DNA of 46,837 nt from Acidobacteriota bacterium (GCA_016190995.1 JACPPN010000226.1:1-46837); one strand, 5' to 3'. Numbered from the stretch's first letter, positions 1-46,837 are shown. Made by a program: numbers and translations. The notes: generated by a model not told the origin, from the letters alone.

Positions 1-1914
<1,914 letters not shown>

Positions 1915-1919
1915 GTGTC

Positions 1920-2621
1920 CTACACGGCGGCGTTCGCGAGAGCGCGGACGACCGACTCGAACAGGATGATGCCATCGCCGCTTCCGAGCGGCAGCTCACA
2001 CGCCCGCTCCGGGTGCGGCATCAAGCCGACGATGTTTCGCGCCTCGTTGCAGATGCCGGCAATGGCATCGATCGAGCCGTTCGGATTTGCTTCATCCGTG
2101 ACGATACCGGCTGCGTCGGTATACCTGAAAATCACCTGGCGGCGCGCTTCGAGTGCGGCGACAACCTCCGGCGGTGCGTAGTAGTTGCCTTCCCCGTGCG
2201 CGATCGGCAGCCTGAGGATCTGTCCGTGCGTGCAGGCCGCCGTAAACGGCGTATCGATTTGCTCGACCCGAAGGTAGACATGCTCGCAACGGAACTTGAG
2301 ACCGCGGTTGCGGAGCATCGCTCCTTTCAGCAGTCCGGCCTCCAGCAGGATCTGAAACCCGTTGCAGATCCCGAGCACCGGCCCCCCCGCGCTGGCGAAC
2401 GCCGTGACGGCGTCCATCACCGGAGAGAACCTTGCAATAGCTCCGGTTCGAAGATAGTCGCCGTGAGAGAAGCCACCAGGCAGGATCACCACGTCCGCGC
2501 CGCGCAGATCGGTGTCCTTGTGCCAGACGAACTCCGCTTCGTGCCCGAGGACGTGTTTTACCGCGTGATAGGCGTCGTGGTCGCAATTGGATCCCGGGAA
2601 CACGACGACCGCAAATTTCAT
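1920..2621 (-). CDS. purQ: Phosphoribosylformylglycinamidine synthase subunit PurQ (glutaminase)
   Basis: 233-aa ORF. N-terminus is [16 protein letters not shown], the nucleophile-Cys context is GICNGFQ, and MPHPER lies near the C-terminus. It sits between purS and purL. Confidence 0.95.
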
Positions 2622-2717
2622 TGGCAGGTCTCCTCTAGCCGCGAAGCTGCGCCGCTTGGCGCTGTTCTGGACGGTTTGAGGCGCAGCGTCGCTGCCGCCC
2701 CCCGTCTTCGCGGGCCT

Positions 2718-2969
2718 TCACGGCTCGGCCGCCTCGACTTCGACACGGTAGCTTTCAATCACCGGATTGGCCAGCAGCCTGTCGGCCATCTCCGACACGC
2801 GCCGCCGCGCCTCGTCGGCGGACGCCGCCGCCAGATCCATCTCGAAGTACTTGCCCTGGCGCACGTCCTGCACGTCCCGATAGCCAAGTGAGTGCAGCGC
2901 GTCCGCAATCGTCTTGCCCTGCGGGTCGAAGACCGACGGCTTCAGCGTCACGAACACACGGGCCTTCAT
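2718..2969 (-). CDS. purS: Phosphoribosylformylglycinamidine synthase subunit PurS
   Basis: 83-aa product from internal ATG 2969 of track ORF 2718..3398 (MKARVFVTLKPSVFDPQGKTIADALHSLGY...). The start overlaps the purB stop as ATGA (2966-2969). The longer upstream extension is Arg/Ala-rich and overlaps purB. Confidence 0.9.
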   Translation of the reverse strand: MKARVFVTLKPSVFDPQGKTIADALHSLGYRDVQDVRQGKYFEMDLAAASADEARRRVSEMADRLLANPVIESYRVEVEAAEP

Positions 2970-4288
2970 GCGCGTATCTCGACCTCCGGGATCCGGGGTC
3001 CGAACAGACGCCCGAACACTTCGTCCACGTGGCGCAGGTGCCGCCGCACGTCGAACGCCTCCTCGATGTCCTGTCGCGTCAGGACGCGTGCCACGTCGAG
3101 GTCGGCGATGAGCAGATCCTTGAACGCGAGCCCTTCGTTCAACGACCGCATGGCGTTGCGCTGCACCCAGTCGTAGGCCTCCTCCCGCGAGACACCGCGT
3201 CGAGCGAGCTCCAGCAGCACCGTTCCGGAAAAGACGATCCCGCGCGATCGATTGAAGTTCTCGAGCATGCGGTCCGGGTGCACGACCATGCCACGGACGA
3301 TGTCGGTGAAGCGCCGAATCATGTGATCGAGCGCAATGAAGCTGTCGGGCAGTATGACGCGCTCCACGGAGGAGTGTGAGATGTCGCGCTCGTGCCACAA
3401 GGCGACGTTCTCGAGCGCGGCGGTACAGTTGCCGCGAAGCAGCCTGGCCAGCCCGGTAATCTGCTCGCAGGCAATCGGATTGCGCTTATGGGGCATGGCG
3501 GACGAGCCTTTCTGCCCCTTCTCAAACGGCTCTTCCACCTCGCCGATCTCCGTCTTCTGCAGGCCTCGAATCTCCAGCGCACACTTCTCGAGCGTCGCGC
3601 CCGTGATTGCCAGGGCCGCCAGCAGCTCGGCGTGACGATCCCTCTGAACGATCTGCGAGGACACCGGCGCCGCCTGAAGCCCGAGCGCCAGGCACGCGCG
3701 CGCCTCGATTTCGGGGCCCAGGTGCGCATACGTACCCACTGCGCCGGAAAGCTTCCCGACGCTCACGACCTCCTTCGCGCGGCGCACCCGGACGATGTCG
3801 CGAAGGACTTCGGCGTACCAGATCGCCAGCTTCAGGCCCAGCGTAATCGGCTCCGCATGGACGCCATGGGTACGGCCGATCATCGGGGTCGTCTTGTGCT
3901 CTTCGGCGCGATCCCGGACGGCCTGTGCCAGCCGCGCGAGTCCGGCGAGGATCAGATCGCAGGCCTCGCGCATCTGCAGCGCCTGCGCGGTGTCGAGGAC
4001 GTCGGACGACGTCAGACCGAAATGCACCCAGCGGGCGGCGGGCCCCACCTGCTCCGCAACGGCCGTCGTGAAGGCGATGACGTCGTGGCGGGTGGTTCGC
4101 TCGATTTCCTCGATCCGGGCCGCCTCGACGCCGGGGCAGCGCGCGATTTCCTCCGCGGCTTCGCGCGGCACAATCGCCGCCTCAGCCATCGCCTGCGCCG
4201 CGGCAACTTCGACCTGCAGCCAGGTCTCGTACTTCCGCTGGTCGCTCCAGATGCGCCCCATCTCGGGGTGGGTGTAGCGCGGAATCAT
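2966..4288 (-). CDS. purB: Adenylosuccinate lyase
   Basis: Track ORF 2966..4333. I chose ATG 4288 (MIPRYTHPEMGRIWSDQRKYETWLQVE) because it matches the conserved PurB N-terminus. The fumarate-lyase signature GSSAMPHKRNP is present. Confidence 0.93.
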   Translation of the reverse strand: MIPRYTHPEMGRIWSDQRKYETWLQVEVAAAQAMAEAAIVPREAAEEIARCPGVEAARIEEIERTTRHDVIAFTTAVAEQVGPAARWVHFGLTSSDVLDTAQALQMREACDLILAGLARLAQAVRDRAEEHKTTPMIGRTHGVHAEPITLGLKLAIWYAEVLRDIVRVRRAKEVVSVGKLSGAVGTYAHLGPEIEARACLALGLQAAPVSSQIVQRDRHAELLAALAITGATLEKCALEIRGLQKTEIGEVEEPFEKGQKGSSAMPHKRNPIACEQITGLARLLRGNCTAALENVALWHERDISHSSVERVILPDSFIALDHMIRRFTDIVRGMVVHPDRMLENFNRSRGIVFSGTVLLELARRGVSREEAYDWVQRNAMRSLNEGLAFKDLLIADLDVARVLTRQDIEEAFDVRRHLRHVDEVFGRLFGPRIPEVEIRA

Positions 4289-4333
4289 GATGGACGCGAC
4301 ACGTTCCGTCTCGCTCGAGCCCGTCGTCGCCAA

Positions 4334-5602
4334 CTAGCCGAGGTCGAGCTCGGCGCGCGACAGCTTGAACTGGTCGAGTGGACCAACCACCGTCAGCGAC
4401 AAGGACCCGTTACTGCACAACTGCCCCGCGACCCGGGAGAGATCGTCCTCATTGACTCGCTGCACGCCGTCGAGCGTCTCATCGAGACTGAACTGGCGGT
4501 CGAAGTAGATCTCCTGTCGCGCCAGATGCGACATCCGGCTGGACGTGTTCTCCAGACTGAGCATCAGGCTGCCCTTGAGATGATCTTTCGCGCGCTGCAG
4601 TTCGTCGGTGGGAATCGCCAGCCGGATCCCGCGGAGCTCGGCGACGACCAGATCGACGAGCTCGCGGACCGTGTCGTTCGCGCAACCCGCATAAATCGTG
4701 AGCAGGCCCGCGTCGCGATACGCGCTCAGGCCGCTGAAGACCGAATAGGCGAGGCCGCGTTTCTCCCGGACGTTCTGGAACAGCCGGGAGCTCATCGATC
4801 CACCGAGAATCGTGTTCAGAACGTAGCTGACGTAGCGATCCTCGTGCCGCTGCGGAAGGCTGCTGCCACCGAGGCAGATGTGACTCTGTTCGAGATCCTT
4901 GGTGCGCGTGATGATCTGCGGGACGGCGACCGGCGCCCGGTCGGACACGGCCGACCGATCGGTCGGCAACGCCTCGAAGGCCTTGACGATGAGCGATCGG
5001 ACCTGTGCGTGGTCCAGATTGCCCGCGGCCGAGACGATCAGATTCGGGGCGCTGTACGCCTTTCGGAAGTACTCGCACAGCGTCCGCCGGTTCAAGGCCT
5101 CGACCGTCTCGGGAACGCCGAGAATCGGCCGGCCCAGCGGATGCCCTTCCCAGAAATGCTGCGTGAAGAGCTCGTGAACGAGATCGTCGGGGGTGTCCTC
5201 GACCATCTTGATCTCTTCGAGGACCACCTTTTTCTCACGCTCGATGTCGCCGTCCTCGAACGCAGGGTTCAGCAGGATGTCCGCGAGCAGATCGATGGCG
5301 ATCGGGAGATGCTCGTCGAGAACCTTGATGTAGTAGCCCGCGTACTCCTTGGCGGTGAAGGCGTCGAGCTGCCCGCCGACCGAATCGATGGCCTGGGCGA
5401 TGTCCTCCGCCGACCGATGTGCGGTGCCCTTGAAGAGCATGTGCTCGACGAAATGCGCGATCCCGCTCTGGTCGTCACCCTCGTGCCGCGAGCCCCGCGT
5501 CAACCACACGCCGATCGCCACGGATCGGACGTGCGGCATCGTCTCGGTGATGAGCCGCAGACCGTTGTCGAGGACTTCGCGAAGAATCATGCCGCTGGAC
5601 AT
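4334..5602 (-). CDS. M16-family (pitrilysin-like) zinc peptidase
   Basis: 422 aa. The inverted zincin motif HxxEH appears as HFVEH, followed by MLFKGT. The length and layout fit M16B peptidases. It abuts purB with no spacer. Confidence 0.85.
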   Translation of the reverse strand: MSSGMILREVLDNGLRLITETMPHVRSVAIGVWLTRGSRHEGDDQSGIAHFVEHMLFKGTAHRSAEDIAQAIDSVGGQLDAFTAKEYAGYYIKVLDEHLPIAIDLLADILLNPAFEDGDIEREKKVVLEEIKMVEDTPDDLVHELFTQHFWEGHPLGRPILGVPETVEALNRRTLCEYFRKAYSAPNLIVSAAGNLDHAQVRSLIVKAFEALPTDRSAVSDRAPVAVPQIITRTKDLEQSHICLGGSSLPQRHEDRYVSYVLNTILGGSMSSRLFQNVREKRGLAYSVFSGLSAYRDAGLLTIYAGCANDTVRELVDLVVAELRGIRLAIPTDELQRAKDHLKGSLMLSLENTSSRMSHLARQEIYFDRQFSLDETLDGVQRVNEDDLSRVAGQLCSNGSLSLTVVGPLDQFKLSRAELDLG

Positions 5603-5731
5603 CGGGAACCTTCGGGCGCCGGCAGGCTCCCGTGCGTCTGCAGTCGCGGGATGGGGGACTTACGCGAGCAACGTCAAACAGGATAGCACGCGCAGAGGAC
5701 GTGACCAAGCGAAGGTGGGCTGTAGATCGCG

Positions 5732-5740
5732 TGGTACAAT
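5732..5740 (+). promoter_or_regulatory. Candidate extended -10 promoter (TGgTACAAT) for rlmN
   Basis: TG at 5732-5733, one nt, then TACAAT at 5735-5740, 34 nt upstream of the rlmN ATG. No convincing -35 element. Confidence 0.35.
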
Positions 5741-5773
5741 GCACGATCTGCAACAAACAGGCGAATCGCGCAT

Positions 5774-6856
<1,083 letters not shown>

Positions 6857-6884
6857 TTCGCTGACGCCGGGGCTGCTCGCCCTG

Positions 6885-8168
6885 TCAGGCCGGCGTGGCG
6901 AGCCATTCACCTCTCAGCTCTCCCGACGCCGCCTCCCGAATCATCACGTCAACCCACGTATTGCGTGTCCGACCCGGCGCAATCCTGACCTTGAGGTAGT
7001 TGCCCGTAAGCGCCAGCGTGCCGTCCTCCAGTGTGAGAGCGCGGTGCACGGAGCCGACCTGCCGAGACCTGAACCGCCCGGTCAATTCCCCGGCAATCGA
7101 CCGCAGCTCCAGAGAACGGGCCCGAATGACGTCGCCCGGAACCTTCTCCGGAAGCGCCGCCGCGACGGTCCCCGGCCGGTCGGAGTACGGAAACACGTGA
7201 AGCGCCGTCAAGGGTGACGATCGCAGATACTCGGCGTTGTGCCGAAAATCGTCGTCGGTCTCACCCGGAAATCCAACGATCACATCCGAGCCAATCGCCG
7301 CATTGGGCAGACGCCGACGAATGCGATCGACGAGACGCCGATAGTCCTCGAACGCGTACGGCCGCTGCATCGCGCGCAGCATGCGGTCGCTGGCGTGCTG
7401 GAGCGGCAGATGGAAGTGCGCAGCGAACCTCGGACTCTCAGCGACGAGATCCACCAGTGGCGCCGAGCAGTCCATCGGCTCGAGCGAGCTTAGCCGGAAC
7501 CGCACGTCTCCGGCGCGGCGATCCAGTTCCTCCAGGAGGGCCGACAATGCGGCCGGCGGATCGAGATCCCGGCCGTACGAGCCGAGATGGACGCCGGTGA
7601 TCACGACTTCCTTGTAGCCCGCGTCCGTCGCGCGCTGAACGGCATCGAGCACGTTCCCGGCAGGAAGGCTTCGTCCCGAGCCGCGGGTCGAGGGAATGAC
7701 GCAGTAGCTGCACGGCTCGTCGCAGCCTGTCTGGATGCGCAGCGTAAGGGCCGTCCGGCCCGCGAACCCCGGTTCGAGTTGGCCGCCGCATGCCCCCTCC
7801 CCGTCACCGAACCGCCCGGCGGTCGTCTGCAGCGCCAGCTCGCGCGGCGCGCCGGCCACGAGCTGTTCCTTGCTTCCGTTTGCCACGACGCGGACGACCC
7901 CGGGCAAGTGCGCCACTTCTTCTGGCCGGCGCGTCGCGTAGCATCCGGTGGCAATGATGCGGGTCGAGGGGTTCTGCCGGGCGATACGCCGAATCACCTG
8001 ACGCGCGCTTTGATCCGCGGTCGCCGTCACGGAACAGGTATTGACGACGACAAGATCCGCTCTGTCGGCCGAGGAGGCTTCCGCACCCGCAGCACGAAGC
8101 TGTTCCTCGATCTGCAACGAATCAGCTTGATTGACCCGACAGCCGAACGTGACGATGGCGTACTTCAC
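6885..8168 (-). CDS. mtaB: MiaB-like methylthiotransferase, most likely tRNA t6A37 methylthiotransferase MtaB
   Basis: 427 aa. The N-terminal MTTase domain reads MKYAIVTFGCRVNQADS..VVVNTCSVT. The radical-SAM motif is CDEPCSYC. The C-terminal part is TRAM-like. Confidence 0.75.
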   Translation of the reverse strand: MKYAIVTFGCRVNQADSLQIEEQLRAAGAEASSADRADLVVVNTCSVTATADQSARQVIRRIARQNPSTRIIATGCYATRRPEEVAHLPGVVRVVANGSKEQLVAGAPRELALQTTAGRFGDGEGACGGQLEPGFAGRTALTLRIQTGCDEPCSYCVIPSTRGSGRSLPAGNVLDAVQRATDAGYKEVVITGVHLGSYGRDLDPPAALSALLEELDRRAGDVRFRLSSLEPMDCSAPLVDLVAESPRFAAHFHLPLQHASDRMLRAMQRPYAFEDYRRLVDRIRRRLPNAAIGSDVIVGFPGETDDDFRHNAEYLRSSPLTALHVFPYSDRPGTVAAALPEKVPGDVIRARSLELRSIAGELTGRFRSRQVGSVHRALTLEDGTLALTGNYLKVRIAPGRTRNTWVDVMIREAASGELRGEWLATPA

Positions 8169-8224
8169 AGGCCAGCGAATCGGGGAAAGCCTCGAGGTGT
8201 GGTCCTTGGAACCAAAGCTCCGGC

Positions 8225-8731
8225 TCAGCGGCTGACGTCCACCTTGAGGCGCGCCGAGGCGTCCTCGATCTTGTCCGCCAGTTTCCGCTTATAGCCCTTC
8301 AAGCGCTCCGCCAGGCCAGCATCGGCAATCGCCAGAATCTCGGCCGCGAGGACGCCTGCGTTGGTTCCACCCATCGTCCCGATTGACACGGTCGCGACCG
8401 GGACGCCCGGCGGCATTTGGACCGTCGAGAGCAGCGCATCGAGTCCCTGAAGGGGCGAGGAGTCGATCGGCACGCCGATGACCGGTCTCACCGTTCGTGA
8501 CGCAATCACGCCGGCCAGATGCGCCGCCGCCCCCGCCCCGGCGATGAAGACCTGGACGCCTCGCTCCTCCGCGTCCCGAATGAGCCGCTCGACACGATCC
8601 GGGGATCGATGTGCTGAGGCCACGTCCATTTCGCATGAGACGCCGAGCTCGCCCAACACGTCGACGGCCCCCTGCATCGTCGGCGCATCGGAATCCGATC
8701 CAATCAGGATCAGGACCTGCGTGCGTGTCAT
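8225..8731 (-). CDS. purE: N5-carboxyaminoimidazole ribonucleotide mutase PurE
   Basis: Internal ATG 8731 of track ORF 8225..8839 (MTRTQVLILIGSDSDAPTMQ...). Contains the GSDSD and AGAGAAAHLAGV motifs. The upstream extension would overlap purD. Confidence 0.9.
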   Translation of the reverse strand: MTRTQVLILIGSDSDAPTMQGAVDVLGELGVSCEMDVASAHRSPDRVERLIRDAEERGVQVFIAGAGAAAHLAGVIASRTVRPVIGVPIDSSPLQGLDALLSTVQMPPGVPVATVSIGTMGGTNAGVLAAEILAIADAGLAERLKGYKRKLADKIEDASARLKVDVSR

Positions 8732-8747
8732 CGTCGTCTCCCGCGGC

Positions 8748-10049
8748 CTATGCCGGCGAGCCGAGGCTTCCCTCTCGTCCCGTCGCGATGAGGGCTTTGC
8801 GTCCAATGTCGCGCCGTGCATGCTTGCCGTCGAAGTCAATGAGGTCGACGGCGGCGTAGGCGCGCGCGATCGCGTGCGGATAGTCGTCGCCTCGCGCCAC
8901 GACCGTGAGGACGCGTCCGCCGCCGGTGATCACGCGGCCCTCGCGAACCCGGGTGCCGGCGTGGAAGACAAGCACATCGGTCATTCGCTCGACGGCGTCG
9001 AGCCCCTCAACCACCTTCCCGGTTTCGTACGCTCCCGGGTACCCCCCCGACGCCACGACGACGCCGACGTACACATCGCGCTTCAGCACGCACTGTCTCC
9101 CATCGAGCGTGCCTGACGCCGCTGCCTGCATCAAGTCGATCAAGGATGATTCGACGAGCGGCAACACGACCTGCGCTTCCGGATCGCCGAGCCGCACGTT
9201 GAACTCGACCACCTGCGGGCCATTGGCCGTCAGCATCAAGCCGCAGTAGAGGAAGCCGCGATACTCACGGCCCTCCGCGGCCATGCCGTCGAGAACGGGC
9301 GCCACGACGTCGCGCATGACGCGCGCCTCCATCCGAGACGTCATGAACGGGCTCGGCGCGAACGCGCCCATGCCGCCGGTGTTCGGACCGCGATCGCCAT
9401 CGAAGGCGCGCTTGTGATCCTGCGCGGATCCGAGAGGCACCGCGCCGTGTCCATCGCTGAGGACGAAGAACGAGGCCTCTTCGCCGGCGAGGCACTCCTC
9501 GACCACGAGTCGATCGCCCGATTCGCCGAACTTGCGCTGGACCATGAGATCCTCGATGGCGCGCTCGGCGGTCTCATGGTCGGGCGCGACGACGACGCCT
9601 TTCCCGGCGGCGAGGCCATCGGCCTTGACGACGACGGGGAACCCGAAGCGCGCCAGCGCCCGACGCGCGGCGTCGGCGCTGTCGCAGATCGCGAAGCTGG
9701 CCGTCGGCACGCCGTACCGGGCCATCAGCTCCTTTGCGAACGCCTTGCTGGTTTCCAGTGCAGCGGCCTCGCGGGTGGGGCCCAGGATGGCCAGGCCCTC
9801 ACGCGCGAACAGGTTGGTGATCCCCCGCGACAGGGGGAGTTCGGGCCCAACGACCGTGAGATCGACCCTCTCCTGGCGTGCAAACTCGAGAAGCCGAGCC
9901 GGATCTTGCGTAGAGGGTCCGAGACGGACGAGACGCTCGATCCCGGCGTTACCCGGGGCGCAGCAGACCTGGTCCGCGCCGATCTCGGCAGCCAGCTTCC
10001 AGACGAGCGCGTGTTCGCGCGCTCCGCTGCCGACAACGAGAACGTTCAT
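8748..10049 (-). CDS. purD: Phosphoribosylamine-glycine ligase PurD
   Basis: Internal ATG 10049 of track ORF 8748..10115 (MNVLVVGSGAREHALVWKLA...). The ATP-grasp body is conserved throughout. Confidence 0.93.
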   Translation of the reverse strand: MNVLVVGSGAREHALVWKLAAEIGADQVCCAPGNAGIERLVRLGPSTQDPARLLEFARQERVDLTVVGPELPLSRGITNLFAREGLAILGPTREAAALETSKAFAKELMARYGVPTASFAICDSADAARRALARFGFPVVVKADGLAAGKGVVVAPDHETAERAIEDLMVQRKFGESGDRLVVEECLAGEEASFFVLSDGHGAVPLGSAQDHKRAFDGDRGPNTGGMGAFAPSPFMTSRMEARVMRDVVAPVLDGMAAEGREYRGFLYCGLMLTANGPQVVEFNVRLGDPEAQVVLPLVESSLIDLMQAAASGTLDGRQCVLKRDVYVGVVVASGGYPGAYETGKVVEGLDAVERMTDVLVFHAGTRVREGRVITGGGRVLTVVARGDDYPHAIARAYAAVDLIDFDGKHARRDIGRKALIATGREGSLGSPA

Positions 10050-10128
10050 GGGGCAGCCGCGGTTTCGGGGCACGGCCGATGCCGGCTGTCGCGCCCCGCA
10101 GCCGACCGGGAGCAACCTTGAGTTTTCG

Positions 10129-10158
10129 TTGACGCCGCCTCAGCTTTATGCCTAGAAT
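10129..10158 (+). promoter_or_regulatory. Sigma-70-type promoter for the rpsU / zinc-ribbon operon
   Basis: TTGACG (10129-10134), 18-nt spacer, TAGAAT (10153-10158). It lies about 60 nt upstream of the rpsU start, which is preceded by AAGGGG. Confidence 0.55.
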
Positions 10159-10220
10159 CCGCCCTTGTCCGTGATAGCCTAGCACATTCGGCCCATGCTA
10201 TCAGGCCGTCGCAAAAGGGG

Positions 10221-10430
10221 GTGGGCGTACGCTTGGCTGAAGTCAAAGTGCAGGAAGGTGAATCGATTGAGAGTGCCCTGCGCCGGTTCAAGAGAAAGGT
10301 TCAGCAGGAAGATATCATCAAGGATATCAAGAAGCATTCCTTCTATCTGAAACCGGGGGACAAGCGCCGCGCGAAGCAGGCACTTGCGCGCAAGCGCAGT
10401 CGGAAGAAGCAACGTCGCGAGCTCGAGTAG
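10221..10430 (+). CDS. rpsU: 30S ribosomal protein S21
   Basis: 69 aa with a GTG start. Reads ..VKVQEGESIESALRRFKRKVQQEDIIKDIKKHSFYLKPGDKRRAKQALARKR, a typical bS21 sequence. Confidence 0.9.
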   Translation: MGVRLAEVKVQEGESIESALRRFKRKVQQEDIIKDIKKHSFYLKPGDKRRAKQALARKRSRKKQRRELE

Positions 10431-10456
10431 CGAAACAGGCAAGGACACAGAATCGT

Positions 10457-10768
10457 ATGGAGTTCCAAGACAAGGTCCTTCGGTGCGTGGATTGTGGAAC
10501 GGAATTCATCTGGACGGCGGGCGAACAGCTGTTCTTCGCCGACAAGAACTTCAAGAACGAGCCCAAGCGGTGCAAGTCGTGCAAGGCGAAACGGGCCAAC
10601 CGCGTCGCCACGGGAGGACCGGTCGTGCGTGAGCGCGTGGAGACGCAGACGGTCTGCTCGGCGTGCGGGAAAGAGACGACTGTGCCGTTTCGTCCCACTC
10701 AGGGGCGTCCGGTGTTTTGCCGCGAGTGCTTTCAGCAACGGAAGTTTGCCGGCGCCGGCGGGGTCTAG
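10457..10768 (+). CDS. Double zinc-ribbon protein (CxxC-x17-CxxC / zf-trcl-like family)
   Basis: 103 aa with four CxxC pairs (CVDC..CKSC; CSAC..CREC). The second half, CGKETTVPFRPTQGRPVFCRECF, matches the 'probable zinc-ribbon' family pattern. It starts 26 nt after rpsU and has an AAGGA Shine-Dalgarno. Confidence 0.8.
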   Translation: MEFQDKVLRCVDCGTEFIWTAGEQLFFADKNFKNEPKRCKSCKAKRANRVATGGPVVRERVETQTVCSACGKETTVPFRPTQGRPVFCRECFQQRKFAGAGGV

Positions 10769-10789
10769 TTCGAGGGAGCTTCCTGCGAG

Positions 10790-10827
10790 CCCGGAGGGCC
10801 ATGCATCGCATGGCCCTCCGGGTTTGG
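10790..10827 (+). terminator. Intrinsic-terminator-like hairpin after the rpsU / zinc-ribbon operon
   Basis: Perfect 15-bp stem: CCCGGAGGGCCATGC (10790-10804), loop ATC, GCATGGCCCTCCGGG (10808-10822). It is followed by TTTGG, so the U-tract is short. Confidence 0.7.
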
Positions 10828-10894
10828 AGGGGGCGTCGGGGCCCCGGCTATATGTCGCGCTCTAGCGCCACGGACGCAAAAACCCCCGCCATTC

Positions 10895-10924
10895 TTGACA
10901 CTCTTTGATCTTCCACATTACACT
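10895..10924 (+). promoter_or_regulatory. Candidate sigma-70 promoter for the STAS gene and glycan cluster
   Basis: TTGACA (10895-10900), 18-nt spacer, TACACT (10919-10924, fits TAnnnT). It lies about 80 nt upstream of ATG 11007. Confidence 0.3.
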
Positions 10925-11006
10925 TGGCGGTCATTTTCGATACCGGTAGGGCGGTCGAGGGTCCGGTTCGACGAGAGCCGCGGCGTGTCGCAGAGGGAGA
11001 GCAGTA

Positions 11007-11345
11007 ATGCAGATCGATGAACGGGTCGTCAACGATGTGACGATTCTCGACCTGAAGGGCAAGATGACTCTGGGAGAGGGCGACGAGCTCTTGAAAGAAA
11101 AAATCAACAGTCTAGTCCAGCAGGGGCGACGCAAGCTCCTCCTGAACCTGGGAGGCGTCCCGTATATCGACAGTGCCGGCCTCGGCGAAATCGTCCGTAC
11201 CTACACGACCGTCAGCCGCCAGGGTGGCAAGCTGAAGCTCCTGAATCTCACCAAGCGTATCCAGGATCTGCTGGCCATCACGAAGCTGCTGACGGTTTTC
11301 GAAACCTTCGATGCGGAACAGGAGGCCGTCCGCAGCTTCTCGTAA
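11007..11345 (+). CDS. STAS-domain anti-sigma-factor antagonist (SpoIIAA/RsbV-like)
   Basis: 112 aa. Reads ..VTILDLKGKMTLGEGDELLKEKI..LLLNLGGVPYIDSAGLGEIV..GGKLKLLNL.. with the conserved phosphorylatable Ser in DSAGLG. No partner kinase or phosphatase gene is adjacent. Confidence 0.85.
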   Translation: MQIDERVVNDVTILDLKGKMTLGEGDELLKEKINSLVQQGRRKLLLNLGGVPYIDSAGLGEIVRTYTTVSRQGGKLKLLNLTKRIQDLLAITKLLTVFETFDAEQEAVRSFS

Positions 11346-11378
11346 CAGGCGGGACCCCTGACTCCTCCTGCGCGCTAC

Positions 11379-12329
11379 ATGGCGCGTGATCCTCTCCCCC
11401 AGCTCGCCGTCCGGGATGCCTCGCCCGCGGAGCAGGCGCGCCCGCTGGCGCTCAGCCTTCTCGTCTCGCTGCGGCCAGCGCAGTGGACGAAGAACCTGAT
11501 CGTTTTTGCCGGGCTCATCTTCGGCCGCGAGCTGTTCGATCCCGTCTCGGTCCTCCGTTCGATTGGAGCGTTCCTCATCTTCTGCGCGCTGTCGGGGATC
11601 GTGTATCTTCTCAACGACATCGCGGATCGCGATGCCGACCGGCGCCATCCCCTCAAAGCTCAACGGCCCATCGCGTCCGGCGAGCTCTCGCCGCGGACCG
11701 CGGCCGCCTTTGGGTCGGTGCTCGCGGTCGGGTCGCTCGGCGCGGCCTATTGGCTTGGCGTCGGTTTCGGCGTCGTCGCGAGCGCCTACGTGGGATTGCT
11801 CGCCCTCTATTCCGCGTTTTTGAAGCACGTGGTCATCATCGACGTCCTGACCATCGCGGTGGGGTTCGTCTTGCGCGCCGTCGCCGGCGCGGTCGTCATC
11901 CACGTGCCGTTCAGCCACTGGCTGCTCGTGTGTACGATTCTGCTGGCGCTGTTCCTCGCGCTCAGCAAGCGTCGGCATGAAATCGTCCTGCTGGCCGATC
12001 ACGCCAGGGGACATCGGCGCATTCTCGAGGAGTACAGTCCGTACCTGCTCGATCAGATGGTTTCGGTGGTGACCGCCTCCACCCTGATGGCGTATGCCTT
12101 CTACACAATCAGCCCCGAGACGGTGGAGAAGTTCGGTACCGACCTGCTTGGCCTCACGGTGCCATTCCCGTTGTATGGCATCTTCCGCTACCTGTATCTG
12201 GTGCACCAGAAGGAAGGCGGAGGCAGCCCGGCGGAAATGCTGGTGAACGACCGGCCGCTTCTCGTCTGCGTCGCCCTCTGGGCGGCGGCCATCGTTGTCA
12301 TCATCTACCGGCCGCTGCCCATGTGGTGA
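11379..12329 (+). CDS. UbiA-family polyprenyl-phosphate phosphoribosyltransferase (decaprenyl-phosphate phosphoribosyltransferase-like)
   Basis: 316 aa and polytopic. The N-terminal LRPAQWTKNLIVFAGLIFG and the Asp-rich NDIADRDADRRHPLKAQRPIASGEL are characteristic of the DPPR-synthase branch of UbiA prenyltransferases. Confidence 0.8.
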   Translation: MARDPLPQLAVRDASPAEQARPLALSLLVSLRPAQWTKNLIVFAGLIFGRELFDPVSVLRSIGAFLIFCALSGIVYLLNDIADRDADRRHPLKAQRPIASGELSPRTAAAFGSVLAVGSLGAAYWLGVGFGVVASAYVGLLALYSAFLKHVVIIDVLTIAVGFVLRAVAGAVVIHVPFSHWLLVCTILLALFLALSKRRHEIVLLADHARGHRRILEEYSPYLLDQMVSVVTASTLMAYAFYTISPETVEKFGTDLLGLTVPFPLYGIFRYLYLVHQKEGGGSPAEMLVNDRPLLVCVALWAAAIVVIIYRPLPMW

Positions 12330-12389
12330 CGGTGGGAGCCGACATGCGGCACGTGGACACACCCGACGTCTCGGGGCGCACATTTGCGC

Positions 12390-13277
12390 ATGCCAGACTT
12401 CAGCATCCGTTCCGATTCGGTCGACGTCGAGCAGATCATGCGCCGCATCCGGGCGCGCATCAGGGAGAAGCGTGGCGTCGATTACACCGAAGACGAGATC
12501 CGCGAGCTCGCCAACGTCAAGCTTGAGAAGTTCCTCGATCCGGACAAGGTTCGGTCGGATCTGATCGAGCACTACCGCCGACAGCGTCCGATTCCGCCGC
12601 TTCAGACGCCGCCGGCGCCGCCCAACTACGGCTTCGAAGACGAAACCATCTACGCCTCCTCACGCAGTCTGAGCGGCCGGATCATCCGGCTGCTGCGACG
12701 CATCCTCCATCCGGCCCTGAAGCTGCTCTTCAACCCGAACCCGGTGATCAACGTCCTGCACATGCAGAGCGCCATCAATGCCTACCAGACCGAGCAGTTC
12801 GATCGGATCGCGCAGAAGGTCGGGCTCGGTGACGAGCTCCACGCGCTCCATTACGAGGTCCTCAACAACCTTGTCGTCGAGATGACGAAGCTGGGCATCG
12901 AGGTCAAGAACCTCAAGATGCGGGTCGAGTCGCTCTCGAGCCGCCTCGATTTCGACGAGCGGCGCGCGCGCGCGCTCGAGGGCGTCGTTCAGTACCGTCC
13001 GGCGAGTGCCGTGGCTGGCGCCGCCGCGCCGGCGGGAAAGACCACCGCGCCGGCGGAACCGGCCGCGCCCCAGGCGCAGGAAGGCGAGCAGGCCCGGCGC
13101 CGACGCCGACGCCGCCGGGGCCGCCGCCGCGGCCCGGCGCCCGCGACGGCAGCAACGGAGGGGGCGGCCGACGCGGCGCCGGTGCCGACCGGCGCGACGG
13201 GACCCGGTTCGGAACCTGCAGCACCGACCGACTCGTCGTCGGACGACAGCGACGGACCGGACACTCCCGAATCGTGA
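12390..13277 (+). CDS. Conserved hypothetical coiled-coil protein with poly-Arg, Pro/Ala-rich tail
   Basis: Track ORF 12384..13277 starts at TTG; I prefer ATG 12390 (MPDFSIRSDSVDVEQIMRRIRARIREKRG..). The central region looks heptad-like (LHYEVLNNLVVEMTKLGIEVKNLKMRVESLSSRLDFDERR). The tail carries RRRRRRRRGRRRG and an acidic end. The stop overlaps the next gene's start (13274-13277). Confidence 0.6.
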   Translation: MPDFSIRSDSVDVEQIMRRIRARIREKRGVDYTEDEIRELANVKLEKFLDPDKVRSDLIEHYRRQRPIPPLQTPPAPPNYGFEDETIYASSRSLSGRIIRLLRRILHPALKLLFNPNPVINVLHMQSAINAYQTEQFDRIAQKVGLGDELHALHYEVLNNLVVEMTKLGIEVKNLKMRVESLSSRLDFDERRARALEGVVQYRPASAVAGAAAPAGKTTAPAEPAAPQAQEGEQARRRRRRRRGRRRGPAPATAATEGAADAAPVPTGATGPGSEPAAPTDSSSDDSDGPDTPES

Positions 13278-14641
13278 AGACTGCGATCGTCGTCCAGCGC
13301 TACGGCGCGGATCTCAGCGGCGGCGCCGAGGTGCACGCACGCTACGTCACAGAGCACCTGTCGAGACACGTCGAGGTGGAGGTGCTGACAACGTGCGCGC
13401 GCGACTATGTCTCATGGCGTAACGACCTCCCTGCGGGCGTGGACGTCGTCAACGGGATCCGCGTTCGCCGGTTCCCCGTGGCGCGGGAGCGGGACATCTT
13501 CGACTTCGCGGACTGGTCGACGCGAGTGTTCGAGCGCGTCCATTCAGTGTCGGACGAGCTGGCGTGGATCGAGAGCGAGGGTCCGACGAGCACCGAGCTC
13601 GTCCGCCATCTGCGCGCCGCCAGGGGCGACTACGACTATTTCATTTTTTTCAGCTATCGCTACTACCACGCCTATCACGGAATCCGCGCGATCAACTCGC
13701 GCTCCCTGCTCGTGCCGACCGCGGAGCGCGATCCCGCAATTGGCGTGTCGGTCTTCGGTCCGATCTTCCGCGGCGTCCGCGCCCTCATGTACAACTCGTT
13801 CGAAGAGCGCGCGTTAATCCAGGCCGTCTCGGGCAACGAACACGTTCCTGGCGTTGTCGTCGGAGTGGGATCGGAGGTGGGGGCGCGGCCGGACCGGCTG
13901 CGGTTCCGGCAGAAATACGGCATTCGCGGGCCGTTTGCAATCTACGTCGGACGGATCGACGAGAACAAGGGGTGCCAGGAGCTGTTCGACTACTTCCGCC
14001 GATACGCCAACAACGTCCGGAGCCGCCTCTCACTCGTCCTGATTGGCAGCTCCATCCTCGATATCCCCAGCCATCCGCGCATCAGGCATCTCGGCTACGT
14101 CTCCGATGAAGACAAGTTCGATGCGATCGCGGCAGCCGACGTGCTGATCATGCCTTCCTACTTCGAAAGCCTCTCGATGGTCGTGCTCGAAGCGTGGGCG
14201 CTCGGCCGCCCGGTGCTGGCCAACGCCCACTGCGATGTCTTGCTGGGACAGTCAATCCGGAGCAACGCGGGACTCTTCTACGAGAACTACGACGAGTTCG
14301 CGGCGGCGCTGCGTACGCTCGAACGGGACCGCCGCCTGGCCGATACGCTCGGCCGCAACGGCGAAGCCTACTACCGGCGGCACTACAGCTGGCCCGTCGT
14401 CGAGCGAAAGTATCTTGACATGATCGACCGGTTGAAGCGGGAAGATGAAGAGGGCGGCGTTCGAGGCATCGAGTCACTCCCGAGCTGGTTCACACGTCGC
14501 CGCAAGACCGTTCTGCCCGCGGCCGAGGTCCTCGCGAAGCTTCCTTGCGGGCCGGTCAGGGCGCCGAAGCCCCCTCCGGCGAGGCAGCTCGACGGCAAAC
14601 CGGCCGCGCGCGCCGGCGGGGTGGCCCGTTACGGCCAGTGA
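13274..14641 (+). CDS. GT4-family glycosyltransferase (type A)
   Basis: 455 aa. The N-terminus MKTAIVVQRYGADLSGGAEVHA..VEVLTTCARDY is paralogous to the gene at 16930. The EX7E motif is ESLSMVVLE. Confidence 0.85.
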   Translation: MKTAIVVQRYGADLSGGAEVHARYVTEHLSRHVEVEVLTTCARDYVSWRNDLPAGVDVVNGIRVRRFPVARERDIFDFADWSTRVFERVHSVSDELAWIESEGPTSTELVRHLRAARGDYDYFIFFSYRYYHAYHGIRAINSRSLLVPTAERDPAIGVSVFGPIFRGVRALMYNSFEERALIQAVSGNEHVPGVVVGVGSEVGARPDRLRFRQKYGIRGPFAIYVGRIDENKGCQELFDYFRRYANNVRSRLSLVLIGSSILDIPSHPRIRHLGYVSDEDKFDAIAAADVLIMPSYFESLSMVVLEAWALGRPVLANAHCDVLLGQSIRSNAGLFYENYDEFAAALRTLERDRRLADTLGRNGEAYYRRHYSWPVVERKYLDMIDRLKREDEEGGVRGIESLPSWFTRRRKTVLPAAEVLAKLPCGPVRAPKPPPARQLDGKPAARAGGVARYGQ

Positions 14642-14645
14642 CCGC

Positions 14646-15866
14646 ATGACGAAGCGTCCGCCGGTCCATCAGGTGCTTGCCACGCTCGGCTATGGCGACG
14701 CGATCGGGCACGAAGTGCTCGGCATCCAGCGTGTGCTCCGAGGCGTCGGATTCGCGTCGGACATCTTCGTCGAGACGGCGGATCCGCGGCTCGAGTCGAT
14801 GACCCGCGACTATCGCGAGCTCCCGGGCACGAGCGACCCTGACAATATTCTGATTCATCACTTCTCGATCGGGTCGAAGGCATCGCGCATCGCGTACGCG
14901 CTGCCCGATCGGATGATCCTCGTCTATCACAACATCACGCCGCCCGAATACTTCATCGACATCCACCCACTGCTCGTCCGCCTCTGCTACATGGGACGAC
15001 GCGAGCTCACGGCGTACGCGCGGCGCTCGGATCTTGCCGTCGGCGACTCCGAGTTCAATCGCCAGGAGCTCGAGCATCTCGGGTTTCCCGTCACCGGGGT
15101 GCTTCCGGTCGTCCCGGATTTCAGCCATCTCGAAGTGGAGCCCGATCCGCTGCTCGCCGGAAGGTTCGACGATGAGTGGACGAACATCCTCTTCGTCGGC
15201 CGGGTGATTCCCAACAAACGCATCGACAATCTCATTCGCTTCTTCCACGTGTATCGCACGGAGTTCAACCCACGGTCCCGCCTGCTCGTTGTCGGCTCCT
15301 ACGGCGGCTTCGATCGGTACCTGGCGATGCTGCACCACCTCATCGAGACCCTCGGGACCCCGGACGTGCACCTGGTGGGTCAGGTGACGAACGAGGAGCT
15401 CACAGCGTTCTACGACGTCGCCGATCTTTTTCTGTGCGCGAGCGAGCACGAAGGGTTCTGCGTCCCGCTCGTCGAGGCGTACTACAAGCAGGTGCCGGTC
15501 ATGGCGTACTCGGCGACCGCCGTGCCGTCAACGTTGGACGGCGCGGGCGTGTTGTACCGAACGCAGGATCCCTTGCGCGTTGCGGCCATCATGGACGCGG
15601 TGCTGTCAGATCCGGGCCTGCAGGACGCCATGATCGCCGCCGAGCAGAACGCGCTCGATCGGCTGCTCAGGCGCGATTTTGCGGGCCATCTGCTGGGCTT
15701 CGTGGATCAAGTGGCCCGCTCGCCGCACCTGCCGCGGGCTGAGATTCCCCCCGACTTCTGGCGCCAGCTCGATGTCGCCCAGCGGCTCGAGGAGCTCCGG
15801 CTCTACCGGCCTTCCATATTCCAGGCGCTGCCCGATCCGCCCGACGCGCCGCCGCGTTCGCGATGA
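14646..15866 (+). CDS. GT4-family glycosyltransferase (type B)
   Basis: Start chosen at ATG 14646 (MTKRPPVHQVLATLGYGDAIGHEVL..). The track ORF from 14445 overlaps the preceding gene. The EX7E motif is EHEGFCVPLVE. It is paralogous to the gene at 15863. Confidence 0.85.
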   Translation: MTKRPPVHQVLATLGYGDAIGHEVLGIQRVLRGVGFASDIFVETADPRLESMTRDYRELPGTSDPDNILIHHFSIGSKASRIAYALPDRMILVYHNITPPEYFIDIHPLLVRLCYMGRRELTAYARRSDLAVGDSEFNRQELEHLGFPVTGVLPVVPDFSHLEVEPDPLLAGRFDDEWTNILFVGRVIPNKRIDNLIRFFHVYRTEFNPRSRLLVVGSYGGFDRYLAMLHHLIETLGTPDVHLVGQVTNEELTAFYDVADLFLCASEHEGFCVPLVEAYYKQVPVMAYSATAVPSTLDGAGVLYRTQDPLRVAAIMDAVLSDPGLQDAMIAAEQNALDRLLRRDFAGHLLGFVDQVARSPHLPRAEIPPDFWRQLDVAQRLEELRLYRPSIFQALPDPPDAPPRSR

Positions 15867-16933
15867 TCATCAATCAGTGGGTGCCGGCGGCGCACAAAGG
15901 CGATGCCATCGGCGACAGCGCGCGCCGCGTCCGGGACATCCTGCGATGCAAGGGACACGTGTCGGCTCTCTACGCCCTGACGATTGACGACGATCTGGGG
16001 AGCGAAGTCCTCCCGTTCACCGATCCGGACGCGGGGCGAGGGGACCTGACGATCTTCCATTTCGCGCTGCCCTCTCCAATGACGGAAGCGTTCGCAGGGC
16101 TGCCGGGTGGGCGCCTCCTGCAGTATCACAACATCACTCCCGCGGCCTTCTTCGCGCCGTACGACGCCGGCCTCTTCCGTCTGGCCGCGCTGGGGCGACG
16201 GGAGCTGGCGTCGCTGGCAGGCCGCGTCGATCTGGCGCTGGGCGATTCCGACTACAACCGGCGGGAGCTCGAGGCGCTGGGATTCGCCCCGACCGCGGTG
16301 ATGCCGATTGCCGTGAACACCGGCAGAATCACCTCGGCGCCCCGGCGACCCGCGCTCGAGAAGATGCTCGACGATGGCCTGACGAACTTCCTCTTCGTGG
16401 GGCGCATCGTGCCCAACAAGCGGATCGAGGATCACATCCGCCTCGCCGAGCACTACAAGCGCTACGTCGACAGCTCCTACCGCTTCATCTTCGTGGGACG
16501 CGACGATGCGGTGCCGCGCTACGCGGCGATGATTCGCGCCCTCATGGTGGAGTACAAGATGCCCACGGATCGATTCGTCTTCACGGGTCCGGTTCCCGAT
16601 GAGGACCTCGCTACGTACTATCGCTCGGCGAGCGCCTACCTTTCGCTCAGCGAACATGAGGGATTCTGCGTGCCGCTGGTCGAAGCGATGGCGGCCGACG
16701 TGCCCGTTCTCGCCTACGAGGCGACGGCGGTGCCCGAAACGCTCGGCGGAGCGGGTGTGACGTTCGCGCCCAAGGACCTCGAGTACGCGGCGGAGCTGCT
16801 CGGCTCCCTCGCCCATGATGACGACGTGCGCCGCAGCGTCCTCCAGGGACAGCGCGAGCGATTGAAGGCCTTCGGTTCCGATCGCATCGAGCGGCGTCTG
16901 GCGGAGGTGCTGTCGTCGGTGGGGGTGTCGTGA
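15863..16933 (+). CDS. GT4-family glycosyltransferase (type B')
   Basis: 356 aa. Shares ..GDAIG.., YHNITPAAFF, GRRELASLAGRVDLALGDSDYNRRELEALGF and SEHEGFCVPLVEA with the preceding gene. Both its start and stop overlap neighbours by 4 nt. Confidence 0.85.
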   Translation: MIINQWVPAAHKGDAIGDSARRVRDILRCKGHVSALYALTIDDDLGSEVLPFTDPDAGRGDLTIFHFALPSPMTEAFAGLPGGRLLQYHNITPAAFFAPYDAGLFRLAALGRRELASLAGRVDLALGDSDYNRRELEALGFAPTAVMPIAVNTGRITSAPRRPALEKMLDDGLTNFLFVGRIVPNKRIEDHIRLAEHYKRYVDSSYRFIFVGRDDAVPRYAAMIRALMVEYKMPTDRFVFTGPVPDEDLATYYRSASAYLSLSEHEGFCVPLVEAMAADVPVLAYEATAVPETLGGAGVTFAPKDLEYAAELLGSLAHDDDVRRSVLQGQRERLKAFGSDRIERRLAEVLSSVGVS

Positions 16934-18210
16934 AAGTCGCCTTCATCGTCCAGCGTTACGGTGCGGAGATTCTGGGCGGATCGGAGTACCACTGTCGCCT
17001 GATCGCGGAACGCCTGGCGGCCCGTCACCAGGTCGAGGTCTTGACGACGTGCGCGCGCGACTACATCACGTGGAAGAACGAGTATCCCGAAGGCGCCGAT
17101 CGCATCCGCGGTGTGGATGTACGGCGCTTCGCGAACGCGCAGATGCGCGACATCGCCGCGTTCAATCGCTACTCGGACTGGATCTTCAACAACCCGCACT
17201 CCTCTGCGGACGAGATGGAATGGCTGAAGCAGCAGGGCCCCTGGTGCCCCTCGCTGATGCAGTACCTGGAACGCCACCACGCCTTGTACGATGTCCTGAT
17301 CTTCTTCACGTACCTGTATGCGCCGACGGTCCTGGGCATGAAGATCGCGCCCACTCGCAGCATCTTCGTACCGACGGCCCACGATGAGCCGGCGATCCAC
17401 CTCGATCTCTACAAGGAACTCTTCAAGCTGCCCGCAGCCATCGCGTACAACACCGAAGTCGAGCGACGGTTTCTCGCGTCGGCGTTCGAGATCCAGGCGC
17501 TCGTCGAGGAAACAGTCGGATGCGGCGTCGATCTTCCCCCGACGCATGCCGACCTGCGCGTTCGTGCGGGTCGCAGGCACCCCGACGACGCCGAGTCACG
17601 TGAGGCTCTGGAGGGCGAGGGGCGCGACACGTCGGGCCCGTCGCATCTGACCGCCCGGGGCGCGACGTTTCGGCGGCGGCATCGACTTCACGGGCCGTTC
17701 GCGCTCTACGGGGGACGGATCGATCCAGGCAAGGGCTGCGAAGAATTGATCGAGTACTTCGGCACGTACGTGAACGAAGGGGGCGACGCGTCGCTGGTGC
17801 TCATGGGCGTGAAGCTCATGCCTCTGCCCGAGGAGCCTTTCATCCGCTTCGCAGGTCTCCTGCCGGAACAGGAACGGCTGCGCGCGCTCGAGGCCGCTAC
17901 CGTGGTGTCCGTCCCGTCCCCGTACGAGAGCCTGTCGCTGCTCGCGCTCGAATCATTCGCGGTCGGGACGCCAATCCTGGCAAACGCGCGCAGCGATGTG
18001 CTGGTCGAGCACTGCCGGCAGAGCAACGGCGGTCTGTACTATGCGGATCGCGACGAGTTCGTCGCATGCCTGCAGCTGCTCGTTGCCGATGAGCCATTGC
18101 GGCTGGCGATGGGACGCAACGGGCGGGAATACGTGAGAGCCCACTACCGGTGGGACGTGATCCTGAGCAAGTACGAGCGGATGATGGCACGCCTCACCGG
18201 CCGCGCGTGA
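16930..18210 (+). CDS. GT4-family glycosyltransferase (type A')
   Basis: 426 aa. MKVAFIVQRYGAEILGGSEYHC..VEVLTTCARDYITWKNEYPEG is paralogous to the gene at 13274. The EX7E motif is ESLSLLALE. Confidence 0.85.
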   Translation: MKVAFIVQRYGAEILGGSEYHCRLIAERLAARHQVEVLTTCARDYITWKNEYPEGADRIRGVDVRRFANAQMRDIAAFNRYSDWIFNNPHSSADEMEWLKQQGPWCPSLMQYLERHHALYDVLIFFTYLYAPTVLGMKIAPTRSIFVPTAHDEPAIHLDLYKELFKLPAAIAYNTEVERRFLASAFEIQALVEETVGCGVDLPPTHADLRVRAGRRHPDDAESREALEGEGRDTSGPSHLTARGATFRRRHRLHGPFALYGGRIDPGKGCEELIEYFGTYVNEGGDASLVLMGVKLMPLPEEPFIRFAGLLPEQERLRALEAATVVSVPSPYESLSLLALESFAVGTPILANARSDVLVEHCRQSNGGLYYADRDEFVACLQLLVADEPLRLAMGRNGREYVRAHYRWDVILSKYERMMARLTGRA

Positions 18211-18219
18211 GCCGCCGAC

Positions 18220-19767
18220 TCAACGCTCCCAGTCGCCCGCTGGGCCGGCACCGACCACCTTCCTGACAGGGACGCGGCGGCGACGATCCTCGGTCACCCC
18301 GCCCGAGGGGGCCCGCCAGCTATCCGCCCGCTCGCTGGCGAACTCCGACCCGGCCGGGCTCTCGGACTGGCCCCCGGTCTTCTTCCTTCGCGGCCGAATG
18401 TCGTACCGCTTGATCATCTCGTTGAGCGTCGTCGGCTTGATGTGCAGCAACTCCGCGGCCTTCTTCTGAACGCCGCCGGCCGCTTCGAGCGTCGATTCGA
18501 TGAGCCGCTTCTCGAAATCCGTGATCACCTCCTTGAACGAGATCCCTTCCGGCGGCAAGACGAACTGCGGCATCTGGAAGGGCCGCACGCTTCGCACATG
18601 TTCAGGGATGAGATCGGCGTCGATGCGCTGCCCCGAGGTCAGAACGACCGCGCGCTCGATGACGTTCTCGAGCTCGCGCACGTTGCCGGGCCAGTCGTAC
18701 TCCATCAGCAGATCCAGCGCGTCCGGCATCAGCTCGAGGCCCGACTTGTGGTTTTCCTCGCCGTATTTCTCGAGGAAATGCTGGACCAGCAGCGGAATGT
18801 CCTCCTTGCGCTCACGAAGCGGCGGGAGTTGAATCGTGATGACGTGGAGGCGATAGTACAGGTCCTCGCGGAACCGTCCCTCTTCCATCTGCCGGTGGAG
18901 ATCCACGTTCGTCGCGGCAATGATCCGGACGTCCACCTTAATGGTCTCGACGCCGCCGAGGCGCATGAACTCCCGCTCCTGCATGACGCGCAACAGCTTG
19001 GCCTGCGTCTCGGGCGGAACGTTGCTGATCTCGTCGAAGAAGATCGTGCCCTTGTCGGCGAGCTCGAAGAGCCCCTTCTTGGGATACACCGCGCCGGTGA
19101 ACGCGCCTTTGACGTGCCCGAACAGGTTCGACTCGAGCAAGTCCGGGGGCAGATTCCCGGAATTGACCGTGATGAACGGCCTGTCCGACCGGGTCGAATT
19201 GGTGTGGAGCGCGCGCGCGACGAGCTCCTTGCCGGTGCCGCTCTCCCCTTCGACGAGGATCGTCGAGCGGCTGGGCGCGGCCTGGATGATCAGGTCGAAG
19301 ACCTGACGCATCCGGGCGCTCCGGCCGATGATGTTCGCGAACTTGTGATACCGCGCCTGCAGATTCTGGCGGAGCGCCCGGTTCTCGTCGATCAGGCGCC
19401 GCCGCTCGATCGCGTTCCGCAGTACGAGGAGCACCTCATCATTCTTGAACGGCTTGGTGATGTAGTCGAGCGCGCCGCGCTTCATCGCGGCGATCGCGGT
19501 CTCGACCGACGCGAACGCCGTGATCATGATGACGGGCAGGTCCTCGTCAAGCTTCTTGAGCTCCTCCAGCGTCTCGATGCCGTCGAGACCGGGCATCATC
19601 ACATCGATGATGGCCGCGTCGAACGGCACGCTGCGCGCCAGCTCGAGCCCTTCGGCCCCGCCCGGTGCCGCGCGGACCTCGTAGCCCTCGCGGGCCAGAA
19701 GCGCCTCGAGGATCTCGCGCATGATCTCTTCGTCGTCGATGACCAGAACGGAAGCGTTACGCGACAT
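18220..19767 (-). CDS. Sigma-54-dependent response regulator (NtrC family)
   Basis: Start chosen at ATG 19767 (MSRNASVLVIDDEEIMREIL..). Has a receiver domain (IIDVMMPGLDG), an AAA+ Walker A (GESGTGKE), the GAFTGA sigma-54 contact loop and a Fis-type HTH (AAELLHIKPTTLNEMIKRYDI). A roughly 60-aa basic, disordered tail follows. Confidence 0.9.
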   Translation of the reverse strand: MSRNASVLVIDDEEIMREILEALLAREGYEVRAAPGGAEGLELARSVPFDAAIIDVMMPGLDGIETLEELKKLDEDLPVIMITAFASVETAIAAMKRGALDYITKPFKNDEVLLVLRNAIERRRLIDENRALRQNLQARYHKFANIIGRSARMRQVFDLIIQAAPSRSTILVEGESGTGKELVARALHTNSTRSDRPFITVNSGNLPPDLLESNLFGHVKGAFTGAVYPKKGLFELADKGTIFFDEISNVPPETQAKLLRVMQEREFMRLGGVETIKVDVRIIAATNVDLHRQMEEGRFREDLYYRLHVITIQLPPLRERKEDIPLLVQHFLEKYGEENHKSGLELMPDALDLLMEYDWPGNVRELENVIERAVVLTSGQRIDADLIPEHVRSVRPFQMPQFVLPPEGISFKEVITDFEKRLIESTLEAAGGVQKKAAELLHIKPTTLNEMIKRYDIRPRRKKTGGQSESPAGSEFASERADSWRAPSGGVTEDRRRRVPVRKVVGAGPAGDWER

Positions 19768-19780
19768 AAGCACGGCTAGA

Positions 19781-22666
<2,886 letters not shown>

Positions 22667-22750
22667 CTCCGTCCCACTTTGCCTCAGCCGGAGAGACCGC
22701 GCGCGTCCCGACACGTTGAAGGAATGGTCAGGAAGGCTCGTGGTGCCGTC

Positions 22751-22770
22751 AGAGCAAACGCTATACCGAA
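22751..22770 (-). promoter_or_regulatory. Candidate sigma-54 (-24/-12) promoter upstream of the kinase/regulator operon
   Basis: The minus strand reads TTCGGTATAGCGTTTGCTCT. The GG and TTGC elements have the canonical spacing of TGGCAC-N5-TTGCW. It lies about 85 nt upstream of ATG 22666. The -24 half is imperfect (CGGTAT). Confidence 0.3.
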
Positions 22771-22901
22771 TTGGATCCGAACCCCGGACCACGTTTCACC
22801 TTCTGTTTCAAGGTTTTAGCTTCATTGCCCCGAACGGGACGCAGCCCGCCATTCAACACGTTGAAGCCGTACTTCAAATTGATGAATCCTCCAGAAGCGC
22901 C

Positions 22902-22928
22902 AAAAAAAAGAGCGCGACCGATGCGCTC
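22902..22928 (-). terminator. Rho-independent terminator after the outer-membrane protein gene
   Basis: The minus strand reads GAGCGC-AUCGGUC-GCGCUC followed by U8 (A8 at 22902-22909 on the plus strand). It begins 32 nt after the stop at 22960. Confidence 0.8.
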
Positions 22929-22959
22929 CGCGGAATCTTGAGAGGCCGTCCCGCCTCAT

Positions 22960-24882
22960 TCAGAATCTGACGAGCAGGCCCCCCACGATTCGCTTCGGCG
23001 GACGCACGACGAGCAGCTCATCGTACACGCTGCTGTCGACCTGCGGCTCGCGAAACAGGTTCCTCACCGCCACCAGGACTTCCCATTCGGTGTTGGTGAA
23101 CTGCATGAACGGGAGTCCCTGCTTCACCTGCACGTCGAATCGCGAATCCAGCCCGGGCCGCGTGACCGCTTCGTCTCGCGTGAACGCGCTGTTGATCTTG
23201 TAGACAACGAACAGGCGCGTCGCGGTTTCCGGTATCTCGGTCTCGACTGCGGTCGTGACATCGTGGAACTTCTCGCGTTCGGCGCGCGCGAGGGTTGGAG
23301 CCCACATGGTCAGCACCGCAGCCTCGGGCGAGATCGTCCAACGCGCGCTCGTGCGCGTGTAGTTGACCGACCCACGAAAACGCCTGGACAGATTGTGCTG
23401 CAGGGCGAAGGTCCATCCGTCCGTATCCGCGCTTCCCGGATTGCCGACGAAATAGTGCCCGAGCGCCGCGCGAGCGGTCTCCGTGTCGCCGACGCCGAAG
23501 AGGGTAGCGAGCTGATCGTCGACCTGTTGATAGAACCTGCGCACGCCAATCACGGCGTCCTTGCCGAGATCGCGCTCGATCCCGAATTCGACGTGACGAG
23601 TACGCTCCGCGCGGAACGAGGAGGCGGGAGTGACAGGGGCGAAGGTGCGTTCCGGCGGCAGCCACACTCCAGAGACCGCCGGCGGCAGGAACTCTTCGGC
23701 GCCGGGCGCCACTCTGCGCTGCGAGACCGCACCGACCAGGCGCGTGTGCGCCGCGGGCGTGAGGCTCACACCAATGCGGCCGCCGAACAGCCCGTGGCCC
23801 TCGAGATAGTCGTATCGCGCGAATCGGGCGCCGTAATCGACCGTCACGCGACGCGAAATCGCCCACGTATCGTCGCCGTACACGGCACCGACGTTGCGGC
23901 TGCCGTCGGTCACGGCCGCCAGCGCGGCAGGGTTGCCCCCGTCGTACCGCTGCGTGCTGTACGACATGCCGACGCTGTAGGAATGGGCGCTGGGCGCCCG
24001 ATGCGTGTAGGCGCCGGCCAGAATCCATGACGACACGTCGCCCTGTGTCATCGCGCCCTGCACCACCCACTCGGCATGATCGCTCGATGACAGTCCGAGC
24101 GAGAGGAACGCGACGTTGCGTGGTAGGCCATCGGCCGAGAAGAGATCCTGCGGCCGGTCGAACGAACTCGTGGTCAGGAGATTGAGCTCGCCGGAGATCG
24201 GGAAATCGTTGACGAGCCCCGTCATGCGTGAGGCGGCGAACCTGTGTGACAGGAGGGTCGGTGGAGCGTCGCCGGCCCAATCGGTGTCCCCGGCACTCGC
24301 CGCCACCACGCTGAAATCGGTGATCTCCTTCAACACCGAGCGCTTGACATGCCGCAGACGCCAGGCCGATTCGCTGTGGTTGTCCTTCTCGCCGCTGCTG
24401 TCCTCAGCCGACGGATCCGCCTGATCGGCCGAAGGCGGGCCGACCACGCCCGCTGCCAGGATCGGTCGCGCGGGAACGGCGCCGGACGTCGCAACCGGTT
24501 GCGGACCGCTGGTGCGATGCAGCCTGAGGGATGAGAGTGACCGAAGGCTCGGACGCACGTCGATGATCGTCCGTTGCGAGGCGGCAAAGCCGGGCAGATG
24601 CGCGCGCAGGAGATAGGGGCCCGGCGGGAGCCGCCGAAGTGTGAACCGCCCATCGGCGTCGGTAACGGCAAACGCCATCGTCACGCCGAGCGCCGACACC
24701 ATGGCGCCCCGAAGCGGCGCGCCCCGGTCGTCGATGACCGTGCCCTGAATGGTGCCGGCGACAGTGGTCGCGGCGTCGGTCACGCGCTCGGGCGAGGAGC
24801 GCGCGGGCTCGTCGGCGAACGCCCCGGTTACCGCAAGCGCGGCGACGGTCGCCGAGACCACCATCCACTTGATGCGAAGCAT
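22960..24882 (-). CDS. Outer-membrane beta-barrel protein with N-terminal carboxypeptidase-regulatory-like domain (TonB-dependent-receptor-like; no plug recognised)
   Basis: 640 aa with a signal peptide (..VAALAVTGAFA/DEP). The CarboxypepD_reg-like segment reads GTVIDDRGAPLRGAMVSAL..TDADGRFTLRRLPPGPYLLRAHLPGF. A long beta-rich body ends in the aromatic terminus ..GGLLVRF. Confidence 0.75.
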   Translation of the reverse strand: MLRIKWMVVSATVAALAVTGAFADEPARSSPERVTDAATTVAGTIQGTVIDDRGAPLRGAMVSALGVTMAFAVTDADGRFTLRRLPPGPYLLRAHLPGFAASQRTIIDVRPSLRSLSSLRLHRTSGPQPVATSGAVPARPILAAGVVGPPSADQADPSAEDSSGEKDNHSESAWRLRHVKRSVLKEITDFSVVAASAGDTDWAGDAPPTLLSHRFAASRMTGLVNDFPISGELNLLTTSSFDRPQDLFSADGLPRNVAFLSLGLSSSDHAEWVVQGAMTQGDVSSWILAGAYTHRAPSAHSYSVGMSYSTQRYDGGNPAALAAVTDGSRNVGAVYGDDTWAISRRVTVDYGARFARYDYLEGHGLFGGRIGVSLTPAAHTRLVGAVSQRRVAPGAEEFLPPAVSGVWLPPERTFAPVTPASSFRAERTRHVEFGIERDLGKDAVIGVRRFYQQVDDQLATLFGVGDTETARAALGHYFVGNPGSADTDGWTFALQHNLSRRFRGSVNYTRTSARWTISPEAAVLTMWAPTLARAEREKFHDVTTAVETEIPETATRLFVVYKINSAFTRDEAVTRPGLDSRFDVQVKQGLPFMQFTNTEWEVLVAVRNLFREPQVDSSVYDELLVVRPPKRIVGGLLVRF

Positions 24883-24898
24883 GGAACGCTCCGGCCAA

Positions 24899-25960
24899 CT
24901 ACGAACCGACGACGCTGAACGTGACGTTCCGGGTCAGGGCAGCCCCAGACTTATTGTCCGCGATCTTGATCTCCAGACGAAAATCTCCGTCCGGAAAGCT
25001 CGCGAGCGGGACCGACTGTCCCGCGACGAGCTGGTGGCCGGCCGTGATGTCGAACGCGGGCGGCAGCGTCTGCTCGTTGAACTTCTGCGGCTCGGTCTTG
25101 TTGAAGTACTTCTCACCCTCTGCCGTCTTGTGGTGGAAGGTGTACTCGATGGTGAGATCGGGCTTCTTGTCTACCCCGATCGACGGGTTGTAGACGAGGA
25201 AGATGACGGAAAGCTCTTCGTTCTTGCGGAACGCCGAGTCGGCCGCGGGCACGATTTCGGTCATGCCCAGCGCATAGGGGTGCTCGATCTGCTGCTCCTT
25301 CGCGACCGGCTCCTTCAGCGGTTCGACCCGATCCGCGAGAATGACCGTGCTCGTGGCCAGCTCGTTGGTCCAGAAATCCGGAATCGTCAGCGCGTGCTTG
25401 ACCACTGTCGTCTTCAGCGCGGTCGCCGCGGCAGCAGGGCCACGCTCTTTCAGGGCGACGTAGGCCTCGTAGTCGCCCGGGGCGACCGCAAATGCGCGGC
25501 TGAGCCGCATGGCTTGCCCCGCGGTCGCTTTCAGGTCGAGAAAGTGCACATCGTCAAACGGGTATGCCGTCGCGCCGCCCTTCTCGTTTTTCTCGTCGTC
25601 GTTCTTTCCCGGCTGGCTGATCGGGGCAGACCCTCGTTGGACGACGCGCACATACATGGCGTAGGCACCTGGGGGCGCGCCGTCGAGCGTCAGGGTGAAG
25701 GGGACGTAGGTTTTGCCTTCGAGCGCCTTCAGAAAATCATTGGTCCACGTGACGCGAATGTCCGATGGGGCCGTCTGACCCGTCATCGCCGCGTCGACAA
25801 GCTTCACCAAGCTTTGGACTTCCTGGCGCTGCGCCTGGTCGAGCTTTTGCTGTTGTCGCTTGTCGTCTTTCTTTTGATCGGAAGGGGCCCCCGCACCGAC
25901 TGCGGGAGCGAGCACCAAAGCCAGCAGGAGTAGGGGGAGCCTCCCGCGCTGTCGCACCAT
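24899..25960 (-). CDS. Secreted beta-rich protein of unknown function
   Basis: 353 aa. Signal peptide MVRQRGRLPLLLLALVLAPAVGAGA, then a Lys/Gln-rich linker, then two beta-sandwich-like halves. It lies 16 nt upstream of the OMP gene, which has a GGAG Shine-Dalgarno. Confidence 0.7.
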   Translation of the reverse strand: MVRQRGRLPLLLLALVLAPAVGAGAPSDQKKDDKRQQQKLDQAQRQEVQSLVKLVDAAMTGQTAPSDIRVTWTNDFLKALEGKTYVPFTLTLDGAPPGAYAMYVRVVQRGSAPISQPGKNDDEKNEKGGATAYPFDDVHFLDLKATAGQAMRLSRAFAVAPGDYEAYVALKERGPAAAATALKTTVVKHALTIPDFWTNELATSTVILADRVEPLKEPVAKEQQIEHPYALGMTEIVPAADSAFRKNEELSVIFLVYNPSIGVDKKPDLTIEYTFHHKTAEGEKYFNKTEPQKFNEQTLPPAFDITAGHQLVAGQSVPLASFPDGDFRLEIKIADNKSGAALTRNVTFSVVGS

Positions 25961-26005
25961 GATTATTCTCTCCGGACGTCGAAGGTTTTTCTCCGACGTG
26001 GCTCG

Positions 26006-26035
26006 ATCATAGGCGACTCCTCACGAGCAAGTCAA
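26006..26035 (-). promoter_or_regulatory. Sigma-70-type promoter for the secreted-protein/OMP operon
   Basis: Minus strand: TTGACT (26035-26030), 18-nt spacer, TATGAT (26011-26006). It lies about 45 nt upstream of ATG 25960, which is preceded by GGAGAG. Confidence 0.5.
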
Positions 26036-26156
26036 ACCACTGACAGGCCGGGGTTTTCGGTCTCGGCCCACACGGCATCTCGCGCGTGGCGCGTGTTATC
26101 ATCCCTGGCTCCGAGGTCTTGGTCAGACGACCCTCGGATGCTTCAGCGAAACAGGC

Positions 26157-27437
26157 ATGCTCGACGATACGCTGGTCATCGTTCTGGCCGGAGGAGCGGG
26201 AGAGCGACTGTATCCACTGACGCGCGAGCGCGCGAAGCCGGCCGTGTACTTCGGCGGTCCCTACCGGATCATCGACTTCACCCTCAGCAACTGCGTCAAC
26301 TCGGGGCTGCGCCGCGTGTTCATCGCGACGCAATACAAGTCGCTGTCGCTCAACCGGCACATCCGGATGGGGTGGAGCGTCGTCTCCGAGGAGCTCGGCG
26401 AGTTCATCGAGATCCTCCCGCCGCAGAAACGTGTCGGCGAACACTGGTACCTCGGGACCGCCGACGCCGTGTATCAGAACCTGTATTCGGTCCTTCGCGA
26501 AAACCCACGTCACGTCATCGTCTTGTCGGGCGATCACGTCTACAAGATGGATTACGGCAAGATGCTCCGCTTTCACCGCGAGACGGGTGCGGCAGCGACA
26601 CTCGCCGCGATCGAGGTTCCCAAAGAGGAACTGTATCGATTCGGCATTGTCGAGGTGGACGATACGGACCGGGTGATCGGTTTTCGCGAGAAGCCGCGGC
26701 ACCTGACCGGCGGCGCCACGGCCGAAGCCGCGCTCGCGTCGATGGGAATTTATGTCTTCGAGACGCAGGTCCTCATCGGCGCGCTCGAGGCGGATGCGGC
26801 ACGGCCCACGTCGCACGACTTCGGCAAAGACATTCTGCCAGCGTTGATCAGGGACGGCGTGCCGGTCTACGCCCATCGGTTCTATGACGAGAACAAGAAG
26901 GCCGCGAAGTACTGGCGCGACATCGGCACGCTCGACGCGTACTACGAAGCGAACATGGATCTCTGTCACGTGAACCCGGAATTCAACCTCTACGATCCCG
27001 AGTGGCCGCTGCGCACCTATCGACTGCAGGCGCCGCCGGCGAAGTTTGTCTTCGCGGACGAAGGCAGACGCTGCGGGCAGGCTCTCGACTCGATCATCTC
27101 GCCGGGCTGTATCATCTCCGGCAGCCGCGTGGTCGGCTGCGTGCTCGGCCCCAACGTACGGGTGCACAGCTTCTGCACGATCGAGCAGAGCATCCTCATG
27201 CCGGGCGTCAGGGTCGGGCGTCACGCCAGGATTCGCCGCGCCATCATCGATCGCGACGTCGACATCCCCCGAGCGGCGCTCATCGGCCACAATCCGGAAG
27301 AGGACGCGCGACGCCACACCGTCACCGAACGTGGGGTTGTCGTCGTGACGGAAGGAGACGAGCCGCTTGCGGGCGAAGTCGACGCCGAGATGCTCGAGCT
27401 GGAGCGAGACGCCGACGGACGCAGCGTCGGCGGATAA
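26157..27437 (+). CDS. glgC: Glucose-1-phosphate adenylyltransferase
   Basis: 426 aa. LAGGAGERLYPLTRERAKPAVYFGGPYRIIDFTLSNCVNSG..FIATQYKSLSLNRH is diagnostic of GlgC. Confidence 0.93.
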   Translation: MLDDTLVIVLAGGAGERLYPLTRERAKPAVYFGGPYRIIDFTLSNCVNSGLRRVFIATQYKSLSLNRHIRMGWSVVSEELGEFIEILPPQKRVGEHWYLGTADAVYQNLYSVLRENPRHVIVLSGDHVYKMDYGKMLRFHRETGAAATLAAIEVPKEELYRFGIVEVDDTDRVIGFREKPRHLTGGATAEAALASMGIYVFETQVLIGALEADAARPTSHDFGKDILPALIRDGVPVYAHRFYDENKKAAKYWRDIGTLDAYYEANMDLCHVNPEFNLYDPEWPLRTYRLQAPPAKFVFADEGRRCGQALDSIISPGCIISGSRVVGCVLGPNVRVHSFCTIEQSILMPGVRVGRHARIRRAIIDRDVDIPRAALIGHNPEEDARRHTVTERGVVVVTEGDEPLAGEVDAEMLELERDADGRSVGG

Positions 27438-30319
<2,882 letters not shown>

Positions 30320-30356
30320 ACGCGAACTCCCGAAGTCTCAGAAACCAGATCGCCGC

Positions 30357-30662
30357 TTATTCGACCTCTTCTTCCGTCGGCTCGTCGGCCGCAATCCTGA
30401 GCGAACGCAGGAACCGACGGTCGTTCGCGCTTATTCCCAGGCTGCGACGGCTTCCACCGGAACGCGGCGCGGCGCTCACCTTGGCAAGAGAACCGGATGA
30501 TGTCCGATTGACGAACCCGATGACGGCTTCGAGAGAGACCCGCATCTCGAATCCAGCGGCGCGGGCCTTCTCACGGCACGCCTCGACTCGTGGATCCTCG
30601 GCAACAGCAGCGGCGATGGTGTTGGCCAGCTCTCGCGCCAAGCGGTTCACGACATCGTCCAT
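30357..30662 (-). CDS. Small hypothetical protein (101 aa)
   Basis: Start chosen at ATG 30662 (MDDVVNRLARELANTIAAAVAEDPRVEAC..) because a strong GAGGAGG lies 8 nt upstream. The track ORF extends to ATG 30773, which has no Shine-Dalgarno. I recognise no family. Confidence 0.5.
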   Translation of the reverse strand: MDDVVNRLARELANTIAAAVAEDPRVEACREKARAAGFEMRVSLEAVIGFVNRTSSGSLAKVSAAPRSGGSRRSLGISANDRRFLRSLRIAADEPTEEEVE

Positions 30663-30802
30663 AGCGTGTCCCTCCTCACTGCCGCCGGGCCGGGTTTCCG
30701 GAGGCGACTGGCGATCCGAGCCAGACGACACTTGCGCTGCCGCCTGCAGTCGGACGCGCCAGATACGGTTCATCGTTGGGAGAACGGGCGAAGGCTGGCG
30801 TC

Positions 30803-30831
30803 ATTGTAAACAGGGGATCTACCACTGTCAA
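30803..30831 (-). promoter_or_regulatory. Near-consensus sigma-70 promoter for the small hypothetical gene
   Basis: Minus strand: TTGACA (30831-30826), 17-nt spacer, TACAAT (30808-30803). A second overlapping TTGACA lies immediately upstream (plus strand TGTCAATGTCAA). Confidence 0.5.
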
Positions 30832-30956
30832 TGTCAACCTCGTATCTGTGACGCGCATCACCGCCCGAAAATGGATGCGCTCACACGCCTGGCTCGTCGG
30901 GGCCGCGGTACGCGCGAGCCAGCGCATCCGTGATTTACAATGCCGTTGGGTGAATC

Positions 30957-32588
<1,632 letters not shown>

Positions 32589-32702
32589 GCAGCTTCTAGT
32601 CTAGAGAGCCGATGTGCTTGCACATGAAGCAAGTTTGCCTGGGTCCGGCTTTGGAAGCTGTCTACGGTCCGATAAGAGAATCAGGATCGCAACCGGTGTT
32701 TC

Positions 32703-33752
32703 GTGAGGGCACAGCCGACGCATCCGACCGTTGAACCGCCGCTGCTCGAGGTCGAGCACCTGTCGACGGCGTTCCGACTCGGACAGACTGACGCGCTCGC
32801 GGTCAACCATGTCAGCTTCGAGATCCGCACCGGCGAGACCCTTGCCCTGGTCGGCGAATCGGGCAGCGGGAAATCGGTGACGGCGTTCTCGATCATGCGG
32901 CTCGTGCAGCCTCCGGGCCGCATCGTCGGCGGCCGAATCCTGTTTCGTGGACGGGATCTGCTGGCGCTGCCGGAGCGTGAGATGCGGACCATCCGGGGCG
33001 CCGGGATCTCGCTGATCTTTCAGGAGCCGATGTCAGCGCTCAACCCGGTCTTCACCGTGGGCAGCCAGATCGCCGAAACGCTGCAGGTCCACGGACGCGT
33101 CCGGTCGCGCCGTGACGCGCGGCAGCGGGCGATCGAGCTGCTCGCCGCCGTGAGCGTCCCGCAGCCGGAGCGCAGGGTCGACGAATATCCGCATCAGCTT
33201 TCAGGCGGTTTGCGACAGCGCGTCTTGATCGCCGTGGCGATCGCCTGCCGGCCGGCGCTGCTCATCGCGGACGAGCCCACGACCGCGCTCGACGCGACGA
33301 TCCAGGCTCAGATCCTCGAGCTTCTTCGCGAGCTGAAGGCGACGTTCAACCTCGCGCTGCTCCTCATCACGCACGATCTCGGCGTTGTGGCCGAGACGGC
33401 CGATCGCGTGGCCGTCATGTACGCCGGCCGCATCGTCGAGGAAGCGAGCGTGCGGGAGATCTTCCGCCATCCGAAGCACCCGTACACGCAGGGGTTGCTC
33501 GCCTCGATCCCCGGTGGCCATCCCGGTTCTCGTCTTCGCGCGATCGATGGCGGTGTTCCTTCCCTCGGGACGATTCCGCAGGGCTGCGCGTTCGCACCAC
33601 GGTGCCCCTATCGATTCGAGCCCTGCCCGACCGAAGTACCGCCGCCGTACGTGGTCGGCGTCGAGCATCGGGCGCGCTGCTACCTGCAGGATCCAGCGTA
33701 CGCGCCCGCGCTCTCAGGGCCGGGTAGACCAGGCCGCCACTCGAAATCCTGA
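32703..33752 (+). CDS. Oligopeptide/dipeptide-type ABC transporter ATP-binding protein (DppD/OppD-like)
   Basis: 349 aa with a GTG start. Walker A is GESGSGKS, the signature is LSGGLRQR, Walker B is [12 protein letters not shown]. The C-terminal oligo_HPY-type region reads [20 protein letters not shown]. Confidence 0.88.
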
Positions 33753-34630
33753 TGCCTCTCCTCGAGGTCCGCCACCTCGTCAAGCACTTCGCGCGCAGTT
33801 CCGGACTGTTCCGCGCATCGTCGGTCGTGCGCGCCGTGGATGATGTGAGCTTCACGATCGAGGAGGGAGAAACGTTCGGGCTCGTCGGTGAGTCGGGCAG
33901 CGGAAAGACGACGACGGGACGATGCATCCTGCGCCTCGTCGAACCGACCGCCGGCGAGGTGGTGTTCAGGGGGGAAGACGTGTTGAAGTTCCGGCGCGGG
34001 CGGCTGCGGCGCGCGCGTCGCGACATGCAGATCGTCTTTCAGGATCCGTACTCGTCGCTCAATCCACGGATGCGCGTCGCGGCGATCGTCGAGGAGCCGC
34101 TCATCATCCATCGCATCGGTTCGCGCGCCAACCGTCGCGCGCGGGTCGACGAGCTGTTTCGACTGGTCGGCCTCGAGCCGTCGCACTTGAACCGGTTCCC
34201 GCACGAGTTCAGCGGGGGCCAACGCCAGCGCATCGGCCTTGCTCGCGCGCTGGCGCTCAACCCGTCACTCGTCGTGGCAGACGAACCGGTGTCAGCGCTC
34301 GACGTCTCGGTGCAGGCGCAGGTCATCAACCTGCTCATGGATCTTCAGGAGAAGCTGAAGCTCACCTACCTCTTCATCGCCCACGACCTGCGGCTCGTGC
34401 GTCACATCTGCGATCGCGTCGCCGTGATGTATCTGGGAAGAATCATCGAGCTGGCGACCGCGAGCGACCTGTTCGCCGCGCCGCAGCATCCCTACACCCG
34501 CGCCCTGCTCTCCGCGATTCCGATTCCCGACCCGGAGGTGCGCCGCCAGCGCATGCTGCTCGACCCGGCGACGGTGAACCGGGACCGACCACTGCGCGAG
34601 GTGGCGCCGGGACACTGGGCAGCGATCTGA
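33752..34630 (+). CDS. Oligopeptide/dipeptide-type ABC transporter ATP-binding protein (DppF/OppF-like)
   Basis: 292 aa. Walker A is GESGSGKTT, the signature is FSGGQRQR, Walker B is [12 protein letters not shown], and it carries ..[14 protein letters not shown]. Its start overlaps the previous stop (TGATG). Confidence 0.88.
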
Positions 34631-34733
34631 GTGCTGACCGATTCGACCTTCAAGATAGGGCTCATCGATCTCAAGCCTTAACAGCCTGCGGAGGGCGCTG
34701 AGCGCGCGGAGGAATGAATCAGCTTTTCGGAGT

Positions 34734-34761
34734 CTCCGCGTGCTCCGCGTGCTCTGCGGTG
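34734..34761. repeat. Triple 9/10-nt tandem repeat CTCCGCGTG-CTCCGCGTG-CTCTGCGGTG
   Basis: Read directly from the spacer between the convergent ABC ATPase genes. Confidence 0.8.
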
Positions 34762-34781
34762 AACGCTTTTGACGCCGGACT

Positions 34782-34830
34782 GAGGTTCAACCTTTGACCA
34801 TTGACGCTCGACGAGGTTCGACCCTTGCCC
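34782..34830. repeat. 18-nt imperfect direct repeat (GAGGTTCAACCTTTGACC / GAGGTTCGACCCTTGCCC), 31-nt period
   Basis: 15 of 18 positions are identical. Located at 34782-34799 and 34813-34830. Confidence 0.75.
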
Positions 34831-34837
34831 CCGATGC

Positions 34838-35524
34838 TTACGCGGCCCTCCGCACATCGTCTTCGACGCGTCCGTCCCGGAGGTGAATGATGCGATGCGC
34901 GTAGGCGGCGACGTCAGCTTCGTGGGTTACGAGCACGATGGTGTTGCCGGCGTCATGAAGCCGCTGGAAGAGCGTCATGATCTCCATGCCGGTCTTCGAG
35001 TCGAGGTTGCCGGTTGGCTCGTCGGCGAGGAGGATCGAAGGATTGTTCACCAGCGCCCTCGCGATCGCCACGCGCTGGCGCTGGCCGCCGGAGAGCTCGT
35101 TCGGGCGATGCATCAGGCGGTCGCCGAGCTCCACGCGCTGCAGCGCGCCCGTCGCTTTGGCCTGGCGTTCCTTGGCCGCAATGCCGGCGTACACCAGCGG
35201 CAGCTCCACGTTGTGGAGCGCCGTGGCGCGCGGCAGCAGGTTGAAGGTCTGGAAGACGAAGCCAATCTCCTCATTGCGGATCCGCGCCAGCTCGTCGTCG
35301 TTCATCTGCGACACCTGCTTCCCGTTCAGCAGATACGAGCCTCGCGTCGGCGTGTCGAGGCAGCCGATGAGATTCATCAGCGTCGACTTACCCGACCCCG
35401 AAGGTCCCATGATGGCCACGTACTCGCCGCGCTGAATCGAGACCGACACGCCTTGCAGCGCGTGGATCTCTTCCGCGCCCATCACGTACGTCTTCCAAAG
35501 ATCTTGTGTTTCGATGAGTTCCAT
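34838..35524 (-). CDS. MacB/LolD/FtsE-type ABC transporter ATP-binding protein
   Basis: Start chosen at ATG 35524 ([27 protein letters not shown]..). Walker A is GPSGSGKST, the signature is LSGGQRQR, Walker B is [12 protein letters not shown]. No FtsX-type permease gene is adjacent. Confidence 0.88.
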
Positions 35525-35730
35525 ATGAGTGAACCCGCAGCGGGACACACGGGGTCAGCGGCCTTGTGACTCAATACGATAGTCGACACCTCGGGGTTCA
35601 GTCCAACAGGTGGCAGCCCGGGTAGTGGGTCCCTTTGAAAGGAGCCCACGACCGCAGCCCGACCTCCGAGCGCTCGGGCTGGCTCTCCTGGTCAGCGGAA
35701 TGCGCCGCGCCGGCTGTTGCGGCCCACCGA

Positions 35731-36537
35731 CTACTGTTTTGTCTCGAGCGCGCGCAGATTGCGGGCGATGGCCTTGCCGACGGCAGGGGCGTCCGCGGGA
35801 ACGAGCGCGGTCCAGTCGCGCACGTCGACCGGCAGCAGCGCCACGTTCGCGGTCCCACCGCGCCGACGGCGCTGGCGCGTGATCTCGCCGCCGATGACGC
35901 CGGCGGGCGCGAGCGCCGTGCCCAGGAGGAAGACGCAGACGGGCGTGCTGGTTTCGGCTGCGTACCGCGCCGCCAGAGGCCAGATCTCTTCCACGGCCTG
36001 GGGATCCACTGACACGACGAACTTCCCGAGGACCGCGAGCGCGGGAATCGCGGAGCGGAACAGCATCCGCCTCCCACGCGGGACGTAGCCGACATCGAAT
36101 CCCTTCGCGAGGCGCTCGTCGACGGCGCCCATTTCGATTGATACGGCGTCGCGCAGCCGGTTCAGCACGACCTTTCTCAGGAACTCGTCGGGAACGAGCC
36201 GGTCGGCCGGGCGTGGCGGGACAGGACGCGGCGTCGCGGCCGCAGGCTCGACAGAGGTCGCCGCATCGGGTGGCGTGGGGTCCGTTTGCGCCGCCTCCGA
36301 TTCCTGCCTCCGCATGGCCTCGAGCAGCCGGTTGTATTCCGTTCGTTGCTGGGCATCCATGAGCGTGCTGTAGGCCCTCGTCAGGTCCGCGGCGCGTGTC
36401 GCCGCCAGAGCCTGGAATTCGCTGCCCAGATGGTGCACTTTGTCCGGGTGATATCGCGCGATCTCGCGCCTGAAGCTGCGCTTGATCTCCTCGTTCGACG
36501 CCGACGGGTCCACGCCAAGCAGCTCGTAGTAGTTCAT
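35731..36537 (-). CDS. J-domain (DnaJ-like) protein with an uncharacterised C-terminal domain
   Basis: 268 aa. The J domain MNYYELLGVDPSASNEEIKRSFRREIARYHPDK carries the HPD motif. A Pro/Ala linker and a roughly 150-aa C-terminal domain with no motif I recognise follow. It starts 64 nt downstream of the ATPase gene. Confidence 0.8.
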   Translation of the reverse strand: MNYYELLGVDPSASNEEIKRSFRREIARYHPDKVHHLGSEFQALAATRAADLTRAYSTLMDAQQRTEYNRLLEAMRRQESEAAQTDPTPPDAATSVEPAAATPRPVPPRPADRLVPDEFLRKVVLNRLRDAVSIEMGAVDERLAKGFDVGYVPRGRRMLFRSAIPALAVLGKFVVSVDPQAVEEIWPLAARYAAETSTPVCVFLLGTALAPAGVIGGEITRQRRRRGGTANVALLPVDVRDWTALVPADAPAVGKAIARNLRALETKQ

Positions 36538-36601
36538 CGCGGAAGGGGACGGTCAGGACCGGGAACGAACGTCCATTGGCACTTATCGGATGGGACCGTC
36601 G

Positions 36602-38644
36602 TCAGGATGAGGACTTCTTGAACTCGGCGACGTTCGAGACGGGAAGCTCGAAGGGCTTCTTGTCGTCGCGCAGCTTGCGCGTCTGACGGGGAGCGGTCGT
36701 GGTGGCACAATGCGGGCAGAAGTTCCAGCCAGGCTGCAGGTTACGCCCGCACTTCGGGCATCCGCCGCTCAGGCGGCGGCCGCAGTGCGGGCACACCACG
36801 AAGTCCATCGCCACGGCACCACCGCACCCGACGCACAATGTCCGCATCTCGCGGACCTCGGTGACGACCCGCAGGAGCTCTTCGGGAGTCGTGATCCCGC
36901 TTTTCACCTTCGCGACGCCGTCCTCACCCAGGCTGATCATCCCCGACGCCAGCGCGACGTCGCGGATGGCATCCTCGCCCGCGCGCTGCGCAATCATGCG
37001 GCGCATCTTGTCGGTGACGCGCATGACTTCGTAGATGCCGACGCGACCTCGATACCCCGTGTGATTGCACTGATCGCATCCGACCGCCCGGTAGAAGGCG
37101 AGGCTCGCGGCGTCTTCCTCGGTGATGTTGAGCGCGCGCAGCGTCTCCGGCGACGGCGTGTACAGCCGGCGGCAGGCCGGACAGAGCCGGCGCACGAGGC
37201 GCTGCGCCAGGACGCCCACGAGCGCCGAGGCGATGATGTAGGGCTCCATCTCCATGTCCATCAGCCGCGTAATCGTGGACGGCGCGTCATCGGTGTGCAG
37301 CGTCGAGAGGACGAGGTGGCCCGTCTGCGCCGCCTGCATCGCGATCTTCGCGGTCTCGTGGTCGCGAATCTCGCCCACGAGGATGACATCCGGGTCCTGG
37401 CGCAGAATCGCCCGCAGGGCGGTCGCGAACGTCAGCTTCGCCTTTTCGTTGACCTGCGTCTGATTGACGCCGGCGACCTGGTATTCGATGGGATCTTCGA
37501 TCGTGATGACGTTCGTCTTGCTCGACTTCACCGACGTGAGCGCCGATGCCAGACTCGTCGATTTCCCGCTGCCTGTCGGGCCGACCACGAGGATCATCCC
37601 GTGCTGATGGCGCAGGAAGAATTGCAGCTCCGCCTGTGAGACGGAGGACAGACCCAGTTCCTCGAGCGGCGGCGCCCCTTTCCGGTTGTCGAGCACCCGC
37701 AGCACGATCTTTTCGCCGTACATCGTGCGCAGCGTCGAGACACGGAAGTCGACGTCCTTGCCATCATCGGTCTTCACGCGCAAGCGGCCGTCCTGCGGCA
37801 GCCGTTTCTCGGCGATGTCCATGCTCGCCATGATCTTCATGCGAGCGACCAGCCCCTCGTGGACCCACTTGGGGAGCTCCATGACTTCCTTCAGCAAGCC
37901 GTCGAGGCGGTGACGAACGAGGACGCCCCTTTCCATCGGCTCGATGTGGACGTCGCTGGCACGGCTCGTGATGGCGCTGTTCACCACCAGATCGACGAGA
38001 TCGATGATCGGCGCGGTGTCGCTCTTCTCCTTGGCGGCCGCGGCGGGCGTCGTCGAGACCTCGAAGACGTCTTCGTCGATCTCGCGATAGACGGATGAAG
38101 CGGCGCCTTCGTAGGCCGCGCTTCCGCCGGCCGTGCCCCTCGAGCGGAACGTGGAATGCGGTTGAACGGCGAGGCCGGCTGCGGCCTGCGTGGCGGTCTG
38201 ACCTGTCCGGACGAGCGCCCTGTCCGGATAGCAGTTCGCAATCGCGTCGAGGATGTCGGAACGCGTCGCGACGACCTGCTTGATCCGATAGCCGGTCTGG
38301 AACTCGAGATCCTGAACGAGGCTGAAGAGCAGCGGATCCGACATCGCAACCGTGAGCAGATTCTTCTCGAGCTTCACGGCGACGCAGACCCGTTTGAGCG
38401 CGACATCCTTGGGAATCAGGACAACGGCCGCGGGATCGGGCAGCTCCTCGCTGAGGCTCACGTAGGGGAATCCGAGCTGGTAGGCGAGCGCTTTGGTGAT
38501 CTGCTTCTCGGTCGCCAGATTCATGCGGACGAGCACGGCCCCGAGACGCTCGCCCGTTCGCTTGTGCTCAGCAAGCGCGAGCTGGAGATCGTCCTCGGTA
38601 ATGAGGCCGGCCTGGATCAGACATTCACCGATTTTCTTCCGCAC
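36602..38644 (-). CDS. GspE/PilB-family secretion ATPase with N-terminal MshEN-type domain and extra C-terminal double zinc ribbon
   Basis: 680 aa. Walker A is GPTGSGKST, with Walker B/Asp and His boxes (ILVGEIRDHETA..LVLSTLHTDDA). The family tetracysteine CPAC..CDQC is present. The N-terminus has two 24-residue MshEN-like motifs. The last roughly 78 aa add four more CxxC pairs. Confidence 0.9.
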   Translation of the reverse strand: MRKKIGECLIQAGLITEDDLQLALAEHKRTGERLGAVLVRMNLATEKQITKALAYQLGFPYVSLSEELPDPAAVVLIPKDVALKRVCVAVKLEKNLLTVAMSDPLLFSLVQDLEFQTGYRIKQVVATRSDILDAIANCYPDRALVRTGQTATQAAAGLAVQPHSTFRSRGTAGGSAAYEGAASSVYREIDEDVFEVSTTPAAAAKEKSDTAPIIDLVDLVVNSAITSRASDVHIEPMERGVLVRHRLDGLLKEVMELPKWVHEGLVARMKIMASMDIAEKRLPQDGRLRVKTDDGKDVDFRVSTLRTMYGEKIVLRVLDNRKGAPPLEELGLSSVSQAELQFFLRHQHGMILVVGPTGSGKSTSLASALTSVKSSKTNVITIEDPIEYQVAGVNQTQVNEKAKLTFATALRAILRQDPDVILVGEIRDHETAKIAMQAAQTGHLVLSTLHTDDAPSTITRLMDMEMEPYIIASALVGVLAQRLVRRLCPACRRLYTPSPETLRALNITEEDAASLAFYRAVGCDQCNHTGYRGRVGIYEVMRVTDKMRRMIAQRAGEDAIRDVALASGMISLGEDGVAKVKSGITTPEELLRVVTEVREMRTLCVGCGGAVAMDFVVCPHCGRRLSGGCPKCGRNLQPGWNFCPHCATTTAPRQTRKLRDDKKPFELPVSNVAEFKKSSS

Positions 38645-38673
38645 GCTGCATCCTCGAACGCTGTCGATTCCGT

Positions 38674-40392
38674 CTACTTGAACGCGCCAAGCGTCGTCTT
38701 CATCGCAACCCGCCGGACCCCACCCGAAGGACCGCGAAGCAGCACCGCGTCGCGGGTGATGTCAACCACGACCGCTGTTCCCACGCTGTCGCCGATTCCA
38801 ACAATCTGGTTGTCCACGACCGCCAGCCTTCGATCCTGTGAAAACAGGATCGAGCGAACGACCGGCTCACGGGCCCGAGGCATCTCCGCCCTGCGCGGTG
38901 TCTGCAGAGGCGCCGCTTCCTCACCCGGCAGTTCCTGACGCGAAATCGGCGTGTCGACAGCACGATTCCGGCGCGGCCCCCCGACCGCCGACGCCGCACG
39001 CCGCGCCTTGGATGCCGTTCCCACGGTTCCGCCCACCGATCCCCGATCCCCGATCCCCGAGGTCTGTCCGCGCCACAACGGCGCCGCCACGAGCTCGGGT
39101 CCGGGAACAGGATCTTCCGGCTGCGGCAGCTCGGCTGACGGCGCCGTCGCCGAAGTCGGCCGCGACCTGACGCGATCATCCGTCGTGTCACCGCTCGCGG
39201 AAGGGTTCGCGGGCTGAAGCAGCTCGGCGTGCTCCTGCGCGCGGGACGTGTCGGCGTTGCTCCGCTGCTCGACTCTCGTTGCCGGGCTCCGGTCGACGGA
39301 CAGGCGCGCCATCCTGGAAGCCCGCGCCGTCCCGTTGGGCCAGAACACGCCGAACGCAATGAGCAGGGATGCAGCCAGCACGCCGCTTGCCATGGCGACG
39401 ATCGTGCCGCGCCCCATCGGGACCGGGCGCCGGGCAGCCCAGAGATTCACGGCCGGTGTGACAGCCGCAATCGCCCACGCCACTTGAAGCCGCGCCACCT
39501 GCTCGCGGAACTGCGCGCGCGGCTCGGGCAGCGACGCCACATCCAGGCCCCTGGGCGAATCGAGCGTCTCGACCTCCAGATCCAGTTCCTGGATGAGCGG
39601 CATCGTCAGCGACCGCAGCTCCGGAAGGTCGCCGCACGTCATCACCTGATCAACGCGATACCCGAACGTATTTCGGACGGACTGAAACAGCTCCCCGAGC
39701 TGCGGTCCCAGCGCCGACGCAAAGCGGTATCGGCCGAGCAGCCGATCTTCAGTCGGGGCCGGCTCCGGTCCATACGTCCAGGTCAGGTCGCGGCCGGCGA
39801 GCAGGCGCGTCCCCCGCACGATCGCGACGCTCCCGCCGGTCTGATTCATCGCCAGGTACGCGGTCACGGCGTCCGGTGGGTCCGCCCGCAGGACCTTTCC
39901 GAGGCTGCCAAGCCCGAGCACCGGCGTCGCAAGGGAATCGATGACGAAGCCGGCGTCAATCAACGGCCGCAGGCGCTTGCGCATGTCGCGCTGGGCGATG
40001 GCGGCAAAGAGCGCTTCCCGGCGCGGGATTGTGCCCGGCGTGTCGTTCACGCTCGTAACCGCGAGACCGACCGACGCGCGGTGAGCCCACGCGCGAAACC
40101 CGGCATCCTCTTTCGCAGCGATATCGCGCGCATACGCCATCTCATCGGCGATGCCCGGGGGCATCGGCCACACGCGGTGGGTGCTGCGAAGACCGTGCAC
40201 GACGACACGGGCGTGCTTCGGGAATCGACCCGACGCGATAATCTCTTTCAGCGCCGTGCGGAGCGCCGCTGGCTGGCTCGACCCAGACGCAATCGTGTCG
40301 AACGCGGTTATCCGAGTTCCCGCGCCCGCAGGGTGCACGAGTACGAGGCTGCAGCGGGAGGGGGTCAGCTCGATCCCCAGGGTGCCGGGCAT
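38674..40392 (-). CDS. PilM/GspL-like actin-fold protein fused to a TM helix, low-complexity linker and GspB/PilP-like C-terminal domain
   Basis: 572 aa. The N-terminal roughly 330 aa show PilM-like patterns (LGIELTPSRCSLVLV.., ..AYLAMNQTGGSVAIVRGTRLLAGRDLTW..). One TM helix follows (GTIVAMASGVLAASLLIAFGVFW). The C-terminus reads VVRSILFSQDRRLAVVDNQIVGIGDSVGTAVVVDITRDAVLLRG. The assignment is by pattern only. Confidence 0.6.
   Translation of the reverse strand: MPGTLGIELTPSRCSLVLVHPAGAGTRITAFDTIASGSSQPAALRTALKEIIASGRFPKHARVVVHGLRSTHRVWPMPPGIADEMAYARDIAAKEDAGFRAWAHRASVGLAVTSVNDTPGTIPRREALFAAIAQRDMRKRLRPLIDAGFVIDSLATPVLGLGSLGKVLRADPPDAVTAYLAMNQTGGSVAIVRGTRLLAGRDLTWTYGPEPAPTEDRLLGRYRFASALGPQLGELFQSVRNTFGYRVDQVMTCGDLPELRSLTMPLIQELDLEVETLDSPRGLDVASLPEPRAQFREQVARLQVAWAIAAVTPAVNLWAARRPVPMGRGTIVAMASGVLAASLLIAFGVFWPNGTARASRMARLSVDRSPATRVEQRSNADTSRAQEHAELLQPANPSASGDTTDDRVRSRPTSATAPSAELPQPEDPVPGPELVAAPLWRGQTSGIGDRGSVGGTVGTASKARRAASAVGGPRRNRAVDTPISRQELPGEEAAPLQTPRRAEMPRAREPVVRSILFSQDRRLAVVDNQIVGIGDSVGTAVVVDITRDAVLLRGPSGGVRRVAMKTTLGAFK
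39036..39060. repeat. Heptanucleotide tandem repeat (CCGATCC x3.6) inside the PilM/GspL-like CDS
   Basis: Plus strand CCGATCC CCGATCC CCGATCC CCGA. On the minus strand it encodes ..SGIGDRGSVG.. in the linker. Confidence 0.85.
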
Positions 40393-40482
40393 GGCCTATA
40401 AGGATGTCGGCCTAAGCCGCTCTAAACGTTAAATTTGCGCGAAATGGCGCGGTGCCGTGTCACGCGCCTCGAGCGGGTAACC

Positions 40483-40488
40483 ATTATA
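40483..40488 (-). promoter_or_regulatory. Perfect TATAAT -10 hexamer upstream of the PilM/GspL-like gene
   Basis: The minus strand reads GCGGGCTATAATGGT about 90 nt upstream of ATG 40392. No good -35 element. Confidence 0.3.
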
Positions 40489-40590
40489 GCCCGCGCTGCC
40501 CGGCGACCGTTTCCTCGGTGGCGTGCGGGAGAAGATTTCGCCTCGTCGCTGCAGCTCTGCGCATCTTCGCCCGATGAATCCAATAGCCCT

Positions 40591-41691
40591 ATGAGTTACG
40601 GGGACCGAACCGTCGAGCTCAGGGAGCTCGTCGCCGACCGGATCGAGGGACGCCGCGGGGCGCTGACCAACGATCTGGCGGACACCCTGAGCTCCCATCA
40701 CGCCGGTGTGCGGGAACATCGATCGTGGGAGCATGTCGCCGACCTGCTGGTGGGATTGATCATCGCCAGCGTCCGCTTCAACGGCGTCGATGCTGAGACG
40801 CCGGGCGTTGCGGACTTGCTGCACAGTCTCCCTGGCGGGCTGAGCACCGGGGAGATCTTCGAGGCGGTTCACTGCTGTGAGCGGACGATCCTCGATGAGC
40901 TAGCGGTCGACGAAGTCGTGGGCGCGCTGTCCGAAGGCTGGGGTGCCGTCGCCCAGCTCGCCCGCCGCGGATCGTTCATGATCGTCGCGGCGCTGGCGGA
41001 TCGACGGGCCGATCGGTCGGCCGAAGCAGGTCTGCGCGATCAGCTCACGACGCTGCTGGCGCGGCCCGTCTTCGAGATCGCCCTCGCCCACGAGATCAAC
41101 CGCTCGCTGCGCCACGAGCATCCGCTCTCGCTGATTCTGTTCGACGTCGACGATCTGGCGGGCATCAACACCCACCACGGACCGCGCGTCGGGGATCAGG
41201 TGCTCGAACGGTCGGGCATTCTGGTCAAGCGGTTCTTCCGCAATCACGATTGGGTCGCGCGCCACAACGGCGACTCGATTGCGGTGCTGCTGCCGGAAAC
41301 GGCGGTGGAAACCGCGGCCGATCTGGCCGAACGGGTCCGGCGGATGATCGAGCAGCGCCTTGCGCTCGTCGATTACCGCACCGATCGGCGCCTCATGATC
41401 ACCATCAGCGCGGCCGTCGTCGGGACCAACAGTCCCGAGCACGAGTTCGAGGCGGCCGAGGTGCTGCGGACGGCGGAAGACGCCGTGGCGCGCGCAAAGC
41501 ACACCGGCATCGTGGAACGCGTGGAGCTCTTGGCGACCGCGGTCACCCTCCTCGGTGCTGCGGGGCTGCTCAACTGTCCGCTGCGCGTGATTCGAAGGCT
41601 CGTGCGGCACCGGCAGGTAGCTGCCGTCCGGCGCGGCCGGCACTACTACATCGATCGCGGGTCGTTGGAGAGGTACCAGGCGGGGTTGTGA
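40591..41691 (+). CDS. Degenerate GGDEF-domain protein (NGDSI, intact RxxD I-site) with helical N-terminal domain and C-terminal excisionase/MerR-type HTH
   Basis: Start preferred at ATG 40591 (MSYGDRTVELREL..); the track ORF starts at TTG 40435 with an Arg-rich extension. The GGDEF-family core is LILFDVDDLAGINTHHGPRVGDQVL..RNHDWVARHNGDSIAVLLPE. The C-terminal HTH_17-like segment is LLGAAGLLNCPLRVIRRLVRHRQVAAVRRGRHYYIDRGSLERY. Confidence 0.75.
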   Translation: MSYGDRTVELRELVADRIEGRRGALTNDLADTLSSHHAGVREHRSWEHVADLLVGLIIASVRFNGVDAETPGVADLLHSLPGGLSTGEIFEAVHCCERTILDELAVDEVVGALSEGWGAVAQLARRGSFMIVAALADRRADRSAEAGLRDQLTTLLARPVFEIALAHEINRSLRHEHPLSLILFDVDDLAGINTHHGPRVGDQVLERSGILVKRFFRNHDWVARHNGDSIAVLLPETAVETAADLAERVRRMIEQRLALVDYRTDRRLMITISAAVVGTNSPEHEFEAAEVLRTAEDAVARAKHTGIVERVELLATAVTLLGAAGLLNCPLRVIRRLVRHRQVAAVRRGRHYYIDRGSLERYQAGL

Positions 41692-41801
41692 CTCACGCCG
41701 AACGGCCCAGCGCGAAAATGACTTGTCTTTGAGGCGCGCATCGGAGACGATTCGAACGCGCAGCTCGTGGGGGCCGCGCCGAATCGGCCGAGAGGTGTTT
41801 C

Positions 41802-42149
41802 ATGTCGCGCGCCCTGGTCAACCGGCTGTTCGAGGTCGTCGATACCGCCAATTGGGAGGCGATGCCCGCGCTCTTTCACAGCGACGTCGTGTACGAGCGG
41901 CCCGGCTACGCCCCATTCGTGGGCATCGATCGACTCCTGCAGTTCTACCGCCACGAACGGGTGATCGCAGGCGGTAAGCACCATATCGACAAGATCGTCG
42001 TGGATGGCGACGCGTGCGCCTGCTGGGGCACGTTTGTGGGCGTCAGTCGGGATGGCGCTCCCTTGCAGGAGGCCTTCGCGGACGTCTACGCCATCGAGGA
42101 CGGGAAGATCAGGAAGCGAAAATCGTTCTTCTTTCGACCGGCGGTCTAG
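41802..42149 (+). CDS. SnoaL/NTF2-like fold protein
   Basis: 115 aa. ..NRLFEVVDTANWEAMPALFHSDVVYERPGY....DVYAIEDGKIRKRKSFF is a typical nuclear-transport-factor-2/ketosteroid-isomerase-like layout. Confidence 0.7.
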   Translation: MSRALVNRLFEVVDTANWEAMPALFHSDVVYERPGYAPFVGIDRLLQFYRHERVIAGGKHHIDKIVVDGDACACWGTFVGVSRDGAPLQEAFADVYAIEDGKIRKRKSFFFRPAV

Positions 42150-42182
42150 TGGACTCGTCAAGCCTCATTCGTCATTCGCCAA

Positions 42183-44156
42183 TCACCCCGCCTCCTCCTC
42201 GTATTTCTCCTTCAGCTTCGCGACGACGGCGGGATCGGCCAGCGTTGTAGTATCGCCCAGCGTCTTCCCTTCCGCGATGTCGCGCAGCAGGCGGCGCATG
42301 ATCTTGCCTGATCGCGTCTTCGGCAGATCCGCCGCGAAGAGGATCTCGTCAGGTCTCGCGATCGCCCCAATCTTGTGGACGACGTGCTCCTTCAACTCGT
42401 CGGCGAGAGCGGGGTTCGCCTGCGTCCCTTCCTTGACGGTGACGAACGCGGCAATCGCCTGCCCCTTGAGCTCGTGAGAGCGTCCCACGACTGCAGCCTC
42501 GGCGACCCGCGGATGATCCACGAGCGCGCTCTCCACCTCCATCGTGCCGATGCGATGCCCCGCGACGTTCAAGACATCGTCCACGCGTCCCAGCAGCCAG
42601 AAGTAGCCGTCCTCGTCCACCTTCGCGCCGTCTCCCGTGAAGTAGGTGGAGTCGTTCCAACGAGTCCAGTACTGCCGGACGTACCGCTCGGGGTCGCCGT
42701 AGATGCCCCGCAGCATCGCGGGCCAGGGCCGCGTGATCGCAAGGAGACCCCCGCCGACCTCCACGCGATCGCCCGCCGTGGTCAGGACCGCGGCGCTGAC
42801 GCCGGGGAACGGTCGCGTCGCCGATCCGGGCTTCAGGGTGGTCACGCCCGGCAGCGGGGTGATCATGATCATGCCGGTCTCGGTCTGCCACCACGTGTCG
42901 ACGATGGGGATTCGGCTGCCACCGATGTTCGCGTAGTACCAGATCCAGGCTTCGGGATTGATCGGCTCGCCCACTGTGCCGAGCAGCCGCAGGCTATCGA
43001 GCTTGCAGCGCTTCGGCCAGTCGGTTCCCCAGCGCATGAACGCCCGGATGGCCGTCGGGGCGGTGTAGAAGATCGTGACGCCGTAGCGTTCGACGATCCG
43101 CCAGAATCGATCTTTCTCCGGCCAGTCGGGGGCGCCTTCGTACATCACAACGGTCGCGCCGTTTGCCAGCGGCCCGTACACGACGTAGCTGTGACCGGTG
43201 ACCCACCCGATATCCGCGGTGCACCAGTACACATCCTCATCTCTCAGATCGAAGACCCACTTGGTGGTCGCATAGATTCCGACGAGATAGCCGGCGGTGG
43301 TATGCACGATGCCCTTGGGTTTTCCCGTCGTGCCGGAGGTATAGAGGATGTAGAGCATGTCTTCGGCGTCCATCCTCTCGGGCTCGCACCCCGATGGCGC
43401 GTCCTCCATGAGACGGTGATACCAGTGATCGCGCCCCTCTTGAATGTGCACCGGAATGGGCGCGCCGGCCTGCCGTTGGACCACGATGACGTGCCGAATC
43501 GAGGGCGCCTCACGAATCGCTTCGTCCGCGGTGCGCTTGAGTGGAACGATCTGACCCCGACGATATCCGCCGTCGGCCGTGATCAGGACTGCGGCTTGCG
43601 CGTCGTTGATGCGATCGCGTAACGACTCGGCGCTGAAGCCGCCGAACACGACGCTGTGCACGGCGCCGATGCGCGCCGACGCCAGCATGGCGACGGCGAG
43701 CTCGGGAATGAGCGGCAGATAGATCGCGACGCGGTCGCCTCGCGCGACGCCGAGCGATTTGAGCACGTTGGCGAACGACGTCACCTCGCGATACAGATCG
43801 AAGTAGGTCAGGGTGCGGTGATCGCCCGGCTCTCCCTCCCAGATGATCGCGGCCTTGTTCCGCCGCGCCCCGCGGACGTGGCGGTCGATGCAATTCACCG
43901 TCACGTTGATCTGGCCGCCGACGAACCACTTGGCGTGCGGCGGGGTCCAGTCGAGCACCCGCTCCCAGGGCCGGTACCATTCGAGCTCCCGCGCCCACTC
44001 GTCCCAGAACCCCTCCGGGTCCGCAGCCGCCCGCTCGTAGACTCCCGCGTCGGCAACGTGAGCCGTCGTGGAAAACCAGGGCGGCGGCGGAAAACGGCGG
44101 TCTTCTTTGAGAAGGGCGGCGAGTTCTGCTGGGAGCTGGGGCGAAGAGTCAGGCAT
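42183..44156 (-). CDS. acs: Acetyl-CoA synthetase (AMP-forming)
   Basis: 657 aa. Contains ..[17 protein letters not shown].., the AMP-binding motif [11 protein letters not shown] and ..[18 protein letters not shown]. Confidence 0.95.
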
Positions 44157-44226
44157 GGCGGTCTCGTCGGAACAGTTCGAACGTTGCGGATACGGGGCCC
44201 GGACAAGGTTGGTTCAAGGAGTGCCC

Positions 44227-44247
44227 GACAGTCAACAGTCGACAGGC
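44227..44247. repeat. Heptamer tandem repeat GACAGTC-AACAGTC-GACAGGC
   Basis: Read directly, about 70-90 nt upstream of the acs start codon. Confidence 0.7.
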
Positions 44248-44314
44248 CTGGTCCGGCTGAAGCCAGGGTAAAGCCGGACACTACAGGCCGGGTCCGGCTA
44301 AAGCCGGACACTAC
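44245..44314. repeat. Two tandem copies of a hairpin-forming unit (GGCCnGGTCCGGCT..AAAGCCGGACACTAC), REP-like
   Basis: Unit 1 spans 44245-44284. Its stem pairs GTCCGGCT at 44251-58 with AGCCGGAC at 44272-79, around an 11-nt insert. Unit 2 spans 44286-44314, with stems at 44292-99 and 44302-09. Confidence 0.75.
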
Positions 44315-44347
44315 GACTGTACGACATGACTACGACTGAGCGACATG
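44310..44347. repeat. 19-nt tandem direct repeat ACTACGACTGTACGACATG / ACTACGACTGAGCGACATG
   Basis: 17 of 19 positions are identical. It directly follows the hairpin units. Confidence 0.8.
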
Positions 44348-44476
44348 ACAGGTCTGGCTAGACATCTTAGGGATTGCCGCAGAGCGGCCGGCCCAGCAGC
44401 GACGGTGCGCCGCTTCGCCCCCATTCTTGGCGGTTTGAGGCGCAGCTTCGCTGCAGAGGCGCCCGCGAACGGCCGA

Positions 44477-46837
44477 CTACTCCCGGATCAGGCGCGCGCG
44501 CAGCGTCTCGATGCGGGTGCGCACGCGACCGGCAAGATCGGCATGATCGATGGTGGTGTGCGCGAGAAACTGACGGTAATGCTCGATCGCCGGTGCCACT
44601 TCGCCGGTCTGCTCGTAAAGCAGCGCGAGATTGTAGTGACAGGCCGCGCTGCGCGGGTTGATCTGCAGGGCTCGAAGCAGGGTCTCTCGCGCTTCGTCGC
44701 TTCGCCCCTGCGCCTTCATCGCGAGCGCGAGGTTGATCATGGATTCGATGTTGCGAGGCTCGGCAGCGAGCGCCGCGCGGAACTCTGCGGTGGCTGATTC
44801 CGGATTGCGATCGGCAAGAAGCGCGACGCCGAGATTGTTGTGCGCCTTCCCATAGCGGGGATCGACGAAGATCGCGCGCTGAAATTCGCGGATCGCGCTG
44901 CCCACCATGCCGCGCTCCTGATAGAGGACGCCCAGGTTGTTGTGTGCCTCCGCGTTCAGCTCGTTGCGCGCGATGACGGCGCGATAGTACGCCTGCGCCC
45001 GTTCAAAATCACCGGCGCGCTGGTAATACAGTGCGAGCGCGAAGTCGTCCCTGATGCCGGGCACCGACATGGTGGGATCCGGCGGGGCCGGCGCCGCCGC
45101 CGTCGATGCCGCGGGCCGCGGCGGCATACCGGGCGAGGGCTCTCGCCGATCAGCAGGCGGCCAGGAAGGCGACGGGCTGCCCACCGTCGGCCGCGTGGTG
45201 CGCGCAGGCGCGGCGGGCGGCGTGTCGATTGACGTCCGCGAGGTCCCGTGACGCGCCAACCGCGTCGGCTCCTGCTCCGCATCCGCCGGCTTCGACTGTT
45301 CGGCACGGGCGGATGTTGCCGGTTGACGGCGCGGCGTCCGGCCCGGAGCTGTACGCGGCTCCGCGACCGCCTCGACGGGTCTCTCGGCAAGTGGCTGCTC
45401 GACGCGTGCCGTGCGGCCTGGTTGAGGCGGAACCGGCGCGCCGACCTCGGGCGGCCTGACCATCGGGGGCGCCGCCCGCTCAGCCTCGCGAGTTGCCGTG
45501 CGCTTCGCTTGCGCTGGTTGCGAGGACGGCGTCGCTCGGTCCGCGGCGCGCGGCGGTTCCGGCGTCCTCTCGATGGGCCTCGGACTTGCGACGCTCGGCG
45601 AGCGCGGCGCTGGCGTCGGCACCCGCCGTGCGGCCGACTCCGACGAAGCAGACAGGTGTTCAGGTGGCAGATAGATGTCCGTCCTGCGCGCGCGCGGGCC
45701 CAGCGGCCCTGGTTGCACGCGTGCGGGCGGCGCCGACTTCGATGGCACTGTTGCCGCAGGCCGCGCCTCAGCAGCCAGCTCATCGGGACGTGAGTAGGCG
45801 CTGGCTTTCGGGTTCGGCGTCCCCGGTTTCGCGACTGATATCTCGGCGGCTGACGATGTCGCGGGCAACCCGGCAACCCGATCTTCTGTAGACGCAGGTT
45901 TCGAAGGCGTTGCTGCGGGCTTTGCGGGTTCCGGCGCCAGGTAAATGTCCGTTCGATGCCCAACGATCGCCGTCGTCCCCGGCTGCGTCGGCGCAGGGGC
46001 GGAGCGAGTCGCCACAGGCCTCGCCGGCTCAACGCGTGGGCTCGTCTGCGACGCCGGAACCGAGGGTCTCGCAGCTACCGCTTCCCGCGCAAGATGAACG
46101 TCAGTCGTGCGGGCGCGCCGCGCAGCCGGTCCGGGCTGAGGACGTTGATCCAGCGGGATCGTCCGCTGCGACAGAGCGGCCGCCGGTTCCGGTCGCAAGT
46201 AGATGTCAGTCGTTCGCGCCGATGCACGAGGGAGCCGCGACGGCGCAGGTGTCGCCTGAGCAAGCGGCCCGGCCGCGGCCGGCTTCGAAGGCGCTGCCGC
46301 GGCCTGCTGTGATGAGACTTCCGGCGGCAGTGAAGGCGCCGCTCTGGTGGCAGGCTTCGCCAGCCCGGGAGCCTTGAATGGCTCCGGCGTCAGGTAGATA
46401 TCGTGCGATCGCACCGCCGCTGCCACCCGGCTTTCGGTCGGCTTGGCAGGAGCCGCCGCAGGGGTCGTTCGCGTAGTTCTCGGCTCCGCCGGGCTCACAG
46501 GTTGTGGTGCAGGGACCTTTCGCTCGGCTTCGTAGGGAGGGAGTTCCCGTTGGACGGGAAGCTCGGGCCGGAGGTAGATGTCCGAGCGGCGCGCGATGAT
46601 TGCCGGACCCCTGGCAGGCTTCGACTCACTCCGCGATGCGGAGGGAGGCGCTTCACGCGTTGGCGGTTCGACCGTCGCCGTCTCGGATGGCGTGGGACGA
46701 TAACCCGTGTCGCGCCTCGGCCCCGAAGGGGTGGACGGGGAGGGCCGCGGACCGAGTCGTGCGACACGGCCAACCGCAGGACCGTACATCAGGCGATCGC
46801 GAACCGCCGACACCCCTACCGCCACAACGATCAGGGC
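44477..46837 (-). CDS. Membrane-anchored(?) Pro/Ala-rich repeat protein with C-terminal TPR domain; N-terminus beyond window end
   Basis: Track ORF 44477..46825 starts at GTG, but the frame stays open to nt 46837 (ALIVVAVGVSAV.., a TM-like stretch). The first roughly 590 aa are disordered and P/A/R/T/S-rich, with six RxTDIYLxPE motifs. The C-terminal roughly 190 aa are TPR repeats (..AHNNLGVLYQERG.., ..AHNNLGVALL.., ..CHYNLALLYEQTG..). Confidence 0.75.
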   Translation of the reverse strand, partial: ALIVVAVGVSAVRDRLMYGPAVGRVARLGPRPSPSTPSGPRRDTGYRPTPSETATVEPPTREAPPSASRSESKPARGPAIIARRSDIYLRPELPVQRELPPYEAERKVPAPQPVSPAEPRTTRTTPAAAPAKPTESRVAAAVRSHDIYLTPEPFKAPGLAKPATRAAPSLPPEVSSQQAAAAPSKPAAAGPLAQATPAPSRLPRASARTTDIYLRPEPAAALSQRTIPLDQRPQPGPAARRARTTDVHLAREAVAARPSVPASQTSPRVEPARPVATRSAPAPTQPGTTAIVGHRTDIYLAPEPAKPAATPSKPASTEDRVAGLPATSSAAEISVAKPGTPNPKASAYSRPDELAAEARPAATVPSKSAPPARVQPGPLGPRARRTDIYLPPEHLSASSESAARRVPTPAPRSPSVASPRPIERTPEPPRAADRATPSSQPAQAKRTATREAERAAPPMVRPPEVGAPVPPQPGRTARVEQPLAERPVEAVAEPRTAPGRTPRRQPATSARAEQSKPADAEQEPTRLARHGTSRTSIDTPPAAPARTTRPTVGSPSPSWPPADRREPSPGMPPRPAASTAAAPAPPDPTMSVPGIRDDFALALYYQRAGDFERAQAYYRAVIARNELNAEAHNNLGVLYQERGMVGSAIREFQRAIFVDPRYGKAHNNLGVALLADRNPESATAEFRAALAAEPRNIESMINLALAMKAQGRSDEARETLLRALQINPRSAACHYNLALLYEQTGEVAPAIEHYRQFLAHTTIDHADLAGRVRTRIETLRARLIRE

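Follow-up and report, generated by a model that had tools for sequence, protein, structure and literature searches.

The locus examined here lies in a 46,837-nt stretch of DNA (the window) from a soil acidobacterium of the lineage Vicinamibacterales. It raises the question of what a PilB/GspE-family ATPase, a PilM/GspL-like anchor and a J-domain protein do together when no pilin, platform or secretin gene stands beside them. The three co-directional minus-strand genes, described in an earlier note with spacings of 29 and 64 nt, were borne out by the ORF listing, and the coding-type GC3 of their ORFs was 0.80–0.85. The terminator scan of the operon gave no convincing terminator between the trio genes. 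Promoters, terminators and inverted repeats were also sought across the operon and in the intergenic region between the divergent genes, where the sole element above background was an 11-nt inverted repeat at 40526–40573. The genes of the locus are the following:

35731–36537, minus strand: J-domain protein, 268 aa (ORF, Pfam, alignment)
36602–38644, minus strand: PilB-type extension ATPase, 680 aa (ORF, Pfam/NCBIfam profiles, motifs)
38674–40392, minus strand: PilM-fold/HR-like protein, 572 aa, bitopic (ORF, AlphaFold2 model, Foldseek, hydropathy)
40591–41691, plus strand: degenerate GGDEF and HTH_17 protein, 366 aa, divergent from the trio
42183–44156, minus strand: acetyl-CoA synthetase gene (acs), between the TPR and PilM-like genes
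44477–46837, minus strand: TPR protein of the secretin sub-cluster, MshN/PilW-like, with its N-terminus past the window end

The second gene had been said to encode a complete ATPase, and this proved correct. The T2SSE core matched with 443 bits, and the Walker A, Asp box, Walker B, His box and tetracysteine motifs were all intact, following each other as GPTGSGKS, EDPIEY, DPDVILVGEIRD, GHLVLSTLHT and CPAC...CDQC. Besides a variable linker, which bears an 'EDVFE' motif, the protein contains these parts:

aa 4–56: MshE-type c-di-GMP-binding motif (NF053729)
aa 57–142: MshEN domain
aa 207–592: T2SSE core (PF00437)
aa 604–647: double zinc ribbon
aa ~662–677: conserved C-terminal tail 'ELPxSNVAEFK'

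The ATPase was nearest to the T4aP motors PilF and PilB (523, 473 and 457 bits), compared with about 392 bits for GspE, and its scores against the PilB and GspE equivalog models were below the cut-offs (584.8 versus 675.65 for TIGR02538, and 561.1 versus 630.25 for TIGR02533). The MshE-type motif exceeded its cut-off of 38 bits with a score of 62.6, and the N-terminal region aligned to the c-di-GMP domains of MshE (5htl) and PilF. This motif was kept in all full-length ATPase orthologues aligned except the one in locus L008, where the N-terminus is divergent or garbled. The match above the curated threshold predicts that the ATPase senses c-di-GMP. Mean identity among the J-associated ATPases (the window protein and 13 others, full alignment) was 92% in the N2 domain and 85% in the C-terminal ATPase domain, and every catalytic motif was retained in the six that were examined motif by motif. 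A linker motif, 'L[VM]RRxxxDVFE', was limited to the J-associated ATPases and takes the form EIDEDVFE in the window.

The AlphaFold2 model of the 572-aa protein matched the proposed layout, in which a PilM-like domain is followed by a TM helix, a linker and a beta module:

39463–40392, minus strand: PilM-fold cytoplasmic domain, aa 1–310, confident in the AlphaFold2 model
39352–39411, minus strand: TM helix, aa 328–347 (AlphaFold2 model, hydropathy)
38878–39345, minus strand: disordered A/R/P/S-rich linker, aa ~350–505 (AlphaFold2 model, composition)
38698–38865, minus strand: periplasmic six-strand GspB/HR-like domain, aa 510–565 (AlphaFold2 model)

The PilM/GspL fold proposed for the N-terminal domain was recovered by Foldseek, which ranked PilM first, then FtsA, and then GspL/EpsL. 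PilM structures, led by 2ych, 5eou and 3jc8, made up the top 10 matches (E 5e-17 to 2e-13, target-normalised TM-score 0.56–0.67), and the match to EpsL/GspL, with E of about 1e-8, was below those to PilM and FtsA. The 572-aa protein itself had no Pfam or NCBIfam match, and a precomputed match to PF11104 (PilM) was present in two members of its family. The profile of the whole family returned only low-complexity noise from PDB sequences, e.g., ZipA and Tom20. The homologues numbered 65, with 368 clusters at 50% identity (E ≤ 1e-30).

The suggested likeness of the C-terminal module to GspB/HR-type domains held for the fold, the six strands and an arginine, while all its sequence matches to Pfam T2SSB were below threshold. 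The six strands, at residues 512–564, were modeled with pLDDT of 93–97. The T2SSB profile (PF16537) gave a sub-threshold match in 18 of the 22 family members, with a best E of 3.6e-5, and 15.9 bits for the window protein, compared with the cut-off of 28.4. The profile of the C-terminal domain found no HR domain among PDB sequences, where its best match, cytidylate kinase, was judged spurious, and hhalign of this profile against E. coli K-12 GspC and HofP gave nothing. Two residues are near-invariant: Arg521, which lies between the first and second strands, and Asp535, some 14 residues further on. They parallel the R144–E155 pair of OutB, which has a conserved arginine in its beta1/beta2 loop (PMC9239104). 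GspB is usually encoded beside gspA, and its binding partner is the secretin N0 domain (PMC9239104, PMC4098917). On the evidence of sequence and model, the C-terminal module resembles this GspB homology region, and because of this resemblance the 572-aa protein looks like a single-chain link from the ATPase to the secretin.

The 572-aa protein does not correspond to any single known component. PilM is a soluble protein that clamps an N-terminal peptide belonging to a separate PilN and is encoded in a pilMNOPQ operon, while here the PilM-fold domain continues into a TM helix of the same chain, and no PilN, PilO or PilP genes were found in the window or in the relatives' loci. GspL has a periplasmic ferredoxin-like domain and pairs with GspM, while the AlphaFold2 model of the 572-aa protein has a disordered linker and a beta domain instead. 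As compared to the T4aP system of PilM-N-O-P-Q and PilB, the PilM fold is the same, the ATPase is nearest to PilF and PilB, and the HR/PilP-type domain would touch the secretin; the differences are that the PilM-fold and HR-type domains are in one chain, and that PilN and PilO are absent. The T2SS likewise contains an actin-like ATPase-docking domain and a secretin N0-binding HR domain of the same types, but there they belong to two proteins, GspL and GspC, whereas here they are combined in one chain, in which the HR domain is the sole folded periplasmic domain.

The window inventory listed 32 ORFs of coding-type composition, 29 of which were scanned against Pfam. These data, together with a six-frame scan that found no prepilin motif in the window, confirmed the claim that the 46.8 kb contain no pilin, platform, PilN/O/P/Q, secretin or prepilin peptidase gene. 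In about 60 syntenic Vicinamibacterales loci, neither a platform gene (PilC/GspF/MshG) nor a prepilin motif was found within ~10 kb, no pilC, pilA or pilT was found near the trio, and the orthologues were never surrounded by complete T4P or T2SS loci. A literature search on Vicinamibacteria pili returned nothing relevant.

The designation of the trio as an orphan was upheld as regards platform and pilin genes, but it did not stand as regards the secretin, because secretin, GspA-like and TPR genes are located upstream in most relatives. In the ~60 syntenic loci the trio lies just downstream of genes for a secretin, a SPOR-domain AAA+ protein and a TPR protein. Of the 43 loci whose sequence reaches far enough upstream, 37 had both secretin and GspA-like genes. 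The AAA+ protein is GspA/ExeA/MshM-like, and the TPR protein is membrane-anchored. The AAA+ partner scored 288 bits against TIGR03015 and the best NCBIfam match of the secretin was MshL, with the MshL and GspA-family matches below equivalog cut-offs. As TIGR03015 was the best match of the AAA+ protein, the secretin, AAA+ and TPR genes were also considered as a PEP-CTERM/exopolysaccharide set. This assignment was set aside because TIGR03015 is the GspA/MshM family, and because a secretin would be unusual for exopolysaccharide export, which normally uses a different outer-membrane channel. Only acs separates the upstream secretin, AAA+ and TPR genes from the trio in most relatives. Since in locus L008, on a complete chromosome (OZ252293.1), the six machine genes are contiguous and acs is absent, acs is probably a passenger, and it was set aside as a machine part. 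The TPR gene of the window is 53–55% identical to the TPR genes located 3′ of the secretin and GspA-like genes in relatives, and because the window ends inside this gene of the conserved cluster, the secretin is probably located just past the window end. The earlier note had drawn no connection from this TPR gene to the trio.

Two known systems share this arrangement in part. The MSHA pilus locus of Vibrio consists of mshI-J-K-L-M-N-E-G-F and a pilin operon. The order of an MshL-like secretin, an ExeA-like AAA+ protein (as MshM), a TPR protein (as MshN) and an ATPase with an MshE-type N-terminus is the same here, while the MshG platform, MshJ/K and the pilin operon are missing from the locus, and genes for the J protein and the degenerate GGDEF-HTH protein are added. 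The GspA–GspB system (ExeA–ExeB; Aeromonas, Vibrio, and OutB of Dickeya) has the same single TM helix, Pro-rich linker and six-strand HR-like domain, and the same neighbors, which are a secretin and a GspA-family AAA+ protein with a periplasmic peptidoglycan-binding domain (PMC9239104, PMC4098917). To this GspB plan the 572-aa protein adds a full PilM/GspL-fold cytoplasmic domain of ~310 aa, which is present in none of the seven described GspB archetypes (PMC9239104). The cluster also differs from GspA–GspB in that the peptidoglycan-binding domain is of the SPOR type, the host is acidobacterial rather than gamma- or betaproteobacterial, and the cluster includes a PilB-type ATPase together with a J protein.

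The third gene encodes, as had been claimed, a J-domain protein, the J domain being its sole profile match. A long helix followed by a Pro-rich linker connects its two domains:

aa 2–69: J domain with HPD (PF00226, 53.9 bits)
aa 117–267: lineage-specific alpha/beta C-terminal domain

Profile matches indicated no G/F region, zinc finger or DnaJ C-terminal domains. The HPD motif was invariant across 42 aligned members of the family, which has a mean column identity of 58% and many invariant residues. J domains dominated the Foldseek list for the whole protein. For the C-terminal domain the matches were weak (AF2093, 2ph7, E 0.011; NucS, 2vld, E 0.06), with a weak PD-(D/E)xK-like fold match among them, and no nuclease function is claimed from them. 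When the C-terminal domain alone served as query in a word-indexed homologue search, it matched nothing but itself. The protein shares with the class C J adaptors DjlA, HscB and TopJ a J domain with HPD and a private targeting domain, and it differs from them in that its targeting domain is a lineage-specific alpha/beta domain and its gene is coupled to a PilB-type ATPase. A literature search for an association of PilB, MshEN and DnaJ found nothing relevant.

The divergent neighbor had been noted as a c-di-GMP-related gene. Its ORF opens at 40435, and the likely start is the ATG at 40591, which gives 366 aa, as in the orthologues. The A-site of the window protein is NGDSI rather than GG[DE]EF; of the 20 aligned orthologues, 19 have G[ED]D[SAG][IM], and L052, the deepest branch, has DANTV. 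As the A-site is degenerate in all orthologues, cyclase activity is implausible. The RxxD I-site, in the form R[TNLV]HD, precedes the A-site at the canonical distance in every orthologue, and the fusion of an HTH domain to the GGDEF domain is conserved among them. These features suggest that the protein is more likely a c-di-GMP receptor and transcription regulator than a cyclase.

The distribution of the genes showed which parts belong together. The GGDEF-HTH, ATPase and J genes were all present in 18 loci and all absent from 22, while partial sets comprised the ATPase alone in four loci and the J gene alone in one. On a neighbor-joining tree built from acs and ABC sequences, at least six concordant losses of the three genes were counted, the full set was present in the deepest branches, and the 18 species with the full set were spread over the tree. 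The ATPase, J and GGDEF-HTH genes are inherited together, and the set looks ancestral. The pattern of loci and the concordant losses also support the earlier proposal of a functional tie between the ATPase, the J protein and the c-di-GMP-related gene. Where the J and GGDEF-HTH genes were missing, each of the five full-length ATPases had at least one degenerate motif among Walker A, Asp box, Walker B and His box, and the J gene of L043, a locus without the ATPase, had HPD changed to RPD. About half of the species have intact genes for the PilM/HR protein, the secretin, the GspA-like protein and the TPR protein, and no local ATPase, hence the PilM/HR tether must have a role that is independent of the ATPase.

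The reading we prefer, which we consider about evenly poised between right and wrong, places the trio at the inner membrane and in the cytoplasm, as one half of a secretin machine that is specific to Vicinamibacterales, is related to MSHA-type pili and the T2SS and has a filament as its output. The other half would be the secretin, the GspA/ExeA/MshM-like AAA+ protein with SPOR and the bitopic TPR protein, encoded upstream and partly past the window. PilM is known to bind PilB, and GspL to bind GspE. By analogy, the 572-aa protein could serve as a single-chain alignment tether, whose PilM/GspL-fold domain would dock the PilB-type hexamer, whose disordered linker of ~155 aa would span the periplasm, and whose GspB-type HR domain would bind the secretin N0, as GspB, GspC and PilP do, so that one polypeptide would replace PilM-N-O-P or GspL plus GspC. 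Binding of c-di-GMP to the MshEN domain may turn the ATPase on, as in MshE. The private C-terminal domain of the J protein may recruit DnaK to the ATPase for assembly, activation or dismantling of the hexamer, with the linker motif and the conserved tail of the ATPase as candidate contact sites, and the GGDEF-HTH protein may sense c-di-GMP at its I-site and regulate the divergent operon. PilB/GspE-type hexamers transmit force via the PilC/GspF platform in the type IV filament superfamily, and to our knowledge all PilB-type motors characterized so far work through a platform. For this reason the platform (PilC/MshG) and the pilins are expected elsewhere in the genome, and the mechanical output would most likely be a type IV filament. 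As no platform gene or prepilin motif is located within ~10 kb in the ~60 loci, the filament is assumed rather than seen.

The absence of platform and pilin genes from these loci could also mean that the PilB-type ATPase, its tether, the GspA-like AAA+ protein and the TPR protein act on the secretin itself, as an elaborated ExeAB-type device that inserts it through peptidoglycan or gates it under c-di-GMP and Hsp70 control. The direct joining of ATPase-docking and secretin-binding folds in one chain is consistent with such a device, and the HR domain and GspA-like partner are hallmarks of GspAB secretin assembly (PMC9239104, PMC4098917). However, the secretin, GspA-like, TPR and tether genes persist in at least 16 species without the ATPase, so that secretin assembly can do without it. 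Because it is also established that hexamers of this type act through a platform, we regard this explanation as unlikely.

It is unlikely, too, that the ATPase, J and GGDEF-HTH genes are mainly a c-di-GMP signaling module, in which the ATPase would be a PilM-scaffolded, nucleotide-dependent sensor with transcriptional output via the HTH domain. Such a role would fit the two predicted c-di-GMP receptors in each co-inherited unit, which are the MshEN domain and, in the GGDEF protein with its dead A-site, the RxxD I-site, as well as the fusion of the HTH to the GGDEF domain, and PilB of M. xanthus has reportedly been proposed to signal to exopolysaccharide production. On the other hand, the ATPase adjoins a predicted secretin-binding tether, and the J-associated ATPases are highly identical in their N2 and C-terminal domains, with catalytic motifs kept in the six examined. 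The decay of these motifs after loss of the J and GGDEF-HTH genes argues for selection on ATP turnover and mechanical work.

Quite improbable is a further variant, in which a type IV filament-family ATPase operates with neither pilins nor platform. Seated on the single-chain PilM/HR tether and under the control of c-di-GMP and, via the dedicated J protein, of Hsp70, it would act directly on the secretin together with the GspA-like and TPR partners, gating it or driving non-filament export, and such an output would be new among motors of this family. That the module is a functionless relic of an ancestral MSHA-like pilus locus is very doubtful, since the repeated independent losses, the five species with degenerate ATPases and the one J gene with RPD are countered by the intact window genes with their coding-type GC3, complete catalytic motifs and conserved HPD, by the conservation of the J family, and by the presence of the full set in 18 species over the tree.

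If the trio is indeed half of a secretin machine with a filament output, one flexible tether would be able to take the place of the several proteins that form the alignment complex in pili and T2SS, and it could serve as a minimal system for studies of motor–secretin coupling. The dedicated J protein would then be the first genomic case of Hsp70 control for PilB-type motors, as we know of no earlier one for this motor family. Vicinamibacterales are an abundant and almost uncultured soil lineage, in which the module, having two predicted receptors for c-di-GMP and lacking a cyclase, could be relevant to attachment to surfaces in the soil. The series of presence, decay and absence over the species provides a natural experiment on the dependencies among the parts.

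The TPR partner is the only member of the secretin cluster visible inside the window. Its TM segment lies right at the end of the window, its TPR domain is C-terminal, and it also has a disordered P/A-rich region of ~590 aa with six 'RxTDIYLxPE' motifs.

The region includes the following genes:

38674-40392, minus strand, ORF of the 572-aa PilM/HR protein
36602-38644, minus strand, ORF of the 680-aa ATPase
35731-36537, minus strand, ORF of the 268-aa J-domain protein
40435-41691, plus strand, GGDEF-HTH gene, a 418-aa ORF from TTG 40435 (ATG 40591 gives 366 aa)
44477 to the window end (46837), minus strand, TPR gene, with 53-55% identity to the TPR domains of relatives

The three minus-strand ORFs, separated by gaps of 29 and 64 nt, lie exactly where an earlier note, made from the sequence alone, had placed them. 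All three have the GC3-rich codon pattern typical of real genes (the window is 66% GC), and a scan of the operon found no convincing terminator between them. When 29 of the 32 listed ORFs of coding-type composition were scanned against Pfam, no pilin, platform, PilN/O/P/Q, secretin or prepilin peptidase was found in the window, and looking for the prepilin cleavage motif in all six frames gave nothing credible in the window or in 58 related loci, which confirmed the absence of these components from the window that the earlier note had reported. The other window genes are housekeeping ones (purine synthesis, glycolysis, methylmalonyl-CoA mutase), together with Opp and MacB-type ABC ATPases, a sigma-54 two-component pair and a TonB-type receptor. 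At 18220-22792 (minus strand) a large sensor kinase (PDZ, 7TM HisKA_7TM, GAF, PAS, HisKA/HATPase) overlaps or abuts an NtrC-type sigma-54 response regulator, and a 353-aa protein without a Pfam match (24899-25960) adjoins a CarboxypepD_reg/TonB-dependent-receptor-like protein (22960-24882).

The same note had described the trio as an orphan, but most of its relatives carry secretin, GspA/ExeA-like AAA+ and TPR genes in one syntenic locus. This locus was the same for every homologue of the 572-aa protein with a readable contig. A scan of GTDB species representatives using two exact peptide patterns, which more distant hosts may escape, gave 51 loci, each belonging to Vicinamibacterales or to an unclassified Acidobacteriota MAG. 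The common order is ino1, MJ1491-like, secretin, GspA/ExeA-like AAA+ with SPOR, TPR protein and acs (acetyl-CoA synthetase), then (GGDEF-HTH, opposite strand), PilM/HR protein, (ATPase), (J protein) and ABC ATPase, where the genes in parentheses are absent from some loci. In the locus of the complete chromosome OZ252293.1 (L008) acs is missing, and secretin, AAA+, TPR, PilM/HR, ATPase and J protein are encoded by six contiguous co-directional genes. The NCBIfam comparison placed the secretin nearest to MshL, below the cut-off, and the AAA+ protein in the GspA/MshM family (TIGR03015, 288 bits versus a cut-off of 324), while the TPR protein resembled PilW, Tgl and PrsT. In these bitopic TPR proteins the N-terminus, with a conserved VLATLGY, is followed by a TM helix, and a Pro-rich linker leads to the TPR domain. 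Because the window edge falls at the TM segment of its TPR protein, the synteny indicates that the AAA+ and secretin genes should lie just outside the window, past the TPR gene.

The window TPR ORF also contains six copies of the motif R-x-[TSH]-D-[IV]-[YH]-L-x-[PR]-E, for example RTTDIYLRPE (45659-46591, minus strand), which are spaced 35-90 residues apart in a disordered P/A-rich region of ~590 aa between the TM segment and the TPR domain. A single similar motif, DLYLRPEAP, is present in the L008 TPR protein, and the repeated motif may serve in docking. In nearly all relatives acs (window 42183-44156, minus strand) lies inside the cluster, between the TPR and PilM-like genes; its flanking gaps in one related locus (L001, 8050-9999) are just 2 and 1 nt, which suggests co-transcription with the cluster there. 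Between acs and the GGDEF-HTH gene the window has a SnoaL-like gene (41802-42149, plus strand), for which tblastn matched the window alone and no related locus. A stand-alone ABC ATPase subunit (34838-35548, minus strand), best matched by the MacB N-terminal domain, LolD and FtsE, has no adjoining permease gene, and such a subunit is found 3′ of the cluster on the same strand, with ~80% identity, in most loci reaching far enough downstream.

To the 572-aa protein no Pfam or NCBIfam profile matched. A homologue search returned 65 relatives, and an exhaustive profile search with the family gave 368 clusters (50% identity, E<=1e-30), almost all of which share the full-length architecture. An AlphaFold2 model built from 45 homologues, together with composition for the linker, defined four parts:

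aa 1-310, N-terminal domain, confident
aa 328-347, TM helix
aa ~350-505, disordered linker rich in A/R/P/S
aa 510-565, six-strand beta domain, confident (pLDDT 93-97)

In Foldseek searches of the PDB the N-terminal domain matched PilM of Thermus, Pseudomonas and Myxococcus best (E 5e-17 to 2e-13), followed by FtsA and then by the EpsL/GspL cytoplasmic domain (E ~1e-8), and this ranking supports the PilM/GspL fold proposed previously. An insertion of ~55 residues in this domain (aa ~77-133, window 40000-40160), consisting of a helix and two strands of lower pLDDT, is common to few relatives (such as the homologues P0034 and P0060) and missing from most of the family; it is located where PilM and FtsA carry the 1C subdomain. 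The C-terminal domain matched Pfam T2SSB (GspB) below threshold in 18 of 22 family members (best E 3.6e-5), and its modelled six-strand layout is that of the OutB HR domain. The near-invariant R521 in the beta1/beta2 loop and D535, ~14 residues further on, echo the R144-E155 pair of OutB (PMC9239104). Since no match came from searching PDB sequences with a profile or from hhalign comparisons with GspC and HofP of E. coli, the assignment as an HR domain is probable rather than proven.

The 680-aa protein is a complete GspE/PilB-family ATPase, as had been proposed. Besides the T2SSE core (443 bits) it has an MshEN domain and, at the C-terminus, a double zinc ribbon, and its Walker A, Asp box, Walker B, His box and tetracysteine motifs are intact. 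The highest scores were obtained with T4aP extension motors (Thermus PilF 523 bits, Geobacter PilB 473, Myxococcus PilB 457), compared with ~392 bits for GspE, and the protein was below both the PilB and GspE equivalog cut-offs of NCBIfam. Its N-terminus aligned to the c-di-GMP-binding domains of MshE (5htl) and PilF, and the MshE-type c-di-GMP-binding motif was detected (NF053729, 62.6 bits, cut-off 38). The aligned full-length orthologues have the double zinc ribbon in common, and all except L008 conserve the tail ELPxSNVAEFKNQNR (window 36614-36661). Only J-associated ATPases conserve the linker motif L[VM]RRxxxDVFE, which reads EIDEDVFE in the window protein (~38062-38091). Judging from sequence, the tail and the linker motif are candidate short linear motifs for binding the PilM domain, the J protein or DnaK.

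In the 268-aa protein Pfam and NCBIfam detected the J domain only, in agreement with its earlier annotation. The HPD and many C-terminal residues are invariant in the aligned family, which is abundant in soil metagenomes. In the model (pLDDT 88.6) the J domain is followed by a long helix, after which a Pro-rich linker leads to a compact alpha/beta domain (117-267), for which the only fold matches were weak ones, to AF2093 and the NucS nuclease fold. The GGDEF-HTH gene probably starts at ATG 40591, which would make the 418-aa ORF ~52 codons too long; the 366-aa product matches the orthologue length and leaves a divergent intergenic region of ~198 nt. The GGDEF active site (A-site) is degenerate in all 20 aligned orthologues (G[ED]D[SAG][IM] in 19, DANTV in the related locus L052), and reads NGDSI in the window versus GG[DE]EF of the active type. 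The RxxD inhibitory site (I-site) is kept in all orthologues, and a C-terminal HTH (HTH_17 in the window) is present wherever the sequence is intact. These features are better read as those of a c-di-GMP receptor or regulator, which is more plausible than a cyclase.

Co-inheritance was counted in 45 loci bounded on both sides. In 18 loci GGDEF-HTH, ATPase and J protein occurred together, and all were missing from 22, while the ATPase was alone in four and the J protein in one (L043, 11214-12005), where RPD replaces HPD, as would fit decay once the partner ATPase was lost. The secretin, AAA+ and TPR genes accompanied the ATPase in 18 loci and were present without it in 16. On an approximate neighbour-joining tree from two markers only, acs and ABC ATPase, the full set was found at the deepest branches (L052 and the window) and also scattered elsewhere; parsimony required at least eight changes for the ATPase and at least six each for J and GGDEF-HTH, whose distributions were perfectly concordant. 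All five full-length ATPases without J and GGDEF-HTH (L009, L020, L030, L038, L039) carried substitutions that damage Walker A, Asp box, Walker B or His box (for example GPSVSGKT, DGAVEY, IGDLSG and KRQLVLAGLHA), also lacked the linker motif, and resemble pseudo-ATPases that are decaying or have been repurposed. Most simply, ATPase, J protein and GGDEF-HTH are read as an ancestral functional unit that was repeatedly lost, with the ATPase decaying once its partners were gone. The PilM/HR protein is intact and conserved in lineages without the ATPase, and therefore must have a further role, either for the secretin sub-cluster or for a motor whose gene lies elsewhere.

PilM and GspL dock PilB and GspE, respectively. 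Binding of c-di-GMP by the MshEN domain of MshE activates pilus assembly, and J domains recruit and stimulate Hsp70. The HR domains of GspB, GspC and PilP bind the secretin N0 domain, and GspA is the partner of GspB (PMC9239104, PMC4098917). From these family roles, applied to the components, folds, motifs, synteny and co-inheritance observed here, we infer that the 572-aa protein would be a single-chain tether from motor to secretin, and the ATPase a motor activated by c-di-GMP. The J protein would bring DnaK to the ATPase for assembly, activation or dismantling, and through the GGDEF-HTH protein c-di-GMP would control how the divergent operon is transcribed. Most likely the output would be a type IV filament, with platform and pilins encoded elsewhere. 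We give this model as a whole about an even chance. A pilin-independent device for assembling or gating the secretin is unlikely, and a mainly signalling role is equally so. A decaying relic is the least probable reading; the motifs that are damaged in the J-less ATPases are intact in the window protein.

The system shows the gene order of the MSHA cluster (MshL-M-N-E). Its GspA/GspB/secretin logic is that of T2SS, and it has both the PilM fold and the PilB-type motor of T4aP. By their defining features it belongs to none of these three. Its new features are the consistent lack of platform and pilins in the locus, the J protein dedicated to the ATPase, the degenerate GGDEF-HTH partner, the zinc-ribbon tail of the ATPase, and the fusion of a PilM fold to an HR-type domain, seen in none of the seven described GspB archetypes (PMC9239104).
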